A DNA stretch of 64,000 nt from NCBI RefSeq assembly GCF_056712565.1, contig NZ_CM160072.1; one strand, given 5' to 3'. How positions within the stretch are numbered: the stretch's first letter is position 1; each line of letters opens with the position of its first letter. The translations under genes and the position numbers were made by a program. The notes beneath the pieces are model-generated. The model worked only from the letters and a program-made list of their open reading frames with translations. It was not told the origin of the DNA and ran no database searches. This document shows, piece after piece, positions 1 to 64,000 of the stretch.

Positions 1-209
1 ATCTGCAGGGTGAGGCGATGAGCCTGGCGGGTGCAGCCGTTCAGGGGATGCGTGGCGCAGATACGGGACTGAAAAATGGCATTACACAGACTGCTTTTGC
101 CGGTGCCGGATTTACCCATAATGCCAATCACGGGCTCGTAATGAATAACACCGTGGAGATGTTCAAGGATTTTCTGGCGAATTTCTTCAGGAAGAAACGT
201 CAGATATGA
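1..209 (+). CDS. 3' end of an ORF that begins left of the window; function unknown
   Basis: Frame is open from position 3 through the stop at 207-209; no recognisable motif. Confidence 0.2.
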   Translation, partial: LQGEAMSLAGAAVQGMRGADTGLKNGITQTAFAGAGFTHNANHGLVMNNTVEMFKDFLANFFRKKRQI

Positions 210-348
210 TTTCACTTGCGCGGAGAGGGAAGAATTGCTGAATGGCATACCGGTATCCTGTTGATTTCACTGAACCGGATCACACTAATCCGGTTTATCA
301 TTCAGGTAATATGGGTGTGAAAATTTTTCCATTGACGGGAAGAAGAGT

Positions 349-1572
349 ATGGCTAAAAACAAAGGTATCTGTCGGAATAAAAAATGCAGTAATCCTGTTT
401 CAGAATTTGATGAGGCAAATGCCTTAAGGTTATGCGATGATCATTATAAGCTATGGAAGCGAAATAAAGAGAATCGTCGGGTCAGGAATATTTGTCGTAT
501 AATTAGTAGATATGACAAAAGTCTGGACTGGGAGATATTTTATAGAGTAAGAGATGCTGCAAAAAATAAAACGGGAAAGAGAATTATTGAGGACGCAAAA
601 ATATTACACCAATGGCGTGCTTCAAAGCAAGTAAGAAAAAGTTTTCACAAGGGTGTGCTTCGGTCACGGGAATGGCTTAATACACAGGAGTTACTGAGCA
701 GAAAACATATATCTGTTACAGGTGAACTATTTAAATTTTACATAAAAGATATTATCAGATTATATTGCTATAAGTTTCTCTACAGCAGAGAATATCTTAA
801 TGAAAACGCATACAAAAAACGATATCAGAGAGATATTCACCCCAGAAAAGTTAATGTTCCGATACTGCAACTTGAAGTTGCATGGATAAATAATAATTGC
901 CGCTCAAGTGATTCAAGCACTGATATTATTATCCTTCCGAGGATGATAAGAAGAATGGTTGTATTTAATTATACGAAGATAAATAAACAATTAGAGAAAG
1001 TGTTGGGGGGGATAGCACGAAAACAAACCTCAGAAAGGAATAAAGGCGGTCTCTATACCAGAATAAAAAAAGAAAGTGACTTTCTTTCTATGGATAGATT
1101 TATGGTGGAAATAGAAAATATCATAAGACCTGAAAGGTTTCCTACATCAATTTATCCAGTCTTTTCACATTCATTTATTGAACGAGAGCTTCCGCTACTG
1201 AATCTTGCCCGATCACAGTATAAAAGAGCAATAAGTAAAAGAGTGGCGAATTCAATTTTTTATACTTTGCAAAAAACTAACGTGGCATTATGGCTATATC
1301 TTGAAATGTTTGCTCTGGTGGCATTCATTAAACTGTATACAGGAAAAGGTTTTGAATTCATAAAGAACATGTGTGTATTTATCGATTATGAGAAAGGGAT
1401 AATAAAATCCACACATGAAGAACTGCTGGGTGAAATTAAACGTAACATTCAAGTGAATTTGAAGGTGAATCCTGATAATTTTCCAGAGTTAATAGATATA
1501 TACAATTCATGCTTTAGTGAAAATATATTGTCATATGATATTCAGGATGGTAATTTTAAATGGCGCTCATGA
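349..1572 (+). CDS. Hypothetical protein, 407 aa, Lys/Arg/Ile-rich, in very AT-rich DNA (likely horizontally acquired orphan)
   Basis: Long uninterrupted ORF with strong low-GC codon bias unlike the core genes; no recognisable catalytic motif. Confidence 0.4.
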   Translation: MAKNKGICRNKKCSNPVSEFDEANALRLCDDHYKLWKRNKENRRVRNICRIISRYDKSLDWEIFYRVRDAAKNKTGKRIIEDAKILHQWRASKQVRKSFHKGVLRSREWLNTQELLSRKHISVTGELFKFYIKDIIRLYCYKFLYSREYLNENAYKKRYQRDIHPRKVNVPILQLEVAWINNNCRSSDSSTDIIILPRMIRRMVVFNYTKINKQLEKVLGGIARKQTSERNKGGLYTRIKKESDFLSMDRFMVEIENIIRPERFPTSIYPVFSHSFIERELPLLNLARSQYKRAISKRVANSIFYTLQKTNVALWLYLEMFALVAFIKLYTGKGFEFIKNMCVFIDYEKGIIKSTHEELLGEIKRNIQVNLKVNPDNFPELIDIYNSCFSENILSYDIQDGNFKWRS

Positions 1573-3024
1573 TGTGAAAATATTAATTTCACATTACATA
1601 TTAATTATCCACAAAAAACATATAATTAATTTCAATGAGTTACATATAAAAACGTTGATGATTATCCAGCTTAGTATGGTTATGCAATGTGATGCTTAAC
1701 GCTTACAGATAATAACACATTCATATGAGCTATATATCATAATATTCAATAATCATGATATGCTAATCTGATTATGGATAAAAATTACTGAATGACGCCA
1801 TATTATGATTGGCAGTGTTTCCTGTATACGATGACTTATCTCTCCCGCATCATATGGGGGTACGTTTCTTAGGAAAAGTGACGGGGTTACAGAAGCCAAT
1901 TACGATAGTTTGTTGTAGAGTTATCACGAGTTTTTGTTGTTCTGAAGACGGAATCAGAAAAATAATTCCAGAGTAAACATGTCTGTTTTTTGACCAGTAA
2001 AGATCCATGCTGGCCGTGAAAAACTGAAATCAACACTCAGTCTGCATGGATGTCTGAAGATATTGAGAATGTCGGGAATGGTACTATATACGTATTATAC
2101 AGACATATCTTCACTAAGTGTTATACACGCATTTTCATAAACAATTCTACAAGTGTTTTCATTAAGCATTGCTGTACACATTGTTTGATCTGATACACAT
2201 CCAGTTTAGTAAATCTTTACGTTAGCTAAAATCAGTTTAAAGCTGCTACAAAACAATTTTTCTTGTTTAAGTAATCAGGATGATATTCTATTTTTCTGAA
2301 GTTACGTTTAACCTTTTCTTAGTTTTTGTGTTTTTAGTCGTTAACCTGAGACAAGTGTCTTTATGTAAAAACGCAAATCCGGCTGAGATAACCTGGCGTG
2401 ATTTACTGTGTGCTTACGATGATTTTGTTAAATGGTTTTATGGATGATTTTGTAACGATGAGATTGATGAGATGATTAACTGGCCCTGGTGTTTTTTCTC
2501 AGCGCAAGACTCTTTTCAGGAAAAGCGTGATGATTGGTTCTGGTGTTTTGATTCAGATGAGGTTTACGTTATCGATGGTTAACCGTTTTTATGGAGCGTA
2601 GTTAAAAGTAACGTTTTCAGTATAAGAAAATCGATTCTGATGTTGGTGGTTTTTGTTCTTGGGGCGGGGGTGTCTGTAAACAGGTTTTAATCGCGCTGTT
2701 CGGCTCTGTGATTGAGTTGTGTGGTTAAGCTGTAGGTGTGGTGTTGCTGTTGATTTACAGCGCCAGAAAGCGTTCTGATTGCGTTTCTGACGTTTTGTTT
2801 GCGCGTTCTGTTGATCCGTTTCCCTTCAGGCTTTGTAGTTTTTAAAAAACATTTATGCCGTTGTTGTGTGTTTTACTCTGCGTGTAGGTTTATTTTTTCT
2901 TCGTGGGGGATTCATTCTGTTTTAATCAGGAGCCATTGGCGTTGCTCAATGGCGGGATGCCGTAAAGTTTTACCGCAGTGATTAATGATGTGAAGTCAAT
3001 CCAAATCAACGGAGATCTCTCATC

Positions 3025-3756
3025 ATGAATCAACCAATACACAATGCTTACTGGTTATCCCGTTTTGAAAGTATTCTCAACAGTGCCCTGGCGCAACACC
3101 GTGCCGTCTCGTTAATCCGGGTGGATTTACGTTTCCCTGAGTATATGCCTGCCACCATCATGGATACCGATTTAGATTCAGCGGTGATTTCTCGTTTTTT
3201 TGCATCCCTGAAAGCAAAAATTCAGGCTTACCAGCGACATAAACGACGTGCCAACAAGCGTGTGCGTGCAACCACTCTGCGTTATTTCTGGTGTCGGGAG
3301 TTTGGCAAGGAAAAAGGCAGGAAACATTATCACGTGATATTACTGCTCAACAAAGATACCTGGTGCTCGCCAGGGGATTTCACCGTTCCTTCTTCGCTGG
3401 CGACGCTGATCCAACTGGCATGGTGCAGTGCTCTGCATCTCGAGCCCTGGCAGGGTAATGGACTGGTTCATTTTTCCAGGCGGACGCCTTTCCGTAAACC
3501 GACATCATCTGATGCTCGCCCTTCTTCCGATGATACGCCTTTGTCGGGTGGATGTTCTGAAACCAGGAAGGCTTCAGACAAAAAGTCTGGTGGATCCGCT
3601 GTGCTCTGGGTCAAGCGTGGTGATGTGGAAGCGATGCAGAAAGCCCGGAACAGAGCCAGTTATCTCGTGAAATATGAGACGAAGCAGCATGACGGTTCCG
3701 GGCAACGTAATTATGGTTGCAGTCGTGGGGTAGGGCGTCTACTGGATGGCAGGTGA
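3025..3756 (+). CDS. YfjJ/YagK-family (inovirus Gp2-like) prophage protein
   Basis: 243 aa ORF; HYHVILLL-type block and overall resemblance to the YfjJ/YagK proteins of CP4-type cryptic prophages; adjacent AlpA-like gene. Confidence 0.5.
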   Translation: MNQPIHNAYWLSRFESILNSALAQHRAVSLIRVDLRFPEYMPATIMDTDLDSAVISRFFASLKAKIQAYQRHKRRANKRVRATTLRYFWCREFGKEKGRKHYHVILLLNKDTWCSPGDFTVPSSLATLIQLAWCSALHLEPWQGNGLVHFSRRTPFRKPTSSDARPSSDDTPLSGGCSETRKASDKKSGGSAVLWVKRGDVEAMQKARNRASYLVKYETKQHDGSGQRNYGCSRGVGRLLDGR

Positions 3757-3913
3757 GCCCTGTAAAACGGCATCCGGTACCAGAGTGTATGTCACGGTAA
3801 GGGCGTCAGCCAACGCCCTTAGATCGTTTTCTGCTAATAGCCCTGAAGTCATGAAACGGTATTTTTATCTGCTTCCGCTCCTGGAAACACTCCGTCGGTA
3901 AAAACTTACCGGG

Positions 3914-4678
3914 ATGATTAATGATGTGAACCGAAGTCAACGGAGATCATTCCCCCTGAACCTGCATCCAGTGTTCTTTCCCTTATCTTCCCGTTCTGCT
4001 TCGGTTCTTCACTTATTCCATCAACTCCATCCGCAAACCATAACACGTCAGCTTATTCACGGGCAGGACGCATTGTGGGCTGCGCATAACGGAGCATATC
4101 TTATGAATGCTATCCCTTATTTCGACTATAGCCTGGCCCCCTTCTGGCCATCTTATCAGAACAAAGTCGTCGGCGTCCTTGAGCGTGCGCTGCGTGAGCA
4201 GTCCGGCTCACGGATACGGCGGATCCTGCTTCGTCTGCCGTGTGAATATGACAATACCTTCAACAGCAGAACGACCTGGTTTGGTATGGATTTTATCGAA
4301 ACCGTCAGTGCGCTGATGAATGCAACCCCCGGACGTGATCTCTGCTGGCTCCTGACCCGTCATCCTGAAAAACCGGAATACCACGTGGTGCTGTGCGTCA
4401 GACAGGAGTATTTCGATGGCCCTGAATTGGACCGGTTGATACTGGATGCCTGGAGTAACGTACTGGGCTTCGCGTCACCGGGTGAAGCAAAGCAGTATCA
4501 GAAGCAGATCACCCGGGATGTGGTGCTGGACAGTCGTTCACCGGACTGTGAAAACATCCTCAAAGAGTTGATATGGGCGTTCAGTGATTTCGCCCGCGAT
4601 CGTCGTGGTGTGTGCGATCCGGAAGCCCGTTGCCTCGCCGGTAATCCCGGCTATCCCGGATCTGCAGGACCGTTCTGA
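3914..4678 (+). CDS. Second YfjJ/YagK-family paralog (true start may be the ATG near 4103)
   Basis: Parallel architecture to 3025..3756 including the EYHVVLCV block; the first ~60 codons of the ORF are a leader shared with the element upstream of the first copy. Confidence 0.45.
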   Translation: MINDVNRSQRRSFPLNLHPVFFPLSSRSASVLHLFHQLHPQTITRQLIHGQDALWAAHNGAYLMNAIPYFDYSLAPFWPSYQNKVVGVLERALREQSGSRIRRILLRLPCEYDNTFNSRTTWFGMDFIETVSALMNATPGRDLCWLLTRHPEKPEYHVVLCVRQEYFDGPELDRLILDAWSNVLGFASPGEAKQYQKQITRDVVLDSRSPDCENILKELIWAFSDFARDRRGVCDPEARCLAGNPGYPGSAGPF

Positions 4679-4746
4679 AAGCTCGGTTCAGCATCTTTCC
4701 CTGCATTCGCACAAACTTCATAAATCTCACAAAGGACATTCTGACC

Positions 4747-4980
4747 ATGTTGACCACAACAAGCCACGACAGCGTGTTACTGCGTGCCGACGATCCCCTG
4801 ATCGACATGAACTACATCACCAGTTTCACCGGTATGACCGATAAATGGTTTTACAAGCTGATCAGTGAAGGTCATTTCCCTAAACCCATCAAACTGGGGC
4901 GCAGCAGCCGCTGGTACAAAAGTGAAGTGGAGCAGTGGATGCAGCAGCGAATTGAGGAATCACGAGGAGCAGCAGCATGA
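4747..4980 (+). CDS. alpA: AlpA-family phage/island transcriptional regulator (small HTH protein)
   Basis: 77 aa; FPKPIKLGRSSRWYKSEVEQW matches the AlpA signature (FP.P.KLG...W...E...W). Confidence 0.6.
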   Translation: MLTTTSHDSVLLRADDPLIDMNYITSFTGMTDKWFYKLISEGHFPKPIKLGRSSRWYKSEVEQWMQQRIEESRGAAA

Positions 4981-5254
4981 AACGTGTTGCAATACCAGCG
5001 CCGGCATTGCGGAAATCAGCCCTGTCCCCGATGCTGGCGACACTCCCGCTCATCTTTCTGCTGACTCCTCTGGTCTGCCAACTGTTTGTCATCATTTCCT
5101 GACTGATTCGTCATTCCCTTCGTCCCGCCAGTCACTGGTGTTTGTATCGTACCGTCCGGTGTTGATGTGCGTTTTCCGTGTGTCTGCACCGGCTTAACAA
5201 AATTCAACAGGGTTTGAAAAGGAACATTTCGTGCAAATAACCGAAGCCTTAATT

Positions 5255-5590
5255 TCAGAGCCGGGAGACATCCGGCGTTTTGTTCAGCAGGCGCTGGAGT
5301 TCTTTAATCTGCTTCATGGCAGCAGCAAGTTCAGAGGCAGGAACGACCTGTTCTCCTGCGGCCACAGCAGTAAGACTTCCCTCCTGGTATTGCTTGCGCC
5401 AGAGAAATAACTGGCTGGCTGCCACACCGTGTTGCCGGGCAACAAGGGAGACCGTCATTCCCGGTTCAAAGCTCTGCTGAACAATAGCGATCTTTTCCTG
5501 TGTAGTACGCCGTCTGCGTTTCTCCGGTCCTAAGACATCAATCATCTGTTCTCCAATGACTGGTCTAAAAACTAGTATTAAGACTATCAC
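5255..5590 (-). mobile_element. IS66-family accessory protein TnpA (orfA) relic; rest of the IS is missing
   Basis: [44 protein letters not shown] matches the IS66 OrfA signature; no orfB/tnpC follows. Confidence 0.6.
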
Positions 5591-5728
5591 TTAAATAAGT
5601 GATATTGGTTGTCTGGAGATTCTGGGGGCTAGTCTAGTTTTAAAGCGCCCCCTGCCGTATCAGAACTGGGGAATGCTACAGGGTTTGACCTGTTCCTCGA
5701 GGATCGTAGCGGAGCTAGCCATGAAAAA

Positions 5729-6793
5729 ATGATCCAGGCCCGAAATCAGCTTCTTGCTGAAGCGGCGAAAAGTCCAGCGTTAAACATGGTTCGTCCTAAC
5801 GGCATGAACGATGAGCCTCAGTTCCAGATTCTGATTGATGACGAGAAAGTTCAGGCGTTTAAACTGAGCATGAGCGACGTCGACAACATAATGTCAGCAG
5901 CCTGGGGTTCGATGTATGTAAATGATTTTAACGATCGTGGACGGGTGAAAAAAGTCTATATTCAGGGCGAACCCGGCTCACGTATATCACCGCAGGATTT
6001 TGATAAATGGTATGTCCGTAACAGTGATGGCGACATGGTTTCCTTTGCCTCTTTTGCAACAGGCAAATGGATTTATGGCTCACCAAAACTGGAGCAATAT
6101 AATGGTATCTCTGCTGTCGAAATCCTGGGGGAACCGGCACCAGGATACAGTTCCGGGGATGCAATGAAAGCAATTGAGGATATTGCGGCAAGACTTCCCG
6201 AAGGTTTCCATATTTCCTGGACAGGTTTGTCTTTTGAGGAACGACTTTCAGGTTCTCAGGCTCCTGCACTATATGCACTTTCACTGTTGATCGTCTTTCT
6301 GTGTCTGGCTGCACTGTATGAAAGCTGGAGCATTCCTTTCTCGGTCATGCTGGTTGTTCCGCTTGGTGTCCTGGGGGCTGTCTGTGCTACTTTGTTGCGC
6401 GGCCTTGGTAACGATGTCTTTTTCCAGGTCGGTTTATTAACAACAATAGGGCTGTCTGCGAAAAATGCCATACTTATCGTGGAGTTTGCTCGTGAATTGC
6501 ATGAGAAAGAAGGACTAAGCATTAAAGAGGCTGCTGTTGAAGCGGCGAGAGTGAGGTTAAGACCGATAATTATGACTTCGCTGGCATTTGTAATGGGGGT
6601 TATCCCACTGGCTGTCTCGACTGGAGCAAGTTCCGGAAGTAAACATGCCATCGGTACTGGTGTGGTTGGAGGGATGATCACTGCTACGATACTGGCAATC
6701 TTTTATATTCCTCTCTTCTATATGTTAATTGCCGGGTTCTTCAGCCGCAGAAATAAGAAATCATCGGATAAGACTGAAGCTGAGCAATCATAA
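5729..6793 (+). pseudogene. C-terminal third of an RND multidrug efflux permease (AcrB/AcrF-like); 5' two-thirds absent
   Basis: ORF aligns to the last ~350 residues of AcrB ([19 protein letters not shown]..., [20 protein letters not shown]..., MTSLAF) with nothing coding for the N-terminal ~650 aa. Confidence 0.75.
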
Positions 6794-6892
6794 GCATGAG
6801 TAAATATTCAGGTGCAGTAAACAACATACTGCGCCTGAGTAAATGGCTGTTGGGTTGGTACTAAATGCCCCAGAGATATTTCCTGAAATAAG

Positions 6893-7264
6893 ATGTCAAT
6901 GGAGATTTCAACAGTGGTGCGGCACACAAAATTTGCAGCGGAAGAAACCCGCAAACAAATCCTGGATGTGGCAGAGTTCTGCTTTTGTGAGACGGGCTTT
7001 TCGAAGACGACACTGGAGATGATTGCGGCGCGCGCAGGTTGTACTCGGGGGGCCATATACTGGTATTTCAACGAAAAAAAAGATCTTCTGCGACAAGTCA
7101 TCGAGCGGGTACCACTATCATTATTTGATGAGCTTACAGCCATCAAAAATGGGAGAGTTTTTGAACCGGTTAAAGCGATGTATCGTTGCTTATCACGTAG
7201 CCTGATTAAATTACAATATAATGTACACTTACGGAATGTAATTTATATTGTGTTTTTTTTGTGA
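6893..7264 (+). pseudogene. TetR/AcrR-family regulator, N-terminal HTH retained, C-terminus degenerate
   Basis: TetR HTH signature (TTLEMIAARAGCTRGAIYWYFNEKKDLL); ORF is only 123 aa and ends in low-complexity sequence. Confidence 0.55.
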
Positions 7265-7535
7265 AGAATGTCCGGATGATATAAGAATAAATTTCTTACA
7301 AAAAATGGTGGATGTCAATAATTTTGTGAAATTACTATGTTATATTTTCGAAAAAGGTAAGTTATATAGAGAAATATGTTTGGAAATTCGTAGTGAGACT
7401 CTGGCGTTCCTGCTTTTTTCTTTGTTTACGGGGGGGGGCGAAGTTGCATTCTGCAACCTGATAATAAATCCCTTTTCAGAGAGGGTTGCATAGTACTGGA
7501 GTTGACCCAATCAACCTTCACAGGCATCGATAAAA

Positions 7536-7881
7536 ATGAACGCTACTATAAAAAACAGCTCTGATATCAATGAGTTTGCTAAATGGATTGATGAAAATCT
7601 TGAGGTAGAACTCTCAATAAATATTGAGGCAAAAAAAGCTGGATATTCAAAATGGTATTTACAGAGATTGTTTAAACATATCATTGGTATTTCTATTGGT
7701 AGGTATATTAATAAATGCAGCAGAAGAACTACGTTCTACTACTGAATCGGTCACGACTATCACTTTTAAATATCAGTTTGATTTTCAGCAGACATTTACA
7801 AGGGCATTTACTCGCCGCTTTGGTATAGCTCCTATTGCATACCGAAAACTCGCTAAGGAAGAAGTGAGATGGAATAGTTAG
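7536..7881 (+). pseudogene. MarA/RamA/SoxS-like small AraC-family activator, split by a frameshift
   Basis: Two overlapping ORFs (7536..7745, 7624..7881) carry the two halves of a MarA-type double HTH (AGYSKWYLQRLFK... / ...FDFQQTFTRAFTRRFGIAPIAYRK). Confidence 0.55.
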
Positions 7882-8183
7882 TTATGTAAGCGTTATTTAC
7901 TTAAGCGTGGATATATAAGAATGATATTATCAATATGTTGCTCATGAGTTTTTAATAGCATATAGGCTTGTTAACATAGCCCAGCAATATACTTTGCAGT
8001 GGGAGCAGGTATGCATACAGAACAGTGGGCGAGGACGAGCGTCCCTTTTCGAACAAGGTAGCAAAAGAGGAAGAAGAAAGACAAATACAACTGGGCCTGA
8101 AAGGGTAGTGTTTAAGCCCCCTTTCAGGGGGCCGTGTCAAAGCCGCCCGCTATGCAGATGGTTTTTTACTTTATCTGTTAAGC

Positions 8184-8219
8184 AAAAAAATGCCGCGATA
8201 AAGAAATTGTTACCGCGGC
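8184..8219 (-). terminator. Rho-independent terminator after the extended shell-protein gene
   Basis: On the minus strand GCCGCGG...CCGCGGC stem followed by a run of 7 T, ~20 nt past the stop at 8238. Confidence 0.5.
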
Positions 8220-8237
8220 AGCGTCATAGCAATTTAC

Positions 8238-8783
8238 TTATTTTTTCTTGCCGCTGGAACGAGGACCTTTCTTTGCTGCCTCCTGCGGTACATCAGATTT
8301 TGTAGGTTTAGTGTTTTCTATTGAGGGTTTAACTGGTTGATGCTGCTCCACGGACTTCAGCGTTTCATCAGTGACATCCATACAGGATGCGCTGATTGAC
8401 GTATCAAGGTTAACCACCGGGAATGTCTGTGAAGGCGCGTTTTCAGCCTGCAGTGTCGGTTGTGCAGCAGGCACTTCAGGTTGAGGTTCTGCGACGCCGG
8501 CGGTCACTTTAGAGTGAATAATCTGCTCGATATGCTGCGCGGTGCGGGCGATCACCTTATGGGCATACACCTCGCCAACCCGGCTTGCCGCGCTGATGGC
8601 TGCCGCTACCGCCGCGTTAATTGCGCCCACTTCCCCTTCCAGCTTCACGGTCACCATCCCGCCGCCTTTCGTCAATTCATAGCCTACCAGACTAACGTTA
8701 GCGGATTTCATTGCGGCATCGGCGGCTTCTACCGCCGCAGACATCCCGACGGTTTCGATTAAGCCTAAACTTTTCCCAGACAT
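8238..8783 (-). CDS. BMC-H microcompartment shell protein with a long Pro/Gln/Glu-rich C-terminal extension (PduK-like architecture)
   Basis: N-terminus MSGKSLGLIETVGMSAAVEAADAAMKSANVSLVGYE is a canonical BMC (PduA/EutM) domain; AGGAGA RBS before the ATG at 8783; ~90 aa tail follows. Confidence 0.8.
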   Translation of the reverse strand: MSGKSLGLIETVGMSAAVEAADAAMKSANVSLVGYELTKGGGMVTVKLEGEVGAINAAVAAAISAASRVGEVYAHKVIARTAQHIEQIIHSKVTAGVAEPQPEVPAAQPTLQAENAPSQTFPVVNLDTSISASCMDVTDETLKSVEQHQPVKPSIENTKPTKSDVPQEAAKKGPRSSGKKK

Positions 8784-8827
8784 AAATTTCTCCTGTAATA
8801 AATTCAACTGTGCTGCGCGTCGTCGGC

Positions 8828-9979
8828 TTAACGTCCAACGTCTTCGTATAATAGCGCCGCTTTGTCCGTAACTTCCCACGGAAAGCTGTCGCGACCAAAG
8901 TGACCATAGCAGGCTGTTTTACGATAGCGGGGGACCAGCAGATCAAGCGTAGTAATGATGCCGAACACGCTAAGATCGAAATGGCTGTTAACGCCTCTCA
9001 GCAACGCTTCAGATGACACTGTTTGTGTACCGAAGGTGTTAATCCTGACGGAAACAGGGCGGGGCAGGCCGATGGCCCATCCCAACTGGACTTCACAGCG
9101 TGAGGCAAGCCCAGCGGCGACGATGTTTTTCGCCACATAGCGAGCAGCGTAGGCGGCGGAACGATCGACTTTCGACGGATCTTTGCCTGAAAACGCGCCG
9201 CCGCCATGGCAAGCCGCGCCGCCATAGGTATCAACAATAATTTTACGCCCCGTTAGCCCGCAGTCACCCACCGGCCCGCCAATCACAAAACTGCCTGCAG
9301 GGTTCACCAGAAAGCGGGTTTGTGGTGTGAGCCAGTGCGAAGGCATCACAGGTTTAACAATTTCTTCGATGACCGCTTCCCGTAGCGCGTCCAGAGAAAC
9401 GTCAGGGCTGTGTTGGGTAGACACCACAACGGTATCTACTGAATGAACACGATTATCCTGATAGCGCAGGGTAACCTGGCTTTTGGCATCAGGGAGTAAA
9501 AATGGTAACCGTTGGGATTTACGCAACTGCGCCTGGCGCTCCATCAGACGATGGGCGTATACCAGCGTGGCGGGCATCAGTTCCGACGTTTCATCACAGG
9601 CGTAACCGAAGGTGATGCCCTGATCGCCCGCCCCCAGTTCTTCCATCGAGTGGCCGCGAATGCCTTCAGCAATATTGGCGGACTGTTTGCCAAGGATATT
9701 TAATACACAGCAGGTATTGCCATCAAACCCCAATCGCGAATGGTCGTAACCAATCTCTTTTATGGTGTTGCGGACAATCTTCTCAATATCCACGGCGGCA
9801 TGGGTAGATATTTCTCCGGCAACAATAGTGGCACCAGTTTTCACCAAGCATTCACAGGCAACCTTACCCCACGGGTCCTGTAGGAGTATCGCATCCAAAA
9901 TGGCATCAGAAATTTGGTCCGCCATTTTATCGGGATGCCCTTCGGCAACGGATTCGGAGGTAAACAGGTAATCGTTCAA
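8828..9979 (-). CDS. S-adenosylmethionine synthetase paralog (MetK-like), apparent TTG start
   Basis: Full-length collinear MetK signatures ([33 protein letters not shown]) but clearly diverged from housekeeping MetK and not in the metK genomic context. Confidence 0.85.
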
Positions 9980-9985
9980 AGCGAG

Positions 9986-10039
9986 CCCACTTGTTTGGGA
10001 AGTTTATTCCTATCTTAGGATAGGAACCTGACAAGTGGG
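9986..10039 (-). promoter_or_regulatory. Long hyphenated palindrome immediately 5' of the MetK-paralog start codon
   Basis: CCCACTTGT...ACAAGTGGG outer arms around a perfect inner inverted repeat TTCCTATC-TTAG-GATAGGAA; lies 7-60 nt upstream of the start. Confidence 0.35.
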
Positions 10040-10107
10040 CGTAAACTATCTTGCGGGCGTGTTGGACTATTTTGCTTTCATTATCGGGCCAATGCAAAAT
10101 CACGCCA

Positions 10108-11163
10108 TCACCGTGTAATTCCCGGGGACACGACTTTTCGATAATCAGAGGGGGTCATGCCAGTATCTTTTTTGAAGATGCGGCAAAAATAGTTTGAATC
10201 CTGGTATGCCAGTTCCAGCGCAATGGTATTTACTTGTAAGTCACTGAACCGCAATAACGATTTGGCGATAGTAATTTTACGCGTGGCAATATAGTTCGAA
10301 AACCCGAACCCGGTAATTTTCTTAAAGGTACGGCTCAAATAGCAGGCACTGACAAACGATTTTGCTGCCACGTCATCGAGCGTCAAGTTTCTGAGAATAT
10401 TTTTCTCAATATGGAATTTCGCTCGTTCGATAAAATCGATATTGCCTGTATAGCCTTTTAATGCGTAATCAAACAGCTCTTCGCTAATGGTCAGCAGGCT
10501 GATCATGATGCGGAAATAGCGGCTTTCCATCATGCCATACTGGTTGATGTCTTTGATCAGCGCGGCGACTTTACGGTTAGTCGGCATTAACTTTTCCCCT
10601 TTGGCGGTCATATACTGGCTAACTATTTCCAGAAAATCGATCACGTCTTTGCGCTTATCCTCTTCTATCATATCCACCGGACAGGCACCGTTGAGCGTGT
10701 CAAAAATAAAGTTGTGCCACTGGGTGTAATCGCAATCGTCTATCATGGCGAACACTTTCTGTTTTAGGGCGCGGGATTTTTCATTTTCTCCTTCGTCGAA
10801 TGCTAGGGTTTTTTTGATGGTGTCGGTCAAGATACATTTTTTCACTGGTTTGAGCAGATAATCATCCACTTTAAGGTTGTACATGCTGCGTACTATATCA
10901 AAGTCATCATTGGCCGTGATTACGATGATTTTAGTATCGCTGTTTTTTTTCTTCAGATATTCAATCACCTGTTTACCGTTCGGCAACGGAATATTAATGT
11001 CCACTAAGATCATATCGATTTGACTCAGTTGGTCAATTAAGTGAATCGCTTTTTTACCGGTTGAGGCTTCATGGATCGCAGCGTTTTCCACACACTGGGA
11101 GATAATCTGCCGCAGGGATTCTAATTCGATGGGCTCATCTTCAACGATAACAATGGTAAACAT
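10108..11163 (-). CDS. Two-component response regulator, receiver + AraC-type HTH output domain
   Basis: N-terminal receiver (IVEDEP..., DMILVDINIP, KIIVITAND) and C-terminal AraC HTH (SACYLSRTFKKITGFGFSNYIATRKI). Confidence 0.8.
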   Translation of the reverse strand: MFTIVIVEDEPIELESLRQIISQCVENAAIHEASTGKKAIHLIDQLSQIDMILVDINIPLPNGKQVIEYLKKKNSDTKIIVITANDDFDIVRSMYNLKVDDYLLKPVKKCILTDTIKKTLAFDEGENEKSRALKQKVFAMIDDCDYTQWHNFIFDTLNGACPVDMIEEDKRKDVIDFLEIVSQYMTAKGEKLMPTNRKVAALIKDINQYGMMESRYFRIMISLLTISEELFDYALKGYTGNIDFIERAKFHIEKNILRNLTLDDVAAKSFVSACYLSRTFKKITGFGFSNYIATRKITIAKSLLRFSDLQVNTIALELAYQDSNYFCRIFKKDTGMTPSDYRKVVSPGITR

Positions 11164-11179
11164 ATGTCCTTTTCCTGTA

Positions 11180-12442
11180 TCAGGCTTCCTGCATTGGGAA
11201 CCGAAGTTTAATGGTTGTACCCATCCTGGGTTTGTTAGGGCTCATTATTTCCAAGCCATAGCTCTCGCCAAATAACAACTTCAATCTATTTTTTATGTTG
11301 TTAATGCCAATACTGCCTTTTTGCAATTTTTGGTCGCCTGATAAAATGCGATTAATGGTATCTGGTGCGATGCCGTCGCCATTGTCAGTGACTTCAATAA
11401 TCACGTTCAGGCCATCGTCCGTGGCACGGATCAGCAGATGACTATTGCTATCCCTTGGCTCCACTACGTAGTTAAAGAAGTTTTCCACCAGCGGTTGCAG
11501 GATCAAAAACGGGCAGACTACATCCAGATATTTTTCCGGGATATCGCACAGGTAATCGAAACGGTCTCTCATACGCACTTTTTGGATCGACATATAGTTG
11601 TTGACGTAATTTATTTCATTACGCAGAGTAATCAGGCCGTGACTATTTTTACGTAACAAATAGCGCATCATGTCAGAGAAATCGTGCACCATTGTTTCGG
11701 TACGCTGCGCATCTTCAAGAAAAGCTAACCGGCCAATGGTATTTAATACGTTAAATAAAAAGTGTGGATTTATCTGATAAGAGAGCGCTTTAAATTCAGC
11801 TTCATGTAGTGAGCGTTCTATCTCTACACGTTTTCTTAACTCATTAGCCAGTGCAAGATCCTTTTTACGAAGTTCGCGTTGGATATTATTGGTGTGCGCT
11901 TGTTCGACCAGATAAGACGATACGTGTAGTAACGTCGAGGCAGTAGACTCAAAACGCTCATACGGCATGCGACGTGTATTCTGGTGCAAATTAATTAACC
12001 AAGGATTATCTTTCCAGACGTCATTATTATTCAGAATATAGGAAATGCTCTGTTCTTTCTCTTCTTCGACTTTTACCTGACCGGAAATAAAAGCACCGAG
12101 ATAATGATCGTTAATCATGATTGGGACAGCGAATTCGACAAAACCGCAGTGGCAGCGATAAACCACCGGTTTGCGAGCGTGCATCGCGGCACGGCCACCA
12201 GCGTTGTCGCTTTCATAACAGTGGTGCGCCAGTGTCGGGTTGAGACGCGAACGCATGCAGAAGTCTGAAAAACCGCTGGGCTTAGTGACCGGGATACCAT
12301 TCTCATCCACAACCACGAGCGCGATCATCATTGATTTTGAAAAGTTGTCCTGCAGGGTCTGAAGGCGTTTTACATCCAAAAACTCATTTAATTTGTATTT
12401 ATTCTTCATACTTTCAGCCTGCATTTTTAAAAACATAATCAT
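11180..12442 (-). CDS. Sensor histidine kinase with N-terminal PocR ligand-binding domain (LytS/YesM-type kinase core)
   Basis: PocR-like block (FSDFCMRSR...HHCYESD...[15 protein letters not shown]...GQV), then His-kinase region ([12 protein letters not shown]) and HATPase (DNGDGI...G.G). Confidence 0.8.
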
Positions 12443-12674
12443 ATATTTATAAATAATTTGTCGCGAAAAAATTGAAATGGATCACAGCAACAAAAACAGC
12501 TCCGGCTCTGAAAGTAATGCTTCGGTTATTTGCAAGGGATACTCCTTTTCAAACCTTGCTGAACCAGTGCAGATACACAGGGAAACGTATACCAGAACTG
12601 CCACAATACAAACGCCAGTTACTGGCGATACGAATGGAATGACGAGGCAGTCTGTCAGAAAGCCCCACATGAAC

Positions 12675-14515
12675 GATCACCACCTACATAGGAGGTGTTT
12701 TAAAATTGATCGAGTAGGAGGCGGGATCACTCCCGCCGTCCTCTCACACCACCGTACATGCGGCTCCGCATACGGCGGTTCATGTTAACACTGGAACTGC
12801 CTCTGCTGTTCCAGCAGTGATATCAGACCCTGCCTGCTGAACCACGCATTCTTTATCGCCTGATTCATATGGCTTGACTCTGAGTTCCACCATGGCCCGT
12901 GGTTGTTGTACGCTGAGATCATCGCCCTGTCCTTACTCAGTCCTGCTCTTTGCAGGTTCTTTGCCCGGGTTAGCGGTCTCTTCCACTGCCGCTACAACAA
13001 GCAACGCAGTTTCCGTTTGATCCAGCCATCCAGCTCCTCCAGCACTCCTCTGACCTCCGTCAGCCTGAAGTAGCTTATCCATCCACACAGCACTGGTGTC
13101 AGAGCATTGATTGTCGCTTTCACTGATTTGCTCCGGTTTCCCGTCGTCAGACTGTGGACTTTCTCCTTCAGCCTGTTCACGCTCGTCAGGGCTATCTTCA
13201 GCTTCGCCTGTTTGTGCCATGTCACACTGTACCCGAGGAACTTCCGATCCCACGGGCGCGCCACCGCGCTCTTCTTCTCATTCACCTTCAGTTTGTTCTC
13301 CACGAACGCCCTGATGTTCTTCAGCAGATGGTCGCCCGCTTTCCGGCTGCTTACGTAGATGTTGCAGTCGTCTGCGTAGCGGCAGAAGCTGTGTCCACGA
13401 CGCTCCAGTTCTTTATCCAGTTCATCCAGCAGGATGTTCGACAGTAACGGCGACAGTGGGCCGCCCTGCAGCATGCCCGCCTGCCGTTTCTCCCTTTGCC
13501 CGTCTTTAACCATTTCCGCTTTCAGGTAGCGGCGTATCAGTCACAGCACCCGCCTGTCCTTTATCGTTCTGGCCAGACGCGTCATCAGGAGTCTGTGATC
13601 CACCCGGTCGAAGAACTTCTCCAGATCCATATCCACCACCCACCGTTTGCCACCCCGTATGTAACGCTGTGCCTGTTGCACCGCCTGCTGGATAAGCCTG
13701 TCCACCACCGTCGGGATGCCTGAGGTTCTCACGCCGCCATCCGGCTTCGGGATATCCATCCGGCGTATTGTCCGCGGCTGGTAGTTTCCGTCAATCAATG
13801 CCTGCCTGACGCTGCGCCAGTTCTTCTTCAGCCACGGTTTCAACTCCGCCACGCTGAGGTTATCCACCCCCGCCGTGCCTTTGTTTTCCACCACGCGCTG
13901 ATAAGCCAGCATCAGGTTTTCTCTCGTTATCACCGCTTCCATCGTCAGCGGCACTTCCGCTTTCGTTTGCCCACCCGCCGCCGTGCTGATTTCAGCGCCA
14001 TCATGCAGCCCTGACGGATACTGTCCGTCTCCTCTGCCGCTGGTCGCAGTGGCCTGCGCTTGTGCTTCATTAATCATCATCGGGTTCGGATGTCCTAATC
14101 ACAGTTAATCATGTTCGGCCCTTCATGCTGCCGGTTTTGCAGCACTACTACGGCGTCGGCTGACTTCTGCCGCCCCATCCCGGCGCCTCACGGCGCCGGT
14201 AGCACACTGGCAGGGCGACAGATCTCCCGGGGTAATTCACGCGACTTTCCTGCTTATGCCTGTCGGCTTTACGTCACAGCGTTCCGTGTGAGTATCGGGC
14301 TTTGGTGATTAGTGCCACCTTACCCTGCTGCGCCGCCTTAACCGCTTCCTGTTCGTCAGGCCAGCATTTTGCATCCAGCTTCCTTCAGATTTCACCTCGC
14401 GATGAACACCCTTGCCTTCCGCTAACACTTCCCCTCACCGGGTGTGTGGAGGACTTTCACCTCTTAGTCGTTCTTCTGCCACCACAGTTGAAGAACAGCG
14501 CCAGTCACGGCGCAC
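12675..14515 (-). mobile_element. Group II intron (~1.8 kb) inserted just downstream of the microcompartment operon terminator; ends approximate
   Basis: Minus-strand GTGCG at 14515..14511 8-9 nt after the terminator T-tract; RT/maturase ORF inside; domain V-like hairpin at ~12745..12775 (CCGTATGCGG / CCGCATGTACGG with 2-nt bulge) and GNRA-capped helix after it. Confidence 0.65.
12784..14080 (-). pseudogene. Group II intron reverse transcriptase/maturase, disrupted by one frameshift (~13515-13540) and one in-frame TAG (12992-12994)
   Basis: RT blocks 0-2 in ORF 13541..14080 (AGVDNLSVAEL, IPKPDGGVRTSGIPTVVDRLIQQA, DMDLEKFFDRVDH); RT4-5 in ORF 12992..13513 (QGGPLSPLLSNILLD, FCRYADDCNIY); maturase tail continues in the same frame past the TAG (QWKRPLTRAKNL...LISLLEQQRQFQC). 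Confidence 0.7.
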
Positions 14516-14519
14516 ATAA

Positions 14520-14552
14520 CAAAAAGCCAGCAGGCAGACACTGCTGGCTTTT
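14520..14552 (-). terminator. Rho-independent terminator of the microcompartment structural operon
   Basis: GCCAGCAG-loop-CTGCTGGC stem followed by TTTTTGTT on the minus strand, 14 nt after the stop at 14566. Confidence 0.6.
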
Positions 14553-14565
14553 TGTTATGGCGGGA

Positions 14566-15471
14566 TTAAAACAGGGGAACCAAGGTAAATAATCCAATGG
14601 TCGCCAACAGATTAATCATCGTGGTCATAATGGTGATGACCATCGCCGGCGGGTCAATATGTGTATCGCCGTGGATCAGGAAGATACGCGACATCAGTTC
14701 ACCCAATATCGCGCAAATTATGCCAACGATAGCAGCCCAAATCAGGCTACCTGATGGCACCGCTACCAACGCGGCAGGCAGCGAAATATGATGTGACACC
14801 GGTACCTGAGTATTGAAATGCAGGAAAATCAGTGAGAACGCGGAAATACCAAACGCCAGCAGCGCGCCGTTGCCGCCAAACTTCAGGCCTAAAAAGCCTG
14901 CCATCAAGCCAATACCCAAGCCCAGCACGGAAAGCTGCGGAATGCGGCTATGGTAAGGTATCCAGCACTTATCCTGCGGCGGATAGCAGTGACGAATTCC
15001 CTGCTCCGGTTTTCCAAACAGGCCAGTTTTACCGAAAACCAGACGCGAGACCACGCCAGAAATCACCACGGTTAGTGCCACGGTATCGGTCCAAGCATTG
15101 CCGGACGGGAAGGCCGGAATCTGGTTCAACCCCCAGGCGATGATGTAACCAACCGCCCCAAAAACCCCGCCTACCAGCAGCACATCGTAAGCCGCCAGAC
15201 CGCTCAACCCGGCAGTGATATCACGCCCGGAACCCAGCTTGCCTTTCTTCGCTGCATACGCCGTCGCCGCAACCCCAGCGGCAAAGCCGCCGGTGTGCGG
15301 GCCAAACAGTCCAAACGGAAAAGTAATAAAGTCCGATGATGCTCCGGTAATAATTTGCACTACCGTCATGGCGATAACCAGAAGCCCAACGAATTCAAAC
15401 GCCGCCAGCGCGCCAACAGCCGCACCAAATATGCCGCCGCCGAAGGCAACTACAATATCTAAGCTATTCAT
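14566..15471 (-). CDS. Gly-rich polytopic membrane protein, last gene of the microcompartment operon; putative substrate/product facilitator of unknown family
   Basis: 301 aa with ~8 hydrophobic Gly/Ala-rich segments; no NPA (aquaporin) or obvious EutH/FocA signature. Confidence 0.5.
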   Translation of the reverse strand: MNSLDIVVAFGGGIFGAAVGALAAFEFVGLLVIAMTVVQIITGASSDFITFPFGLFGPHTGGFAAGVAATAYAAKKGKLGSGRDITAGLSGLAAYDVLLVGGVFGAVGYIIAWGLNQIPAFPSGNAWTDTVALTVVISGVVSRLVFGKTGLFGKPEQGIRHCYPPQDKCWIPYHSRIPQLSVLGLGIGLMAGFLGLKFGGNGALLAFGISAFSLIFLHFNTQVPVSHHISLPAALVAVPSGSLIWAAIVGIICAILGELMSRIFLIHGDTHIDPPAMVITIMTTMINLLATIGLFTLVPLF

Positions 15472-15607
15472 CTAGCTTACCTCTGTAATTAAATCAAATG
15501 ACAATATAAGTAATGCAGATTGCTCTATATTTTTAAAATTGAAATAGTATTCATGCGTAACAAATAAACAAGCGCAGCATTTTTTCGCACTCTTATTACA
15601 TCTTTTA

Positions 15608-16525
15608 TTAACCGCCGATATGGCAGTTAAAACCTAAGGATTCAACCATTGCTTTTAACTCTGCCATTTGGGCTTCTTCGATACTTTTTGTATCGCCCAT
15701 CGGATACTGGCGACCAAGCAGATTATATTTATTTTCACCGAAGCTGTGATAAGGCAATAAGTGAATGGTATCGACGTTCTGCATCAGGCGGGCGAACTCC
15801 GCAATATTATGGATTTCCTGCGAATTGTCATTCACTCCTGGGATCACAGGAATACGCACAACCACTTTGGTTAAAAAGGAGATGCGCAGCAGATTCTCCA
15901 GAATCACTCTGTTATTCACGCCGGTGTTGCGCTCATGGATTTCCGGATCGATGGCTTTAATATCGGTCAGAGCAAGATCGACATAGGGAAATATCTCATC
16001 AATCACCGCTTTGGTGGTGAAGCCGCTTGTTTCAATAGCGGTGTGCCAGCCTTTGGCTTTACAGGCTTTAAGCAGCTCGCGGGCAAATTCCGGCTGCGCC
16101 AGCGGTTCACCACCGGACAGGGTAATCCCGCCGCCTGAACGCCGGTATAAATTCTCTTCTTTTTCCAGTTCGCGCATCACTGCCGTTACCGACATACGCT
16201 TGCCCTTCATTTCCAGCGCACGGGTAGGGCAAATCTCAGTACATTTCCCACACTGAATACAGCGGTCGCGATTGATAAACCAGGCATTAGTAGTGGAAAG
16301 AGCCTGTTGTGGGCAAGCATCAATACATTTTCCACAGCGGATGCAATCATTCTTTTTAAATAATAACTCTGGGCTGTGACGTTGTGATTCAGGATTACTA
16401 CACCATTTGCAGGACAGCGGGCAGCCTTTAAAAAAAGGAATGGTTCGAATGCCTGGACCATCATGCAAAGAATAGCGTTGAATATTAAATATGACGCCTT
16501 CGGTTTCGTACTCAACTTTATTCAT
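15608..16525 (-). CDS. Glycyl-radical enzyme activating enzyme (radical SAM, with ferredoxin-like insert)
   Basis: GCPLSCKWCSNPE radical-SAM CxxxCxxC site near the N-terminus, plus two additional Cys clusters (CIRCGKCIDACP, CIQCGKCTEICP) typical of non-PFL activases. Confidence 0.85.
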   Translation of the reverse strand: MNKVEYETEGVIFNIQRYSLHDGPGIRTIPFFKGCPLSCKWCSNPESQRHSPELLFKKNDCIRCGKCIDACPQQALSTTNAWFINRDRCIQCGKCTEICPTRALEMKGKRMSVTAVMRELEKEENLYRRSGGGITLSGGEPLAQPEFARELLKACKAKGWHTAIETSGFTTKAVIDEIFPYVDLALTDIKAIDPEIHERNTGVNNRVILENLLRISFLTKVVVRIPVIPGVNDNSQEIHNIAEFARLMQNVDTIHLLPYHSFGENKYNLLGRQYPMGDTKSIEEAQMAELKAMVESLGFNCHIGG

Positions 16526-16633
16526 AACATCACTCTATATTTACCAGATGAATTACCTTTTCAGATAAAAGTAACAACCAGAAGTCGTGGAGAAAGTAAC
16601 GGGCTATATATTGATACATAGCCCGTCTGGTAT

Positions 16634-19186
16634 TTACGACAGTTGTTGCTCAGTACGGCTGATTATGTCGTCCTGAACTTCTTTCGCTAAAACTACCCAC
16701 TGGGCGCTATAGCCCGCAACGCGTACCACCAGATCCTGATGTTGCTCAGGATTTTTCTGGGCTTCGATCAAAGTGTTGCGGTCGATAACGTTAAATTGAA
16801 CGTGCATCCCTTTCTTATCGAAGTAGTGACGTATCAGGCCGCTGAAGTTGCGCAGACCGTTCTCGCCAGCCAAAGAAGACGGCAGGAATTTCTGATTATA
16901 GAGCGTACCGTTGGAGGCGATAAAGTGATCCAGTTTGGCAACTGAGTTGGCTGCGGCGGTTGGGCCAAGGGTGTCTTTACCCTGACGTGGAGATACGCCA
17001 TCCGCCAACGGCTCTTTCGCCAGACGGCCATCCGGCAGTGCGGCAACGTCTTTACCAAACAGCACGTTCGCAGACACCGGATAGATACCAGCCTGGAACT
17101 GGCCACCGCGCGGGTTGGTATATTTCTCAACTTCCTGGCAGTAGATCAGCGCACATTTACGCGCTACTAAATCCACGTCATCGATGTCGTTACCGAAGCA
17201 CGGTGTGTTTTCCAGAATACGACGGATCTCCTCGTGACGGGACATAGTGCCGGATTGCACCGGTGCTGCACTGCCGGAAGTCAGCTGGCGATAAACTTCG
17301 TTTTTAATCGCTGCCGGATCCAGCGCGCCATGCTGTTCAATGATGCGTTTCACCACATCGTAGATATCCTGCTCGTTGAGCGAGGATTTCGCCGCTGGAG
17401 TGTGCGGGTTCGCACCCACCGGATAACCGAAGTTGGCGTCCAGTGCGCTTTTCAGTTCGCTCAAAGACAGTTTACGATCTTCGAATACCTGTTTCTGGAT
17501 GGCATAGACGGAGTCGCCGGTATCGGCTACGCCGAATGCTTGCGGCCCAGTAAAGTTGTAAATCGCCCCGCCTTCCTGGAGAGATTTACCACGGCCGATA
17601 CAGTCGTCGACCAGTGCTGATAGGAACGGCAGCGGGCAGCGTTCGCCGTGGGCAATATCCACGCTGTTACAGGCTTCAACCAGTTGATGAACGAAGTGCG
17701 CCATCTGTTTCTGGAACGCGGTGTAGAAGTCCTCCATGCTGGTGAACTGAGTCAGTTCGCCAGTCACTGGGCCTAGCTGTTTATTGCCAACGCGACCGTT
17801 GTTCAGGGTGATTTCCAGCACTTTTGCAACGTTAAAGAACGCGGCGTCATGCCAGCCCTCGGTGCGATGCGGTGCCTGCGGCTCTACGCAGCCGATGATA
17901 CAGTAATCACGCGCATCACGCAGCGAAATGCCACGGTTCTGCAGCGCCGGGATGATTACTTCATCGTTGTACATTGCCGGAACGCCCAGGCCCATACGCA
18001 CCAGCTCGCAAGCGCGATACAGAAACTCATCCGGAGTACCCTGCCATACGCGGATTGAGAAGGATGGCTGCGGCAGACGCACATGGGCAGTCGCTTCCAT
18101 ACACATGTAGCTCAGATCGTTAGTTGCGTCGCGACCGTCTTCTGTCTGGCCGCCACAGCACAGGTTCTGGAACACTGCGTAACCGGCAAACGCCTGGGCA
18201 GAGACTTCGTCACGCGTTTTGTTAATGTCGTTAAGCTTGATCCAGCAGCAATCCACCAGTTCCTGCGCGAATTCACGCGAGATAGATTTGTCCGACTCCA
18301 GATACGGGTACATATACTGGTCGAAACGCCCCGGGGAGATAGAATGACCGCTGGATTCAATCTGTAACATGCTCTGAATAAACCAGAATGTCTGGCATGC
18401 TTCCCAGAATGTGGTAGCACCGTATTCCGGCACGCGAGTACAGTTTTGAGCAATCTGCTCCAGTTCGCGTTTACGGGTCGGATTGCTCTCCTGCTGCGCC
18501 AGACGGGATGCTTCTTCAGCGTAACGATGGGCGAAACGGATCGCTGCGTTATAACTGATCAGCACCGCATTATAGAACTGTTCTTTCTTTATATATCCTG
18601 GTTCAGTGCGATCTAATGATTCCAAGGCACGGCTAACTTCATTAATGATACCACGGAAACCAATTTTCAGCACTTTACCGTAGTCAACACTGACATGACC
18701 GACGCCCCCGAAGAAGTAGTTACCAACAGTGAATACACCGCTCGCCATACTCTCTTTAGTGCCTTCTGACATGTAAGATGCCGCCAGAGCACTGGTAGTT
18801 TTACCCGGCCAGTATTTAAATGCTTCATGAAGCTCCTGAGCAGTCTTTTTCGGGATAACAAACGGGTCGGCAATACGGTGTTCCATAGTCTCAAACTCTT
18901 TTTCCACCCAGTCGTAGGAGAACTCAGGGCAGATTTCAGTTGAGCGAGGATTAATAGTTACCGCTCCAACGATTAATTCGTCTGGGCGAATTGTTACCGG
19001 TAATTGGTTAAAGATTTTTTCCACCACTTTAGCACGACGCATAATCGCGGGCAGTTGTTCTGTTTCTTTATATGCTTCGGTTGCTAACACCGCGCGTTCT
19101 GATTCCACATACGGCTTCGCCGTCAGGATCATATTTCTCAGTCTTACAACACGGTCTGTCGGATTAGAAAAGCCTTTCTCTAACAT
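16634..19186 (-). CDS. Glycyl radical enzyme, 850 aa; most likely B12-independent 1,2-propanediol dehydratase (choline TMA-lyase not excluded)
   Basis: C-terminal glycine-radical motif RVAGYSA; active-site GCVEP loop; size and neighbours (activase, PduL, PduP-like, kinase, Fe-ADH, shell genes) fit the dehydratase/lyase class rather than PFL. Confidence 0.85.
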   Translation of the reverse strand: MLEKGFSNPTDRVVRLRNMILTAKPYVESERAVLATEAYKETEQLPAIMRRAKVVEKIFNQLPVTIRPDELIVGAVTINPRSTEICPEFSYDWVEKEFETMEHRIADPFVIPKKTAQELHEAFKYWPGKTTSALAASYMSEGTKESMASGVFTVGNYFFGGVGHVSVDYGKVLKIGFRGIINEVSRALESLDRTEPGYIKKEQFYNAVLISYNAAIRFAHRYAEEASRLAQQESNPTRKRELEQIAQNCTRVPEYGATTFWEACQTFWFIQSMLQIESSGHSISPGRFDQYMYPYLESDKSISREFAQELVDCCWIKLNDINKTRDEVSAQAFAGYAVFQNLCCGGQTEDGRDATNDLSYMCMEATAHVRLPQPSFSIRVWQGTPDEFLYRACELVRMGLGVPAMYNDEVIIPALQNRGISLRDARDYCIIGCVEPQAPHRTEGWHDAAFFNVAKVLEITLNNGRVGNKQLGPVTGELTQFTSMEDFYTAFQKQMAHFVHQLVEACNSVDIAHGERCPLPFLSALVDDCIGRGKSLQEGGAIYNFTGPQAFGVADTGDSVYAIQKQVFEDRKLSLSELKSALDANFGYPVGANPHTPAAKSSLNEQDIYDVVKRIIEQHGALDPAAIKNEVYRQLTSGSAAPVQSGTMSRHEEIRRILENTPCFGNDIDDVDLVARKCALIYCQEVEKYTNPRGGQFQAGIYPVSANVLFGKDVAALPDGRLAKEPLADGVSPRQGKDTLGPTAAANSVAKLDHFIASNGTLYNQKFLPSSLAGENGLRNFSGLIRHYFDKKGMHVQFNVIDRNTLIEAQKNPEQHQDLVVRVAGYSAQWVVLAKEVQDDIISRTEQQLS

Positions 19187-19234
19187 ATAAAACTCCCGAA
19201 TATATTTTGTTAACCTTGCGGAGATGCCAGGGTA

Positions 19235-19810
19235 TTAATGAATAATGCTAGTGCCCATTTGAGTAATAAAGTGACGTAATATTGCTGGATGCCCCATCCA
19301 GGTAGTCGCGGTTATTAAATTACCATCCACAATGGCTTCATCATCTGCGGCAGTGACCCACTGGCCACCCGCCATTTCCACTTCCGGTTTTACCGTAAAA
19401 TATCCCGTCAGTTTCCGGCCTTTTAATACCCCAGCAGCGGCCAGAATTTGTGGGCCATGACAAATTGCAGCAACAGGTAATGTTAAATTCATCGCGTAAT
19501 GCACGATATCCAATACTGACTTATTTAATCGCAAGTATTCCGATGAACGCCCACCAGAAATATAAACACCACTATATTCCTGTAACCTTATGTCATCAAA
19601 TGATGCAGTTAATCTAAAAAGATGTCCGGGTTTTTCGGTGTAGGTCTGATCACCTTCAAAATCATGAATCGCGGTTTTAATAAACTCGCCGGTACGTTTT
19701 CCCGGACACACTACATCCACTCTGAAACCTAACATGTTTAATGCCTGCCATGGCACCATGACTTCATAGTCTTCAGAGAAATCGCCTGTGATAAGTAATA
19801 TCTTCTTCAT
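19235..19810 (-). CDS. DJ-1/PfpI-family protein (class I glutamine amidotransferase-like fold)
   Basis: MKKILLITGDFSEDYE start and the conserved nucleophile elbow AICHGP; the ORF track start at 19945 is an upstream extension overlapping the preceding gene. Confidence 0.7.
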   Translation of the reverse strand: MKKILLITGDFSEDYEVMVPWQALNMLGFRVDVVCPGKRTGEFIKTAIHDFEGDQTYTEKPGHLFRLTASFDDIRLQEYSGVYISGGRSSEYLRLNKSVLDIVHYAMNLTLPVAAICHGPQILAAAGVLKGRKLTGYFTVKPEVEMAGGQWVTAADDEAIVDGNLITATTWMGHPAILRHFITQMGTSIIH

Positions 19811-19820
19811 AAGCGGACTC

Positions 19821-20120
19821 TCAAAACTGGTTATCGTCTTCCTCAATGATTCGCATGGCTTCATGCACCGCCGCGACTTCGCCAAAAATGGCCAATGTGG
19901 TGATATGCTGAGGGCAACTGCCAAAGATTTCTGATACCACCACATTGGCGCTTTTACTGGCTACGTCGGCATAAAAATAGAGATCCGGAACCGGCAGTAT
20001 TAACAAACCAATGGCGTCGATGCGAATCAAATCCAAACGCGAACGAAACTCCCCGGGCATACGCCGTTTCAACATAGCCAAAATATCCGGGGTCGGTGCG
20101 TTTATGATTCGTTTTTTCAT
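19821..20120 (-). CDS. Circularly permuted BMC-H shell protein (PduU/EutS-like)
   Basis: IDAIGLLILPVP...ADVASKSANVVV...LAIFGEVAAVHEAM parallels the PduU/EutS core (AIGILTITP...CDIATKSGAV...GAVVLTGDVSAVEYAL). Confidence 0.65.
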   Translation of the reverse strand: MKKRIINAPTPDILAMLKRRMPGEFRSRLDLIRIDAIGLLILPVPDLYFYADVASKSANVVVSEIFGSCPQHITTLAIFGEVAAVHEAMRIIEEDDNQF

Positions 20121-20143
20121 CTTTAAGTCACCCTTCGCGATAG

Positions 20144-21661
20144 TTAGCGAATATTCAGCGCTTCAACCATTACACAGCGACGACGGCGTGCAAACGAACG
20201 CGCTGACGTAAGTCCCTCGCCGGTCGGTCCGGCAATCGTAAAGGTGGCATGCCCTTCACCGCCCACCCCCAGCCCTGCATAAGAGGGACCATTTTTAACA
20301 AAGATGGTGGTCTGGATCAGGCGCGCCATTTTGGTCAGCTTTTCGACGTTGGTGGAGTGCATAACCGCGGTATGACGATTGCCGTGCTCCACTTTCACCG
20401 CCAGCTCAATGGCTTCATCAACATTGTCTACGCGCACCACCGGCAGGACCGGCATCATCAGCTCATGCACCACAAACGGATGTGTTTTCTCAGCCTCAAT
20501 TAAGATGACTTTGATATCGTCGCCAACCTGGATTCCCAGTTGTTGCAGGATATAGCGCGCATCTTTGCCGACAAAGGCGGTATTCGGCCCAGTGCCTTTT
20601 TCATTAAGCACCAACGATTGCAGTTGTTGACTTAACTTCTTATCGCACAACAGATAGGCACCGCTTTTCTTCATGCAGTGAATCAGATAGTCCGCTACCT
20701 GGTTCACAACAATCACCTCTTTTTCCGCCACGCACGGCAGGTTGTTGTCGAAGCTACAGCCCTTAATGATGTCGCGGGCTGCTTTTTCGATATCCGCCGT
20801 TTCATCTACCACAGCTGGCGGGTTACCTGCGCCTGCACCAATCGCTTTTTTACCTGATGACATCACGGTTTTCACGATGGCTGGACCGCCAGTCGCTACC
20901 AGCATGTTGATACGTGGGTCGTTGATCAGGACGTTGGTATTGTCGATGGACGGTTTGGTCACCGTTACCACCATGTTCGCCGGTGCGCCCAACTGGGCAA
21001 GCTTGTTGTTGATCAGCTCAACCGCGTACAGCGACACTTTGCGCGAGCGCGGATGTGGACTGAACACCACAGTGTTGCCTGCCGCCAGCATGCCTATGCT
21101 GTTGTTGATAATGGTTTCGGTCGGGTTAGTCGTTGGTGTAATCGAACCAATCACTCCGAACGCAGAGTATTCGATCAACGTTAAACCCCCGTCTCCGGAA
21201 ACCGCGCTGGTGGTCAGATCTTCGATACCTGGCGTTTTCAGCGCTGCGACGCGGTTTTTGATCAGTTTGTCCTCGTAATTCCCCATGCCGGTCTCTTCCA
21301 CCGCCATACGGGAAAGGGCACACAGCACATCTTCCTGCAGGAAGACATCGCGAATGCCATTGATAAACGAGGCGCGGTCTTGCATAGAACAGTGGCGATA
21401 CTGTACCTGTGCCAAGACGGCGGCGGAAATCGCCTCATCCATGGTATCGAATGCTCCAGTGCTAGCATTCGCTACCTTCGCTACCTGAGAGATCGCACTG
21501 GCGTCGCGCACGGAAGAGTGCTGCGCCAACGCCTTAGCGACAATTTCATCCAACCCGTCGACCCGCGCTGCTTCTGACGTGGCGGGAGCTTCATCCGGTG
21601 TTGCTTTGGTGAATTTGCTCAGGATGGTCGAGACAGCCTGAGCGATTTCAATATCATTCAT
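20144..21661 (-). CDS. CoA-acylating aldehyde dehydrogenase (PduP/EutE-like) with N-terminal extension (putative encapsulation peptide)
   Basis: Aldehyde-DH fold with catalytic Cys region (NNLPCVAEKEV) and GxGxxG-like dinucleotide site; ~40 aa N-terminal extension before the catalytic core. Confidence 0.8.
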   Translation of the reverse strand: MNDIEIAQAVSTILSKFTKATPDEAPATSEAARVDGLDEIVAKALAQHSSVRDASAISQVAKVANASTGAFDTMDEAISAAVLAQVQYRHCSMQDRASFINGIRDVFLQEDVLCALSRMAVEETGMGNYEDKLIKNRVAALKTPGIEDLTTSAVSGDGGLTLIEYSAFGVIGSITPTTNPTETIINNSIGMLAAGNTVVFSPHPRSRKVSLYAVELINNKLAQLGAPANMVVTVTKPSIDNTNVLINDPRINMLVATGGPAIVKTVMSSGKKAIGAGAGNPPAVVDETADIEKAARDIIKGCSFDNNLPCVAEKEVIVVNQVADYLIHCMKKSGAYLLCDKKLSQQLQSLVLNEKGTGPNTAFVGKDARYILQQLGIQVGDDIKVILIEAEKTHPFVVHELMMPVLPVVRVDNVDEAIELAVKVEHGNRHTAVMHSTNVEKLTKMARLIQTTIFVKNGPSYAGLGVGGEGHATFTIAGPTGEGLTSARSFARRRRCVMVEALNIR

Positions 21662-21721
21662 CTTTAAATTCCTTACTACTCTTCATCTACCGACCGCGCC
21701 GCGTGCATCGTCATCAGATGC

Positions 21722-22507
21722 TTAGATATATGGCGTCGTGGTGGATTTAATTTCCACCGGATCTAACGTGGAGAGCAGTTGTAGACCGACTTCACGCGCG
21801 GCAATCACCGCCTGACGTACTGCACCGGAATCACCGGAGAAGGTGAAGATCACTTCGTTACTAAAGCTGGTGCCTTGCGACGGGCTGGCATAACCCACCG
21901 GGTCAATCACGGCGGATTTCGCCGCAGCGTCGGCAATCACTAGGCCAATCGCCGCAGGCGAGGCACAGGTCATCCCGAAGGATTTACCAATCGGCGCACC
22001 CAGCGCTTTATTCAGCGCGTAGCTGGCACGAGCGGTGTACTGGAATTCAAGATGTCCGGCTGACGAGCCATAAACGTCACCCATGGTGCGTTCAATTTCA
22101 GACAGCGCCACTTCAACCGCACGCCTGACGTCGGAAACATCAGACGCACCAAAAATAATTAAGCAACCGTGTCCGCCACCTCCTTCGGTATCGCGGGCCA
22201 GCTCAATAGAAATAATTTCGCTGTTGGTTGCTTTAATCGCTTCGTCAGCCGCAAAAATTTGCGGGCCTGCGCCAGTACGTGCGCCAAGAATACCGATAGA
22301 GCGATATTTCTTGTCGATATTCATGACTTCATGCAATTGATTATCAACATTGGCAATCACTAGGCCGATAGTGTGGCCCAACGCAGTGCCGACAAATTCC
22401 GTAATACCGCAACCAGCGAAATTTGCTGCTGTTTTAGCTTCCGGTGAGATATCGGTTTGTTTATTCATTACGTCAGATATAATCTGCTCAACAAGATTAT
22501 CTCTCAT
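21722..22507 (-). CDS. BMC-T tandem-domain shell protein (PduB/EutL-like)
   Basis: 261 aa with two BMC-like repeats, Gly-rich loops (TEGGGGHGCLIIFGAS) reminiscent of PduB. Confidence 0.75.
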   Translation of the reverse strand: MRDNLVEQIISDVMNKQTDISPEAKTAANFAGCGITEFVGTALGHTIGLVIANVDNQLHEVMNIDKKYRSIGILGARTGAGPQIFAADEAIKATNSEIISIELARDTEGGGGHGCLIIFGASDVSDVRRAVEVALSEIERTMGDVYGSSAGHLEFQYTARASYALNKALGAPIGKSFGMTCASPAAIGLVIADAAAKSAVIDPVGYASPSQGTSFSNEVIFTFSGDSGAVRQAVIAAREVGLQLLSTLDPVEIKSTTTPYI

Positions 22508-22528
22508 GATCAGTATCCTTTATTGTTA

Positions 22529-22810
22529 TTAACCGATAGCCTTCGGTAGAATTTTTTCCACCTCAATGTGTGGGCGTGGAATAACATGTACGGAGACCAG
22601 TTCTCCCACTTTACTCGCAGCAGCGGAGCCCGCATCTGTCGCGGCTTTCACTGCGCCAACGTCGCCGCGAACCATCACAGTCACCAAGCCGGAGCCGATT
22701 TTTTCATAACCCACTAGGGTCACGTTGGCAGATTTCACCATGGTATCTGCAGCTTCAATTGCAGAAACCAGACCTTTCGTTTCAACCATTCCTAATGCTT
22801 CTTGTTGCAT
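22529..22810 (-). CDS. BMC-H shell protein (PduA/EutM-like), ~93 aa
   Basis: [57 protein letters not shown] is the canonical BMC hexamer sequence; ORF-track start at 22861 is an upstream extension. Confidence 0.85.
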
Positions 22811-23094
22811 AACGACCTCAATATTTCCGATAGAAAGAAAACGTGCACAGAGGAATAGCAATCTACGGATTCACCCATGTGCATTAATTATTTAATTATC
22901 ATAATGCTAAGGTTATTCAGACAAAATGTTTTGCGCGTCAGTGGGACTATCTTGCTTTTGCATTCCCGCAATTGACAATAAAATCCACCCGAGGTTTGTA
23001 ATAAAAGATCTGCGTTTAAATTTCCTTGCAAAATAGCCCCGCTCTGAATAGCAATCATAATTACTGTTAAAACTGTCGTATTTTTGCCAATTAG

Positions 23095-24291
23095 TTATGC
23101 CGTGCGGGCAATCTCCGCTGCATCTATAGCAATCATTTTTTCTTCATTGGTTGGGATGACCGCAATCTTCGTGGTGTCGGTTTTAGAAATCAGTCCGCTA
23201 CGTCCGCCGAACAGCTGCTGGTTACGTTCTTTATCCAGTTCCAATCCCAGCGCCTGAAGGCGTTGCACGGTAAGTTCTCGAATTAACGCCGAGTTTTCGC
23301 CAATTCCACCGGTGAAAATCAGCGCATCGAAGCGTTTAAGCGAGGTCACGTGGCCGCCGATATGTCGTGCGAGACGATGTACTAACACGTCGATGGCTAA
23401 CGCTGCCCGTTCGTGGCCCTCATCACGCGCCTGCTGAAGGGTGCGGCAATCGCTGGATAAGCCGGAAATCCCCATTAGGCCGGACTGGTTATTGAGCATT
23501 TTGTACAGCGTGTCGAACGTTTGACCTGTGCGTTTCGCCAGATATGCGACGACACCAAAATCAAGATCCCCGCAGCGCGTGCCCATTACCAGCCCTTCCA
23601 GCGGGGTCATACCCATTGAGGTGTCAATGCTCGTGCCGTTTTGCACCGCACATAGCGATGAACCGTTGCCCAAGTGGGCAATCACGATGCCATGATCCGC
23701 CGGGTCGAGATCTAGTGATGCAAGCGCCTCGGCGGCAATATAGCGGTGAGATGTTCCGTGAAAGCCGTAACGTCGCACCATATAATCTTGCTGGAACTCC
23801 AGCGGGATCGCATAGGTGTAAGCAGCCGGAGACAAGGTCTGGTGGAACGCAGTATCGAACACCGCAATATGCGGCAACGCGGGCAACAGAGCCCGAGCCG
23901 CTTCAATACCAATCAGGTTGGCAGGGTTATGCAAAGGGGCCAGCACCGACAGCGCGCGGACTTTTTCGATCACATCATCGGTAACCAGTACTGATCTTTT
24001 GAAGTCGCTGCCGCCATGAGCCACGCGGTGCCCAACGGCGTTGATGGCTTCCAACAGTTGCTGTTCGTCGAGCTTCGCGAAGAGCACTTTGAGCGCATGC
24101 TGATGGCTGGCGTCATCCAGCGCGACAGTGGATTTATGGCCGTCTCGGTCTTTAAACGTTATGACAGCATGATCAATACCCAGTCGTTCCGCTAGGCCCG
24201 ACAGCAACGGCTGATCTGCATCCTGAGGAATGACGGAGAATTTCATTGATGAGGAACCACAATTAATCACTAATACACAAGCTAAAGACAT
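23095..24291 (-). CDS. Acetate/propionate kinase (AckA/PduW/TdcD family)
   Basis: LVINCGSSSMKF N-terminus and downstream ASKHGxT-family blocks (GFHGTSHRY, HLGNGSS); ORF-track start at 24402 overlaps the upstream gene, true ATG at 24289-24291. Confidence 0.85.
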   Translation of the reverse strand: MSLACVLVINCGSSSMKFSVIPQDADQPLLSGLAERLGIDHAVITFKDRDGHKSTVALDDASHQHALKVLFAKLDEQQLLEAINAVGHRVAHGGSDFKRSVLVTDDVIEKVRALSVLAPLHNPANLIGIEAARALLPALPHIAVFDTAFHQTLSPAAYTYAIPLEFQQDYMVRRYGFHGTSHRYIAAEALASLDLDPADHGIVIAHLGNGSSLCAVQNGTSIDTSMGMTPLEGLVMGTRCGDLDFGVVAYLAKRTGQTFDTLYKMLNNQSGLMGISGLSSDCRTLQQARDEGHERAALAIDVLVHRLARHIGGHVTSLKRFDALIFTGGIGENSALIRELTVQRLQALGLELDKERNQQLFGGRSGLISKTDTTKIAVIPTNEEKMIAIDAAEIARTA

Positions 24292-24319
24292 GATGCCCCC
24301 TGAAATGGACTGCAAAAAA

Positions 24320-24817
24320 TTAACGGGTTGTTGTGAGGGGATAACGCAGAACGCTAAACTGCGCCATCGCCTGGCGGGCGATGAGCATATCTTCCTCAAC
24401 ACTGCCGCCGCTGATGCCGATGCCGCCTAGTAAGCGCCTGCCCGACCAGCAGGGAAAACCACCGCCGAAGCAGCAGATATCTTTTTCTTTCTCAAGGCCG
24501 TACAAATCACCACCCGGCTGTACCAGCGTTGCCAGTTCGTGAGTTGGCATTTTGAGAGCTACCGCGGTCCAGGCCTTTTGTGGTGCCAAGGTATGGCTGA
24601 CCAGCAGGGCGTTATCCATGCTGAAGAAAAAACGCTGCTGACCGCAGGCATCCACTAGGCTAAAAACGATCGATACATTGCTGGACTGTGCTATTTCCCG
24701 GACCAACTTTGCCAGCAGTTCACTGTCCTCCAGGCTCAGCGACATCCGGAGTTCCGGTAACTGCGTGGCAATAGCCTCGTTAATCCAGTTGTCGAGTGAA
24801 GCCTCATTCGCAGACAT
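24320..24817 (-). CDS. GlcG/DUF336 (PduO C-terminal-like, haem-binding family) protein
   Basis: 165 aa with the Gly-rich C-terminal block (GGGFP...GGIGISGGSVEEDMLIA) typical of DUF336/GlcG. Confidence 0.6.
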   Translation of the reverse strand: MSANEASLDNWINEAIATQLPELRMSLSLEDSELLAKLVREIAQSSNVSIVFSLVDACGQQRFFFSMDNALLVSHTLAPQKAWTAVALKMPTHELATLVQPGGDLYGLEKEKDICCFGGGFPCWSGRRLLGGIGISGGSVEEDMLIARQAMAQFSVLRYPLTTTR

Positions 24818-24844
24818 AAGTATTCCTCAGCGTACGCGCCGCTA

Positions 24845-25114
24845 TTAACCGTTAAGTTCGAGCGAGTCGACGATACCCACCACGGCAGCGTCAATCACCG
24901 AGTGATCTTTGTTGTTGCTCATACGCGCCGAACTGCCGGTGGTGATGATCACAATCTCTCCATTGCCCGCGCCGACAGTATCAACTGCCACCTGGGCATG
25001 AACAGTCGGCTGATAGTTTTCATCGAGCCGCGCCACTATCAGCAGTTTTGAGCCATTCAGCGAGGCGTGTTTGGTGGTGGAAACCAATGCGCCAGTAACT
25101 TTAGCGAGGTACAT
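24845..25114 (-). CDS. BMC-P vertex (pentamer) protein, EutN/PduN/CcmL family
   Basis: 89 aa; MYLAKVTGALVSTTKH...GSKLLIV...VAVDTVGAGNGEIV matches the EutN/CcmL fold. Confidence 0.8.
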   Translation of the reverse strand: MYLAKVTGALVSTTKHASLNGSKLLIVARLDENYQPTVHAQVAVDTVGAGNGEIVIITTGSSARMSNNKDHSVIDAAVVGIVDSLELNG

Positions 25115-25125
25115 ATTTCCTCCGG

Positions 25126-25830
25126 TTAACCATGGATAACAGTGAGATTACGCCGCTGGATTTCATCTCTGGCAGCAGGGGTAATCAGCGTGTCGCTCTC
25201 AATGCGCAGCACTGTGCCAATGGTCAGTAGGCGGATATCGCTCTGGGTGATTAAACGTTTTTTACCGGCTACTGTCAGGGTGGATTGGCTTCCTTGCACC
25301 GACTTGACATGGGCTGCACGTTTACCGAAAAGCGTAATGCCATAGCTCTCTAGGACCTGAGCGTAACCTTCCAGACAAGACAGCAGTGGCATCGGTAATT
25401 CGCTATCGACGCATTGTTGATGCAGCGTGGCGATAATCTGTTTACGGTGCTGTAACGTCTGAAATACAGTTTCACAGGCCAGATTATCGCGAATGCCCAG
25501 CGCAATTTTGCTCATGCTGTTGACAGAGAGCGCAGGCAGATAGAGCACCTCATAGTGAGGCGGCGATCTGTCAAATCCAGCACGAGAACCACGCTGAATT
25601 AGCGCATCCATGCAGACAGATTTCAGCGCCGACTGGCTGGCGCTGTGAGAAAAATTTACCCACAACTGATAACCCGCCAGCTCAAGCGCCTCAAGGCAGT
25701 TCAGCGTTTCCGGCAGCGAGGAGATATCCTCACCAGTCACCACTACGCAGACATTTTTCTGCGCGACGGATTGTGCCAACACTTCAGCGATGACCCGGTC
25801 CAGCAGTTGCGATAAGGTTTGATTGTCCAT
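25126..25830 (-). CDS. Microcompartment-associated protein of unknown function (possibly PduM-like or other accessory protein)
   Basis: ORF embedded between shell and EutJ-like genes with overlapping stop/start; no confident motif. Confidence 0.4.
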   Translation of the reverse strand: MDNQTLSQLLDRVIAEVLAQSVAQKNVCVVVTGEDISSLPETLNCLEALELAGYQLWVNFSHSASQSALKSVCMDALIQRGSRAGFDRSPPHYEVLYLPALSVNSMSKIALGIRDNLACETVFQTLQHRKQIIATLHQQCVDSELPMPLLSCLEGYAQVLESYGITLFGKRAAHVKSVQGSQSTLTVAGKKRLITQSDIRLLTIGTVLRIESDTLITPAARDEIQRRNLTVIHG

Positions 25831-25834
25831 TGAT

Positions 25835-26593
25835 TTACCCCTGGTCCGCATTCATGGCGATGCCTAATGGTGTGACCAATAGTGGCTCTGCCGAAGGAAT
25901 CACATTTTTACCGGTTTGTTTACTGAACACGTTGGCAAACTGGCTGAAGCTGCTCGCGCCACCTACCAAATAAATATTTTTTACCTGCTGGGTAGCGAAC
26001 CATCCCGACACCAAGCTGGCCATTTTCTGGGCCACCGGTAGCACCAGGGTAAAGACCTGCGCTTCCTGCCCGTTTTTTTTCATTTCTTCCGCCTCGGCAT
26101 AAGGCAAGCCCAGCGCGCCAGCGATCACCAACTTCATATGGCTTCCACCGGTGGGCTCATCGGCACTGAACGTCACTTTACCGCTTTTCAAAATGCTCAT
26201 GCCGGTGGTGCCTCCTCCGACATCCACCACCGCCCCGTTTTTAATATTCAGCGCGCTGGCAGCGGCTACCGGTTCATCTAGTACTTGGGTCACGATAAAA
26301 CCCGCCAACTCCACTACGTTGACGATCACTTTTGTGTTGCCTTCAGAGATCCCCGGTGGGACTGCGATCGCCGCGCGCTCCAGCGTGCAGCCCTGTTTCT
26401 GTTCAAGAATTTGTTTGAGACGTGCTACTACCCGGCTGGCGGTCAGGTAATCCACCACCACGCCGTCTTTCACCACATTGGAGGGATACATTACCCCTGC
26501 CACCGGCTGGTTATCTTCATCCAGCACCACGATTGCGATATTGGCGGTACCGAGATCCCCCCCACCTTCAACGCGCCGGAGTAGGGCCGACAT
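25835..26593 (-). CDS. EutJ-like actin-fold ATPase/chaperone
   Basis: GGDLGTANIAIVVLD... and VVDVGGGTTGMSI... match the phosphate-1/phosphate-2 motifs of the Hsp70/actin fold as in EutJ. Confidence 0.7.
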   Translation of the reverse strand: MSALLRRVEGGGDLGTANIAIVVLDEDNQPVAGVMYPSNVVKDGVVVDYLTASRVVARLKQILEQKQGCTLERAAIAVPPGISEGNTKVIVNVVELAGFIVTQVLDEPVAAASALNIKNGAVVDVGGGTTGMSILKSGKVTFSADEPTGGSHMKLVIAGALGLPYAEAEEMKKNGQEAQVFTLVLPVAQKMASLVSGWFATQQVKNIYLVGGASSFSQFANVFSKQTGKNVIPSAEPLLVTPLGIAMNADQG

Positions 26594-26647
26594 TCGCCGC
26601 TGTCAATCAGCGCGGCCAATTCGTGAAATCGGCAGTTTTCGGGGCTG

Positions 26648-27334
26648 TTAGCCATGGCGCGCAGCCTGTTTTATGCCGCGAACGGTATCGCCATTACGCA
26701 GACCGACGCCGTTAGCTTCTTCCATATCAATATGCAGTTCCAGCACTGCATCCGCCGTGACGCGTACCACTACATGGCTGAGCACACCACCGCGCGGACC
26801 GTTTGTTTGCACATCGATTTCCATTCCGTCATGCAGGCCGTGCAGTTCGGCTTCTTCGGGCGAGATATGGATATGGCGCCAGGCGACAATCATGCCGTTG
26901 TGTTTCACCACCCGCCCTTTCGGACCGATGATTTCAATGCCCGGCGAATCCAGCAGATCCCCCGACATGCGCACCGGAGCTTTAGTGCCCAGCGCAAAGC
27001 CGTCGGCCACAGAGATTTCCACCTGCGTGGCATTACGCAGTGGCCCTAACACGCGCACTTTGTTGAGCTCGCCTTTTGGCCCGCGCAGCGTCACCATCTC
27101 TTCGGCGGCATACTGACCGGGCTGTTTCAACGCTTTAGAACGGGTTAGCGTAGAGCCGTAGCCAAACAGAATGTCCATATCTTCACGGCACAGATGAACA
27201 TGGCGGTTGGACACGCCCACCGGAATATTCAGCGCGACAGGCGCGGCAGCAGGCGCTGCCGTTTTTTTACTGGTGGCAAGTTCCTGCAAAATTTGTTGGG
27301 TAATCCACTCGGCTTGTTGTTCGGTGTAATTCAT
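26648..27334 (-). CDS. pduL: Phosphate acyltransferase PduL (phosphotransacylase)
   Basis: Duplicated PduL/EutD-type motifs (GVSNRHVHL and AWRHIHISPEEA; GPKG/GPRGGV). Confidence 0.8.
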   Translation of the reverse strand: MNYTEQQAEWITQQILQELATSKKTAAPAAAPVALNIPVGVSNRHVHLCREDMDILFGYGSTLTRSKALKQPGQYAAEEMVTLRGPKGELNKVRVLGPLRNATQVEISVADGFALGTKAPVRMSGDLLDSPGIEIIGPKGRVVKHNGMIVAWRHIHISPEEAELHGLHDGMEIDVQTNGPRGGVLSHVVVRVTADAVLELHIDMEEANGVGLRNGDTVRGIKQAARHG

Positions 27335-27473
27335 AATGGGTACGACCTGATTATTGGGTTATCTTATGGGTAATGGGCGTCTAACGATCAGGATAGGGAG
27401 TAACGACGCCCGGTTTTTGTTTATCAGCAGGACTTTTTTGACTGCTTCACGGAGGCTGAACAAAGTTATCCAG

Positions 27474-28592
27474 CTAGCCGGTAATCAGGTCGATCAACCC
27501 TTCGACATCATGCGTCGTCACCTGCCGCGGGTTCGACGCGGTACAACCGTCGGCCAGCGTCGAATTCACCAGTGCGCTGCGCAACTCGATGATTTTTGCA
27601 CGGTCGATGCCCAGTTCGCTGAGAGTGACGGGGATGCAGAAATGGCGATTGATCTGGCGGATCTCCTGAGTCATCAGCGCGATGGCCTGCTCCGGTACCG
27701 CATGGTCAATGCCTATGATTTGCGCGCAACGGTGATAGCGATCGCGGGTTTCAGTGCTGGCCCGTTTGCTGTTGAAGTCGATGACAATCGGCAGCAGCAT
27801 GGCGTTAATTTTGCCATGAGGAATATGCAGCATCCCGCCGATGGCGTGTGCCATGCCGTGTACCAACCCCAGCCCGGCGGAGTTAAATGCCATGCCTGCC
27901 ATACAGGAGGCATTGTGCATGTGGGTGCGCGCCGCAATGTCTTTTTCGTCGTTAAACACCTGCGGCAGATAGCGCCAGGTCAACGCGATGGCTTTTTCCG
28001 CCAGCGCATCGCTAAAGTCATTTGAGCCAGTAGAGACAAAGGCTTCAATGGCATGGGTCAGCACGTCCATGCCGGTATCTACCGCGACATGACGCGGCGC
28101 GGTTAACACTAGGTTAGGATCGAGAATGGCGATTTCCGGCACCAGTTGCCCGGAGATCAACGGATATTTGCGGCCATTTTGCGGATCAGAGATGATCGCG
28201 TAGGACGTCACTTCAGAGCCGGATCCGCTGGTTGTGGGAATAGCAATGAGATCGATTTGATGATCTCCAAAATACTCTTCCAATGTGACTTTAATTCCTT
28301 TCGCAGCGTCCAGCGACGAGCCGCCGCCGAGGGCGATAATAACGTCGGGCTTAAAGGCTTTAAAACGCGCCGCGCCGGAAGTCAGAATATCAATATCTGG
28401 ATCCGGAGTAACCTCACCGAAAATGCATACCGATGCCTCAGGCATATGGCTTATTAAATAACGAGTTTTACCTGATGACATCATAAAATCATCGGTGACA
28501 ATACCGACTCGTTTATTATTAAATTGGCATAGAGAGGTTATTGCCTCTTCACCAAAATAAATTTTGGGGCACGAAAAATAATAGCGGGCCAT
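27474..28592 (-). CDS. Iron-containing alcohol dehydrogenase (PduQ/EutG-like), first gene of the operon
   Basis: Fe-ADH signatures GGGSSLDAAK and the metal-site His-rich region (HGMAHAIGGMLHIPHG). Confidence 0.85.
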   Translation of the reverse strand: MARYYFSCPKIYFGEEAITSLCQFNNKRVGIVTDDFMMSSGKTRYLISHMPEASVCIFGEVTPDPDIDILTSGAARFKAFKPDVIIALGGGSSLDAAKGIKVTLEEYFGDHQIDLIAIPTTSGSGSEVTSYAIISDPQNGRKYPLISGQLVPEIAILDPNLVLTAPRHVAVDTGMDVLTHAIEAFVSTGSNDFSDALAEKAIALTWRYLPQVFNDEKDIAARTHMHNASCMAGMAFNSAGLGLVHGMAHAIGGMLHIPHGKINAMLLPIVIDFNSKRASTETRDRYHRCAQIIGIDHAVPEQAIALMTQEIRQINRHFCIPVTLSELGIDRAKIIELRSALVNSTLADGCTASNPRQVTTHDVEGLIDLITG

Positions 28593-29040
28593 GTGTAACT
28601 ACCTTAATCATGGTAAACGACCAAATTTGATGTCGTTAACCTAACATGGCGATTTTTTTAATGGACTGAGGATGTTTGTGCAGGTGAAGGATTATTTTGC
28701 GGTATTGTTTTGCCTTGAGCAAAAAAGTCCTTTTCTAGGAAATACCTAAAATCTGATACAGTCAAACTCAATATTTATTGTCAGAGAATGAATAAAAGCG
28801 GGGTGTTTTTTTGCCACTGCACTGCTTCAGGAATGTATTCACCCCTCATAAAGGCTTCAATGACTCTCCGCCATGGCAAACATGCCATAGGGGGAGATTT
28901 TCAGATAATGATAATAATGTTCGCCCACATCCGATTGTAAATGGATCAGAAAAATGGCCGCGTATTGCCCTGCTGAATGTGGATTACGTCACCTGTTTTG
29001 AATTGCCTTTCTGCTTACCCGGACACCACAACTGATTGCT

Positions 29041-29442
29041 GTGCTGCGTGAAGAATGGGACATCAGCCAGAAAAATGTGGTGTTCAACGATAAACGCTTT
29101 GGCTGCGTGTACAGCCTGAAGGCCAGTCTTTCCAGTGTGCCGGATACATACCGGTATCATCTGTCTCACCGTATTCGTCGCGTGGTTGGGAATGAAAACA
29201 CATCATTGCCATATCAGCAGGTTGCCCGGGAAGTGAAAGCGCCCCGTGAACGGCTGAAGTATGCGCTGGAGGCGGGGTTACTGGTGACCGCACTGGACGG
29301 CCTGTTCTGGTCTGGCAGTCAGCGTATTGCGGCTGATGTCCTGAGACTAAGACAGAGCGGAATGCCGGTGGTGACAACGACCGTGGAGGTGCACGATAAC
29401 CTGACGGGAACAACCCGCAAAATACCGGCATACCATCTCTGA
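29041..29442 (+). CDS. Hypothetical protein; possibly the 3' part of a frameshifted gene beginning in ORF 28811..29035
   Basis: ORF only; no motif recognised. Confidence 0.25.
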   Translation: MLREEWDISQKNVVFNDKRFGCVYSLKASLSSVPDTYRYHLSHRIRRVVGNENTSLPYQQVAREVKAPRERLKYALEAGLLVTALDGLFWSGSQRIAADVLRLRQSGMPVVTTTVEVHDNLTGTTRKIPAYHL

Positions 29443-29537
29443 TACAACCATCAGGGGGAATATTGCTCTGGCAGCAGCAGTACGACATTCTTTATACTTT
29501 ATCCCCGTGCCTGAAAACATGTGCTAAGGAAACGGGA

Positions 29538-29771
29538 ATGGCAAGGTCCGATTACGATATTATCAATCTGTCTCTGGAACATGAACTGAATGAGTGGCTG
29601 GCAGAGAGAGGTTATGCCGGACTGGCGTATAACCGGAACCGGGTGGTAGAGGTGGTTACCCGCAAATTGCAGGACAGCTTTTATATCAACGTTTCCTGGG
29701 ATGCGCTGAACACGGCATACAATGAACACCCGGAGTGGTTTTCAGGGTTTGTCTCCGGGGATGAGAATTAA
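29538..29771 (+). CDS. Small hypothetical protein
   Basis: ORF only. Confidence 0.2.
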   Translation: MARSDYDIINLSLEHELNEWLAERGYAGLAYNRNRVVEVVTRKLQDSFYINVSWDALNTAYNEHPEWFSGFVSGDEN

Positions 29772-30607
29772 TAAGTGGATTATGCTGCCATCAGGCAGTG
29801 TGATTGCCGGCAGGGATTTCGTTTTATTCTGTTTCTTCCCGGGGGTCGGGTTTGAATTTTCCCAGAAAGTTGTACATCGGTCGCATACAGGGATGCGGAT
29901 AACCCTCCCGCATAAAAACCACTCGGGTTTCTTCGACGCTGGTTACGGTGGCCAGTGCTCCATGATCGTCTTTGTATCGCTGATTGACTTTCGGTAATGG
30001 AACATCTTCTGACATAAATTTTAGTACGGTAACAGTTAACTAAATTTTCATGTGGTAGCACTGAATCAGGAGACTGCGTTTCCTGATGTGCGCTGTTAAT
30101 TTTCTGTTTTTACGAAACATTTTCCCCTTCTTCCTGTGTATTTTATTGCGCTCCTCTTTTCATGTCCTTCCCATATCCTGAAACTCACTTAAATGCTGTT
30201 GAATCGTCACGCATTGCAATTTTCAATGACTGAAATCAAAAATTGCTATTTTTTAAGCTAACCAACTGTATTAAAAGCATTCAGTGGAATAATTTTCTGC
30301 ACTTTTCCATTAATTATGGTTATAAATTTTGTAATGTGCTGTTTTTGCGATATTAGTCAGAATAAAGAACTGTTCATTTGTATTATATTGATCGATAAAT
30401 CTGCCATATTGCTGTAGTTCAGATCATTATTCTATAATGATCAAAATTAAGTCAGCTAAAAATTGGCAGATTTATTACTCAGCATTCTGGTACCGGTTGA
30501 TGTGGGTAAATACCGGAAAGGCGGTAGCGTGCCATTGCAAAAAATGGTGGGAGGTATCGTCAGGAGGCTGGTAATTGTTGGTATGGCATGAATAAAAGGT
30601 TTTTCGT

Positions 30608-31045
30608 TTGACTGGAAAATTATGTTGCAGGAACGTGAGGGCTGAGGAACAAAGCGTATTCCGGCGCTGTCCGTCCTTGCTGTCACTGACACTGATGTCT
30701 GCTTTATTATCGCCTTTATCTCTTCAGGCAGCGGATGTCCGGCGTAGCGGAGATGAAGCATTTATCATTCAGCAGCAGCGTCAGGAAGCCCTTGAGCAAC
30801 AACTGATGCCTTCAGCCCCTGATGTTCGCCTTTCTGCACCTGGCTCTTTTGCACGTAAGATTAATTTTCCTGTTGAAACGCCCTGTTTTCAGATTAAACA
30901 GACGGAACTGGAGGGGGCTGATGCGTTACCACACTGGCTGCCTTTACAAAAAATCGCCAACGGGGCGGTCGGGCACTGTCTGGGGGCGAAAGGAATTAAT
31001 CTGCTGATGAGTACATTGCAGAACCGTCTGGTCGATCATGGTTAA
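30608..31045 (+). pseudogene. N-terminal fragment of a two-partner-secretion outer-membrane transporter (TpsB/ShlB/CdiB-like)
   Basis: Signal-peptide-like start then POTRA-region resemblance ([16 protein letters not shown]...[12 protein letters not shown]); only 145 of the expected ~550 aa. Confidence 0.4.
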
Positions 31046-31116
31046 CCCTTTCCGGTCAGCAGATAACGCGACTGACAGAATTACCCCCGGCATATAACCT
31101 GCAGCGCAGTGCGCAG

Positions 31117-31515
31117 TTGCTGCAGCAACTGATGGTACTTTTCCCCGACAATCCCCATGTTCAGGAAATGGTGGATAACTGGCAGAAGAGCGTAAGGAGT
31201 CGTGCGCTCCCGGAAGAGGCGATGACGGGCTGGAATGAAGGCATGACCCGCTTACAGCAGCTGGCTGAACGCCTGAACCGTCTGGATGAACAGCGGGGAA
31301 AATACATGACGGTCAGTGAACTGAGAACGGAGGTGTTTGGCATCATGCAGGCCTTTAACCGGCATATCCCGGCGGAAGAGCAGTTACGTCGCTATGATGA
31401 AGCCCGTAACCAGAATGGCAGTGAACAGCAGCAAAAACAGGCTGAAATGGCACTGAATCAGCTGATTAATCGTTATCAGGTGGAACACGCTGGCAAACCG
31501 GAGAGGCAGCCATGA
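31117..31515 (+). CDS. Hypothetical protein or gene fragment
   Basis: ORF only; Gln/Glu/Arg-rich. Confidence 0.2.
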   Translation: MLQQLMVLFPDNPHVQEMVDNWQKSVRSRALPEEAMTGWNEGMTRLQQLAERLNRLDEQRGKYMTVSELRTEVFGIMQAFNRHIPAEEQLRRYDEARNQNGSEQQQKQAEMALNQLINRYQVEHAGKPERQP

Positions 31516-31753
31516 TGGCTGATAAAACATGGTAATGGAAAATAAACCCAAAAGAATGCGCACACCATGGGCAATCGAAGATATTCGCTACCTTGAAACG
31601 CATTATGGCGTGAAAAAAAACGCGAAATAGCGGCATATTGCCATGGGAGGGGATATGTCTGTCAGGCTGACTTGTTTTTCTCTTAAATAGCCTTTATTTA
31701 AATTAGCCTTGGTATGAAATTAGAATCTATTAATTTTTATCAAAGGAGATTGT

Positions 31754-33190
31754 GTGACAATAGCAAGAGATTCTGTTAGTGGTGAAATTGTTCATGGTCA
31801 TGATCTTCGGGAAATGGATGATCTTTATATACGAACAACCACTTTTGAATGCCCGTATGACAAATGTAGGATACCCGCTACTCCATGTAGCTTCAAAGAA
31901 ATAAATTTAAATCAATCATACTTTCGATATAAAGAGACTCATAGGCCGGGATGTAATATTCATGATCCTAAGAGTAAAAATAAGTGTAACTCAAAGAATA
32001 ATAAAAAGCATAATTCACCACCGGCATTAGCTATATCTCTTCTGAAACTTGATGTGTCTGAAAGAAATTACGACTCTTCTGGCAGAAGAATTATCAAACA
32101 GACGCGAAATGATGAAAAAGATTTGGGAGGTAAAGTACACCCTGTGTCATCTTCAAGCATCAAACCGGTAGTAGACTACTACATTAATGGAGATAATCTC
32201 TATGAACCATTATCAATTCCCCCTTATGGAGTTAGAACTTATAAAGATACTTTTCAACTAATCATCTATAAAGAAGGAATTAGATATAATAAGCCAGCAA
32301 TTTATTTTGGTAAAATTCAATCTAATATACGGCTGGAGATAAATTCGAATAGATATTACCTTACTTTTTTAGCCAGAAAGAAAGGTACCAAACAAGCATA
32401 TAAACTTGAAATTGATGCTTCAGAATGGGATGAAAGTAAAAAGAGTTTTTTCTGTAGTGAGTATGAAAAACAAAGAGCAGAAGCAAATAAGTATTATAAT
32501 GGACTAAAAGACAAGCGCAAAGCAACCAAATATCTTAATATTTTCTTTTTTGGTTTTCCTGATGAGTGCGATAGTTTTTTATTTAAGACTAGTTGTTTTA
32601 AATTGATTTATATCGTTTTCTTAGATGATTTTGATGTGACTTATAATGACAAAAACTACAGCATAGAAAAAGAACAGCTAATTAGAGATGAAATTAACAA
32701 AGAACATTTGACAGATCATCAAAATAGAATAAACCTTGCTGAGGTTGCTGAGGTTGCTGAGGTTGCTGAGGTTGCTGAGGTTGCTGAGGTTGCTGAGGTT
32801 GCTGAGGTTGCTGAGGTTGCTGAGGTTGCTGAGGTTGCTGAGGTTGCTGAGGTTGCTGAGGTTGCTGAGGTTGCTGAGGTTGCTGAGGTTGCTGAGGTTG
32901 CTGAGGTTGCTGAGGTTGCTGAGGTTGCTGAGGTTGCTGAGGTTGCTGAGGTTGCTGAGGTTGCTGAGGTTGCTGAGGTTGCTGAGGTTGCTGAGGTTGC
33001 TGAGGTTGCTGAGGTTGCTGAGGTTGCTGAGGTTGCTGAGGTTGCTGAGGTTGCTGAGGTTGCTGAGGTTGCTGAGGTTGCTGAGGTTGCTGAGGTTGCT
33101 GATTTTGACAAGAGCGAATTTAACCCTTCGGATTCTGATAGGAAAATATGGACTGGGATAAGAAAGCTTATTTCATTCTTTAAAAAATAG
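31754..33190 (+). CDS. Hypothetical AT-rich protein with a Cys/His-containing N-terminal region and a C-terminal (Ala-Glu-Val)x40 tract
   Basis: GTG start preceded by AAAGGAGA; 478 aa ORF; the in-frame 9-bp repeat encodes AEV 40 times. Confidence 0.6.
   Translation: MTIARDSVSGEIVHGHDLREMDDLYIRTTTFECPYDKCRIPATPCSFKEINLNQSYFRYKETHRPGCNIHDPKSKNKCNSKNNKKHNSPPALAISLLKLDVSERNYDSSGRRIIKQTRNDEKDLGGKVHPVSSSSIKPVVDYYINGDNLYEPLSIPPYGVRTYKDTFQLIIYKEGIRYNKPAIYFGKIQSNIRLEINSNRYYLTFLARKKGTKQAYKLEIDASEWDESKKSFFCSEYEKQRAEANKYYNGLKDKRKATKYLNIFFFGFPDECDSFLFKTSCFKLIYIVFLDDFDVTYNDKNYSIEKEQLIRDEINKEHLTDHQNRINLAEVAEVAEVAEVAEVAEVAEVAEVAEVAEVAEVAEVAEVAEVAEVAEVAEVAEVAEVAEVAEVAEVAEVAEVAEVAEVAEVAEVAEVAEVAEVAEVAEVAEVAEVAEVAEVAEVAEVAEVADFDKSEFNPSDSDRKIWTGIRKLISFFKK
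32738..33097 (+). repeat. Perfect tandem repeat, 40 copies of GCTGAGGTT (360 bp)
   Basis: Read directly: unit starts at 32738 and repeats without a single mismatch to 33097, then a partial GCT. Confidence 0.95.
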
Positions 33191-33221
33191 ATCTATAGCA
33201 GTCATCATATTGGATTATTGG

Positions 33222-33257
33222 TGAAGTGGTACACTGAATTTGCCCACCTGAACAGAG
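33222..33257 (+). mobile_element. Solo IS911/IS3-family terminal inverted repeat (IS scar)
   Basis: TGAAGTGGTACACTGAATTTGCCCACCTGAACAGAG differs at only ~2 positions from the terminal repeat of the intact IS911 at 41881..41914. Confidence 0.5.
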
Positions 33258-33321
33258 TTGGTTTTATCAAACTTGTAGTTTACTCAATGACGTAAAAATT
33301 GGTGATGTAAAGGATATAAAA

Positions 33322-35106
33322 ATGTGGTCAGACAAAGAGTCATCAGAAGACTACCTAAATTTTGGTGAAGTATCTCAGTTAGCCGTGGATGTACTTACCA
33401 CGAAAGATATGTTACCAGTATCTATCGGAATTTTTGGAAACTGGGGGGCAGGTAAATCCTCTCTGTTAAAACTGATAGAGCAAAAACTTGAGCAAGACGA
33501 CAAAGATTGGATTGTTATCAATTTTGACTCTTGGCTCTATCAGGGGTACGACGACACCCGTGCCGCACTTCTTGAAGTCATCGCTACAGAATTGACAAAA
33601 GCTGCTGAAGGTAATTCAGCCCTTATATCAAAAACTAAGAGACTCCTTAGTCGAGTTGATGGTTTTAGAGCTATGGGATTACTAGCTGAGGGTACAGCTT
33701 TAATGGCAGGATTACCTACTGGCGGTTTGCTTTCTAGGGGGATTGGTGCATTAAGAAATATCACCGATGGCATCCAGAGCCAGGAAGAGTATGAGGCTTT
33801 AGGCAATATAGCTAAAGAAGGTAAAGAAACTGCTTGTGGTTTGATTAAACCACAAACAAAAAAAAGCCCCCCTCAGCAGATTGATGCCTTTCGTAAGGAA
33901 TATGGGGAAATTCTAGAAGAACTTGGAAAGCCACTCATTGTGGTAATAGATAACCTAGACCGCTGTCTCCCTGCCAATGCTATCCATACACTTGAAGCTA
34001 TCAGGCTATTCCTTTTCTTGACTAATACAGCCTTTATTATTGCAGCAGATGAGGACATGATTCGCTCTTCTGTGGCTGATTACTTCAAAGGGGCATCACA
34101 GCGCCATCAAATAGATTATCTGGATAAGCTAATCCAGGTTCCTATTCGGGTGCCTAAGGCTGGGGTCCGTGAGATCCGTTCGTATCTGTTCATGCTTTAT
34201 GCCATTGAACATGGCTTAGAAGGCGAAAAAATAACTATGCTCCGTGAGGGCTTAGAGAAGGCGTTACAGCAATCCTGGAAAGATGAACCAATCTCACGTC
34301 AGGAGGCCTTAAAAATGACTGGTGAAGCGGATGATAGCAACCTCGCGCTGGCGTTTGCGCGTGCTGACCGTATTGCTCCCATTTTAGCCAACTCTCCAAT
34401 TATTCATGGTAATCCCAGGATCGTTAAACGCTTGTTGAATGTTGTGAAAATGCGATCTCAAATTGCGAAGCGACGAGCAATGCCTTTGGATGAAGCAATT
34501 ATTACTAAGCTAGTAATTTTTGAACGCTGTGTTGGAGTGGATGGCACCGCTGATTTATATCATCTCGTGGATATTGAACAAGGTGTTCCCCAGATACTTA
34601 AACAGCTTGACGATAATGGCGGTCAAATACCTACTGATGCACCAAAGACATGGACTGATAGTCCAACGACTAAATCTTTCATCAGTCAATGGGCCCAACT
34701 TGAACCTCGTCTTGGTGGGATTGACTTAAGGGCCGCCATATATCTGTCCCGAGAAACTATGCCAATAGGTGCATATGTGGTTGGTTTATCGCCATCTGGA
34801 CGGGAAGTACTAAATGCACTAATTGAATTGAAAAACACTAGTTCTCCTACAGCAGAAAACCTTTTGAAAGCACTTCCTCGTGAGGAGCAAATACCTGTAA
34901 TGGAAGGTTTAATTAACCAGTTACGGCAGGTATCAGATTGGGATCGTAAGCCCAGAGGCTTTTCCGGTGCATGTCTGTTGGCCCGCTACTCAACAGATGC
35001 AGCCAGCATATTAATTCGTTATCTACAGGAATTACAGTTGGGGATGAAACGACCAGCGTGGATGACTGCAGCATTAAAAGATGAACAATGGAATAAGGAC
35101 GCTTAA
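33322..35106 (+). CDS. qatA: KAP-family P-loop NTPase (QatA-like)
   Basis: Walker A GNWGAGKSS followed by the KAP-characteristic INFDSWLY block; 594 aa. Confidence 0.8.
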   Translation: MWSDKESSEDYLNFGEVSQLAVDVLTTKDMLPVSIGIFGNWGAGKSSLLKLIEQKLEQDDKDWIVINFDSWLYQGYDDTRAALLEVIATELTKAAEGNSALISKTKRLLSRVDGFRAMGLLAEGTALMAGLPTGGLLSRGIGALRNITDGIQSQEEYEALGNIAKEGKETACGLIKPQTKKSPPQQIDAFRKEYGEILEELGKPLIVVIDNLDRCLPANAIHTLEAIRLFLFLTNTAFIIAADEDMIRSSVADYFKGASQRHQIDYLDKLIQVPIRVPKAGVREIRSYLFMLYAIEHGLEGEKITMLREGLEKALQQSWKDEPISRQEALKMTGEADDSNLALAFARADRIAPILANSPIIHGNPRIVKRLLNVVKMRSQIAKRRAMPLDEAIITKLVIFERCVGVDGTADLYHLVDIEQGVPQILKQLDDNGGQIPTDAPKTWTDSPTTKSFISQWAQLEPRLGGIDLRAAIYLSRETMPIGAYVVGLSPSGREVLNALIELKNTSSPTAENLLKALPREEQIPVMEGLINQLRQVSDWDRKPRGFSGACLLARYSTDAASILIRYLQELQLGMKRPAWMTAALKDEQWNKDA

Positions 35107-35858
35107 TGGGAACATCACAATCAAGTAAAGGTCCAGGAGGTGGCTCTCCGCTGGTTCCACCATGGGCTGATGATCAGCCACAGCAACCGTTACCCTCGCC
35201 GCAAGAAAGGAGGTTTGCGCCATTTCGAGAATCGTTGGGAAATGCGGTATCAAATGGAAATCGAGCAGATTTCAGAAAAGCCATAGGGCACTACGCGCGA
35301 AAAGCCTCCGGAGGGAGCAGTAACGCTGCTCGGCGATTAGGGAGTGTCACGCAAGCTGGGGCCGAATTATTTGGGGCTTTAGTGGGAATGCCTTCGGCTC
35401 CCGGAGAACCAAGCATCGATTTGGGCAGTTTGGCAGGCCTTCCATGCGAAATAGCAATATCAACTATTGCTCAAGCTTTAACATCACAGGATGGTGACTC
35501 AGAAAAGATCTGTGCGGCCATGAACCATGCTTTAGTGGAGGCTCTTGATGGCGTAGAAATTTTCGATCCTCAAAAAATAACTGATGGTGTGATTGTTGAC
35601 ACAATGATTGGTTATCTAGCGGAAAGTATTTTCCTTCAGATGGTAATGGATTCTAATAGGGCATGGAACAAAGCAGATACACCTTCAAAGGCAATTCATG
35701 CAGAAATTGAACTCCGGGAATTGATTAAAGTTGTTGTTGATAAACATATGGCACCAAAACTTGCCGGTAACATAAGATCGTTCACACGAAACCAAATGGT
35801 AAAAATTGAACGTCAGGCCATTATTGAGGCCTGGCAAGAATGGGAGGCATACCAGTGA
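35106..35858 (+). CDS. qatB: Protein of unknown function (QatB-like position), Gly/Pro-rich N-terminus
   Basis: Start overlaps the qatA stop (TAATG); no motif recognised; call rests on operon position. Confidence 0.55.
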   Translation: MGTSQSSKGPGGGSPLVPPWADDQPQQPLPSPQERRFAPFRESLGNAVSNGNRADFRKAIGHYARKASGGSSNAARRLGSVTQAGAELFGALVGMPSAPGEPSIDLGSLAGLPCEIAISTIAQALTSQDGDSEKICAAMNHALVEALDGVEIFDPQKITDGVIVDTMIGYLAESIFLQMVMDSNRAWNKADTPSKAIHAEIELRELIKVVVDKHMAPKLAGNIRSFTRNQMVKIERQAIIEAWQEWEAYQ

Positions 35859-37159
35859 CACAATTAGTTTTCCATCATAAACATCACCATTTGCCGCCAG
35901 CAAGTGAGAAAGTGTTACCTGTTCAGCTATATGGATTAAGTGGTCAGAGGCGCGGAGATATATCTGTTATCGGGAATCCTGCGATTGATCGGATCAGACG
36001 TTTGGGAGTACAGCTTCCAGCTAAGGTCATGGATTTTCTGAGTGTTGCATTAGCAGTAACTGCAGCAGATACTTTCGTTCAGCGTGAAAGTTCCGAGGAT
36101 GGTTGGACCCGCCAATTGTCGTTACGACTCCCCCTTCATGAACCATCCAGATGGATTAGTCTAAAGAAAGAACTTGAGAGTGCTTTGCATTTTCTTAGTG
36201 GAGACATCTGGGATTTCGAATTTTGTGACGATGGTTATGCACCGCCAGAGCCTTATAGCCAGCATTCAAGGCATCGTCTGATTAAGCTAAAAGGGCTTGA
36301 CTGTGTCAGCTTATTTTCAGGAGGTCTGGATTCAGCTATTGGTGCAATAGATCTTCTGGCTGCAGGGCGCGCTCCACTTTTGGTTAGTCATGCTTATAAG
36401 GGGGACAAGTCTCGTCAAGATCAGATCGCTGAAAAATTAAGTGGCCAATTTTCGCGCTTTGAGATTAATGCTGACCCACACATTTATCAAGGCGTGACTG
36501 ATATTACGATGCGAACTCGTAGCCTCAATTTTCTTGCCTTTGCGGCCGTAGGTGCTTGTGCCGTACAAGAGATATCTCAACAAGAAAAGATTGATTTGTT
36601 CGTACCTGAAAATGGATTTATCTCATTAAATGCACCACTTACTCCACGGCGGATAGGTTCGCTGAGCACACGAACAACACATCCACATTTTATTACGAGC
36701 ATACAAAAGATCTTTGATGCGCTCGGTATTTCTTGTCAAATAATCAATCCATATCAGTTTAAGACAAAAGGAAAAATGATCTCCGAATGTTCAAATAAGC
36801 AGCTCTTATCTAAAATTGTGGAAAGTACAGTATCCTGCAGTCATTGGAAACGAATGGGGCAGCAATGTGGGGTATGTATACCGTGTATCATTCGACGAGC
36901 ATCACTTCATGCAGGGGGAATTAGTAGAGATGTTGAATATATTTTCCAGTCCTTAGCTAAAGTAATGAATGAAATAGATCGCAGGGACGACCTGATCGCC
37001 CTTAGGATTGCGATCACGCAGAAATCGACTTTGAAAATAGGTACATGGATTGCCAAAAGTGGCCCTTTGCCTACGGCAGAATTTGATAATTTCAAGCAAG
37101 TATTTAAGGATGGCCTAGATGAGGTTGAAAGCTATTTACTGAGTGAGAACATAGTATGA
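35840..37159 (+). CDS. qatC: QueC-like PP-loop ATPase (QatC-like)
   Basis: PP-loop SGGLDS (LFSGGLDSAIGAIDLL) in a 439 aa protein larger than housekeeping QueC; overlaps both neighbours. Confidence 0.8.
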   Translation: MGGIPVTQLVFHHKHHHLPPASEKVLPVQLYGLSGQRRGDISVIGNPAIDRIRRLGVQLPAKVMDFLSVALAVTAADTFVQRESSEDGWTRQLSLRLPLHEPSRWISLKKELESALHFLSGDIWDFEFCDDGYAPPEPYSQHSRHRLIKLKGLDCVSLFSGGLDSAIGAIDLLAAGRAPLLVSHAYKGDKSRQDQIAEKLSGQFSRFEINADPHIYQGVTDITMRTRSLNFLAFAAVGACAVQEISQQEKIDLFVPENGFISLNAPLTPRRIGSLSTRTTHPHFITSIQKIFDALGISCQIINPYQFKTKGKMISECSNKQLLSKIVESTVSCSHWKRMGQQCGVCIPCIIRRASLHAGGISRDVEYIFQSLAKVMNEIDRRDDLIALRIAITQKSTLKIGTWIAKSGPLPTAEFDNFKQVFKDGLDEVESYLLSENIV

Positions 37160-37881
37160 GCATCGATATGCACTGTCATCTAGACTTATATCCTCGGCCA
37201 GACCTCGTGGCTGAAGAAAGTAAGCGTCGAGGGACTTATATTCTGTCGGTGACAACAACACCTAAAGCATGGCATGGTACTTCTTTATTGGCTAAAGAAA
37301 GTCAACGAATCCGAACTGCTCTTGGGCTACATCCTCAAATCGCGCATCAAAGATCGCATGAGTTAGACCTGTTTGATTCATTGCTTTCGGAAACTAAGTA
37401 TGTAGGGGAAATAGGGCTTGATGGTGGACAGGGATTTAAAGAACATTGGGATATTCAATTGAAAGTGTTCCGACACATTCTCAACAGTGTAAATCGGGCT
37501 GGTGGCAAGATTATGACTATCCATAGTCGGGGAAGTGCATCAGCGGTGCTTGATGAGATTGAAAATATCGATGGGGTGGCAATATTGCATTGGTTCACTG
37601 GAACACCTAAGCAGCTTGAAAGGGCAATTGATTTAGGATGCTGGTTCTCAGTGGGGCCTGCTATGCTCGATACAATAAAGGGTAAGGCCTTAGTTTTGAA
37701 AATACCCAAATCACGCATTCTTACAGAAACAGATGGGCCATTTGCTAAGTTTCGTAATGACCCACTAATGCCATGGGATAGTGGGATTGCAGAGAAACAG
37801 TTAGCCGCATTATGGGGGATTAGTCAGATGGAGGTTAATGCTCAGCTAGTTGATAATTTTAAGGTATTATGTACATCATAA
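37156..37881 (+). CDS. qatD: TatD-family metal-dependent nuclease (QatD-like)
   Basis: N-terminal HCHLD motif and downstream His/Asp/Glu pattern of the TatD TIM-barrel hydrolase; ATGA overlap with qatC. Confidence 0.85.
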   Translation: MSIDMHCHLDLYPRPDLVAEESKRRGTYILSVTTTPKAWHGTSLLAKESQRIRTALGLHPQIAHQRSHELDLFDSLLSETKYVGEIGLDGGQGFKEHWDIQLKVFRHILNSVNRAGGKIMTIHSRGSASAVLDEIENIDGVAILHWFTGTPKQLERAIDLGCWFSVGPAMLDTIKGKALVLKIPKSRILTETDGPFAKFRNDPLMPWDSGIAEKQLAALWGISQMEVNAQLVDNFKVLCTS

Positions 37882-38433
37882 GAATGAAAAACTTAGATAT
37901 GCATTTACAGTTCAATTCATTTTTCGTCATCAGTTAATTACACATAAAATTAAAAGTAAGAATATATCTACCCTGTGAATGAGTAAGGCGGATTTATATA
38001 GTTTGTAATTAGTTTAAATGTAAGCAGTTCGTCAGAGTGCGTATTCCGCTCTATTCGATCACGGATTGGCCGTTATGACCCGATCTCGATGGAAGTTATT
38101 GGGTGATCCCCTTCCATGAAAATATGCACCGAAGCTCCCGCAGAGGTTTCCGTGGGCGAAGGCATGATTCTGTCCGAGAGCCGGATGTGTTAGAAGCGCA
38201 TGTCCGCTTCGATGAGCGGGGTGTGGAAACAGGATTTATGGTCAGGACAGTAAGGCACCGCCAATCGAAAGAGGCGGCAACAGATATGCCTGACCTGTAA
38301 AATTACCGCGCCACATCTTGACTCTACCCGTTTTCCAAGCGCCCCCCCTTATAGAACGTACACTGGATGGTGATACCGGCTATACATCGCATATTTGACA
38401 GTCAGCTTGCTGAATTTTTCATTGGCTGCAGCA

Positions 38434-39009
38434 TCAGGGCGTTTTCCAGATGACAGCTATAGTAAAAATGATCGCCAGACTGGCGAGAAAGCAGAGCGAA
38501 AGCGGGATTTTGTCCTTCAGTGTCAGGTTCAGCTCTTCTTCAACCCATGCTTTTTCAAATTCACAGTAAAATTTATAATGTGCGTACCAGTTACTTCCGA
38601 AGATCTGTTTGCTGATGACCGTGCCGTAAAACCGGGACATGATAGCGTCGATGGATTGTTGTGTACGCTGATAGTCAAAGTTTGCATCGCTTTTTACGTT
38701 GCGGTAGATGACTTCAAGTTCATTAAAAATTTTGGTCTGCTCAATCCCCGCACTTTCATAACTCTGCTTTTCCGAGTCATAAAACTGAATGTACATTGTA
38801 GCAACACCAAATATAATTAATATCGCGGAAATGACGTTTGTGGCCAGCTCAGGAATAAAAAGGGCGAACACACCGACAGCAAGAGAAATAAAGCTAATCC
38901 AACCGGATGCCTTACAAATCAGATCATAGGTGGCAAAGTTTTTCTTAGCGCCAAATCCAACGTTATAACCATGTCGGGCGATTAATTTCAGCATCTCTGA
39001 TTGCGTCAT
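38434..39009 (-). CDS. SLATT-like two-transmembrane effector protein
   Basis: 191 aa with two central hydrophobic helices (WISFISLAVGVFALFIPELATNVISAILIIFGVATMYI) and a C-terminal hydrophobic segment; 8 nt downstream of the SMODS gene. Confidence 0.6.
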   Translation of the reverse strand: MTQSEMLKLIARHGYNVGFGAKKNFATYDLICKASGWISFISLAVGVFALFIPELATNVISAILIIFGVATMYIQFYDSEKQSYESAGIEQTKIFNELEVIYRNVKSDANFDYQRTQQSIDAIMSRFYGTVISKQIFGSNWYAHYKFYCEFEKAWVEEELNLTLKDKIPLSLCFLASLAIIFTIAVIWKTP

Positions 39010-39016
39010 AAAAACC

Positions 39017-40345
39017 TCAGCTTATGGGAACTTCAATCTGGGCCCGGGCAACCACAACCTCATTTTTTATCACATAGCATTCTACCATGTGATCTCCGCG
39101 GAAGTCGGTAGTTTCTTTCTTCGTACAGTAGCCGCCGTCCGAAACGATTTGTCCCCGGATCATATTTCTTCTGCGTGCTTCGTCACCCACGTTCAGTACC
39201 TTCCACATAACGGTGTAGGGTTCCTCTGCCTCCATTTCTGTCAAGTCTGCCCGGAAAAGGAGAGATTTTCGAGCGGAGAGGCGGAATCTTCTGATAAGCA
39301 TCTCCCTCAGGCTTCTGGGAGGGAAACCATCCTGGGTTACGGTACAGTCAAGGTTGAGTGAGTACCTGATATCCACCGGATATTTATCCTCTATAAACTC
39401 TTCGGTATCGGTCCAGGGAACAGCATCTGCCGCATGCGATTCCAGACCAAGACGGGCTTCCATAATACCCACTTTACGTCTGGGGAAGGCTCGTCCGAAC
39501 ACTTTGCGCCAGCGGTCATTTTCACTGGCAGCCCCCTCAGCGTCTAAGGCATCACAACATAATTCATACGCGTGTTTCGCTGCCCGGCCAAACCAGGGAG
39601 ATTTAACACGTACATGCTGATTACTGCCTAACGCGAGATACCTTTCCTTTCTCTCCTCATTTGACAGATATTCAAAAAAGTCTCTGGCGAGGGCTCCCAG
39701 GCTGCCATTTCCGGTATTGTCATAATCTGATGTTGATGAAAGAAAGCGATACGCTAGTGTGTCTATCAGTAAGCCACCCATATTGACGCCATGCAGGTTC
39801 TTCCAGGCTCTGATCATTTTACACAGCTTGCGCAGATTATTGGATTTATCTCGCGAAAATGCGGTCATGGCCGCCTTTTCGTGAAGAGGTTTTGTAATGC
39901 GCCATGCTCCTCCATTATAGCTTTCAGGGAATTTAAAGCTGTCATCATCCTGTCTGAATACAGGTTGAACCTCGACATAAAAGTTTTTAAAGATGATCTG
40001 AACAACCAGTCTGTCCTTTTTCACAGTCTGGTCAGGATATTCTTCCGCCAGAATGTTTCTGACATCTGTAAGCAATGCAGACTGACCATTATCCTTACGG
40101 TTATAATATTCATACTGATTGGGGGGCATAATATAAAGCATATCCAGATCGGATATGCCTTTTATTGCGGTATGTCTGCCTACTGACCCCACTTTCAAGC
40201 GGTTTGCTACCCGGGAACTCGTTCCTCTGAACGCAAGATTTAATGACTTGGTTATTTTTCGATAGTGATAGCTGATCTTTTTTGCCTGTTTGAGGTCAAG
40301 ATTCAAATTTTCAAGAAATTCGCTGAACAATTCCCTGTGGCTCAT
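39017..40345 (-). CDS. SMODS-type (cGAS/DncV-like superfamily) nucleotidyltransferase with C-terminal sensor-like domain
   Basis: Pol-beta NTase motif GS-x10-DLD (GSVGRHTAIKGISDLDMLYI) in a 442 aa protein. Confidence 0.75.
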   Translation of the reverse strand: MSHRELFSEFLENLNLDLKQAKKISYHYRKITKSLNLAFRGTSSRVANRLKVGSVGRHTAIKGISDLDMLYIMPPNQYEYYNRKDNGQSALLTDVRNILAEEYPDQTVKKDRLVVQIIFKNFYVEVQPVFRQDDDSFKFPESYNGGAWRITKPLHEKAAMTAFSRDKSNNLRKLCKMIRAWKNLHGVNMGGLLIDTLAYRFLSSTSDYDNTGNGSLGALARDFFEYLSNEERKERYLALGSNQHVRVKSPWFGRAAKHAYELCCDALDAEGAASENDRWRKVFGRAFPRRKVGIMEARLGLESHAADAVPWTDTEEFIEDKYPVDIRYSLNLDCTVTQDGFPPRSLREMLIRRFRLSARKSLLFRADLTEMEAEEPYTVMWKVLNVGDEARRRNMIRGQIVSDGGYCTKKETTDFRGDHMVECYVIKNEVVVARAQIEVPIS

Positions 40346-40479
40346 GGTGTTTCCTTTGGCATGTGAAACATTAGCTTACATTATCATTACACCTTATAAA
40401 AACCAAGATCTTGGGAGGTGAGCGTTCTGCATGGCTTTATGACTTAAACGTAAGCGTTAACGGAGTGCCGTATTGACGC

Positions 40480-40665
40480 TTATTTATTGGTGAGTACTAC
40501 GTTCCATGGCAGGAGTTCGTCAACTCGGTTGGAAGGCCATTCCGGCAGTACGCTCAGGATATGGCTCAGATACGCTTCCGGATCGATATCGTTCAGTCGG
40601 CAGGTGCCGATCAGCCCGTACAACAGTGCTCCTCGCTCGCCGCCGTGATCGCTGCCGAAGAACAT
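40480..40665 (-). mobile_element. IS66-family transposase (TnpC) C-terminal relic
   Basis: YLSHILSVLPEWPSNRVDELLPWN is the conserved IS66 transposase C-terminus; only ~60 codons present. Confidence 0.6.
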
Positions 40666-40685
40666 AATGAATCGCCACGGATAAT

Positions 40686-41498
40686 CTAGACACTTCCGAG
40701 CCGTTGATAATACTGGTTTTCATATTCTGTCGGTGACATCTGTTCGCTAGAACCATGCCGACGCTTACTGTTATAAAACATTTCGATGTAATCAAAAATA
40801 TCACTGCGGGCTTCTTCCCGCATTCCGTAGATCTTTTTCTTTATCCGTTCACGTTTCAACAACTGGAAAAAACTTTCTGCAACCGCATTATCATGGCAGT
40901 TACCGCGACGGCTCATGCTACCCTCCAGGCCGTGTGATTTCAGGAACGACTGCCACTCATGGCTTGTGTACTGACTGCCCTGATCCGAATGAACCAGCAC
41001 CTGTTTTTCGGGATTACGCCGCCATACAGCCATCAGCAGTGCGTTCAGGACAATGTCCTTTGTCATCCGGGATTGCATGGACCAGCCGATAATTTTGCGT
41101 GAGAACAGATCAACAACAACGGCAAGATACAGCCAGCCTTCGTGGGTCCTGATGTAGGTTATGTCCGTTACCCAACGCTCATCAGGAGCATCCGGATTGA
41201 ACTGTCGCTGGAGCCTGTTGGGTGACATGATACTGGCCTCGCCTTTACGTGCCCGCGGGCTTCGGTATCCGACCTGAGCCTTTATTCCGACACGTTTCAT
41301 CAGTCTCCAGACTCTGTTTACTCCGCACTGTTGCCCGCTGTCACGCAGATCCAGATGGATTTTGCGATAACCATAGACGCATCCCGATTCCAGCCAGAAC
41401 TGTTTAATCTGTCCTGTCAGTCTCAGGTCTGCCTGATGGCGTTGTGAATGCGGCTGCTGAAGCCAGGCGTAAAAACCACTGGGATGAACATCCAGCAC
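40686..41498 (-). CDS. IS911 OrfB (DDE integrase/transposase catalytic subunit)
   Basis: IS3-family rve domain with DDE context (WVTDITYIRTHEGWLYLAVVVDLFSRKIIGW ... HSDQGSQYTS ... CHDNAVAESFF). Confidence 0.85.
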   Translation of the reverse strand: MLDVHPSGFYAWLQQPHSQRHQADLRLTGQIKQFWLESGCVYGYRKIHLDLRDSGQQCGVNRVWRLMKRVGIKAQVGYRSPRARKGEASIMSPNRLQRQFNPDAPDERWVTDITYIRTHEGWLYLAVVVDLFSRKIIGWSMQSRMTKDIVLNALLMAVWRRNPEKQVLVHSDQGSQYTSHEWQSFLKSHGLEGSMSRRGNCHDNAVAESFFQLLKRERIKKKIYGMREEARSDIFDYIEMFYNSKRRHGSSEQMSPTEYENQYYQRLGSV

Positions 41499-41554
41499 CC
41501 GACAGAGCAGGCGAACAGGCCAGCAACAGGTGTTGTCACGGATAAAGGCGTACC

Positions 41555-41842
41555 TCAGTCGGACAGCTTTGCGAAGTACGCCGCCTTTTTTAATATTTCA
41601 TTCTCCATTTCAATGCGTTGTAGCTTTTTCCTCAGCTTACGTATTTCGATTTGTTCTGGTGTTATCGGAGAGGCTTTTGGTGTTTTGCCCTGACGCTCAT
41701 CACGCAGTTGTTTGACCCATCTTGTCATTGTGGAAAGGCCAACATCCATAGCTTTGGCGGCATCTGCCACCGTGTATTTCTGGTCAACAACCAGTTGAGC
41801 GGATTCGCGTTTAAACTCTGCGCTAAAATTTCTTTTTTTCAT
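41555..41842 (-). CDS. IS911 OrfA (HTH transposase subunit)
   Basis: [46 protein letters not shown]. Confidence 0.85.
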
Positions 41843-41911
41843 TGGAGCACCTGTGTTGTTCTGAGGTGAGCATATCACCTCTGTTCAGGTGGCCAAATTC
41901 AGTGTGCCACT

Positions 41912-42289
41912 TCAAGCCGGGAGCGGCGTCAGCCAGTCTCCCTTTACCCGCGCTTTTTCGGAAAGCCCACCCCAATGTTTTTCTCCTACACCCCAGCCGG
42001 TCAGCAGGACCTTATCCCCGGTCTGATATTCAGGATGTGAGCTGGCGGACACTGTACCGGCAAAATCAATGCCTGGCACCATTGGAAAGTGCCGGACGAT
42101 AGGCCCGCGGCCCGTAATAGCCAGTGCGTCTTTGTAGTTGATAGATGAACAGTCGACATTGACCTCCACATCCCCCTGTGGCAGCTCGCTTTCAGCGATT
42201 TCAGCAATTTGGGCACTGTGGCGACCATACATCTTACTGATTAATAAGGATTTAAACATTTTTTTCTCGTCTTTCTGGTTTGATGTCAT
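41912..42289 (-). pseudogene. N-terminal ~115 codons of a YhdH/AcuI-like zinc-independent MDR oxidoreductase, truncated exactly at the IS911 end
   Basis: [42 protein letters not shown]...[26 protein letters not shown] matches the YhdH N-terminus; reading frame runs into the IS911 terminal repeat. Confidence 0.65.
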
Positions 42290-42862
42290 TGAGCTATAAA
42301 GTAGTCAATAAACAATATTGACCGATCGTCTAATAATCAACGCTGATATCCCAGTGTTTGTCAGAAAACAAGAATTGCTTTTCTTTTCATCAGGTTAAAT
42401 CTATCTTTTTTGATTTATATCAAACCAGATTCGGTCTTCAATTATATAGGCATCAATGTTAGCGGTCCTACAAGATACGCAGTCGATGCTTCAGGGCGTA
42501 CTGATGAAATAAAACAAGTAGGCTGAGATTAGTTGGTCTGCTCATCGCTCACAGCGGACCTTCAGCTTCGTTAGCCAAGCGCTGACATAGTTACCGATGT
42601 AGCGTGTTAATCTGTCGGGAGCATAGCCGAAATCACTTAACCCATTAGACTTCACCTAAAACTGCAAAAATTACCGTCTTTGTCACACTCACCGAGTTTA
42701 ATCAAACTAACACTGTACATAGTGCGAACAAGAGCCAACCAGAAAGACTGTTCAGCATCAACAGTGAAGTTTTTCCCCGCTACTTCCCCGCAATTCTTCC
42801 GCAGTTTTCCCACTAGAGAGTTCGACACATCCCTTGCATACCAACGCTTTGATTCAAATCTC

Positions 42863-43627
42863 GGTAGTGCATCCAATTAGTAGAATATGTGTTTTTCGAT
42901 AAATGCTCCGATCACTTTTTCGTGGATCTCAACTGAGCGTGAGAAGCAGATTGTTTACGAGCCAACCGCTTAATGTGGGTGCGTAGCGTCAGATTATTAC
43001 GCTCAATGCGTTGGGTGAATATTTTGCCGGTCAGATGCTTATTCTTCGGCACCACCCGGCCATAGCTGTCCCAGTCATCGCTGGTGAGCATGCCGATGTT
43101 GAAGGGTGTAAGCAGTGCCAGTAGCTCCCGGCACGTTTGATCGGTTCGGGGACCAAAAGTGTAGGCCAGTACACCGCCTGTTTTGGTGTTGTACGCGTAC
43201 CAGAGCCAGTGTAGCCGGGCTTTACTGCCAACGTAGCTCCATTGCTCATCAAGCTCGCAGATAAGCGCCACATCAGCATGGGCAACAGGCGAAGAAGTTA
43301 TTTGCGTTGGTGCGAGTTTTTTAAAGTCCGGATGATGGTGTTAATACCAATTTTCAGTGTCCTGGCGGTATCGCGAACCCCGGCACCATTAAAGGCCATT
43401 TCAGTGATCATCTCTTTCATACCCGGCTTACGTGCTTGATAAGTATAAGTGAGCTGAAACACACGGTGGCAGTCACGGCAGCGAAATCTGTCACGGCCTT
43501 TAGGGTTCTGACCATGGCGGTAAACCTGAGCTGACTGACAACGGGGACAATGAATATTAACGCTGGCCATGAGATAACCTCAAAAGCCCGTATTATACAT
43601 CAGATTCAACCAATTAGAGGCATCACC
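42863..43627 (-). mobile_element. Diverged IS1-family element (InsA 43298..43570, InsB 42912..43271)
   Basis: InsA-like zinc-finger protein (CPRCQS...CRDCHRVF) and InsB-like ORF; IS1-like terminal repeats GGTGATGCC.../...GGTAGTGCATCC. Confidence 0.8.
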
Positions 43628-43822
43628 CTTTCCTACATTCGTAGGACTTTGATTACATATAGCAAGGGTTAATTCTTATATACATAGAATAAATTAGGAA
43701 TATAATGAATTTTATCGTGACGACCTTATTTATAATTAATTTATATTGTCAGAGAAATTAGTGTCCACAACATGAAGCCTTACAAAGAGATTCTATGATT
43801 TAAAAAAAATAAGAGCCAGCTT

Positions 43823-45292
43823 ATGCATATCGATTCGACTGAAAAAAATAATAAACAAAAGTTGGGCTTGCTTGCGCTAACATCCATTGTCGTGAGCTCG
43901 ATGATCGGCAGCGGCGTTGACGGACTCCCCCAGAATATGGCGGAGAATTCTGCCGTGGGCCCGGTGGCGATAGCATGGATAGTCTGTGGTATCGGCATGT
44001 TTTTCATCTCCAGAACTTTTATCGTGCTGTCAAACATTAGACCTGATCTCCAGTCAGGAGTTTATATGTATGCCCGGGAAGGGTTCGGCCGATTTACGGC
44101 ATTTAACGTCGCCTGGGGCTACTGGCTGATGACTATATTCAGCAACGTCGCCTTTGCCATTATGGTGATGGATACGCTGAATTATTTCTTACCAGGTGAT
44201 TTCAAGGGAGGGAACAATATTCCTTCCGTTATCGGTGCCTCTTTGCTGATATGGGGATTCAACTTTTTAGTCCTCTCCGGTACCCGCATTGCCGGGTCGA
44301 TTAACATCGTCGGCACGCTGGCCAAACTGATCCCGCTGGTGGCCTTTATTATTATTCTCATGCTGTTTATGAAGTACACCACGTTCGCAGATAACGTCTG
44401 GGGGCACAGCGCGAGTAAGGCCAGTCAGGACCTAGGCTCTATTTTCTCACAGGTAACTTCACCGCTTAGCGTGGCACTCTGGAGCTTCATCGGCGTTGAG
44501 GGGGCTGTCGCTCTTTCCGGTCGGGCCAAAAATAAACGCGACGTGGGTAAAGCCACATTCATTGGCTTCGTTGTATCACTGATTATCTGTCTGCTGGTCT
44601 CCATCCTGCCGTTTGGCGTGCTGACTCAACATGAGCTCAGCGCAATTCCAACCCCATCCACCGCCGGTATTCTGAAGATTGTTGTCGGTGAATGGGGGAA
44701 GATTATGATTATCTTGGGGGTGCTGATTTCGGTGCTTACCAGCTGGCTGGCGTGGACCATCATCTGCGCCGAACTGCCTATGGTGGCCGCGCAGAACGGC
44801 ACATTCCCGAAACCGTTCAGCAAAAAAAATGTGAAGGGTTCGGCCTCGGTTTCGCTTTATATAAGCAGTGCGTTTATGCAAATCGTCGTACTTCTGGTCT
44901 ACTTTTCTAACGATGCCTGGCTTGCAATGCTGGCTATCTCTACCCTGACCGTTTTACCTGCGTATTTAATGACCACGGCATACCTGTTTAAACTATGTAT
45001 TAGCGGCGAGTATGCCAGCTATACCACGAATCACAGCCGCAGCGCCGCGCTGGTCAGCAGTATTATCGGCTTTGTATTCTGCCTGTTTATGTTCTACGCC
45101 AGTGAAATCAAATATCTGGCGATGGTTCCGGTGCTGCTTACGCTGGGCGTGCCCCTGTTTATCTGGGCAAGAAAAAAAGACGATCGCGCAGATAAAATAT
45201 TTACGCTACGCGAACTGGCATTTTTTATTTTACTGCTGGTCCTCGACATCATTGTTTTTATTCTACTGCATTATAAAACGATACATTTTTAG
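43823..45292 (+). CDS. APC-superfamily basic amino acid/polyamine antiporter (ArcD/PotE/CadB-like), copy 1
   Basis: 489 aa, 12-13 TM profile, conserved N-terminal block (LGLLALTSIVVSSMIGSGV) shared with copy 2. Confidence 0.75.
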   Translation: MHIDSTEKNNKQKLGLLALTSIVVSSMIGSGVDGLPQNMAENSAVGPVAIAWIVCGIGMFFISRTFIVLSNIRPDLQSGVYMYAREGFGRFTAFNVAWGYWLMTIFSNVAFAIMVMDTLNYFLPGDFKGGNNIPSVIGASLLIWGFNFLVLSGTRIAGSINIVGTLAKLIPLVAFIIILMLFMKYTTFADNVWGHSASKASQDLGSIFSQVTSPLSVALWSFIGVEGAVALSGRAKNKRDVGKATFIGFVVSLIICLLVSILPFGVLTQHELSAIPTPSTAGILKIVVGEWGKIMIILGVLISVLTSWLAWTIICAELPMVAAQNGTFPKPFSKKNVKGSASVSLYISSAFMQIVVLLVYFSNDAWLAMLAISTLTVLPAYLMTTAYLFKLCISGEYASYTTNHSRSAALVSSIIGFVFCLFMFYASEIKYLAMVPVLLTLGVPLFIWARKKDDRADKIFTLRELAFFILLLVLDIIVFILLHYKTIHF

Positions 45293-45396
45293 TCCAGATT
45301 AATTCACAGCAAGTTAAGGTGACGATAATGTCTGTTTCTTGGGCATGACATCCTCACAGTTAAATACTATCTGAACAGTAACCGTGGAGACACCTA

Positions 45397-47766
45397 ATGA
45401 AATTTAACCACAATCTTTTATTTATTTCCTCACAATATCTTGATGGCGACAACCCTTCGCAGCAGGTACTGGAAGAGCTTCAAACCGAACTCGCGGAACG
45501 CGGTTTTAAAATTCATATCACGCACCAGATCTCTGATGGATTAAAAATCATCGAAAAAAGCCCCCAATACAGCGGGATTGGTTTTTACTGGGAGCCAGAC
45601 AATCCGACCTTTGCAGAAGAGCTACAGCACTTTATCAGCATATTCCGCAAAAGAAATGCCACGACGCCGCTGATAATTTTCTCAGAACAGAATATTACCG
45701 ATCGTATCCCACTCGACGTCTTAAAAGAGGTCAGCGAATATGTTTATCTGTTCTCTGAATCCGCAGCCTTCACTGCCAATCGACTGTACTCCTTAGTCCA
45801 CCGCTATGCGGATAAGCTTCTTCCTCCCTACTTTAAAACCCTTAAGGACTTTACCGAGGACGGTGACTATTACTGGGACTGCCCGGGGCATATGGGGGGA
45901 ATGGCCTATCTGAAACATCCTGTTGGCATTGAGTTCATTAACTTCTTTGGCGAAAACATGATGCGCGCTGATATTGGCGTGGCTACCGCGGAGATGGGGG
46001 ATTATCTGATCCACGCCGGACCGCCTAAAAAATCGGAAGAAATTGCGGCCCGACTGTTTGGCTCTGATTGGACCTTCTACGGTGTTTCCGGCTCATCGGG
46101 GTCGAACCGTATTGTGGCCCAGGCTGCGGTTGGCGCAGATGAAATTGCCATTATTGACCGAAATTGCCACAAGTCACTTAATCATGGCCTGACCTTGTCT
46201 CAGGCAAGGCCGGTTTACCTGAAACCTACCCGCAACGCGTGGGGGCTGATTGGGCCTATCCCGACCGGGCGCCTGAAGAAGGCCAGTATTGATGCGCTGG
46301 TGGCAAACAGCCGACTGGCATCTGGTGCGGTCAGCCAGTCCCCGTCCTACGCCGTGGTAACCAACTGCACCTATGATGGCTTCTGTTATAACGTGAACGA
46401 TGTAGTCAGACACCTGGGTGAAAGCGCACCGCGCATCCATTTTGATGAAGCATGGTATGCCTATGCGCGTTTCCATCCGCTATACCAGAGTCGCTATGCA
46501 ATGGACGCGGAGGAAACGCCAAATCGTCCAACCCTATTCGCCGTACAGTCCACCCATAAAATGCTGCCCTCACTCTCCATGGCCTCAATGATTCATGTGA
46601 AGAAAAGCGATCGCGCGCCGCTTAATTTCGATGACTTTAACGATGCCTTTATGATGCACGGCACGACCTCACCCTACTACCCGATCATTGCATCAATTGA
46701 TGTGGCAGTAAGCATGATGGAGGGTGAATCCGGTTATTCGCTTGTGCAGGAGTCAATTGAAGAAGCGATTGCCTTCCGTAAAGCCGTGGTCAGCGTCAAG
46801 CGCCAGCTCCAGGAGCAGGAAGGTGGTGACGCCTGGTTCTTCGATGTGCTTCAGCCAACCGAAGTGCAGGACAGCGATTCTGGGCAGCGATACAGTTTTG
46901 AAGAGGCACCCGTATCGCTGCTGAGCCACAGCGCCGACTGCTGGTCGCTGCGCTCCGGTGAGCGCTGGCACGGTTTTGCCGATGATGATCTGGTCGAAAC
47001 CAACAGTATGCTCGATCCAGTAAAAGTGACCCTGACTTGTCCAGGGATCGGCCCGAAGGGAGAATACCAGAAAAACGGTATTCCGGGATATTTGCTGACC
47101 CGTTTTCTCGATGACCGTCGCATTGAAATTGCCCGTACTGGTGACTACACCGTGCTGATCCTGTTCTCCGTCGGCATCACCAAAGGCAAATGGGGAACTC
47201 TGATTGAAAGCCTGCTGGCCTTTAAAAAGCATTACGACAATGACGATCTGGCCACAGATGCTATCCCGTCGCTGAAAGCGCATTCTCCACACTACGACAC
47301 GCTAACCCTCAAGGAGCTATGTCAGATAATGCATGAAAAAATGGATGAGCTGGAGCTGATGTCGCATATCAACGACGCGGTAAACACCGATCCGGAACCA
47401 GTTATGACCCCGGCAGAAGCCTATCAGAAAGTCGTACGCTACAAAACCGAGCATATCCGGCTGGATGATTTTAGCGGCAGAATTGCCGCCAGCATGCTCG
47501 TCCCATATCCCCCAGGCATTCCTGTACTGATGCCGGGCGAACGGATGCCGCAAGGTAACAAGGGCATTATTGGCTATCTGCGCGCCCTGCAGGAATTCGA
47601 TAAGCAATTCCCAGGTTTTGAACATGAGATCCAGGGCGTTAACGTCGATGAAAACGGGGACTTCTGGGTCAGAGCGATTGTGGAAGAAGAACGCGATGGG
47701 CAGTCGCTACCCGGCCACATAACCTTTAAACGCCAGGTCTCTGGTATTAAAAAGGGCCGCCAGTAG
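45397..47766 (+). CDS. Fold-I PLP-dependent Orn/Lys/Arg decarboxylase (inducible AdiA/SpeF/CadA type), substrate unassigned
   Basis: 789 aa; collinear with AdiA-type decarboxylases (YWDCPGHMGG, DRNCHKS, STHKML PLP-lysine region, PYPPGIPVLMPGE). Confidence 0.8.
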   Translation: MKFNHNLLFISSQYLDGDNPSQQVLEELQTELAERGFKIHITHQISDGLKIIEKSPQYSGIGFYWEPDNPTFAEELQHFISIFRKRNATTPLIIFSEQNITDRIPLDVLKEVSEYVYLFSESAAFTANRLYSLVHRYADKLLPPYFKTLKDFTEDGDYYWDCPGHMGGMAYLKHPVGIEFINFFGENMMRADIGVATAEMGDYLIHAGPPKKSEEIAARLFGSDWTFYGVSGSSGSNRIVAQAAVGADEIAIIDRNCHKSLNHGLTLSQARPVYLKPTRNAWGLIGPIPTGRLKKASIDALVANSRLASGAVSQSPSYAVVTNCTYDGFCYNVNDVVRHLGESAPRIHFDEAWYAYARFHPLYQSRYAMDAEETPNRPTLFAVQSTHKMLPSLSMASMIHVKKSDRAPLNFDDFNDAFMMHGTTSPYYPIIASIDVAVSMMEGESGYSLVQESIEEAIAFRKAVVSVKRQLQEQEGGDAWFFDVLQPTEVQDSDSGQRYSFEEAPVSLLSHSADCWSLRSGERWHGFADDDLVETNSMLDPVKVTLTCPGIGPKGEYQKNGIPGYLLTRFLDDRRIEIARTGDYTVLILFSVGITKGKWGTLIESLLAFKKHYDNDDLATDAIPSLKAHSPHYDTLTLKELCQIMHEKMDELELMSHINDAVNTDPEPVMTPAEAYQKVVRYKTEHIRLDDFSGRIAASMLVPYPPGIPVLMPGERMPQGNKGIIGYLRALQEFDKQFPGFEHEIQGVNVDENGDFWVRAIVEEERDGQSLPGHITFKRQVSGIKKGRQ

Positions 47767-47840
47767 GCGGGGGAAAGAACAATACCGTCGGATCGCCTGC
47801 AATCCGACGGCAATATTATAGAATAGCTGAGGGAAACGTT

Positions 47841-49340
47841 ATGGCAGAGCAATCTTCAGATGTAAAAAATAGTGACAATAGCGCCGGAGGACATAAGCTG
47901 GGGCTTATATCCCTCATCGCTATTGTCGTTAGCTCCATGCTGGGAGGCGGCGTTTTCAGTCTGCCGCAAAACACGGCGGCCTCTTCTGCACTAGGGCCAG
48001 TAATCATTGCATGGATTATTGCCGGGATCGGTATTTATTTTATCGCAAACTCCTTTCGCGTACTATCAGATCTGCGCCCGGACCTTCAGGCTGGAGTGTA
48101 TATGTATGCCCAGGAAGGTTTTGGTTCCTTTATTGGCTTTAACGTCGCCTGGGGCTACTGGCTGATGACCGCATTTGGCAACGTTGCCTTTGCGGTAATT
48201 TTAATGGATGCTTTTAATCAGTTTATGCCGGGGGTTTTTACGGATGGTAATAATCTGAACTCCATTATCTGCGGCTCAGTGCTGATCTGGGGCTATAATT
48301 TTCTTGTTCTGTCCGGGACGAAAGTGGCCGGATTTGTTAACACCTTGGGAACCATCGCCAAGCTCGTCCCTCTGATCCTATTCGTATTACTGCTGGGTGT
48401 GCTGATCGATTATTCGGACCTGTTTAAAAACTTTTGGGGAGAATCACCCGCGATCCTCAGTGGCAACGGAAATGACGCCGCACCAGTATCGCTGCTGTCT
48501 CAGATTCTGGCACCGATGACCGTAACGCTCTGGGCCTTTATTGGCGTCGAGGGAGCGGTTGTTCTATCCGGACGTGCCAAAAATAAACAGGACGTAGGGA
48601 AAGCCACACTGATCGGCTTTCTGCTGGCGCTAATTATTTATATGTTAATGTCCATTCTGCCGTTCGGTGTAATGCCTCAGGCAGAACTAGCGCAGGTCAG
48701 TAACCCCTCTACCGCAGGCGTGCTCGCCCACGTTGTCGGTCAGTGGGGCGACTGGCTGATGAGCGCGGGGCTGATTATTTCTGTTCTGGCCGGCTGGCTT
48801 GCCTGGACCATGCTATGCGCTGAAATACCGATGGTCGCAGGACAGAAAGGCGCTTTCCCGCGCGCGTTTGCCCGAACGAACAGTAAACAGGCGGCCAATG
48901 TGTCACTGTGGGTTAGTAGCTTTGTGATGCAGGCGGCCATGTTACTTGTTTATTTTTCAAATAATGCTTGGACCACCATGTATAATATCAGTGCGCTGAT
49001 GGTTGTTCCGGCCTATATTACCACCACGCTGTATCTGACCAGTATTTGCAGAAACGGAAAATATGATCAGTATGCAAAAAAAGGCCGCAGGCTGGCTTTG
49101 TCCAGCGGTGTTTTAGGCTCGCTATTCTGTCTGTTTATTCTTTACGCCAGCCAGATTGAGTATGTTGCATTAATTCCTATCCTGTTGACCTGTGGTCTGC
49201 CGGTCTTTATCTGGTCAAGAAAAGAAAAAAATGATGGTCAGCCGATATTTACCAAAAAAGAGCTGATTTATCTGATTATGCTGTTGCTGTGCGATATTAT
49301 CGTCGTTGCCCTGTTTATTGGTGGATATTTAAAGGTATAA
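47841..49340 (+). CDS. APC-superfamily antiporter, copy 2 (paralog of 43823..45292)
   Basis: 499 aa, collinear with copy 1 along the whole length. Confidence 0.75.
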   Translation: MAEQSSDVKNSDNSAGGHKLGLISLIAIVVSSMLGGGVFSLPQNTAASSALGPVIIAWIIAGIGIYFIANSFRVLSDLRPDLQAGVYMYAQEGFGSFIGFNVAWGYWLMTAFGNVAFAVILMDAFNQFMPGVFTDGNNLNSIICGSVLIWGYNFLVLSGTKVAGFVNTLGTIAKLVPLILFVLLLGVLIDYSDLFKNFWGESPAILSGNGNDAAPVSLLSQILAPMTVTLWAFIGVEGAVVLSGRAKNKQDVGKATLIGFLLALIIYMLMSILPFGVMPQAELAQVSNPSTAGVLAHVVGQWGDWLMSAGLIISVLAGWLAWTMLCAEIPMVAGQKGAFPRAFARTNSKQAANVSLWVSSFVMQAAMLLVYFSNNAWTTMYNISALMVVPAYITTTLYLTSICRNGKYDQYAKKGRRLALSSGVLGSLFCLFILYASQIEYVALIPILLTCGLPVFIWSRKEKNDGQPIFTKKELIYLIMLLLCDIIVVALFIGGYLKV

Positions 49341-49427
49341 GTCCGAGTTAAATCTTTACTGGGCTAGTAATGCCGCCTTTTAAACAAGAAGGGCGGCAAT
49401 CTTACTGAAATTAGTATGCTGCAAATC

Positions 49428-50195
49428 GGTAATGCTGCCAACTTACTGATTTAGTGTATGATGGTGATTTTAAGGTGCTTGCGTGGCTTCCATTTCCATC
49501 AGATGTCCTTCCTGCTCCGCTACTGAAGGCGTGGTGCGTAACGGCAAAAGCACTGCCGGACATCAGCGCTATCTCTGCTCTCATTGCCGTAAAACATGGC
49601 AACTGCAGTTCACTTACACCGCTTCTCAACCCGGTACGCACCAGAAAATCATTGATATGGCCATGAATGGCGTTGGATGCCGGGCAACTGCCCGCATTAT
49701 GGGCGTTGGCCTCAACACGATTTTACGTCACTTAAAAAACTCAGGCCGCAGTCGGTAACCTCGCGCATACAGCCGGGCAGTGACGTCATCGTCTGCGCGG
49801 AAATGGGCGAACAGTGGGGCTATGTCGGGGCTAAATCGCGCCAGCGCTGGCTGTTTTACGCGTATGACAGGCTCCGGAAGACGGTTGTTGCGCACGTATT
49901 CGGTGAACGCACTATGGCGACGCTGGGGCGTCTTATGAGCCTGCTGTCACCCTTTGACGTGGTGATATGGATGACGGATGGCTGGCCGCTGTATGAATCC
50001 CGCCTGAAGGGAAAGCTGCACGTAATCAGCAAGCGATATACGCAGCGAATTGAGCGGCATAACCTGAATCTGAGGCAGCACCTGGCACGGCTGGGACGGA
50101 AGTCGCTGTCGTTCTCAAAATCGGTGGAGCTGCATGACAAAGTCATCGGGCATTATCTGAACATAAAACACTATCAATAAGTTGGAGTCATTACC
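49428..50195 (+). mobile_element. IS1, complete 768 bp copy (insA 49483..49758, insB 49677..50180)
   Basis: Canonical InsA ([21 protein letters not shown]...) and InsB; terminal repeats GGTAATGCTGCCAACTTACTGAT... and ...GTTGGAGTCATTACC. Confidence 0.9.
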
Positions 50196-50646
50196 GACAT
50201 TGTCAAGATGAACAGCATGCATTGTAACAGTCTGCAGTTTATGTTCTCCGTGGATAATTATTCTTATTTCATGGTGATTTTTGTTATATTTTAAAATGCA
50301 TATCTCACCATTTAGTTTTTTATATCACAAAAACATAGTGATGCAATCATACACACCTGCCTCTATCGTACAGAGAAAACGGGCAATTATTTGTATTATT
50401 CCTTCATAACGACTTCAGTATACAGGATGACCGCAACCACGCTCCTTCTCCTGCCCGGGCGAAGTGCCTGGTTCAGACAATTACATTAACTGGCTGAAAT
50501 TTTCGACGCGGTACAAGCCTCCCTGCTTTGAAAGGTGGCCTGGCGCTGCAATTTTTTACTTTTGTTTTTGTATCCGGAAAAACACATCTGCAAGAATCAT
50601 TATTCTCTTGCCTGAAGCTATCCAGCATCCTCAGATATTTCGCACT

Positions 50647-51198
50647 TTATGAGCTGGCATCAGAAAAATGTGCCAGTAATTTTTTATTAATGACTTCAAA
50701 CAGTTCCTGTTCATCATGAGTCAGATAATCCCAGATTTCTTTCAGATACATGCTTTGTGCAAGAGTGAGCCTCTGAATAAAAAACATACCTTCAGATGTC
50801 AGACTGATTTTTTTAGCACGGCGATCCTCCCTGCTATCCGTCCTTTTTACATATCCGGCTTTTTCTAAAAAATCTGTAATGCGGGTAATATTAGTTCTGG
50901 TAAACTGAAGTTTCTGGCTTATCTCTGAAGGTGACAGACAATGGTTCTCCGCTGCGAATAATGTGGTGAGAACCATATATGCTGAGTGATTTATTCCATA
51001 CGCCCCCAGAAATTCAGATATATTATCCTGCATTCTTTTATTTGTGCGAATACAGAGCTGCATCAACAAATGTTCCCGAAAGGGATATGCGGGGTCTTTG
51101 TTTTTTTGGTGTCTGATTATTTTTTCTAATGTGTCTGTGTTATTCATTTCATTATTCTCCATATTACTGAAACACACTGTCTGTGTACAAGCGCGCAT
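50647..51198 (-). CDS. MarR-family transcriptional regulator, PapX/SfaX/FocX-like (probable start at the MENNEMNN ATG near 51162)
   Basis: Winged-helix MarR core (LSPSEISQKLQFTRTNITRITDFLEKAGYVKR...DRRAKKISLT); resemblance to fimbrial-operon-associated PapX-type regulators is from memory. Confidence 0.55.
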   Translation of the reverse strand: MRACTQTVCFSNMENNEMNNTDTLEKIIRHQKNKDPAYPFREHLLMQLCIRTNKRMQDNISEFLGAYGINHSAYMVLTTLFAAENHCLSPSEISQKLQFTRTNITRITDFLEKAGYVKRTDSREDRRAKKISLTSEGMFFIQRLTLAQSMYLKEIWDYLTHDEQELFEVINKKLLAHFSDASS

Positions 51199-51364
51199 CA
51201 GTCATCCGGTAAACATCGACTTTCCACTACAATTTATTCCTACCTGATTTCTGTATGACAGAGTAGTCCCGACAGGCAGACGGATAAATTCCCGCAGGTA
51301 AAAGAACATAAATGCTGGCTGCTGACAAGTCTGTGAAAAAGGATTATTGTAGTGGTTCACAAAA

Positions 51365-52171
51365 TCAGGACACCGGAATAACCTGTTTCCACTTTTCTTC
51401 ATGTAAGCAAGGCGGTAAACCATCGTTGTTCGTGTGAGGTCGATAAACGTTGTAATAACCATTAATCCACTGGTTTATATCACGTACCGCATGGATAAAA
51501 TCACCATAACCACCTTTCGGAAGCCATTCATTTTTAAGGCTGCGAAAGACTCTTTCCATCGGCGAATTATCCAGGCCATTCCCTCTGCAACTCATACTTT
51601 GCATTACCCCATAACGCCAGAGTAACTTTCTGTATTTATTGCTTTTATACTGAACACCTTGATCTGAATGAAACAGCAGACGGCCATCACGTGATCGTGT
51701 TTCCAGTGCATTACGCAAAGCCCTACACACCAACTCAGCATCAGCGGTTAATGAGAGGGCTGAACCGGTAATCCGCCGTGAATATAAATCAACAACGAGC
51801 GCGAGCTAACACCATTTGTCATGCAGGCGAATAAAACTGATGTCGCCGCACCAGACGCGGTCTGGTGCGGCGGGGTGAAATTGCCGGTTCAGTAAATTTG
51901 GCAATGGCGGACTTTTGTCTTCGTTGACCCGGTAGTGATGTTTAACCATCTGTCGACTTGTCAGCCCGCATTCCCGCATCAGTCGTCGTGCCAGCCACCG
52001 GCCTGCATCAACGCTACTCTGGCGCAACATCTGACTGATTGCACGGCTACCGGCTGCGCCACGACTGAGAGCATGGAAAGCCCTCACCCGACTTCGTAAG
52101 TCAATTCTTTGCACATTAACAGGACGCGTCACCTGCGCGTAATAAACGCTACGGTTAGGTAATGACTCCAA
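51365..52171 (-). pseudogene. IS3-family transposase OrfB relic, frameshifted and truncated by the adjacent IS1
   Basis: Two ORFs (51806..52171 HTH region; 51365..51733 rve C-terminus [10 protein letters not shown]...) in different frames; upstream ORF abuts the IS1 end. Confidence 0.65.
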
Positions 52172-52925
52172 CTTATTGATAGTGTTTTATGTTCAGATAA
52201 TGCCCGATGACTTTGTCATGCAGCTCCACCGATTTTGAGAACGACAGCGACTTCCGTCCCAGCCGTGCCAGGTGCTGCCTCAGATTCAGGTTATGCCGCT
52301 CAATTCGCTGCGTATATCGCTTGCTGATTACGTGCAGCTTTCCCTTCAGGCGGGATTCATACAGCGGCCAGCCATCCGTCATCCATATCACCACGTCAAA
52401 GGGTGACAGCAGGCTCATAAGACGCCCCAGCGTCGCCATAGTGCGTTCACCGAATACGTGCGCAACAACCGTCTTCCGGAGCCTGTCATACGCGTAAAAC
52501 AGCCAGCGCTGGCGCGATTTAGCCCCGACATAGCCCCACTGTTCGCCCATTTCCGCGCAGACGATGACGTCACTGCCCGGCTGTATGCGCGAGGTTACCG
52601 ACTGCGGCCTGAGTTTTTTAAGTGACGTAAAATCGTGTTGAGGCCAACGCCCATAATGCGGGCAGTTGCCCGGCATCCAACGCCATTCATGGCCATATCA
52701 ATGATTTTCTGGTGCGTACCGGGTTGAGAAGCGGTGTAAGTGAACTGCAGTTGCCATGTTTTACGGCAATGAGAGCAGAGATAGCGCTGATGTCCGGCAG
52801 TGCTTTTGCCGTTACGCACCACGCCTTCAGTAGCGGAGCAGGAAGGACATCTGATGGAAATGGAAGCCACGCAAGCACCTTAAAATCACCATCATACACT
52901 AAATCAGTAAGTTGGCAGCATCACC
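52157..52925 (-). mobile_element. IS1, second canonical copy, inverted relative to 49428..50195 (insA 52595..52870, insB 52173..52676)
   Basis: InsA/InsB proteins identical to the first copy; ends read to within ~2 bp. Confidence 0.9.
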
Positions 52926-53399
52926 CAATCTGCTGACAGACGAAGATAATGAACCCGTTATGGTTTTTAACGGAGAGAGGAATGTACTGGCAGACAGTCT
53001 GAAACCACAGCCTCTGATTCTTCCGGTCAAGGGAAAATAAGCGTAATGTTCATCACCAGATTATGTACGATGAGTTTTCCACTGTTTATAGCAATTATCT
53101 TGCTAATAACCAGACAGGAGTAACCAGACCAACCGAAAACACCGGGAAGGTGATTACCCGCTGGCAGAGGAAATCCGGTTTTTTTTGATGTCAGCCATAA
53201 CGTGTTTGACAATAAAGCATCATGAAAGGGTGTTAATGAGTCCATGGGATAATTCATAAAAATAATTTACTGTGTTATCCTTTTCAAAAGAAATATTCAG
53301 AAGATAACCCCTGGCTGACAACCAGGGGAAGGGAGCATTAACAGTGTTATTATTGGTGAATAAATTATTACTTGTGTGCAGGATACACTAATGCAATAT

Positions 53400-54473
53400 C
53401 TACTGATACTGTATGCCAGTATGTTTCATGCCTGCCGCTGAAAACGGCAATATCCAGGGCCAGACATATTCACCATTCATATTTCTGCATTTCTGTACAA
53501 TTTTCTCAGAAAGCGTCTCATCAATTCTTTCACGCAACTTCTCCTGCTGTCTTAAAATACTTTCGCATATTTCGAAATCATCTTCCTGCATCAGCATTTC
53601 GGCGCATTTAATGATTTCTGCCCGTTCATGCAGCACAGAGGAATGATTATAGAGCCAGTTTACAAACAGCAATGCTTCCGGATATTGCCCCCATAACGGG
53701 TGGTATGTGGCATAATAATCTTCGGCAGTATCCGGACCGCCTGAAAAGTTATGCCATACAGCAAGTGGAAATGGATGCAGATTTCCGCACAGTATTTCTG
53801 CGATGTAAGTATTTGCCGCAAAGCCGCGACGAAATGCAGTTGCAGCTTTTACCAGTTCCCCATTAAGAAAATGCAGAAGGCCGAGTTCATACCAGTAAGG
53901 TGAAAATTCATCTGCATGTTCCTGCAGTATATGGCGTGCCTGTTCATGAGCGCCAGTGCGTAACAGTTCCGGTCCCAGTAGCCAGCGTGCACCATGATTA
54001 TCTTCGGGATTGTAATCCAGTATTTTTTCAATGAGCATGATGGCATCCTGATGACGCCGTAAATGTGCATTTGCCAGGATTGCCGCATAGAGGGCACGAA
54101 GAAAAGGTCGGTTGTCAGGATGTATCCAGATGATTCTGCCACTGAAACCTTCAGGGATAAGACGATTGCCAACTGCCAGCCCTTTAAGGGCAGCATTCAG
54201 CGCCTTACGCGGGGCATTCTGCTCCAGAAATACGTATGCCAAGTGAGCGTGTACATCAATAAAGTCATTCTCCTGTCGGGCAAGGCGCCTGAGTTTGTTG
54301 ATGTAACTTGTTTCGCTGATTTCATCCGCATCGTATGCATCAATCAGTTCTTCAAACTCATCCAGCAACGAGCCAAACCAGGTTTCCGGAAATATGAAAC
54401 AGCCCTGGTTATCGTTCACTTCAAAGCGTAATTTGCCAGTCATATTCTGAACCTGTAAAAAAGGATGGACCAT
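53400..54473 (-). CDS. Hypothetical island protein, 357 aa
   Basis: ORF only; helical repeat-like composition, no catalytic motif recognised. Confidence 0.4.
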   Translation of the reverse strand: MVHPFLQVQNMTGKLRFEVNDNQGCFIFPETWFGSLLDEFEELIDAYDADEISETSYINKLRRLARQENDFIDVHAHLAYVFLEQNAPRKALNAALKGLAVGNRLIPEGFSGRIIWIHPDNRPFLRALYAAILANAHLRRHQDAIMLIEKILDYNPEDNHGARWLLGPELLRTGAHEQARHILQEHADEFSPYWYELGLLHFLNGELVKAATAFRRGFAANTYIAEILCGNLHPFPLAVWHNFSGGPDTAEDYYATYHPLWGQYPEALLFVNWLYNHSSVLHERAEIIKCAEMLMQEDDFEICESILRQQEKLRERIDETLSEKIVQKCRNMNGEYVWPWILPFSAAGMKHTGIQYQ

Positions 54474-54698
54474 AACCTGCAGGCTATAAAAATTGTGATG
54501 CCTGGCATCGGTGTCCTTTTATTGTCCGGGATTAACGTTGCCCATGATAATACAGTGAATTCTGTTCTGTGGTAAGACGTTGAGTTATTGAATGAGAACC
54601 TCAGCCTGGCTGATGGTTCCGCCGGCATAAAAAAGAAATTGATTGAGGCGGGTGCTCTTCCCCTTAAGAGGAAGAGCATGTGTGTAAATGGCGTTCAG

Positions 54699-55964
54699 TC
54701 ACCTTTTCAGTGGATTGTTAACTTTTGCATATTCAAACGGACTGATACACTCCTCCCTGTTTGCATCCAGAAAATCTGCCCACCATTGCAGCATAAGCCG
54801 ACGTTCTTCCAGATGTTCTGCTTTATGAATATACGCGGCACGTACTCCGTTGCGCTCCTGATGACTCATCTGACGTTCAACCGCATCTCTTGACCATAAG
54901 CCGGATTCAATCAATGCACTGCACGCCATCGCCCGGAATCCATGGCCACAGACTTCCTTGGTTGTGTCATACCCCATCACTCTGAGGGCCTTATTTACGG
55001 TATTTTCACTGATTGGTTTACGTGGGTCGTGTGCTCCCGTAAAGATCAGACCATTTTCACCTGCCCATGTCTGAAGTTCTGCCAGTATGGCTACAGCCTG
55101 TTGGCTGAGTGGCACAAGATGTGGTGTTCGCATCTTGGAGCCCCGGTATGAAAATTTTACGCCTGGCAGAGGTTCGCGTTCGGCTGGAATAGTCCACATG
55201 GCATTGTCAATATCAATTTCAGACCAGCGGGCATATCTGAGTTCACTGGAACGAATAAAAACCAGTAAATTCAGCATAACTGCCAGTCGGGTGACAGGCT
55301 GGCCTTTATAACCGTCAATACGCGACAGAAGTTCAGGCAGGCGTGAAAGATCCAGAGCAGGGCGATGCTGGCGTTTTACCGTGGTCAATGCACCAGCCAT
55401 ATCCAGAGCCGGGTTATATCTGATGATGCCAGACTGTACGGCATAACGCATTACAGCAGATATTCTTTGCTGCAGACGACTGGCGATTTCATAAATTTGT
55501 TTAACTTCTGCAGCACGAACAGGGATAAGCAGATCCGGGGTACTGAGTGTTGTGATATCCCGGTTGCCGATAAAGGGGAAAACGTGAGTCTCGAGGCTTT
55601 TGAGTACTTTATCGCTGTGTGATTGTGCCCATTGTTTATTACTGGCATGCCAGCGTCGTGCAATATGTTCAAAAGAGAGCTGTAAATCAGGGACTACTTT
55701 TTTAGCTCTTTTCTGTTCGCAAGGGTCAACCCCCTCCGAAATCAGTTTTCGGGCCTCATCCCGTTTTGTACGAGCTTCGGAGAGAGAAACTTCCGGATAC
55801 ACACCAAGTGCCAGGGTTTTCTCCTTACCCAGAATACGATAACGGAGACGCCAGTAACGGGAACCATTAGGATGTACCAGCAGGAACATGCCAGCCCCGT
55901 CAGTGAGTTTATAAGCCTTGTCAGTGGGCTTTGCAGCCCGGATTTTTGCGTCAGTCAGTGCCAT
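54699..55964 (-). CDS. int: P4-type tyrosine integrase (site-specific recombinase), adjacent to tRNA-Phe
   Basis: 421 aa; N-terminal MALTDAKIRAAKPTDKAYKLTDGAGMFLLVHPNGSRYWRLRYR arm-binding signature and C-terminal catalytic region (HGFRAMACS... with R/H/Y pattern). Confidence 0.85.
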   Translation of the reverse strand: MALTDAKIRAAKPTDKAYKLTDGAGMFLLVHPNGSRYWRLRYRILGKEKTLALGVYPEVSLSEARTKRDEARKLISEGVDPCEQKRAKKVVPDLQLSFEHIARRWHASNKQWAQSHSDKVLKSLETHVFPFIGNRDITTLSTPDLLIPVRAAEVKQIYEIASRLQQRISAVMRYAVQSGIIRYNPALDMAGALTTVKRQHRPALDLSRLPELLSRIDGYKGQPVTRLAVMLNLLVFIRSSELRYARWSEIDIDNAMWTIPAEREPLPGVKFSYRGSKMRTPHLVPLSQQAVAILAELQTWAGENGLIFTGAHDPRKPISENTVNKALRVMGYDTTKEVCGHGFRAMACSALIESGLWSRDAVERQMSHQERNGVRAAYIHKAEHLEERRLMLQWWADFLDANREECISPFEYAKVNNPLKR

Positions 55965-56161
55965 AGTTCAGCCTTCTGAATGCGTTAAAGAGGGTACAAA
56001 TTCTGTCGAACTGGGGTATACCCGCAATTATACCCACACAATGGGGTTGATGTGGGGGGAATCTGGTTGAGTTCGGTAGAATTGATTTGGAGGCAGAACG
56101 CTTAAATTGTGGCGTTCTGAAACGAAAAACGGACCTCCGTGGAGGTCCGTTGATATGAACT

Positions 56162-56237
56162 TGGTGCCCGGACTCGGAATCGAACCAAGGACACGGGGAT
56201 TTTCAATCCCCTGCTCTACCGACTGAGCTATCCGGGC
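56162..56237 (-). tRNA. pheU: tRNA-Phe (anticodon GAA)
   Basis: Reverse complement reads GCCCGGATAGCTCAGTCGGTAGAGCAGGGGATTGAAAATCCCCGTGTCCTTGGTTCGATTCCGAGTCCGGGCACCA; pheU rather than pheV inferred from the yjdC-dsbD-cutA-dcuA-aspA flank. Confidence 0.95.
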
Positions 56238-56343
56238 AACGGGGCGCATTAAACCGTAATCTGCACATCTCGTCAACCTAATTTCAGTAAAAGCGATTCA
56301 ACTGCTTAAGATTGCGGCAAATCGCTTCTTTTCTGTGTTTCTG

Positions 56344-56943
56344 TCAGGTCAGTGCACCACCCTGACGGCAGCGGGCGAAGCGCAGGATATCTTCCGCCAG
56401 CCGATGTGCGGTGTCGACATCCGCCTGGCTACGATTCACCAGCATTCGGCTTAAACAGCCTTCCAGCACCAGTTCCATCTGCTTTGCTACCATCGCCGGA
56501 TCGTCAACTTCCAGCGTGGTTAACAGTTCGTGGGTGAAATCGTAGGCCGCGCTTTTTTGCTGATCGGCCAGTTGATGAATAGGGTGGCCAGGATCGGGGT
56601 AAAACGTACAGGCAGCGATAAACAGACAGCCCGGATAGCGGTTGTTTTTAACGCACTCCGATAACGCCTGATAACGTGCCAGCAACTTTTGTTCGGCGGT
56701 TTGCGTTTCGTCCAGCATCAGCTGACGACGCCAGACATCTATCTGTTGGCTAAGATAACGCAGCGCATCGTAGAGGATTGCCTCTTTGTCTGGCCAGAAG
56801 CGGCGTAGCTCGTCCAGTGGATAATCCACACGTTCAGCAACCATCTCCAGCGTGGTGTTGGCAATCCCTTGTAATTCTAATAATTTCAGGGCTTCTCCCA
56901 GTACATCTTCACGTTGCACGCTATTTTCCTCCGTCTTTCCCAC
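56344..56943 (-). CDS. yjdC: TetR-family regulator YjdC (true start may be an internal GTG)
   Basis: Recognised core protein; HTH block [28 protein letters not shown]. Confidence 0.8.
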
Positions 56944-56955
56944 TGCAAGTGTCGT

Positions 56956-58653
56956 TCACGGTTGGCGATCGCGCAAATGTGCGCTGAAGGTTTCAGCATC
57001 CATAAAGCCCGTGACGCGTGCTTGTGGATGCTCCTGGCCTTGTCCGTCAAAAAAGAGAATTGTCGGTAGGCCAAGGACATTAAGATGCTTTAACAGCGCC
57101 ACATCTTGTGCGTCGTTGGCAGTGACGTTGGCCTGAAGTAAGACCGTATCTGCTAACGCTTTTTGCACCTGCGGGTCGCTGAAGGTGTATTTCTCAAACT
57201 CTTTACAGGCGACGCACCAGTCGGCATAGAGATCTAACATCACTGGTTTGCCTTTGGCTTCAACGAGCGCCTGATTTAACTCATCTACTGTTTTGATTTG
57301 TGTAAAGTTGAGATGCGTCTGAGTTTGCGCGGTATGTGTTTCACCAAATGCCCAATCCTGAAGTGGGCGCACGCTAACCAATGCCGCTGCCAGCAGGATT
57401 ATTTGCACCACGCGCATCCAGCCGCGTTTGGCCTGTAGGCTGGTGATAAAGGCCCAGCCAAAGAATGCGACACCAAGCGCCGACCACAAGCGTAATCCCC
57501 ATATATCACCAATCACTCGCTCCAGCAGGAAGACCGGCAGTGCGAGGATCACAAAACCAAACGCGGTTTTGACTTGTTCCATCCACGGGCCGCTTTTCGG
57601 CAGCAAGCGGTTACCAAAGACGGTAATTAGCATCAGCGGCAGGCCCATGCCCAGCGCATAAAGATAAAGCGTGCCGCCGCCCAGCCACATGTTCCCGCTT
57701 TGGGCGATATACAGCAGAATCGCGCTAAGCGGTGCAGTGGTGCATGGTGAACAGATCAGTCCGGCAATCGCCCCCATAATAAACACACCGCCAGGTGAGC
57801 CGCCCTGTTGGCGATTGCTCATCAGCGTGAGACGTGTTTGCAGCGAAGAGGGGAGTTGCAGAGTAAACAAGCCAAACATTGACATCGCCAGCAAGGTAAA
57901 GACGATGGCGAGGCCAATGAGCACGTATGGGTGCTGTAGCGCCGCCTGGAACTGTAACCCTGCGGCGGCAACCACCAGACCCAGCGCCGTGTAAGTCAGC
58001 GCCATCCCCTGCACATAAATAAAGGTCAGCAACAATGCTCTGGCAGTGGAAAGCCGCTGTTTACCGCCCAGCACGATGCCAGAAATCAGTGGGTACATTG
58101 GCAGCACGCATGGCGTAAAGGCGATACCAATACCGATCAACAACGCCCAGAGCGCGGAAAAGGGCAATTGCGCGGTGGGCTGCTCTTGCTGCGGAACAGA
58201 CACAGGCTGTGACGCTTCGTTGTTAGCGACCACTTCGCTTAACGGAACGGTTTTGGTTTCTGGCGGATAACAGAAACCGGCATCAGCACAGCCCTGGTAG
58301 GTGACAGTTAACGTTGCTCCCGCACTCGCCTGGTTGATGGTTACGGGAAGCGTCAGCCGATCGCGGTAAATCTCGCTTTTGCCGTAAAACTCATCTTCAT
58401 GCCAGACGCCTTGCGGCAGCTGCACGTCAGCAATTTTCGCGTGTTCCGGCGTAATGCGGATCTGTTTACGGTAGAGGTAGTAACCGTCTTTGATCTGCCA
58501 GGTCAGATTCAGATCATGTTGATTTTGCTGAAAATCAAAAGCAAAGGCTTGATCCGCGGGGACAAATTGTGAACGTCCCGGCGCGTCGAATAATCCGGCA
58601 AAAACGGAAGTGCTGCAAAGTAGCAGGATCAGCGTAAAGATGCGTTGAGCCAT
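56956..58653 (-). CDS. dsbD: Thiol:disulfide interchange protein DsbD
   Basis: [19 protein letters not shown] signal then multi-TM core and C-terminal thioredoxin-like domain with CVAC; ORF-track start at 58734 is an upstream extension. Confidence 0.9.
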
Positions 58654-58967
58654 GAGAGGTAATCTGTGTCTCCGTGTGTAACAGGTAAAACCAGAAGTTC
58701 CGGGGTTTGATATGGATGATGAGACTTCAGGCATTCCAGCAGCGCCTGCTGGTGAGATACGGTAGTTTTTAAAATCATCTGCACTTCGTATTCTTGCTCC
58801 AGCTTACCTTCCCAGTAATAGAGAGAGGTAGCGCCGGGGATCAAGGTCGCGCAGGCCGCCAGTTTTTCCGCCAGCACTTTGGCGGCTAAATCCTGGGCTG
58901 TCGCTTCATCCGGTGCCGTACATAGCACCACGACAGACGTGGTATTCGAACTTTTTTCATCAAGCAT
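58629..58967 (-). CDS. cutA: Divalent-cation tolerance protein CutA
   Basis: [54 protein letters not shown] recognised as CutA. Confidence 0.9.
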
Positions 58968-59082
58968 AAACACCTCGCAAGAACAGATGGAACCGCAAGA
59001 GAGAGGTCACTATACAACGGACGGGGAAAGGATGTTAGTCGGCGGGAAAGAAAGCGGGGCGTGAACGCCCCGCGATGGGTCA

Positions 59083-60384
59083 TTACAGCATGAAGCTACC
59101 CAGCACGAAGCCGAAGCAAACGGCCAGGGCAACGCCCAGAGTACCCGGGATGAAGAACGGATGGTTGAAGACGAATTTACCGATACGGGTAGTACCCGTG
59201 TCATCCATCTGTACCGCAGCAACCAGTGTCGGGTAGGTCGGCAGAATGAACAGACCAGACACCGCAGCGAAAGAAGCAACAGCGGTCAGCGGAGAAACGT
59301 TCAGTGCCAGAGCCATCGGCATCAGTGCTTTTGCGGTTGCAGCCTGAGAGTACAGCAGAGCAGAAGCAAAGAAGAAGATGACGGCCAGCAGCCACGGATG
59401 ACCCTGAATCACTTCACCAGCGGTATCTTTGATCCAGTCGATGTTGTTGGAAACGAAAGTATCGCCCAGCCACGCAACACCCAGGATACAAATACAGGCG
59501 CTCATACCTGCTTTGAAGGTGCTGGAGTTGAGAATGTTGTCGGTATCGACTTTACAGATAACGGTGGTCAGAGTTGCAACGCTGAGCATGATGATCAGGA
59601 TTGCGTTGGTGGTGTTCATCAGCGGTTTTTCAACCAGACCCATGCTTGGGCTGTTGATGATTGCATAGATAACCACGCCAACTACGCCCAGCAGGAACAG
59701 CCAGACGGACGTTTTTGCACCGGATTTGATTTCAATCTGCTTTTCACCGCGCAGTTCAACCAGGCCCTCTTCCAGACGCTTGCGATAAATCGGATCGTCA
59801 GAGAGTTTGGAGTTGAACAGCATAGTGACCAGGAAGGACATCACCAGAACCGCCAGCAGGGTGGACGGGATGACCACGGAGAGCAGATGGAGGTAGCTGA
59901 TGCCATGACCTTCCATTACGGAAGACATGTAAACCACTGCCGCTGAGATTGGCGATGCGGTGATCGCAATCTGCGCGGATACCACTGCAGTAGACAGCGG
60001 ACGGCAAGGTTTAACGCCTTGTTCCTTCGCAACTTCAGCGATAACTGGCAGTGTCGCCAGAGAGATGTTGCCAGTACCAGCAAAGATTGTCAGGAAATAG
60101 GTCACGATCGGTGCGAGGATCGTGATGTATTTCGGGTTACGGCGCAGCAGCTTTTCTGTCTGATGAACCAGATAGTCCAGACCGCCAGCAACCTGCATGG
60201 CAGAAATAGCGGCGATAACCGCCATGATAATGGAAATGACATCGAACGGGATGTTACCGGGTTTAACGCCAATAGCGGCAAGAACCAGCACCCCCAATCC
60301 GCCTGCAAAACCAATACCTATTCCCCCCAATCTGGCGCCCAAGAAGATCGCCAGCAAAACTATGATGAGTTCTACAACTAGCAT
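59083..60384 (-). CDS. dcuA: Anaerobic C4-dicarboxylate transporter DcuA
   Basis: 433 aa polytopic protein recognised as DcuA. Confidence 0.9.
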   Translation of the reverse strand: MLVVELIIVLLAIFLGARLGGIGIGFAGGLGVLVLAAIGVKPGNIPFDVISIIMAVIAAISAMQVAGGLDYLVHQTEKLLRRNPKYITILAPIVTYFLTIFAGTGNISLATLPVIAEVAKEQGVKPCRPLSTAVVSAQIAITASPISAAVVYMSSVMEGHGISYLHLLSVVIPSTLLAVLVMSFLVTMLFNSKLSDDPIYRKRLEEGLVELRGEKQIEIKSGAKTSVWLFLLGVVGVVIYAIINSPSMGLVEKPLMNTTNAILIIMLSVATLTTVICKVDTDNILNSSTFKAGMSACICILGVAWLGDTFVSNNIDWIKDTAGEVIQGHPWLLAVIFFFASALLYSQAATAKALMPMALALNVSPLTAVASFAAVSGLFILPTYPTLVAAVQMDDTGTTRIGKFVFNHPFFIPGTLGVALAVCFGFVLGSFML

Positions 60385-60501
60385 ATTAGCCTTCCTTGTT
60401 TTTTAACAAGTTGATATTAAATCGTTATTTTTAAGTTACTACTCACAAGAAAAAAGGCACGCCATCTGACGTGCCTTCTTTATTTGTACTACCCTGTACG
60501 A

Positions 60502-61938
60502 TTACTGTTCGCTTTCATCAGTATAGCGTTTTGCTTTGTAAGCCGGGTGCATCAGATTCTGTACGGAGAAAATATCGTCAAGTTCCGCTTCAGTCAACAG
60601 ACCGCGTTCCAGAACGACTTCACGTACACTCTTACCGGTTTCGGCACAGATTTTACCCACGATGTCACCGTTGTGGTGACCGATGAACGGGTTCAGGTAA
60701 GTAACGATACCGATAGAGTTGTAAACGTAACCTTCGCACACTTCTTTGTTAGCAGTGATGCCGTTAATGCATTTTTCCAGCAGGTTGTAGCAAGCGTTGG
60801 TCAGAATGTGAACGGATTCGAACATGGCCTGGCCAATGACTGGCTCCATAACGTTCAACTGCAGCTGACCTGCTTCTGCTGCCATGGTAACAGTGGTGTC
60901 GTTACCGATGACTTTGAAGCATACCTGGTTAACCACTTCCGGAACAACCGGGTTTACTTTAGCTGGCATGATGGAAGAGCCTGCCTGCAGTTCCGGCAGG
61001 TTGATCTCGTTCAGGCCGGCACGTGGACCAGAAGAGAGCAAGCGCAGGTCGTTACAGATTTTGGACATCTTCACAGCCAGGCGTTTCAGCGCGCCGTGAA
61101 CCATAACATAAGCGCCGCAGTCGGAGGTCGCTTCGATCAGGTCTTCAGCCGGTACGCATGGGAAGCCAGTGACTTCAGCCAGTTTTTTCACTGCCAGCGG
61201 AGAGTACTCTTTCGGCGTGTTCAGACCAGTACCGATTGCTGTTGCGCCAAGGTTAACTTCCAGCAGCAGTTCAGCGGTACGTTGGATATTTTTCACTTCT
61301 TCTTTCAGCAAGATGCTGAAGGCGCGGAATTCCTGACCGAGGGTCATCGGTACTGCGTCCTGCAGCTGGGTACGACCCATTTTCAGGATGTCCTGGAATT
61401 CGACAGCTTTACGTTCAAAGCCTTCACGCAGTTGGTTAATCGCATCTACCAGTTTAATCAGGGAAGAGTAAACTGCGATACGGAAACCGGTCGGGTAGGC
61501 GTCGTTAGTGGACTGACATTTGTTAACATGGTCGTTCGGGTTCAGGTACTGATATTCACCTTTCTGGTGACCCATCAGTTCCAGACCGATATTGGCCAGC
61601 ACTTCGTTGGTGTTCATGTTTACGGAAGTACCTGCGCCGCCCTGGTAGACGTCTACCGGGAACTGATCCATGCATTTTCCGTTGTTCAGGACTTCATCAC
61701 ATGCGGCAATGATGGCATTCGCTACACTTTTAGGAATGGTTTGCAGCTCTTTGTTTGCCATAGCTGCGGCTTTTTTAACCATTACCATACCGCGAACAAA
61801 TTCAGGAATATCACTGATTTTGTTGTTGCTGATATAGAAGTTTTCAATCGCTCTCAGAGTGTGAACACCATAGTAGGCATCAGCTGGAACTTCCCTGGTA
61901 CCCAACAGATCTTCTTCGATACGAATGTTGTTTGACAT
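60502..61938 (-). CDS. aspA: Aspartate ammonia-lyase AspA
   Basis: [30 protein letters not shown]... and fumarase/aspartase signature [15 protein letters not shown]; true start is the internal ATG, not the ORF-track start at 61983. Confidence 0.9.
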
Positions 61939-62274
61939 GTGAACCTTCTTTTTCAAGCTGCCAATGATTTGCTTTAAACACACAGAATATATGTGGTTTC
62001 GAATGTTTTTCGGCCGACGATTATCCCCTGCATCGACCGAATACCCGAGATCATATGCTGCTTGAGGATTTCTACCGTAACCTGGATCACTTTAAGTGTC
62101 GGTTTTTACCCCTTAATTATTAATTTGTGAAATGGATCACCGCTTTGGGATTACTACCAAAAATAGTTGCGCAAACATCTTGAAATTTTGCTAATGACCA
62201 CAATATAAGCTAAACGCGATTCGCAACCCATTCAGGTAGCCGGGTTTAACCGGCTGCTATTACAGGAGAAACCT

Positions 62275-62751
62275 TTGCGCTGGTTACCTTTTATTGCCAT
62301 TTTCCTTTATGTCTATATTGAGATTTCAATCTTTATTCAGGTTGCTCATGTATTGGGGGTATTGCTGACCCTCGTGCTGGTTATATTCACGTCAGTTATC
62401 GGTATGTCACTGGTACGCAACCAGGGCTTTAAGAATTTCGTGCTGATGCAGCAAAAAATGGCGGCGGGTGAAAACCCAGCGGCGGAGATGATTAAAAGTG
62501 TTTCGCTGATCATTGCCGGTTTGCTGCTTTTATTACCGGGCTTTTTCACCGACTTCCTCGGTCTTCTGCTTTTATTGCCGCCGGTGCAAAAGCATCTGAC
62601 AGTGAAGTTGATGCCTCATCTGCGTTTTTCCCGTATGCCAGGCGGCGGTTTTAGCGCCGGGACCGGTAGCGGTAATACTTTTGATGGTGAGTACCAGCGA
62701 AAGGATGATGACCGCGACCGCCTTGATCATAAAGACGATCGCCAGGATTAA
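62275..62751 (+). CDS. fxsA: FxsA (F exclusion of phage T7 suppressor) inner-membrane protein
   Basis: MRWLPFIAIFLYVYIEISIFIQVAHVLGVLLTLVLVIF... with acidic tail, recognised as FxsA. Confidence 0.85.
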   Translation: MRWLPFIAIFLYVYIEISIFIQVAHVLGVLLTLVLVIFTSVIGMSLVRNQGFKNFVLMQQKMAAGENPAAEMIKSVSLIIAGLLLLLPGFFTDFLGLLLLLPPVQKHLTVKLMPHLRFSRMPGGGFSAGTGSGNTFDGEYQRKDDDRDRLDHKDDRQD

Positions 62752-62766
62752 TGTCGAAACGCCGGA

Positions 62767-64000
62767 TTATGTGGTTATGCCATTTCCCGGCGTTTTTCGT
62801 TTTGGCAGAAACAGCCATAACCCCGCCAGCATGATCAGCGCGTAGAGACTTTTCCAGCCGACCATTGCCAGTAACAGAACGCATAATAGCCCGCCAACCA
62901 CTGCCAGTAGTCGATAACGTCCTTGCAATAATTTACAGCCTGCCAGCATGCATAACAGATAAATCATAATAAAGATGCCATTGGCATAAATAATAAGAGC
63001 GTCCAGATTGATCTCTAAAGCATGAATCACCAACGTGCTCACCACGCAGCAGCCGAGCACCGCATTGAGGGCATTATTCGGAATATGGCGAGAAGAGAGG
63101 CGTGCCAGGTAGTGGTCAGGATTATGTTGCGCCTGCGACCAGACCAGGCGGGCGAAGCTCTGTATATAAATGTTGAGACTGGCAAAGCAGGCCAGATAGC
63201 CAATTACGCAGGCAATCCATAACGCTCCTACACCGAACAACTGCACTACAATTTTGGGAAGCGATGCTGCCGCCGCCATTTGTTCACCATAGGCGTCGAA
63301 GTGTAAGACGACTACCGTACAGCCCCAATAGACTAATCCTGCCAGCAGCAGGCCAATCATCAAAGCACGAGGAAAATCACGCTCTGGATTTTTAAATTCC
63401 GAGGCAAGATGGGCAAATGCTTCCAGACCGACAAAACACCAGAACATCACTGATAACGCAGCGAATAACCCGGTAAGTTCGATATTTCCTGGCGCAGGGA
63501 AGGGGATATTCGCAGGTTTGATATCGCCCGCCCACCAGATAGCGACAATCAGTGCGACGATAAGTCCGGCAATAACTGTTTGTAGATTAGCACTGGAACT
63601 GGCACCGCGAGTACCGATATACCACACCAGCGCCAGCGTACCGAGTTCTGCCAACAACAGTTGCTCGCTATGCCAGCCAAACATTGCCTGGCCGAATCCG
63701 GCAGCAATTTGTAGCGCGGCAGGCAAACCCACGGGAATGACCGATAAAAACAACCAGCCGGTGACTCGCTCAAGCCGCGAACCAAACGCCATACCGACGA
63801 AGTGTGCGACGCCGCCTGCGCTGGGATAGTGGCGACCCAGAATCGCAAACACAATCGCAATCGGGAACACTAAGATAATCAAAACGGGCCACGCCCACAG
63901 GCTGTTATTGCCTGCTACTAGCGCAGCTAACGCAGGAACGGCAAACACGCCAGTGCCTAATAATGACGTCGATAGCAGGCCGATGCCCTGGGCCAGCCCC
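62767..64000 (-). CDS. yjeH: L-methionine/branched-chain amino acid exporter YjeH, 5' end beyond the window
   Basis: APC-type transporter recognised as YjeH; the ORF remains open to the window edge. Confidence 0.8.
   Translation of the reverse strand, partial: GLAQGIGLLSTSLLGTGVFAVPALAALVAGNNSLWAWPVLIILVFPIAIVFAILGRHYPSAGGVAHFVGMAFGSRLERVTGWLFLSVIPVGLPAALQIAAGFGQAMFGWHSEQLLLAELGTLALVWYIGTRGASSSANLQTVIAGLIVALIVAIWWAGDIKPANIPFPAPGNIELTGLFAALSVMFWCFVGLEAFAHLASEFKNPERDFPRALMIGLLLAGLVYWGCTVVVLHFDAYGEQMAAAASLPKIVVQLFGVGALWIACVIGYLACFASLNIYIQSFARLVWSQAQHNPDHYLARLSSRHIPNNALNAVLGCCVVSTLVIHALEINLDALIIYANGIFIMIYLLCMLAGCKLLQGRYRLLAVVGGLLCVLLLAMVGWKSLYALIMLAGLWLFLPKRKTPGNGITT

Follow-up and report, generated by a model that had tools for sequence, protein, structure and literature searches.

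Organization of the locus

The window, a stretch of 64,000 nucleotides from contig NZ_CM160072.1 (NCBI RefSeq assembly GCF_056712565.1), contains two minus-strand ORFs exactly where the original prediction had placed them, as verified against the ORF list. They encode proteins of 442 aa and 191 aa and, because both gave Pfam and PADLOC domain matches, those from PADLOC being full length, they are not chance ORFs. The gap between them had been given as 8 nt and was found to be 7 nt. On inspection of the sequence, the Shine-Dalgarno GAGG of the downstream gene overlaps the stop codon of the upstream gene, and the same 7-nt spacing was present in the homologues from an IncFII plasmid and Vibrio vulnificus. 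Homology indicates that the two genes are translationally coupled. The features of the locus are listed in Table 1.

Table 1. Coordinates of the cyclase-SLATT_6 locus and its features in the window.
Feature	Coordinates	Strand	Description	Basis
Cyclase gene	39017..40345	(-)	CD-NTase (CBASS oligonucleotide cyclase), 442 aa, WP_000019624.1	ORF list, Pfam, PADLOC, fold
Nucleotidyltransferase core	39482..40345	(-)	aa 1-288	Alignment and motif position
Catalytic G53-S54, D66, D68	40142-40189	(-)		Invariant in alignment; motif position
Catalytic E125	39971-39973	(-)		Invariant; aligned with PaCdnD
Linker	39413..39481	(-)	aa 289-311, core to AGS-C; hypervariable, predicted disordered	AF2 pLDDT and alignment
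AGS-C domain	39020..39412	(-)	aa 312-442	Pfam PF18134 and DSSP strands
Intergenic gap	39010..39016	(-)	7 nt; GAGG ribosome-binding site overlaps cyclase stop codon	Sequence
SLATT_6 membrane effector gene	38434..39009	(-)	191 aa, WP_000194395.1	Pfam SLATT_6, NCBIfam NF033630, PADLOC 2TM effector, AF2
SLATT_6 hydrophobic helix	38848-38904	(-)	aa 36-54	Hydropathy
SLATT_6 hydrophobic helix	38782-38838	(-)	aa 58-76	Hydropathy
SLATT_6 hydrophobic helix	38446-38508	(-)	aa 168-188	Hydropathy
Conserved upstream core TGTAATGATAATGTAAG	40375..40391	(-)	Candidate -10 region (GATAAT)	Copy comparison
Span common to both near-identical plasmid copies	38345..40389	.		Local BLAST, window vs plasmid loci

The cyclase

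The 442 aa protein matched Pfam SMODS (1.3e-39), which places it among nucleotidyltransferases of the cGAS/DncV-like type as had been predicted, and the PADLOC Cyclase model PDLC00796 covered residues 1-442 (1.8e-176). Two NCBIfam "CBASS oligonucleotide cyclase" equivalogs scored below their cut-off (100 and 41 bits vs 200), and the RefSeq name of WP_000019624.1 is only "nucleotide-binding domain-containing protein". The AlphaFold2 (AF2) model had a pLDDT of 79.9, with values below 50 confined to residues 54-57 and 292-311. All of the best 50 PDB fold matches of this model were CD-NTases, the top match being P. aeruginosa CdnD (PaCdnD; E 5e-15, TM 0.78-0.81 on the target), and the fold is thus of the cyclase type. 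A sequence search of the PDB gave no match of the cyclase to solved clade B or G enzymes.

The catalytic motif had been described as GS-x10-DLD. Both of its parts are present (G53 S54 ... D66 L67 D68), but the spacing between them is x11 rather than x10. Residues G53, S54, D66, D68 and E125 were invariant in a 30-sequence alignment (51-88% identity), and E125 lined up with the Asp that is the third catalytic residue in PaCdnD (VEVQPVF vs VDAVPAF). By homology, the active site of the cyclase is complete, with the GS loop, D66, D68 and E125. The bilobed fold and the active-site positions are those of PaCdnD (6P8U/6P82, type III) and of the solved CdnC, E. cloacae CdnD, CdnB, CdnE, DncV and CdnG, although the identity between solved CD-NTases and the window cyclase is only 20-22%. 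An invariant Glu provides the third catalytic carboxylate here, against an Asp in PaCdnD, the HORMA/Trip13 partners of the type III CBASS of PaCdnD are lacking, and the window cyclase carries an AGS-C domain that is absent from every solved CD-NTase.

That domain accounts for the "large C-terminal domain" of the original prediction: residues 313-442 matched Pfam AGS_C (PF18134, 2.1e-44), and DSSP on the AF2 model showed it to be beta-rich, with ~8 strands. Sequence and profile searches with the isolated AGS-C domain returned nothing significant in the PDB. AGS-C was conserved to the same degree as the catalytic core, and its invariant C334, H419, E422 and C423 are candidate metal- or ligand-binding residues. 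The mean top-residue frequency of the linker was 0.32, versus 0.73 in the core and 0.68 in AGS-C, and its length in homologues ranged between 14 and 25 residues. By homology, the 442 aa protein is a cGAS/DncV-like nucleotidyltransferase joined via a disordered linker to AGS-C.

The membrane effector

The 191 aa protein matched Pfam SLATT_6 (PF18169) at 5.6e-63 (residues 1-173 of the 176-position model), exceeded the curated cut-off of NCBIfam NF033630 (223 bits vs 100), as expected of the predicted SLATT protein, and matched the PADLOC 2TM Effector model at full length (2.7e-82). Hydropathy windows of at least 1.6 spanned residues 30-77 and were resolved into helices at ~36-54 and ~58-76. The predicted pair of adjacent transmembrane helices was therefore recovered, but the protein does not have only two hydrophobic segments, as a third at 168-188 was kept in 32 of 32 homologues. 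The AF2 model was all-helical (pLDDT 90), with helices predicted at the hydrophobic segments. No significant match came from PDB searches by sequence or profile, or from a Foldseek comparison of the model with solved structures (E <= 0.001). No recognisable ligand-binding domain was seen in SLATT_6. By homology, the 191 aa protein is a SLATT_6 inner-membrane effector.

Distribution, selection and the upstream region

The cassette was present in 257 of 5426 complete E. coli genomes, being 100% identical in ST95-type strains (e.g. S88, APEC O1, ATCC 11775), and was also carried, at 96-98% identity and apart from Qat, by 62 plasmids, most of them conjugative. In local BLAST comparisons, IncF plasmid pEC507_1 matched window positions 38228-40389 at 98.4% and IncX1 plasmid pMAS2027 matched 38345-40449 at 96.6%. 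At least two lineages of the cyclase occur in E. coli (100% and 83% identity). The order of cyclase then SLATT_6, with a gap of 2-7 nt, was found in an E. coli IncFII plasmid copy (83% identity), V. vulnificus, Methylomonas and a 6.8-Mb genome, while a cyclase homologue in a Chitinophagaceae MAG was paired with SLATT_4 instead. All of the homologous cyclase-SLATT pairs listed here lay in defence neighbourhoods. Homology points to the two genes travelling jointly as a ~2.1 kb cassette. Neither gene was interrupted by internal stops, dN/dS came to 0.06-0.35 in the cyclase and 0.08 in SLATT, and both genes are judged from these sequences to be under purifying selection.

The region 5' of the cyclase bears on whether the cassette could be an inactive relic among insertion sequences, which we consider very improbable. 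The native promoter may have been lost, given that IS3, IS1 and a truncated transposase sit just 5' of the genes; the transposase fragment (40480-40665) and IS3 (~40686-41878) directly precede the cyclase, and a consensus scan of the minus strand called no sigma-70 promoter ahead of it. Natural IS knock-outs of the SLATT gene also exist, by IS1414 in strain GYB01 and by IS5 in a Morganella plasmid. However, both ORFs are full length relative to their HMMs, 100% identical in many genomes and under purifying selection, and ~45-105 nt 5' of the start codon move as part of the cassette, the core of this segment being kept even in a 78%-identical copy. This core, TGTAATGATAATGTAAG, was the only upstream stretch conserved across the chromosomal, IncX1, IncF and 78%-identical IncFII copies, and it occurs once in the window. 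TGTAATGATAATGTAAG is put forward as a candidate -10 region of the cassette promoter. It was not called as a promoter by the consensus scan, and the promoter and terminator counts of that scan were not above those of shuffled controls.

The neighbouring Qat operon

The convergent neighbour was confirmed by PADLOC as QatABCD at 33322-37881(+) (QatA E = 0, QatB 9e-131, QatC 2e-140, QatD 6e-97), and the predicted tail-to-tail distance of ~550 bp agreed with the 552 nt that separate the stops of QatD (37881) and SLATT (38434). The spacer (37882-38433) gave no Rfam match even at E <= 1 and did not resemble any other part of the window, the group II intron included; repeat searches within it returned short pairs only, probably by chance.

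Type IV CBASS uses QueC-like and TGT-like accessory proteins, and the two operons could on this model form one functional unit in which QatC modifies or primes the cyclase. They lie tail to tail, 552 nt apart, the Qat/CBASS junction was found in 243 of ~257 cassette-bearing complete E. coli genomes, and QatC weakly matched the PADLOC CBASS QueC model (3.9e-4). This match is set against 1.8e-140 for the Qat model, and the operons are convergent and so are not co-transcribed. The 96-98% identical IncX1 and IncF plasmid copies adjoin HEPN genes, IS elements and replication genes rather than Qat, the cassettes of Vibrio, Methylomonas and others adjoin HipA, TIR, type I R-M or BrxR and likewise not Qat, and TGT or OGG genes were absent from the RefSeq annotation over +/-12 kb. 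A joint unit is on these grounds highly unlikely, and the Qat operon is a separate defence system within the same island.

Type and class of the system

No PADLOC CBASS matches were obtained in the flanking ORFs. Cap2/3, HORMA/Trip13 and type IV accessory genes were absent from these ORFs and the RefSeq annotation, which over +/-12 kb lists only Qat, IS elements and metabolic genes, and the system is therefore assigned to type I CBASS. The SLATT_6 gene lies 7 nt downstream of the cyclase gene on the same strand, which places the effector within the cyclase operon, a criterion for CBASS.

Type IV CBASS, represented by the Cap10-CdnD complex (9NTN), resembles the locus in having a QueC-like gene nearby, although the CdnD of 9NTN was a weak match (E 0.15). 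It was rejected because qatC, the QueC-like neighbour here, is part of a complete QatABCD operon convergent with the cassette; the cassette also occurs elsewhere without qatC. In Pycsar, the pyrimidine cyclase (PycC), of the class III adenylate/guanylate-cyclase type, is sometimes fused to AGS-C (bioRxiv 10.1101/2023.05.21.541620). Pycsar was rejected since the catalytic domain here is SMODS by Pfam and not a class III cyclase, AGS-C alone being in common.

The Pol-beta GS...DxD motif is common to the CD-NTase, MNT and antibiotic nucleotidyltransferase families. A reading of the large protein as an MNT-type toxin-antitoxin component or antibiotic nucleotidyltransferase, with the membrane protein unrelated or its toxin partner, draws on this motif, present in the cyclase yet not family-specific, and on a marginal match to Pfam NTP_transf_2 (PF01909, E 0.032), but it is effectively refuted by the far stronger SMODS (1.3e-39) and PADLOC cyclase (1.8e-176) scores and by the fold, which is bilobed where these families have a small single lobe and whose 50 top PDB matches are all CD-NTases, and is further opposed by the fusion of AGS-C to the core and by the conserved partner, which is a SLATT effector and not a HEPN toxin.

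With a SMODS/CD-NTase cyclase and a SLATT_6 effector in one operon, the original prediction of a minimal CBASS-like signalling module was borne out. It is held to be right because the large protein does have a cyclase-type fold and the small protein does have strong hydrophobic helices, the two points on which it could have failed, and nothing in the sequence contradicts a type I CBASS reading. The locus is very probably an intact, ordinary type I CBASS operon in which two genes make up an abortive-infection module. The cassette is already known: its architecture has been catalogued, and the PADLOC models fit it end to end.

Relation to characterized systems

AGS-C fusions are limited to CD-NTase clades B, F, G and H (Richmond-Buccola et al., bioRxiv 10.1101/2023.05.21.541620, later published in Cell Host Microbe, 2024), so the fusion found here narrows the choice to these four. 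Solved clade B and G enzymes gave no sequence match, and the published E. coli operons that combine AGS-C with SLATT6 are F04/F05. From the species, the AGS-C fusion and the SLATT_6 partner, the cyclase is a putative member of clade F (CdnF04/F05). EcCdnF04-SLATT6 (strain BIDMC103) and EcCdnF05-SLATT6, likened to the locus by architecture, share with it the species, the two-gene order, the CD-NTase-AGS-C protein and SLATT_6; the window allele may be one of these two or a sister of them. These operons restrict many dsDNA phages, EcCdnF04-SLATT6 by at least 10,000-fold for phages from five families; in F04/05 operons AGS-C is fused to the cyclase, and two genes are enough for a type I operon to give defence (bioRxiv 10.1101/2023.05.21.541620). 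For clade F enzymes, no in vitro product was known as of 2023 (same source). The original prediction had offered no nucleotide product or trigger for the clade, and none is given in the literature searched: papers on clade F CD-NTases and on SLATT in CBASS reported no product or effector mechanism.

A lactococcal plasmid NTase/AGS-C and SLATT type I CBASS has been verified (PMC11381338). Both this system and the Chitinophagaceae homologue have a CD-NTase-AGS-C gene followed by a small SLATT gene, as here, but their effector is SLATT_4 (PF18186) whereas that of the window is SLATT_6, and the hosts are distant.

Proposed mechanism and significance

The steps proposed here were drawn from established CBASS biology and the published CdnF04/F05-SLATT6 tests. 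The cyclase would be switched on late in phage infection, with the AGS-C domain probably tuning what is sensed, and would make a cyclic oligonucleotide. This signal is predicted to bind the cytoplasmic part of SLATT_6, consisting of the N-terminal helix, in which Y15, G18-F-G-A-K-K23 and D29 are invariant, and the helix with S139 and W141-F147, in which S139 and W141-Y-A-H-Y-K-F147 are invariant; K22/K23 and W141/Y142/H144/K146 would form the ligand site, and the three helices would give the protein an N-in/C-out topology. SLATT_6 would then oligomerise or open in the inner membrane, resulting in cell death before phage release.

Prohead-protease phage mutants are at least 10-fold more resistant to AGS-C-bearing F04/05 operons (bioRxiv 10.1101/2023.05.21.541620). 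In the clade A, D and G CD-NTases that are activated by proteases, a surface-exposed disordered loop of ~30 residues occupies the middle of the bilobed core; clade F and AGS-C enzymes fell outside that study (Hobbs and Kranzusch 2026, PMC12991175). These enzymes belong to the same family as the window cyclase, but their central loop is missing from its model, and an internal protease-activation loop was rejected because the low-pLDDT residues 292-311 follow the core and precede AGS-C. The linker is the sole long disordered, hypervariable segment of the cyclase and a candidate protease tripwire, in which a cut by a phage prohead protease would free an autoinhibitory AGS-C, a proposal that we regard as unlikely. 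If true, the cut would turn on a clade-F-type cyclase by a tripwire architecture unlike the loop inside the core of clade A, D and G enzymes, and the 2026 protease-sensing model would reach ~40% of type I CBASS cyclases, those with AGS-C.

As a locus, the cassette is ordinary, being common among both extraintestinal pathogenic E. coli and conjugative plasmids of the IncX1 and IncF groups, and its value is as a handy native example of a CBASS clade with an AGS-C cyclase and SLATT_6. Its presence on resistance-type conjugative plasmids gives it relevance to phage therapy against Enterobacteriaceae.

Gene layout and neighbouring features

Both minus-strand ORFs of the original prediction were recovered, and the pair lay tail-to-tail with the Qat operon as had been described, with 552 nt separating the Qat and small-gene stop codons (predicted, ~550 bp). 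PADLOC matched all four Qat genes (QatA, E = 0; QatB, 9e-131; QatC, 2e-140; QatD, 6e-97). The gap between the cyclase and SLATT genes was 7 nt rather than the 8 nt first reported, and a GAGG ribosome-binding site overlaps the cyclase stop codon.

Positions of the features discussed, in window coordinates
Feature	Position	Strand	Evidence or remark
Cyclase ORF, 442 aa	39017..40345	-	six-frame ORF list
Small-gene (SLATT_6) ORF, 191 aa	38434..39009	-	six-frame ORF list
QatABCD operon, complete	33322-37881	+	near-full-length PADLOC matches
Qat/CBASS spacer stretch, 33-38 nt	about 38033-38071		
TGTAATGATAATGTAAG, upstream of cyclase	40375-40391		candidate -10 region
Mobile-element debris, directly upstream of cyclase	40480-43570		truncated transposase fragment; IS3-family element with programmed frameshift; truncated alcohol dehydrogenase gene; frameshifted IS1
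478-aa ORF directly upstream of qatA	31754-33190	+	hypothetical in RefSeq
9-nt repeat array in 478-aa ORF	32736-33102		40.8 perfect copies, encodes (AEV)n
Group II intron RNA domains	12709-14406	-	Rfam

The pile-up of mobile-element debris upstream of the cyclase places the islet in a heavily rearranged region. The short spacer stretch was also present, 97-100% identical, in many other E. coli chromosomes and plasmids, with as many as 33 copies in one genome; it had no Rfam match and no similar sequence elsewhere within the window, and is probably part of a mobile or repetitive element. The orthologue of the 478-aa ORF in E. coli S88 has 532 aa, which suggests that the (AEV)n copy number differs between strains. 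The only two hints to the family of this ORF were a weak PADLOC PD-Lambda-4_B match (5e-6) and a sub-threshold match to NCBIfam ChePep (7.5e-08; 31.6 bits against a cut-off of 650). Elsewhere in the window, the Rfam domains D1-D4-3 (139.7 bits), D1-D4-1 (73.8 bits) and Intron_gpII (48.5 bits) together indicate a group II intron.

The cyclase

Pfam SMODS covered residues 1-161 of the 442-aa protein (1.3e-39), and the PADLOC "oligonucleotide cyclase" model PDLC00796 spanned it end to end (1.8e-176). The large C-terminal domain that had been noted is AGS-C (Pfam AGS_C, residues 313-442, 2.1e-44). The GS...DLD motif was found as predicted, with a spacer of 11 residues (GS-x11-DLD) instead of 10. 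In an alignment of 30 homologues with 51-88% identity, G53, S54, D66, L67, D68 and E125 were invariant. The third catalytic carboxylate is assigned to a conserved Glu, E125, since its strand VEVQPVF aligns with VDAVPAF in P. aeruginosa CdnD (PaCdnD).

The AlphaFold2 model built on the same alignment (mean pLDDT 79.9) has a bilobed core of helices and beta-sheet; residues 292-311 are modelled with low confidence, and about eight beta-strands make up the C-terminal domain. When it was compared with the PDB using Foldseek, the top 50 matches were all CD-NTases; PaCdnD was the best (6P8U/6P82, E 5e-15, target-normalised TM 0.78-0.81), followed by CdnC, E. cloacae CdnD, CdnB, CdnE, DncV and CdnG. 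The SMODS-like reading was thus borne out by both profile search and structure prediction. The alternative raised originally, an antibiotic or minimal nucleotidyltransferase lacking a cyclase-type fold, was ruled out by these matches and by the generic NTP_transf_2 family, which reached only E 0.032. Judged by homology, the protein is a catalytically complete CD-NTase. It belongs to a large family, with more than 4100 scored homologues and, in the 90%-identity cluster containing the window's cyclase, 781 member sequences.

The SLATT_6 effector

The SLATT-type assignment of the 191-aa protein was confirmed by Pfam SLATT_6 (5.6e-63), by NCBIfam NF033630 (223 bits against a cut-off of 100) and by the PADLOC 2TM effector model (2.7e-82). 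Kyte-Doolittle hydropathy in 19-residue windows exceeded the threshold of 1.6 over residues 30-77, resolving into helices at about 36-54 and 58-76. These are the two adjacent transmembrane helices expected; a third hydrophobic stretch at residues 166-191 (above 1.6, peak 2.5) brings the total to three. This C-terminal segment was kept in all 32 aligned homologues, with varying sequence. The invariant residues sit in predicted cytoplasmic parts, namely the N-terminal helix (I10, A11, Y15, G18-F-G-A-K-K23, F25-A-T27 and D29) and a later helix (S139 and W141-Y-A-H-Y-K-F147). The AlphaFold2 model was all-helical (pLDDT 90), and nothing similar was found among solved structures by fold or sequence profile. 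Homology thus identifies the product as a SLATT_6 membrane protein, from a translationally coupled gene.

CBASS type and relationship to Qat

No CBASS accessory gene was matched by PADLOC among the flanking ORFs, and in S88, whose corresponding region is identical, RefSeq annotates nothing but Qat genes, IS3 and IS1 elements, metabolic genes and a truncated transposase; on this gene content the cassette is classed as type I CBASS. Type IV, suggested by the nearby QueC-like gene, was rejected: that gene matched Qat at 1.8e-140 and the CBASS QueC model at only 3.9e-4, and it is transcribed convergently to the cassette. The Qat/CBASS junction was shared by 243 of the 257 genomes carrying the cassette, and the adjacency is fixed in a single E. 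coli lineage. As the cassette also travels without Qat, the adjacency is defence-island co-location.

Distribution, conservation and decay of the cassette

The cassette was found at 96-98% identity on 62 plasmids, mostly conjugative (IncX1, IncF), from Klebsiella, Salmonella, E. coli, Shigella and others. By local BLAST, similarity to the plasmid copies was confined to the stretch between about 38228/38345 and about 40389/40449. On the IncX1 plasmid pMAS2027 the cassette has two HEPN genes on one side and IS1A on the other, and on the IncF plasmid pEC507_1 it has IS elements on both sides; the neighbours of an 83%-identical E. coli copy are a ParE toxin and the IncFII replication genes. Cyclase-SLATT_6 pairs with gaps of 2-7 nt also occurred in V. 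vulnificus, Methylomonas and a 6.8-Mb genome, where their neighbours were genes for HipA, TIR, type I R-M plus Abi_2, or BrxR. In the copy from a Chitinophagaceae MAG, SLATT_4 takes the place of SLATT_6.

Both ORFs were full length against their models, and the 2.2-kb region was 100% identical in S88, APEC O1, ATCC 11775 and many more strains. Cyclase dN/dS was 0.17 against the IncX1 copy, 0.35 against IncF and 0.06 against IncFII, SLATT dN/dS was 0.08, and no internal stops were found in these comparisons. About 45-105 nt 5' of the start codon co-move with the cassette. Within this region, TGTAATGATAATGTAAG, kept even in a 78%-identical copy, is a candidate -10 region; a consensus promoter scan called no promoter there.

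In E. coli GYB01, IS1414 lies within the cassette match and the SLATT gene is annotated as two pieces around it, which looks like natural loss of a toxic effector. IS5 lies inside the copy on Morganella plasmid NC_016036.1, and both insertions are natural knock-outs. Truncated proteins also form database clusters, comprising an AGS-C-only cyclase fragment (P0033; E. coli, 258 aa, 94% identity, 35 members) and partial SLATT proteins from Salmonella and Klebsiella (P0172 and P0178-P0180), which suggests that the cassette decays recurrently in some lineages.

AGS-C, activation and published parallels

The linker between the cyclase core and AGS-C was the sole long disordered segment in the model and the sole hypervariable part of the cyclase (top-residue frequency 0.32, versus 0.73 in the core and 0.68 in AGS-C), with 14 to 25 residues across homologues. 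A profile of AGS-C had no match among solved structures. AGS-C is nearly as conserved as the catalytic core, with invariant residues including C334, H419, E422 and C423, which favours a conserved role in regulation or ligand binding over a variable surface for antibody-like recognition. Cyclases of clades A, D and G are activated when phage prohead proteases cleave a disordered loop within the enzyme (2026 preprint, PMC12991175), whereas the AlphaFold2 model of the window's cyclase lacks such a loop. Cleavage of the linker is conceivable as the trigger, given its disorder and hypervariability.

We infer that the cyclase belongs to clade F: the AGS-C fusion leaves B, F, G or H as possible clades, no sequence-level match to solved clade B or G enzymes was found, and the published E. 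coli AGS-C and SLATT6 operons are F04 and F05. Among described systems, the locus is closest in architecture and species to the CdnF04/F05-SLATT6 type I CBASS operons of E. coli. In the published screen of type I CBASS, two genes were enough for an operon to give defence, phages of five families were restricted at least 10,000-fold by EcCdnF04-SLATT6, protection against Drexlerviridae was broader with AGS-C-bearing operons, and prohead-protease scaffold mutants of Bas04 and Bas05 were at least 10-fold more resistant to the AGS-C-sharing F04/05 and G09 operons (bioRxiv 10.1101/2023.05.21.541620). Literature searches on clade F CD-NTases and on SLATT in CBASS turned up no newer paper giving a product or an effector mechanism.

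The locus is an already known kind of system, present here as a common allele. Infection would switch the cyclase on, the cyclic oligonucleotide produced would gate or oligomerise SLATT_6 in the inner membrane, and cell death would precede phage release. The published type I screen supports this proposed outline for the cyclase-AGS-C plus SLATT6 architecture.

Follow-up and report, generated by a model that had tools for sequence, protein, structure and literature searches.

A conserved antiporter–decarboxylase–antiporter operon on the pheU island of Escherichia coli, a candidate histidine decarboxylation system

The three-gene locus and its IS1 boundaries

In this study, we analysed a window of 64,000 nt of E. 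coli DNA containing a decarboxylase gene flanked by two antiporter genes. This module sits on the pheU island of a B2/ExPEC E. coli, between two IS1-family elements, and the arrangement described in the initial annotation was confirmed by the ORF list, which held exactly three long co-directional ORFs. The features are as follows.

42863-43627, minus strand: diverged IS1-family element, the left boundary in E. coli (terminal repeats GGTAGTGC.../...GCATCACC)
43679-43706, plus strand: candidate sigma-70-like promoter (TATACA-16-TATAAT) upstream of antiporter A, AT-rich leader
43823-45292, plus strand: antiporter A, 489 aa, APC superfamily, TIGR00905 subfamily
45397-47766, plus strand: PLP-dependent decarboxylase, 789 aa, wing-domain LAOdc fold, unnamed subfamily
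47841-49340, plus strand: antiporter B, 499 aa, TIGR00905 subfamily
49372-49397, plus strand: GC-rich hairpin GCCGCCTT...AGGGCGGC, 32 nt past the stop codon of B, found by eye
49428-50195, plus strand: canonical IS1, 768 bp, the right boundary in E. coli

Intergenic gaps are 104 nt between A and the decarboxylase and 74 nt between the decarboxylase and B. The three genes are real and intact. Their ORFs were found intact at ≥99% identity in 494 of 5426 complete E. coli genomes (about 1 in 11), including well-known urinary-tract and meningitis strains, and comparison of two E. coli variants revealed 40 synonymous-type vs 16 non-synonymous changes and zero stop codons. S88, APEC O1, MS7163 and other strains showed 100% identity across the region, and the RefSeq annotation of these identical strains gives the same three genes plus two IS1 transposases. 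The promoter candidate matches the sigma-70-like pattern at 10 of 12 positions and was the best match upstream of A; the count of such sites in the region was not above that of shuffled sequences, and we regard it as a candidate only. The DNA upstream of A displayed no conservation across the genera compared, and a search of it for a conserved small ORF gave none. The operon may end at the hairpin, which the terminator scan passed over for want of a T-run behind it. The window does not reach cadCBA, which occupies the far end of the ~64-kb pheU island.

Positions 42863 and 50195 are indeed IS1 ends, with a diverged element on the left and a canonical IS1 on the right, which share 56% identity, have different terminal repeats and are different family members. 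The transposase of the diverged element is frameshifted in this strain, and RefSeq labels it 'IS1 family transposase, frameshifted' for both S88 and CFT073; strain 600029 has an intact copy. An inverted twin of the canonical IS1, 100% identical to it, lies at 52158-52925, and the DNA to the right of the canonical IS1 varies among strains. To the left of the diverged IS1, the BCCT transporter and DUF2254 genes are conserved in 600029 and ST361, which indicates a larger block common to strains.

It had been suggested that the module was mobilised as an IS1-bracketed unit. Entry of 42863-50195 into the island as a single IS1 composite transposon would agree with the IS1-family elements that abut the segment on either side in practically every E. 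coli carrier, and with the position of the module in strain ST361, where it adjoins lpxM, not pheU. However, at 56% identity and with unlike terminal repeats, the two elements are unlikely to be served by a single transposase. Target-site duplications were sought as well, and no direct repeat of 8-9 bp was present at 42863/50195 or around any single copy. In addition, the neighbours past the diverged IS1 (a truncated dehydrogenase gene, then BCCT and DUF2254) are conserved between strains, ST361 included, and the canonical IS1 pairs instead with its inverted copy on the other side. No E. coli plasmid was found to carry the entire module, and IS1 was absent from the operon at every locus examined in other genera. 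The composite reading is thus already largely refuted, and we consider it very improbable.

Family placement and conservation of the three proteins

The middle protein contains the three OKR_DC_1 Pfam domains (PF03709, PF01276, PF03711) and an STHK PLP-lysine motif with the catalytic K388. It failed every NCBIfam equivalog cut-off, the closest model being AdiA (740 bits vs a cut-off of 1167), and its closest PDB matches were the AdiA structures 7p9b and 2vyc. Identity amounted to 39% with AdiA, 36% with CadA, 32% with SpeF and 62% with a Photobacterium enzyme; AdiA and CadA are themselves 36% identical, so that the decarboxylase is about as far from AdiA as AdiA is from CadA. In the tree, the family formed its own clade outside AdiA, and 65 conserved columns, including residues beside the PLP lysine, set it apart from the AdiA clade. 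Putative pocket residues, mapped from the residue list in bioRxiv 10.64898/2026.06.11.731642, are D202, A579-R580, G582-D583 and E744. Among them, D202 is Odc-like, E744 resembles both Odc and AdiA, and the glutamate that Ldc/Odc have at 579 is without a counterpart; the A579-R580-T-G-D stretch is closer to T571-R572-T-T-D of genuine E. coli AdiA than to the E-K of Ldc/Odc. Taken from these comparisons, the decarboxylase is assigned to an unnamed subfamily and not to Adc, Ldc or Odc.

Both outer proteins, at 487 and 493 bits, passed the cut-off of 409 set by TIGR00905, the subfamily model for basic amino acid/polyamine antiporters, and at 55% identity A and B are the paralogs that had been anticipated. 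They fell into two separate orthologous clades, of which A is the faster-evolving and B the more conserved and always present. In 8 other genera an ortholog of A (61-76% identity) precedes the decarboxylase, inverted in Acinetobacter; orthologs of B share 76-86% identity in Proteobacteria and ~58% in Victivallis, and B is the sole antiporter in Victivallis, Amphritea, Shewanella and a Salmonella plasmid. A scored below the cut-offs of the ArcD, HdcP-2, AdiC, CadB and PotE models. Against the histidine-histamine antiporter model NF040512, A and B reached 437 and 415 bits and against ArcD 441 and 450 bits; both missed both cut-offs, and NF040512 scored no better than ArcD. At the residues corresponding to the binding site of AdiC, A and B are nearly identical, with Ser/Gly-type differences at four positions only.

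The A–decarboxylase–B order is kept in Providencia, Hafnia, Klebsiella sp., Proteus penneri, Commensalibacter, Acinetobacter, Bordetella avium, B. trematum and B. genomosp. 12, and on a metagenome contig of 87% identity. This order is the ancestral architecture of the family, and the three proteins are members of unnamed subfamilies travelling together across Proteobacteria. The layout can therefore no longer be called unusual, as it is conserved across several genera and has a parallel in hdcT1-hdc-hdcT2-hisRS, the histidine decarboxylase cluster of Morganella and other Gram-negative bacteria (PMC12072131). The proposal of an amino-acid decarboxylase/antiporter module of acid-resistance type was supported, as was its distinctness from cadBA, adiAC and speF-potE, since S88 carries adiAYC, cadCBA and speF-potE besides the module.

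Evidence on the substrate

The 62%-identical homolog in Photobacterium kishitanii (L092) and on a second contig (L096) is flanked on one side by an antiporter that scores 738 bits against the histidine-histamine antiporter model TIGR04298 (cut-off 750) and on the other by a paralog of histidine-tRNA ligase (TIGR00442, 449 bits), a context that reads as the signature of histidine decarboxylase clusters. From gene context and species distribution, we take this homolog to be 'hdc2', reportedly described in Photobacterium by Bjornsdottir-Butler et al. in 2020. Its 90% cluster has the same species mix as that given for hdc2. The 'hdc2' cluster comprises a histidine-histamine antiporter, an LAOdc-type decarboxylase and HisRS, according to a passage of PMC8671102 that cites it. 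The Photobacterium clade is nested inside the decarboxylase family in the tree, its enzyme agrees with the family in 53 and with AdiA in 2 of the 65 columns separating the family from the AdiA clade, and the putative pocket residues are identical in the E. coli and Photobacterium enzymes. Furthermore, distant relatives in Dyella, Lysobacter, Methanothrix and contig L098 occur in tandem with an AdiA-like paralog, an arrangement that speaks for distinct substrates of the two enzymes. The order of the three genes, moreover, is the one known from the Morganella histidine cluster. The E. coli enzyme is thus probably a histidine decarboxylase of the LAOdc fold, as reported for 'hdc2'. The histidine reading is weakened because a substrate change is possible at 62% identity; within the Adc cluster, Carriel et al. 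(PMC6257575) noted a nested lysine decarboxylase. The NF040512 scores of A and B and the likeness of the A579-R580-T-G-D stretch to AdiA also count against it. Neither HisRS nor an HdcT-type antiporter was found beside the operon in E. coli or in any of ~15 core-family loci, and a search for expression or phenotype data on the E. coli genes gave none. The initial annotation was right that no one had assigned a substrate; its candidates (arginine, ornithine, lysine) omitted histidine, which the comparative evidence favours.

The main rival is a second arginine/agmatine system, an extra Adi-type module in which a divergent biodegradative arginine decarboxylase would work with A and B as ArcD-like arginine/agmatine (or arginine/ornithine) exchangers. 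AdiA being the closest NCBIfam and PDB match, the A-R-T-G-D motif and the marginally highest ArcD scores of both antiporters among the equivalog models would agree with arginine, as would a 48%-identical relative in Dyella amyloliquefaciens that is directly followed by an antiporter passing the AdiC cut-off. Some sources also name relatives 'arginine decarboxylase', but these names are automatic, not experimental. The shortfall against the AdiA cut-off, an identity to AdiA no closer than that of AdiA to CadA, the separate clade and the 65 columns all speak against it; in addition, S88, identical across the region, already has adiA-adiY-adiC, and the AdiA-like paralog beside deeper relatives would be redundant if both used arginine. 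Together with the histidine-specific context of the Photobacterium members, this makes an arginine system unlikely in our view. Another rival is a broad-specificity or dual-substrate system, the mirror image of the Lactobacillus saerimneri one, in which a promiscuous basic-amino-acid decarboxylase would be served by two exchangers with different pairs (e.g., lysine/cadaverine and ornithine/putrescine), or the substrate would be a non-canonical basic amino acid. The long retention of both antiporters together in at least nine genera argues for non-redundancy, and the enzyme has its own combination of pocket residues; an extended, permissive channel is described in fold-type I decarboxylases (bioRxiv 10.64898/2026.06.11.731642). 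However, the likeness of A and B at the AdiC-site positions is a better fit to one pair than to two, B alone suffices in several lineages, dedicated lysine and ornithine systems are already in the strain, and the Photobacterium context again points to histidine, so that we rate this reading as a little more doubtful still than arginine. A proton-consuming system converting histidine to histamine is, on this comparative evidence, the best reading, and we lean towards it with some reserve.

Relation to known systems and proposed function

The Photobacterium 'hdc2' operon shares the decarboxylase subfamily and likewise includes an APC exchanger, but it has one AdiC-like HdcT-type antiporter (TIGR04298) and a HisRS paralog, whereas E. 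coli has two ArcD/HdcP-like TIGR00905 antiporters without HisRS; a conserved basic C-terminal tail of 25 aa (…IKKGRQ) in the E. coli enzyme is also missing from the Photobacterium one. Among characterised enzymes, AdiA of the adiA-adiY-adiC system is the nearest in both sequence and solved structure, with the same wing, PLP and C-terminal domains, probably the same decameric state, and the same logic of a decarboxylase with an APC exchanger. That system differs in its single antiporter of another APC subfamily and its dedicated AraC-type regulator AdiY; AdiA is only 39% identical, falls in a separate clade and coexists with the module in the strain.

ArcD1 and ArcD2 in the arginine deiminase cluster of Lactococcus lactis are likewise two paralogous exchangers of the same APC subfamily and probably differ in role, but their cluster encodes a deiminase pathway and not a decarboxylase, in another organism and gene order. 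The Morganella cluster shares with E. coli the antiporter–decarboxylase–antiporter layout with two paralogous putative exchangers, and the proposed physiology is alike. Its decarboxylase, however, is a group II PLP enzyme of ~378 aa with a fold unrelated to that of the E. coli enzyme, its antiporters belong to the AdiC-like HdcT type and the cluster includes a HisRS gene. Three-component systems, known for lysine/ornithine in Lactobacillus saerimneri 30a and as arginine/histidine clusters in gut bacteria (PMC8465708), also break the one-enzyme, one-exchanger rule, with two decarboxylases and one antiporter, the reverse of the E. coli locus. The relatives in Dyella, Methanothrix and contig L098 lie in two-decarboxylase clusters resembling the arginine/histidine systems (PMC8465708).

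The locus is best explained as an intact, horizontally acquired operon for proton-consuming amino-acid decarboxylation and exchange. In the proposed mechanism, an inner-membrane exchanger would bring in the amino acid, the cytoplasmic PLP enzyme would strip its carboxyl group, using up one proton, and the more positively charged amine would exit via the exchanger, raising the internal pH and generating a membrane potential, with a possible acid-resistance phenotype. B would be the core exchanger and A an anciently duplicated accessory handling the same substrate pair or one almost identical to it, the two probably differing in kinetics, pH range or regulation. If the histidine reading is true, about one in eleven complete E. 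coli genomes would hold an unstudied acid-consuming unit that makes histamine.

Gene order and genomic setting of the operon

ORF listing confirmed the three-gene arrangement described in the initial annotation, in which a decarboxylase (DEC) lies between two antiporters (A and B) with IS1 elements at both ends.

Features of the module and its IS1 elements (window coordinates)
42863-43627, minus strand: diverged IS1-family element, left of the module
43823-45292, same strand as DEC and B: antiporter A, 489 aa ORF, TIGR00905
45397-47766, same strand as A and B: DEC, 789 aa ORF, wing-domain PLP decarboxylase
47692-47766: basic C-terminal extension of DEC (last 25 codons), running past the AdiA end, …F[KN]R…S..IKKGRQ
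47841-49340, same strand as A and DEC: antiporter B, 499 aa ORF, TIGR00905
49428-50195, plus strand: canonical IS1, 768 bp, right of the module
52158-52925, inverted: twin of the canonical IS1, 100% identical

The intergenic gaps are 104 nt (A-DEC) and 74 nt (DEC-B), and we infer that the three genes are co-transcribed. A hairpin between DEC and B (47783-47812) was no more stable than shuffled sequences (z = -0.7) and was set aside. DEC contains the OKR_DC_1 N, major and C domains, and its catalytic parts are conserved: K388 in the STHK motif, DEAW and the phosphate loop TTSP. A PLP enzyme with intact catalytic residues, adjoined by APC-superfamily exchangers (two TIGR00905 members) in a synteny kept in at least nine genera, fits the class of proton-consuming decarboxylase/antiporter systems that comprises adiAC, cadBA, speF-potE, gadBC and hdc. 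The two antiporters share 55% identity and are paralogous, as had been proposed. Two E. coli variants of the module, ∼1% apart, differed by 40 synonymous-type vs. 16 non-synonymous changes, and no gene was disrupted in either.

The 8-kb region was 100% identical in E. coli S88, APEC O1, MS7163 and others, and its place in S88 is a ∼64-kb island bounded by cadC and tRNA-Phe (pheU; window 56162-56237). Of 5426 complete E. coli genomes, 494 (∼9%) contained the inner 5.8 kb at no less than 99% identity, CFT073 and the type strain ATCC 11775 among them. Since S88 additionally carries adiA-adiY-adiC, cadCBA and speF-potE, the module supplements these systems and is no displaced copy, and its distinctness from cadBA is upheld by the presence of cadCBA in the same genome. 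In the S88 annotation, made on identical sequence, the island also carries the grp glycyl-radical propanediol-utilisation microcompartment operon (grpA-grpS; ∼8076-28430), a Qat anti-phage system (KAP NTPase, QatB, QatC and QatD; 33322-37881) and, after Qat on the opposite strand, SLATT-domain and nucleotide-binding-domain proteins (38434-40345), which are probably a second defence pair.

The layout had been considered unusual, a view that did not survive comparison across genera. A tblastn survey, covering over 80 loci taken from public genomes, revealed the A-DEC-B order in Providencia rettgeri (on a plasmid), Hafnia, Commensalibacter intestini, Klebsiella sp., Proteus penneri, Bordetella avium, B. 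trematum, B. genomosp. 12 and Acinetobacter (with A inverted), as well as in a metagenome contig of 87% identity. Ortholog identity across the surveyed A-DEC-B loci was 61-76% for A, 67-81% for DEC and 76-86% for B. Judged from this comparison, the three-gene layout is ancestral. In Providencia, Acinetobacter and two Bordetella species, B is followed by a fourth gene for a FomA-family porin-like outer-membrane protein (NF049910, 388 bits), which would make a four-gene unit across both membranes; this gene is missing in E. coli, Hafnia and Klebsiella.

FomA-family porin-like genes (NF049910) after B, in four fetched loci
L002, 13582-14607
L011, ∼12049-13014
L014, ∼11130-12119
L015, ∼11149-12117

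The Hafnia locus (L008) also contains, ∼2 kb from the module (13758-17931), an oxalyl-CoA decarboxylase/formyl-CoA transferase-like set, in which a TPP enzyme lies between two CoA-transferase family III genes and which would correspond to another proton-consuming decarboxylation pathway.

Insertion sequences around the operon

It had also been suggested that the module was mobilised as an IS1-to-IS1 unit, and this part of the initial annotation was not borne out. The diverged and canonical IS1 elements share 56% identity and have different terminal inverted repeats, so that they are not two copies of the same IS. The sequences flanking the IS1-to-IS1 segment, TCAAATCTC and GACATTGTC, do not match, and the proposed check for target-site duplications at 42863 and 50195 was negative; no direct repeats of 8-9 bp were present around any of the three IS1 copies or any pair of them. 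An IS1 composite transposon was therefore rejected. Strain 600029 of E. coli has an intact diverged IS1, beyond whose left end the series of genes goes on with a BCCT transporter, DUF2254, acuR and a dehydrogenase. Among three alternative contexts inspected, the module of strain ST361, a non-B2 bloodstream isolate, lies near lpxM instead of pheU, with the same BCCT and DUF2254 left neighbors as in a pheU-island strain, and an IS3 insertion has reduced its diverged IS1 to a 72-bp remnant (locus L006, 6860-13541); this strain shows ongoing IS-driven reshuffling around the operon. The sequence to the right of the canonical IS1 was different in every strain compared, and outside E. coli the operon was never found with IS1. 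The dissimilar IS1 elements, the lack of repeats, the retained left neighbors and the varying right side fit IS-mediated trimming and rearrangement of a larger island block. The identical inverted IS1 pair (49428-50195 and 52158-52925) encloses a 1962-bp segment with a MarR gene and an IS3 transposase fragment, and resembles a composite transposon without target-site duplication.

Relationships of the decarboxylase and its candidate substrates

DEC missed every NCBIfam cut-off. It scored 739.9 bits against the AdiA equivalog model NF011603 (cut-off 1167), 621 and 560 bits against the LdcC and CadA models (cut-offs 968 and 1056), and 429 (cut-off 794) and 425 bits against the Odc models, whose cut-offs span 794-1310. 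Its identity was 39% to E. coli AdiA, 36% to CadA and 32% to SpeF; because AdiA and CadA are themselves only 36% identical, the DEC family ranks beside Adc and Ldc and within neither. The phylogeny proposed for the decarboxylase, constructed here as a neighbor-joining tree, placed the family in one clade separate from the AdiA clade; its sister was a clade of ∼50% identity (Dyella, Lysobacter, Acidobacteria and Methanothrix), with the AdiA clade outside both. The Adc group has been described as marked by horizontal transfer and 'hidden paralogy', with a lysine decarboxylase nesting inside it (Carriel et al.; PMC6257575). Family members with at least 59% identity were found in Enterobacterales, Bordetella, Alcaligenes, Acinetobacter, Orbus, Alphaproteobacteria, Victivallaceae, Amphritea, Shewanella and Photobacterium, and none of the database sources searched gave the family a specific name. 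The basic C-terminal extension is kept in the core family from E. coli to Amphritea, with the variant …IKKGRM in Victivallaceae, and is missing in the Photobacterium, Shewanella and Enterobacter-plasmid members.

The substrate was approached through Photobacterium. In P. kishitanii (locus L092), a DEC homolog of 62% identity has a TIGR04298 histidine-histamine antiporter (738 bits, cut-off 750) before it and a histidine-tRNA ligase (HisRS) paralog (TIGR00442, 449 bits) after it, and a second, independent contig (L096) displays the same antiporter-DEC-HisRS arrangement. An extra HisRS beside a decarboxylase and an exchanger is a hallmark of histidine decarboxylase clusters. We take this Photobacterium protein of the Orn/Lys/Arg family to be the 'novel enzyme' Hdc2 that Bjornsdottir-Butler et al. 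reported in 2020, and this assumption is supported by the matches in gene context and species distribution. The Morganella cluster has the order hdcT1-hdc-hdcT2-hisRS (PMC12072131). PMC8671102 credits hdc2 to Bjornsdottir-Butler et al. (2020), and the hdc2 distribution given there agrees with the species mix of the cluster to which the Photobacterium protein belongs at 90% identity, which comprises many P. phosphoreum, one P. carnosum, P. kishitanii and P. toruni. Both the HisRS paralog and the histidine-histamine antiporter, present in L092 and L096, are absent from the window and all core-family loci.

The Photobacterium clade is nested inside the DEC family in the neighbor-joining tree. At 65 discriminating columns, which are conserved within the core family and within the AdiA clade but with different residues in the two, the Photobacterium enzyme carries the family residue in 53 and the AdiA residue in two, and many of these columns adjoin the invariant active-site motifs WDCPGH, DIGVATAEMGD, TNCTYDG, VQSTHKMLP and HGTTSP. 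A putative pocket of fold-type I ornithine decarboxylase, given in a 2026 preprint as D167/168, E172, E532, D535 and E697 (bioRxiv 10.64898/2026.06.11.731642, citing Kanjee et al. 2011), was transferred to the family via E. coli SpeF; a paper on Serratia CadA yielded no pocket residues that could be used. The equivalent residues in the DEC family are D202, A207, A579-R580, G582-D583 and E744, a combination unique to it and the same in E. coli and Photobacterium save position 207 (Ala in one, Ile in the other). D202 is Odc-like, Adc and Ldc having Ser there, and E744 is common to the DEC family, E. coli AdiA and Odc. DEC and the Photobacterium enzyme accordingly have clade, family-specific residues and pocket residues in common. 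Two further arguments were dropped. Loss of the glutamate (CadA E526, SpeF E532, A579 in DEC) as proof of a non-cationic substrate was ruled out because E. coli AdiA has Thr-Arg there; and a 'natural swap' in Shewanella, where DEC occurs with a B-type antiporter, adds little, since the Shewanella enzyme (63% identical to that of Photobacterium) is no closer to it than that of E. coli.

On these comparisons, histidine is somewhat favored as the main substrate. Arginine stays in play through the A-R-T-G-D motif of DEC, which is closer to the T-R-T-T-D of genuine E. coli AdiA than to the E-K found at this site in Ldc, Odc and the non-enterobacterial AdiA-like clade; we consider it unlikely, given the AdiA-model score far below its cut-off, the low identity to AdiA, the separate clade and the lack of an AdiC-type partner. 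A broad or other basic substrate seems less probable still. The ∼50%-identity relatives (Dyella, Lysobacter and Methanothrix), like one 59%-identity family member (L098), usually stand in tandem with an AdiA-like paralog and an AdiC-like antiporter; such two-decarboxylase clusters were recorded at loci L046-L051, L043, L044, L050 and L098, and in L048 an antiporter passing the AdiC cut-off sits between the two enzymes. This tandem arrangement suggests that the two enzymes do different jobs, and can be likened to the Arg/His three-component systems (PMC8465708). The evidence cuts both ways, since in one Dyella genome an antiporter passing the AdiC cut-off directly follows the DEC relative, in favor of arginine. 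If histidine is the substrate, the family might, as we tentatively propose, constitute a third, structurally distinct bacterial histidine decarboxylase (wing-domain LAOdc fold), widespread in gut-associated Proteobacteria; in E. coli it is carried by ∼9% of the complete genomes, among them those of CFT073, S88, APEC O1 and the type strain.

Exchangers, regulation and biological meaning

Both antiporters pass the model of the basic amino acid/polyamine antiporter subfamily TIGR00905 (A 487 and B 493 bits, cut-off 409). They miss the ArcD arginine-ornithine model TIGR03810 (441 and 450 bits, cut-off 591) and the HdcP-type histidine-histamine model NF040512 (437 and 415 bits, cut-off 725), so that of these three models only the parent subfamily is reached; the ArcD and HdcP-2 scores do not differ beyond noise and were dropped as a test of arginine vs. 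histidine. Scores against AdiC were 145 (A) and 155 (B) bits vs. a cut-off of 574, and those against CadB (111 and 113 bits) and PotE (110 and 102 bits) likewise gave DEC no AdiC-, CadB- or PotE-type partner. A search of B against 5.8 billion proteins returned generic names only. A and B form two separate clades, each tracking the same taxa, and only a B-type gene occurs in Victivallis, Amphritea, Shewanella and one Salmonella plasmid; this marks B as the probable core exchanger, with A as an ancient accessory paralog. In the residues that correspond to the substrate site of AdiC, the two antiporters diverge at four positions, by Ser/Gly-type changes only, and both depart from AdiC at A96M, C97T, M104F and T361V. 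Since their predicted binding sites are nearly the same and B evolves more slowly, the two may handle a single substrate pair and differ in kinetics, pH range or regulation, an idea also put forward for hdcT1/hdcT2.

No regulator gene was conserved beside the operon in the compared loci. The 450 bp upstream of A (43373-43822, partly inside IS1) are AT-rich (39% G+C; 21-32% in the equivalent regions of other Enterobacterales, L002, L008, L013 and L054) and contain one good promoter-like site (43679-43706). Such AT-richness is typical of H-NS-bound, horizontally acquired promoters. Rfam gave one chance-level match in this region, and the upstream DNA showed no alignment between genera and no common small ORF or leader ORF. 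An MprA-like MarR gene (50647-51198; 121 bits, MprA cut-off 157) was rejected as regulator of the module, as it lies inside the neighboring IS1 pair and is absent beside the module in CFT073, ST361 and 600029. Control by H-NS silencing and global acid/anaerobic regulators is only a guess.

Decarboxylation/exchange cycles of this type are established in E. coli (Arg/agmatine) and lactobacilli (histidine/histamine). In the present system, B, with A in parallel, would import the amino acid against its amine and DEC would use one cytoplasmic proton per turnover; the exchange would be electrogenic, so that the cycle would raise internal pH and build membrane potential. This general proton-consuming exchange mechanism is very likely. 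The kind of system is known and the specific system is undescribed in the literature searched, where a search for the E. coli genes returned nothing relevant and no expression or phenotype data. New here are an unnamed DEC subfamily and two unnamed co-evolving antiporter subfamilies in major ExPEC lineages, together with the conserved A-DEC-B order and its optional porin gene.

Whatever its substrate, the module would be a fourth E. coli basic-amino-acid decarboxylation module besides adi, cad and speF, uncharacterised so far, and strains may differ in acid tolerance partly according to whether they carry it. With two exchangers stably paired to one enzyme, it is well suited to studying why certain decarboxylation pathways need two antiporters, a question that applies equally to hdcT1/hdcT2, and the DEC family provides a case for the determinants of substrate choice in fold-type I decarboxylases, which are not yet understood (bioRxiv 10.64898/2026.06.11.731642). 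One systematic survey of gut bacteria that secrete histamine took into account only the pyruvoyl and group II PLP types of histidine decarboxylase (PMC8465708) and would thus not have detected the DEC family. If DEC is a histidine decarboxylase, carrier strains can make histamine and export it via two dedicated, non-redundant exchangers, joined in some genera by a dedicated FomA-type porin, which could explain 'hdc-negative' weak histamine producers in Hafnia, Proteus, Providencia, Serratia, Acinetobacter and E. coli. Under this reading, the common B2 E. coli, extraintestinal pathogens and commensals alike, would be a direct source of histamine in the gut and urinary tract, to which current marker-gene surveys would be blind, and this host-active amine would bear on inflammation, pain and allergy.

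Follow-up and report, generated by a model that had tools for sequence, protein, structure and literature searches.

The segment enclosed by two inverted IS1 copies in the 64,000-nucleotide stretch of DNA analysed here (the window) is probably what decay has left of one end of a P-fimbrial (pap) pathogenicity-island module, which would have passed through a history of four events and retained an orphan papX whose product would dampen motility. The locus is the pheU island of ST95-type extraintestinal E. coli. Over 4.4 kb the sequence matches the chromosomes of S88, APEC O1 and many further ExPEC strains at 100% identity, and their annotation shows two IS1 copies, a regulator of the MarR family and a pseudogene of IS3 type. 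Six SNPs and one indel of 162 bp distinguish the window from S88. The features of the region are as follows.

43823..49427, plus strand: flanking module at IS1-L (antiporter, Orn/Lys/Arg decarboxylase, antiporter)
49428..50195, plus strand: IS1-L, complete 768-bp IS1
49483-49758, plus strand: insA of IS1-L
49677-50180, plus strand: insB frame of IS1-L
near 49731: A6C frameshift motif of IS1-L
50196..50646, minus strand: DNA 3' of papX
50590-50611: terminator-like hairpin 3' of papX
50647..51198, minus strand: papX, intact 183-codon ORF for a MarR-type repressor of flhDC
51199..51347, minus strand: native papG-papX intergenic DNA, 149 bp upstream of the papX ATG
51348..52157, minus strand: IS3-family relic, 810 bp, its intact right end (...TGAACCACTACA) abutting the papX leader
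51365-51733, minus strand: IS3-transposase fragment 1 (IS3 model positions 259-365 of 369)
51806-52171, minus strand: IS3-transposase fragment 2 (IS3 model positions 113-232 of 369), running into IS1-R
52158..52925, minus strand: IS1-R, complete 768-bp IS1, inverted relative to IS1-L
52926..53040, plus strand: last 115 bp of the phosphoethanolamine transferase gene, which lies whole between hyp and the pap operon in intact islands
53027..56237, minus strand: tRNA-proximal backbone, made up of the next four features
53027-53257: hypothetical ORF (hyp)
53400-54473: TPR protein
54699-55964: P4-type integrase
56162-56237: tRNA-Phe (pheU)

The IS1 pair and the IS3 relic

IS1 is typically 768 bp long and ends in inverted repeats of about 23 bp that match imperfectly (GGTGATGCTGCCAACTTACTGAT...), and a simple insertion leaves a 9-bp target duplication on its flanks. 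A repeat finder returned two arms of 768 nt in inverted orientation, 49428-50195 and 52158-52925, separated by 1,962 nt, and direct comparison gave 767 of 768 identical bases, which rules out a chance match. The sole mismatch is the fourth base of the left terminal repeat, where IS1-L reads GGTAATG and IS1-R reads GGTGATG. The InsA (91 aa) and InsB-frame (167 aa) ORFs are identical between the copies and match the NCBIfam model transpos_IS1 (NF033558) at positions 1-81 and 75-199, the frameshift motif TTAAAAAAC (A6C, at which a -1 frameshift joins insA and insB') is found, and the terminal repeats were picked up as a 25-nt pair that is 84% complementary. The preliminary description, which had reported two inverted IS1 copies with identical InsA and InsB, was right in this respect, although the second copy starts at 52158, one base from the approximate 52157 given there; the roughly 2 kb it had placed between them proves to be 1,962 bp carrying one intact MarR gene and an IS3 relic cut by IS1-R.

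The 9-bp flanks are CTGCAAATC/GACATTGTC at IS1-L and CTACGGTTA/CAATCTGCT at IS1-R. No 9-bp target duplication was found in direct or reverse-complement pairings of the kinds expected for simple insertion, composite insertion, inversion exchange or duplicative inversion, which points to later rearrangement rather than simple insertion and leaves the assignment to IS1 unaffected. Missing target duplications, deletions that end exactly at IS1 termini and the presence of both segment orientations in natural isolates are features that the locus shares with IS1-mediated rearrangements. An "IS1 family" pseudogene at about 42877-43570, considered as a third recombination partner, has no blastn similarity to either copy and was rejected. 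An Rfam scan of 49000-53500 gave zero matches at E <= 0.1.

Elements of the IS3 family have TG...CA termini and encode a DDE (rve) transposase whose OrfA and OrfB parts are joined through a frameshift. The element here is a relic rather than a functional family member: rve and HTH_21 domains are present, OrfB is in two fragments, and OrfA is missing, having apparently been removed by IS1-R along with the left end (about 440 bp in all). Its right terminus ends in ...CA at 51348. Since homology with intact pap, sfa and foc loci ends at 51347 in the alignment (all matches to intact operons end at query position 1152) and independent copies of the IS3-type element start matching exactly at 51348, the IS3 junction is a clean one. 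Another copy of the relic's IS carries a 1,210-bp transposase pseudogene.

Identity of the regulator and descent of the locus

The 183-aa ORF carries a Pfam MarR domain (PF01047, E = 1.6e-12, residues 69-128). Its protein is identical to PapX of UTI89, encoded at the end of an intact papG-III operon, at 182 of 183 positions, to that of EC958 at 182/183 (the difference being A66V), to that of CFT073 at 175/183 (eight residues differ) and to an SfaX/FocX protein at 173/183, the window allele having A66 and N85; SfaX and FocX are close relatives of PapX, the "X" regulator at the 3' end of pap operons. K54 and R127, which we take to be residues functionally required in PapX, are both present. Naming rests on pairwise identity, as HMMs cannot discriminate here: NCBIfam has no PapX-specific model, and its best match, MprA, reaches 120.7 bits against a cut-off of 157 and gives an equal sub-threshold score to bona fide PapX and SfaX proteins. 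That MprA is the best model, and that the PGAP name of this allele goes no further than "MarR family transcriptional regulator", is what could be said for an unrelated MprA- or SlyA-type protein without a fimbrial link. Such an identity is refuted by the 99% identity to a PapX encoded beside papG and by flanking DNA homologous to the papG-papX intergenic region, and we give it practically no chance. The resemblance to PapX proposed earlier, in preference to MprA, is thus borne out, and the regulator is by these comparisons PapX itself and not merely PapX-like.

As in CFT073 and UTI89, the gene encodes 183 residues with a MarR winged helix and has a matching 149-bp leader and 3' flank. Within the 3' flank, 50429-50646 is common to intact pap operons and 50196-50428 matches DNA downstream of sfaX in DLL7555. 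Unlike in those strains, papX here is not attached to a fimbrial operon, no fimbrial genes lying inside the IS1 pair or adjoining it, and the DNA upstream of -149 is the IS3 end instead of papG-papX intergenic sequence. At the DNA level the allele is 94-97% identical to any sampled intact operon, so its direct ancestral operon is absent from the sample. Some of the genomes that match at 100% have just one place of match, which would fit strains with no other X gene. The papX of the window is an orphan member of the X family by descent, and its relatives show the loss of the operon.

The intact arrangement from which the locus probably descended is found in strain Combat2C1, in the order tRNA-Phe, int, TPR, hyp, phosphoethanolamine transferase, OMP, papX, papG to papA, papB, papI. 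Window positions 52926-56285 correspond to 18600-15241 of this locus (L010), where the transferase gene occupies 18486-19988, and the hyp-transferase junction is uninterrupted in 477 genomes. In EC958 (ST131) and Ecol_448, the order is IS1, papX, IS1 and then truncated papA, papB and papI, with the window's hyp|IS1 and IS1|papX junctions, and their arrangement represents an intermediate form. The orphan of the ST131 GI-pheV island (EC958_3259) has the same IS3|papX junction as well and an inverted IS1 pair around papX. In contrast to the window, which keeps 810 bp of IS3 and in which IS1 abuts the decarboxylase/antiporter module, it retains just 107 bp of the IS3 relic before its second IS1 (the cut corresponds to window position 51454), and this IS1 adjoins truncated papA-papB-papI; in addition, the ST131 island is at pheV, its IS1A-type copies are 97.4% identical to those of the window, and its papX segment is inverted relative to the window's. 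The hyp-side IS1 junction with G at base 4 is common to the window, EC958, Ecol_448, AR_0011 and MS8345. One detail goes beyond the usual pattern of IS1-mediated rearrangement: the IS1 at conserved junctions differs between lineages (97.4% and ~92% identity), which implies IS1 gene conversion or replacement.

Relative to int, papX is reversed in the window compared with Combat2C1. Both orientations occur, the window's in 176 complete genomes and the flipped segment in 90, and in MS8345, which is flipped, each of the 8 genes between the integrase and the last antiporter, both included, is annotated with the protein accession that it has in S88. The base-4 difference keeps to the outer flank in both orientations, which places the recombination inside IS1. 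The window arrangement is accordingly the derived form, an IS1 x IS1 inversion of the ancestral one; the polymorphism itself is observed, and the mechanism is what we infer from it.

The order of events, the deletion sizes and the recombination mechanism that follow are our reading of the structure, the relatives and the polymorphism. Starting from the order tRNA-Phe, integrase, TPR protein, hyp, phosphoethanolamine transferase, outer-membrane protein, papX, papG...papA, papB and papI, an IS3-family element would have entered the DNA upstream of papX, at a distance of 149 bp from the start codon. An IS1 would then have replaced about 4 kb, from the 3' end of the transferase gene to DNA downstream of papX. 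A second, inverted IS1 would have cut the IS3 element with loss of the pap structural genes, and what remained would have become joined to a decarboxylase/antiporter module like that of the CFT073 selC island. Finally, homologous recombination between the inverted IS1 copies could have flipped the 1,962-bp segment into the window orientation. The decarboxylase/antiporter module is context outside the pap remnant. It is carried by the CFT073 selC island too, and the antiporter|IS1 junction, with A at base 4, is also found there, which makes the pheU island an IS1-joined mosaic. The preliminary description had suggested looking for an intact ancestral arrangement in other genomes, and Combat2C1 supplies it, with the int-TPR-hyp backbone followed by papX-papG...papA-papB-papI. 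Its view of the locus as a fimbrial-operon remnant also agrees with the pap operon, or its truncated genes, in related islands, but the IS1-mediated deletion it proposed was not a single step, the loss having involved an IS3 insertion, a tRNA-side IS1-associated deletion and an IS1 junction to a selC-type module.

Two complete IS1 copies with intact ends around a short cargo, in a unit (IS1-papX-IS3'-IS1) present at both pheU and pheV in several lineages, might instead suggest a Tn9-like composite transposon that brought papX into the island. However, the outer flanks CTGCAAATC and CAATCTGCT differ, without target duplication, and on the hyp side IS1 borders on the 3' end of the very transferase gene that is the neighbour of hyp in intact islands. 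Every occurrence examined lies in one int-TPR-hyp backbone with the same junctions, and both tRNA-Phe genes can serve as integration sites for this backbone. In CFT073 the antiporter|IS1 junction occurs without papX, and papX in the flipped form is collinear with the intact operon, as fits decay in place. Delivery as transposon cargo is therefore very improbable, and decay of a pap module in place remains the preferred reading.

Expression and function of the orphan papX

Everything beyond 149 bp upstream of papX is IS3 element, with the IS3|leader junction at -149/-150, and the native -35 is gone. The papX start site of CFT073 was mapped to an adenosine 144 bp upstream of the ATG (PMC6246914). 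Position -144 in CFT073 is a C, so the published adenosine is not exactly placeable and the extent of promoter loss is approximate; the native proximal papX promoter has been lost at least partly. A consensus scan of the papX strand from the ATG to the IS3 relic found no sigma-70-like site, and no good -35 is seen by eye in the IS3 end. Across the junction itself lies a -10-like hexamer (TACAAT/AATAAT), in place of the native GATAAT. Detached from its operon and with its upstream DNA replaced, papX is no longer co-transcribed with the phase-variable pap genes.

PapX acts as a winged-helix dimer of the MarR type, binding upstream of flhDC and repressing flagellar synthesis. No IS is annotated in the 779 bp between flhD and uspC of S88, and this region includes TTACGGTGAGTTATTTTAACTGTGCGCAA, with its centre near -419, which we take to be the published 29-bp PapX site; a full-text literature search for these letters returned no match. 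Low, phase-independent expression of papX from the remaining leader and the IS3 junction would keep motility damped.

IS1 insertions are strongly polar, which makes read-through from outside unlikely. Together with the exchange of native DNA beyond -149 for an IS3 end and the negative promoter scan, this could mean that papX, deprived of operon transcription and of its own -35, is effectively silent, an inert relic kept only because the deletion is recent. Several observations argue against such a relic. The ORF is intact in the PGAP annotation of every record opened (S88, EC958, Ecol_448, AR_0011, MS8345), about 867 complete genomes have the arrangement, a one-residue difference separates the alleles compared, and the -10-like hexamer spans the junction. 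The EC958 papX region is 99.6% identical to window positions 50196-51454, with the same 230 bp upstream of the ATG, and Tn5 insertions in this orphan gave a strong hypermotility signal (enhanced motility, logFC 8.76; PMC5425062). ST131 strain EC958 is the one strain in which a function of orphan papX with window-type upstream DNA has been shown experimentally. On balance a silent relic seems unlikely, and a papX that still acts on motility is the reading we favour. Whether selection has kept it is a more doubtful matter: we put forward only tentatively that, after the loss of P fimbriae, papX was retained as a stand-alone motility damper freed from pap phase variation and driven by a hybrid promoter of IS3 end and papX leader, in several pandemic ExPEC lineages (ST131, ST95, ST69) and ~16% of complete E. 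coli genomes, its IS1-bounded segment flipping freely without effect.

Significance

An orphan papX between IS1 copies is a common, already annotated island scar and belongs to known biology rather than to a new system. The locus is a tidy example of IS1 deleting, fusing and inverting island modules, and opens no new question. Its practical value lies in annotation and typing: the PGAP label is generic, and papX scored as a marker of P fimbriae in virulence-gene screens would be misread in the ~867 of 5,426 complete genomes that carry it without the operon. For the biology of the organism, the findings suggest that in ST95 strains with this form of the pheU island, flhDC may still be under PapX-type repression that no longer follows the phase variation of the pilus, which has already been indicated for ST131.

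The IS1 pair and the regulator between its arms

The only long inverted pair returned by the repeat finder consists of two IS1 copies whose arms are spaced 1,962 nt apart, within one base of the coordinates in the preliminary description. Compared base by base, the copies agree at 767 of 768 positions, the sole mismatch falling in the left terminal repeat, where base 4 is A in IS1-L, the left copy, and G in IS1-R, the right copy. The 91-aa InsA ORF and 167-aa InsB-frame ORF of each copy both fit the NCBIfam IS1 transposase model, their translations are identical between copies, as had been claimed, and the frameshift motif TTAAAAAAC was found in IS1. A domain search likewise bore out the enclosed content, a MarR regulator and an IS3-family relic running into the second IS1.

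Features of the papX segment and its borders
49428-50195 (+), IS1-L, arm of the inverted pair, 768 nt
50647-51198 (-), MarR-domain ORF, papX, 183 codons
51365-51733 (-), IS3-transposase fragment, positions 259-365 of the 369-position IS3 model
51806-52171 (-), IS3-transposase fragment, model positions 113-232, running into IS1-R
52158-52925 (-), IS1-R, other arm of the inverted pair, 768 nt

NCBIfam holds no PapX model, and its top match to the regulator was MprA, at 120.7 bits against a cut-off of 157 bits. Since genuine PapX and SfaX gave the same sub-cut-off outcome, HMM naming is uninformative here and pairwise identity decides; by that measure the regulator is PapX, 1-10 residues from the X proteins compared, which rules out an unrelated MarR protein. 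Homology at the DNA level, to intact papG-papX and to sfaY-sfaX, starts at 50429 or 50196 and ends at 51347.

X proteins compared with the window protein (source, context, differences)
UTI89 PapX, intact operon, immediately 3' of papG-III, 1 residue (N85S)
ST131 EC958 PapX, orphan flanked by IS1 copies, 1 residue (A66V)
CFT073 PapX, intact papG-II operon, 8 residues
SfaX/FocX (DLL7555), sfa/foc operon, 10 residues

Independent IS3-family copies begin matching at 51348, the base adjoining the end of pap homology, and the relic terminates in ...TGAACCACTACA, which is typical for the family; thus the element keeps an intact right end, 149 bp ahead of the papX start codon. What is left of it spans 810 bp. 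One other copy, which carries a transposase pseudogene of 1,210 bp, suggests a full element of an estimated 1.25 kb or so, of which about 440 bp at the left end is removed by IS1-R.

Genomic setting and ancestral arrangement

The 4.4 kb around the papX unit is 100% identical in many ExPEC chromosomes, including S88, APEC O1, ATCC 11775 and a set of O1/O2:K1 avian strains. Over the whole window, 6 SNPs and a single indel of a 162-bp repeat set it apart from S88; this repeat unit, inside a 1.6-kb hypothetical ORF of S88 and missing from the window at ~32736-33102, is the sole structural difference over 64 kb. The region forms the tRNA-proximal end of the pheU island in S88, with the order tRNA-Phe, P4-type integrase, TPR protein, small hypothetical ORF (hyp), IS1, IS3 pseudogene, 'MarR family regulator', IS1, antiporter, Orn/Lys/Arg decarboxylase and antiporter, and defence genes and the grp microcompartment locus lie farther out. 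The grp locus of the window (~8238-28592, -) is complete from grpA to grpS and specifies a glycyl-radical propanediol microcompartment; in the grpP/grpO gap (~12992-14080) it is interrupted by two adjacent ORFs. These are annotated in S88 as reverse-transcriptase domain proteins and could represent a retron-type reverse transcriptase or a split group II intron. The Qat anti-phage system lies at ~33322-37881 (+), where QatB, QatC and QatD accompany a P-loop NTPase of the KAP family; after it, at ~38434-40345 (-), comes a pair formed by a SLATT-domain protein and a 'nucleotide-binding domain' protein. The CFT073 selC island has the same defence block.

Immediately beyond IS1-R, 104 bp (52926-53029) correspond to the 3' end of a gene for a phosphoethanolamine transferase; in UTI89 this gene is situated ~4 kb downstream of papX. 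The hyp flank of the window was joined to the continuation of this gene in a chimeric query, which found the uninterrupted junction in 477 genomes. An intact pap operon stands on the same backbone at pheV in one of these genomes, Combat2C1, where the complete order is tRNA-Phe, int, TPR, hyp, transferase, OMP, hyp, GTPase fragment, papX, papG-III, papF...papC, papH, papA, papB and papI; the CFT073 pheV island shares this backbone, with hly and IS elements inserted ahead of papX-papG-II...papI. The intermediate form is that of ST131 EC958 and Ecol_448: int, TPR, hyp, IS1(+), papX(-), IS1(-), truncated papA, papB, papI. They share the hyp|IS1, IS1|papX and IS3|papX junctions with the window. The second IS1 in these strains truncates the IS3 relic at a point corresponding to 51454.

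These intact and intermediate relatives uphold the earlier view of a fimbrial-operon remnant. As for the IS1-mediated deletion then proposed, a single adjacent deletion does not explain the structure of the ST95 island. The antiporter|IS1 junction, base-4 A included, also occurs in the CFT073 selC island, where unrelated genes and a paralogous hyp-TPR-int backbone follow IS1; therefore, the pheU island looks like a mosaic in which IS1 links the stump of a pap island with a selC-type module. IS1 at the conserved junctions is 97.4% identical to the window's in ST131 (IS1A) and ~92% in CFT073 selC, while between lineages the papX segment is ~99.6% and the antiporter flank 99.7% identical (hyp side lower, ~98.6% for the stretch including IS1), which implies that the IS1 copies were overwritten by gene conversion or recombination. 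In the adjoining module (43823-49340, +), a 789-aa Orn/Lys/Arg-family decarboxylase has a basic amino acid/polyamine antiporter on each side, an arrangement like that of an acid-resistance module. The module is bordered by IS1-L and by an IS1-family pseudogene (~42877-43570) that is very divergent, and 509 genomes carry it.

Against Combat2C1, window 52926-56285 aligns in reverse and the papX block forward, which places papX in inverted orientation with respect to the integrase; on these alignments the window form is an inversion of the ancestral orientation. AR_0011 and MS8345 share all four junctions, but their 1,962-bp segment has the ancestral orientation (hyp, IS1, papX, the truncated IS3-family element IS3', IS1, antiporter). 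Between MS8345 and S88, the annotated protein accessions are identical for the 8 genes running from the integrase up to and including the last antiporter. In both orientations IS1 base 4 keeps to the outer flank (G at hyp, A at the antiporter), as recombination inside the IS1 copies predicts. MS8345 also carries, on the tRNA side of the integrase (L012 1-6100), a second island module in tandem with the first, with CbtA/YeeU and ParDE toxin-antitoxin genes. The window and hyp-IS1-papX types together make up ~867 genomes (16%).

Arrangements found with junction-spanning queries among 5,426 complete genomes
Window orientation, 176 genomes
Flipped orientation (IS3'-IS1-antiporter), 90 genomes
hyp-IS1-papX link (ST131 and flipped types included), 691 genomes

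Probable expression and function of the orphan papX

The flhD-uspC intergenic region of S88 is 779 bp long with no annotated IS and contains, near -419, TTACGGTGAGTTATTTTAACTGTGCGCAA, which we take to be the PapX operator. PapX represses flhDC and motility and binds a 29-bp palindrome whose centre lies ~410 bp ahead of the start of flhD; transcription of papX occurs along with the pap operon and also from a proximal promoter starting at -144 from the ATG (PMC6246914). That start site is not exactly placeable, as the CFT073 base there is C. For the orphan, transcription with an operon is impossible. Upstream of -149 all DNA is IS3, so the native -35 is lost. A -10-like TACAAT/AATAAT spans the IS3|leader junction, where the native sequence is GATAAT; a consensus scan found no promoter at this junction. 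IS1 is strongly polar and would block read-through from outside. The inversion would be neutral because the papX leader and IS3 relic travel with the gene.

In EC958, TraDIS insertions in papX (EC958_3259) raised motility (logFC 8.76; PMC5425062). This gene is an IS1-flanked orphan; over 50196-51454 its region and the window agree at 99.6% identity, and the 230 bp upstream of the ATG are the same. The suggestion that the orphan could repress motility thus holds for an EC958 orphan of the same descent (PMC5425062), and by analogy may extend to the ST95 allele. In some genomes with a 100% match, the papX segment has a single match place, making the orphan the only X-type regulator in those strains. 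We infer a low level of papX expression, independent of pap phase variation, which would damp flagellar synthesis.

That the orphan is instead an inert relic in ST95 seems improbable, given the enhanced motility of the EC958 insertions and an ORF annotated as intact in each record opened. A composite transposon, IS1-papX-IS3'-IS1, is also unlikely: no target duplication was found in the direct or reverse-complement 9-bp IS1 flank pairings compared, and the arrangement is collinear with that of intact islands.

In summary, the preliminary reading of an orphan papX in an operon remnant was right in substance. All components were already known, the locus being present and annotated in published genomes, and an effect on motility of an orphan papX of the same descent had already been shown (EC958). 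The new details are the replacement of the promoter by IS3, the inversion polymorphism and the apparent IS1-joined mosaic origin, all of which are ordinary IS biology.

Follow-up and report, generated by a model that had tools for sequence, protein, structure and literature searches.

The element closest to the locus described here is PAI-S88-pheU, which the ExPEC PAI table of Desvaux et al. 2020 lists as a 64-kb element of 48% GC at 4621378..4684940 (PMC7545054). The catalogue entry names 'PapX' as the only content and gives no att anatomy (PMC7545054). The GI-pheV/intP4 islands carry a P4-type integrase beside an identical tRNA-Phe gene and have a modular cargo, and an attR reading TTCGATTCCGAGTCCGG-CACCA has been published for many of them, from several phylogroups (PMC11537424). 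Phage P4 (11.6 kb) likewise targets a tRNA 3′ end, that of leuX, and its excisionase gene and int flank attP on opposite sides, so that integration places them toward opposite ends of the prophage. In CFT073, the selC island is located at tRNA-Sec, between yicL and yicJ. The grp locus and the GrpP/GrpQ regulator encoded by it have been studied in CFT073, and GrpP/GrpQ is reported to promote the pathogenicity of this strain (PMC11724981).

Here, we analysed a stretch of 64,000 nucleotides from contig NZ_CM160072.1 (hereafter, the window), in which an initial annotation had proposed an island junction at a tRNA-Phe gene. We find that a 63.4-kb genomic island is site-specifically integrated in the 3′ end of pheU and that the junction seen here constitutes its attL end, a reading to which we assign a probability of about 0.9. 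The element is already known, as it is the catalogued PAI-S88-pheU, and the ends that we obtain agree with those listed. The initial observation holds, but the element is an ordinary and typical representative of such islands.

The pheU junction and its integrase

ARAGORN identifies tRNA-Phe(GAA) as the sole tRNA of the whole window, and the same tRNA is the only match in an Rfam scan of the junction region (Table 1). The conserved core begins directly on the far side of the tRNA, as had been noted from the sequence, and runs from dicD (yjdC) to yjeH in the K-12 pheU gene order. At the junction and at its left end, the window matches complete genomes of ST95-type extraintestinal and avian pathogenic E. 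coli with 100% identity, among them ATCC 11775, APEC O1, S88 and MS7163. The window differs from ATCC 11775 by 2 SNPs over the first 28 kb, while the island is 99.99% identical to that of S88, from which the window strain is distinguished by a few SNPs and the length of one tandem repeat (VNTR). The GC content is 50.9% in the core part of the window, as opposed to 47.3% in its island part and 47.8% over the entire island. Within the island, local GC forms a mosaic ranging from 35 to 56%, and the GC3 of int is 0.43, against 0.55-0.61 in the neighbouring core genes.

Table 1 Features of the pheU island and its junction. Coordinates are window positions except where marked L001, the ATCC 11775 stretch.
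Feature	Coordinates	Strand	Evidence or remarks
Cargo block	1959..50198		99.2-99.9% identical to CFT073 selC island
Inovirus Gp2/YfjJ-like protein, remnant of phage-like backbone	3025..3756	+	RefSeq annotation; weak PHROG replication-initiation matches
AlpA/Vis-family small HTH protein, candidate recombination directionality factor	4747..4980	+	P4 Vis; PHROG
Backbone segment beside int: small ORF and 357-aa weak-TPR protein	52999..54473	-	90% copy beside selC-type integrase in CFT073
pheU/pheV-specific integrase/att module	54461..56160		blastn: without DNA homology to CFT073 selC island
int, intact P4-type tyrosine integrase, 421 aa	54699..55964	-	Pfam; alignment with P4 Int
Candidate arm-type Int-binding repeats T[GA]TACCCNC	55990-55998 (inverted); 56017-56025 and 56029-56037 (direct)		
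Two further T[GA]TACCCNC repeats, tandem	L001 12840-12860		53-73 bp inside far end of island
Intrinsic terminator hairpin	56128..56151	-	Terminator scan; 11 nt after tRNA
attL core, 24-nt direct repeat TTGGTGCCCGGACTCGGAATCGAA	56161..56184		Last 23 nt of tRNA plus 1 nt
pheU, tRNA-Phe(GAA)	56162..56237	-	ARAGORN; Rfam RF00005, 68.3 bits; intact, identical to K-12 pheU in alignments
Conserved chromosome: dicD (yjdC), dsbD, cutA, dcuA, aspA, fxsA, yjeH	56238..64000		Order as in K-12 and S88

On the island side, the distance between the start codon of int and the 3′ end of the tRNA, previously estimated at ~200 bp, is exactly 197 nt (55965-56161). The assignment of the encoded protein as a P4-type integrase also holds. 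It contains three P4-type Pfam domains, namely an N-terminal arm-DNA-binding domain (PF13356, 2e-29), a central SAM-like domain (PF22022, 1.3e-26) and a C-terminal catalytic domain (PF00589, 8e-17), and sequence matches in the PDB are to the N-terminal and central domains of CP4-like integrase. Alignment with phage P4 Int gives 225 identities over 410 positions (55%, E=1e-173) and reveals that the catalytic residues are kept, with R238, H341, R344, H368 and Y376 aligning with P4 R244, H347, R350, H374 and Y382. With 247 bits, Int does not reach the curated threshold of 434 for NCBIfam PRK09692 and is therefore P4-type of a different subfamily, a relative and not a member of PRK09692; this shortfall leaves the P4-type assignment unaffected. 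Int is 97% identical to the Int adjoining pheV in S88, and the arms between tRNA and int are almost the same. A scan of the int-tRNA spacer for a sigma-70-like promoter of int yielded none at the threshold used.

The distal repeat and the empty site

At up to 3 mismatches, the tRNA 3′ end is not repeated within the window, whether intact or with one base deleted. This agrees with the absence of a direct repeat reported in the initial annotation, which had placed the distal boundary outside the window; we locate it 7,213 bp to the left. The repeat predicted there, TTCGATTCCGAGTCCGGGCACCA, is indeed present 7.2 kb past the left edge, in a form that differs by a single-base deletion. In the left flank of ATCC 11775, ungapped searches with the tRNA 3′ end returned no match because of this 1-nt deletion, and the repeat was found by reading the sequence together with a regular-expression search. 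This attR, TTGGTGCC-GGACTCGGAATCGAA, reproduces the final 23 nt of the tRNA except for a single deleted C and shares 23 of 24 nt with attL. It occupies window coordinates -7235..-7213 (12765-12787 of L001) and was also found in S88 and APEC O1. The island therefore spans L001 12788 to window position 56160, a size of 63,373 bp. In ATCC 11775, cadC, the left neighbour of pheU in K-12, ends 7.9 kb to the left of window position 1.

In K-12, the site consists of cadC, the pseudogene yjdQ, pheU and dicD, and the gap between cadC and pheU is only 616 bp. A 1.3-kb query across this site finds it uninterrupted (cadC-yjdQ′-pheU-dicD) in 3,692 of 5,426 complete E. coli genomes (68%), in keeping with the claim that everything to the left of the tRNA is accessory. 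In the occupied genomes, the match breaks at query position 875, a point 23 nt inside the 3′ end of the tRNA. The empty site of K-12 can be aligned to both junctions, to the distal one as far as this same nucleotide (96.7%) and to the proximal one rightwards from a point 133 bp past the tRNA on its downstream side (95.9%), which identifies the tRNA as the attachment site, as first proposed. A three-way alignment of the junctions reveals that the distal copy departs from the tRNA sequence after ...GGAATCGAA, and that the alleles are those of K-12 in the distal spacer and, at 4 SNPs, those of the island in the proximal spacer. This distribution of alleles is the one that site-specific integration would predict. 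A search for an island-free strain with the gene order of the window, an arrangement that would mark the region as ancestral, gave none.

We note that an 'integrase' fragment, yjdQ, lies between cadC and attR. It comprises ~55 C-terminal codons with 66-69% DNA identity to the island int, and the spacer on its side is 90-92% identical to the tRNA-int spacer of the island. The fragment is derived from a related element of P4 type that occupied this att site. Since yjdQ is also present at empty sites, it is a fossil of an older pheU occupant and lies outside the island; in carriers, it is found beyond attR.

Attachment-site anatomy and the crossover

The single-base deletion is found in all six distal junctions sampled (ATCC 11775, S88, APEC O1, SCU-306, S1-JOR-02-A and the pheV-site island of AREA_492), even though the distal module of one of them is of a different allele. 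The intact 22-mer, on the other hand, is confined to real tRNA genes. We considered lineage-specific decay of attR as the origin of the deletion and rejected it, since all six junctions, among them the pheV-site island, share the deletion with the published GI-pheV attR. A genome-wide search with 80 bp of the distal junction as query did not distinguish repeats with the deletion from those without it, as empty-site matches swamp the identity bands.

Because the same deletion occurs in every sampled distal junction at pheU and pheV, and in view of the flanking SNPs, the alignments suggest that the deletion is carried by the attP of the island (GG) and that the crossover is bounded by the deletion on one side and by the closest SNP of the flank on the other. 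Strand exchange would then be restricted to window 56161-56168, or roughly the final 8 nt of the tRNA. This tighter limit is set by a SNP at 56160 that is missing from the S88 pheV island and may be a later mutation; consequently, a conservative range for the exchange is 56153-56168. In an alternative view, excision could be reduced by the one nucleotide in which attL and attR differ; according to evidence cited in PMC11537424, deletion is less frequent with single mismatches.

Joining both ends of the island reconstructs the attP that an excised circle would carry. Similar to P4, this sequence has one inverted and two direct repeats on the int side and two tandem repeats past the core, the latter pair being 53 bp from the core as compared to 54 bp in P4. 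The repeats are related to the annotated arm repeats of P4 but not identical in sequence (T[GA]TACCCNC in the island, T[AG]TGCCCCC in P4), and the core differs as well. Five of the seven T[GA]TACCCNC matches in ~84 kb fall inside the reconstructed attP, a count that has to be read with the post hoc definition of the motif in mind. We regard the repeats as candidate arm sites, in a supporting role only, given that the motif was defined after the sites had been seen. The terminator hairpin that follows the tRNA carries island-type SNPs and is thus supplied by the island side of the junction.

Cargo and chimeric structure

Most of the cargo is metabolic or anti-phage. It includes the grp glycyl-radical propanediol microcompartment operon, QatABCD, a type I CBASS, an Orn/Lys/Arg decarboxylase with two antiporters, and IS remnants; IS1, IS3 and group II intron remnants are present in the island. 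The central ~52 kb of the island is 99% identical to the CFT073 selC island, in which the distal yee module, grp, Qat, CBASS, the decarboxylase and antiporters, and the stretch encoding the hypothetical and TPR proteins occur in the same order. The backbone flanks, in contrast, are only ~90% (89-90%) identical, and the integrase modules are unrelated. On the int side, the hypothetical and TPR stretch (52999-54460) is 90% identical to CFT073 and blastn homology stops at 54460, while the distal yee-type module is 89-98% identical. Searches of Pfam, NCBIfam, PADLOC and PHROGs gave no informative match for either the TPR protein beside int or a 407-aa ORF. CFT073 further differs in carrying a GH31/MFS/LacI module as opposed to the IS1-flanked PapX-like MarR gene of the present island, and another ORF where the window has 323-1959. 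The possibility that this match represents a pheU island of CFT073 was rejected, as the flanks place the block at selC, where it adjoins the other integrase.

The contexts of seven grp carriers were sampled. In AREA_492 the grp cargo adjoins kps, which is the pheV site, whereas in SCU-306 and S1-JOR-02-A it is located at pheU; for SB0258h1, NDM_12_14482 and 1435, the stretch at hand does not allow a tRNA site to be assigned. Over the 5,426 genomes, the modules differ in distribution, with 298 genomes for int and the TPR gene at pheU, 141 for the int-proximal 25 kb, 456 for grp and 181 for the left 8 kb.

A cargo that is 99% identical, flanks that are ~90% identical and integrase modules that are unrelated suggest an exchange of cargo between related island backbones. 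Judged from these identities, the cargo seems to move between them by homologous or IS1-mediated recombination, and copies of IS1 are found at the right edge of the block shared with CFT073, at 49.4-50.2 kb. Such an exchange fits the modular picture of GI-pheV (PMC11537424). In addition to modular cargo, the pheU island has in common with GI-pheV the near-identical Int and tRNA-int arm described above for S88, the 23-nt attR with the same single-base deletion and a yee-type distal module. It differs in its position at the paralogous pheU, between cadC and dicD, and in its own cargo of grp, Qat, CBASS and decarboxylase.

In a rival reading, homologous recombination of the flanks together with the island, or an exchange of cargo between resident islands, produced the present arrangement in this lineage, with int as an inactive passenger. 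The contrast between the central block (99.2-99.9%) and its 89-90% flanks beside unrelated integrase modules, the same grp cargo at pheV in AREA_492, the IS1 copies at the block's edge and the uneven distribution of the modules over genomes are all consistent with this explanation, which we consider a serious but lesser possibility. However, both junctions are precise, att-type and at the tRNA 3′ end, with alleles as expected from an Int crossover, and the integrase is full length and retains the catalytic Arg-His-Arg-His-Tyr residues. Recombination of this kind explains how the cargo arrived and not how the backbone was inserted; it therefore complements integration at pheU and does not replace it. 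In the same vein, ST95 strains may have gained the island and its flanks by homologous recombination and not through integration in that lineage.

A single island at pheU

The AlpA- and YfjJ-like genes at 3-5 kb had been taken as the signature of a second recombination module, suggestive of either tandem islands or a composite. The AlpA-like protein is 36% identical to P4 Vis (E=6e-10) and matches the PHROG 'excisionase and transcriptional regulator' (6e-10), and its match to TIGR01764 'excise' is under the cut-off. Together with an Int that is 55% identical and a tRNA 3′ end as target, this Vis/AlpA-family protein adds to the resemblance with phage P4. Since the excisionase gene and int of P4 are also located on opposite sides of attP, the distal position of the AlpA-like gene is no evidence for a second element. 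Contrary to P4, the island lacks genes for P4 replication, capsid size and helper exploitation, with the exception of the Gp2-like remnant, and measures 63 kb compared to 11.6 kb.

Two islands in tandem at pheU would account for the AlpA-like and Gp2/YfjJ-like genes ~50 kb away from int, for the GC mosaic and for an integrase remnant past the distal repeat, but we consider this arrangement very improbable. The island contains no internal repeat of the tRNA 3′ end, intact or deleted, at up to 3 mismatches, and no second integrase gene is annotated inside it in ATCC 11775 or S88, so that there is no tandem array. The integrase remnant beside cadC was evaluated as the trace of a tandem partner and rejected, because it is the ancestral pseudogene yjdQ, which is present in the same form at the empty K-12 site. 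The tandem part of the earlier suggestion is accordingly abandoned, the AlpA-like protein being a P4 Vis homologue that belongs to the same backbone. The composite part stands for a different reason, namely a cargo that is 99% shared with selC- and pheV-site islands with other integrase modules.

That the 56 kb are ancestral to E. coli and were deleted from K-12 and other genomes is the least probable explanation. Precise Int-mediated excision would likewise leave a clean attB, and the yjdQ relic in all E. coli shows that pheU had an occupant long ago. However, the site is empty in 68% of genomes, the remainder carry different islands at the same nucleotide, and only 298 of 5,426 have the present int beside pheU. 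The GC and GC3 of the island deviate from the core, other lineages have its cargo at other tRNA sites, and the patchy distribution of near-identical copies refutes ancestry.

Discussion

In sum, the locus combines a tRNA 3′ end with an adjacent int, direct repeats, an empty site, deviant GC and mobility genes including IS, as expected of a tRNA-integrated genomic island. In the favoured explanation, the P4-type Int encoded 197 bp from the tRNA recombined the island attP with the last ~23 nt of tRNA-Phe. The tRNA remained intact, with the island providing the final few nucleotides and the terminator, and a 23-nt copy of the tRNA end (attR) lies at the far end of the island, beside cadC. Excision, if it still occurs, would require Int and probably the Vis/AlpA-like protein encoded at 4747-4980, the putative directionality factor. 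The present cargo was probably not brought in its entirety by the pheU integrase, and appears to have been swapped between related island backbones via homologous or IS1-mediated recombination.

Taken together, the junction and cargo comparisons lead us to a broader proposal, to which we give even odds. The deleted attR would be attP-borne and would pin the exchange catalysed by pheU/pheV integrases to the last ~8 nt of tRNA-Phe, and the ~52-kb cargo block would move between selC-, pheV- and pheU-type backbones through recombination within conserved flanks, such that the integrase defines the address of an island and not the history of its cargo.

These results leave the current understanding of tRNA-linked islands unchanged. 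The additions are modest and consist of the exact att anatomy, the suggestion of an attP-borne deletion and the cargo common to selC- and pheV-site islands. Their value lies mainly in annotation, as they define the exact ends of a 63-kb island in the ST95 ExPEC/APEC lineage. The integrase/att system of the pheU island is that of the pheV islands in the same genomes, and cross-talk between both is therefore plausible. The cargo that this island has in common with islands at other tRNA sites includes two anti-phage systems as well as a locus for a propanediol microcompartment that has been linked to UPEC pathogenicity.

Variable segments and mobile elements of the island cargo

Comparison of the pheU island with the near-identical cargo carried at selC by the uropathogenic strain CFT073 reveals 97-99% homology with a sole gap, at 323-1959, where the CFT073 selC island has a different ORF. 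In the window this stretch holds a 407-aa ORF that has no match in Pfam, NCBIfam, PADLOC or PHROGs, and it has the appearance of a variable gene that has been exchanged, with the GTPase and Gp2-like genes on either side. On its right, the block common to CFT073 is delimited by the first IS1 copy of a pair that encloses an IS3 fragment together with a PapX-like MarR regulator (50647-51198).

Features of the island and the pheU locus (window coordinates unless stated)
Feature	Coordinates	Strand	Remarks
407-aa ORF	349-1572	+	35% GC DNA; in stretch 323-1959
Group II intron	12709-14406	-	Rfam D1-D4 and D5/6 matches
POTRA-domain and VasL-domain gene fragments	30695-31515	+	Annotated pseudogenes
9-bp tandem repeat TTGCTGAGG	32736-33102	+	Perfect, x40.8; within ORF 31754-33190
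QatABCD	33322-37881	+	Full-length PADLOC matches
Type I CBASS pair	38434-40345	-	Oligonucleotide cyclase and 2TM/SLATT effector
Additional Orn/Lys/Arg-family decarboxylase with two antiporters	43823-49340	+	
IS1 pair	49428-50195 and 52158-52925		Mutually inverted
Small ORF and 357-aa protein with weak TPR signals	52999-54473	-	Adjoin integrase
yjdQ, K-12 (L002, empty site)	4192-4354		Beyond window
yjdQ, ATCC 11775 (L001)	12409-12568		Beyond window

In the glycyl-radical propanediol microcompartment (grp) operon, grpO and grpP are separated by the group II intron, whose reverse transcriptase/maturase ORF is broken into two (12992-13513 and 13541-14080); the intron is in the same state in CFT073, its maturase ORF likewise split. 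The POTRA/VasL fragments, which are type VI secretion-related, are located between grpA and the repeat-bearing gene. This gene, immediately 5' of qatA, encodes a 478-aa protein in which the TTGCTGAGG repeat is translated as (AEV)n. The repeat's copy number is strain-variable (+162 bp in S88, an ST95-type strain with the same island), the CFT073 counterpart of the ORF is shorter, and the protein gives a weak PADLOC match to PD-Lambda-4_B (5e-6).

We note that the island holds two complete, adjoining anti-phage systems, QatABCD and type I CBASS. Basic amino acid/polyamine antiporters flank the island decarboxylase, one per side, and IS1 copies bound the whole module. The chromosomal cadCBA operon adjoins the far end of the island, and the decarboxylase/antiporter module constitutes a second acid-resistance-type module, located ~64 kb from cadCBA.

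Integrase-adjacent genes and earlier use of pheU

The small ORF and its TPR partner are a conserved integrase-adjacent backbone pair; in CFT073, ~90% identical copies of both adjoin an unrelated, selC-type integrase.

Downstream of pheU, yjdQ is a P4-type integrase relic with an internal deletion that retains its own tRNA-integrase spacer. The relic is found whether a genome's site is empty or occupied, which shows that a related element used pheU before E. coli diversified.
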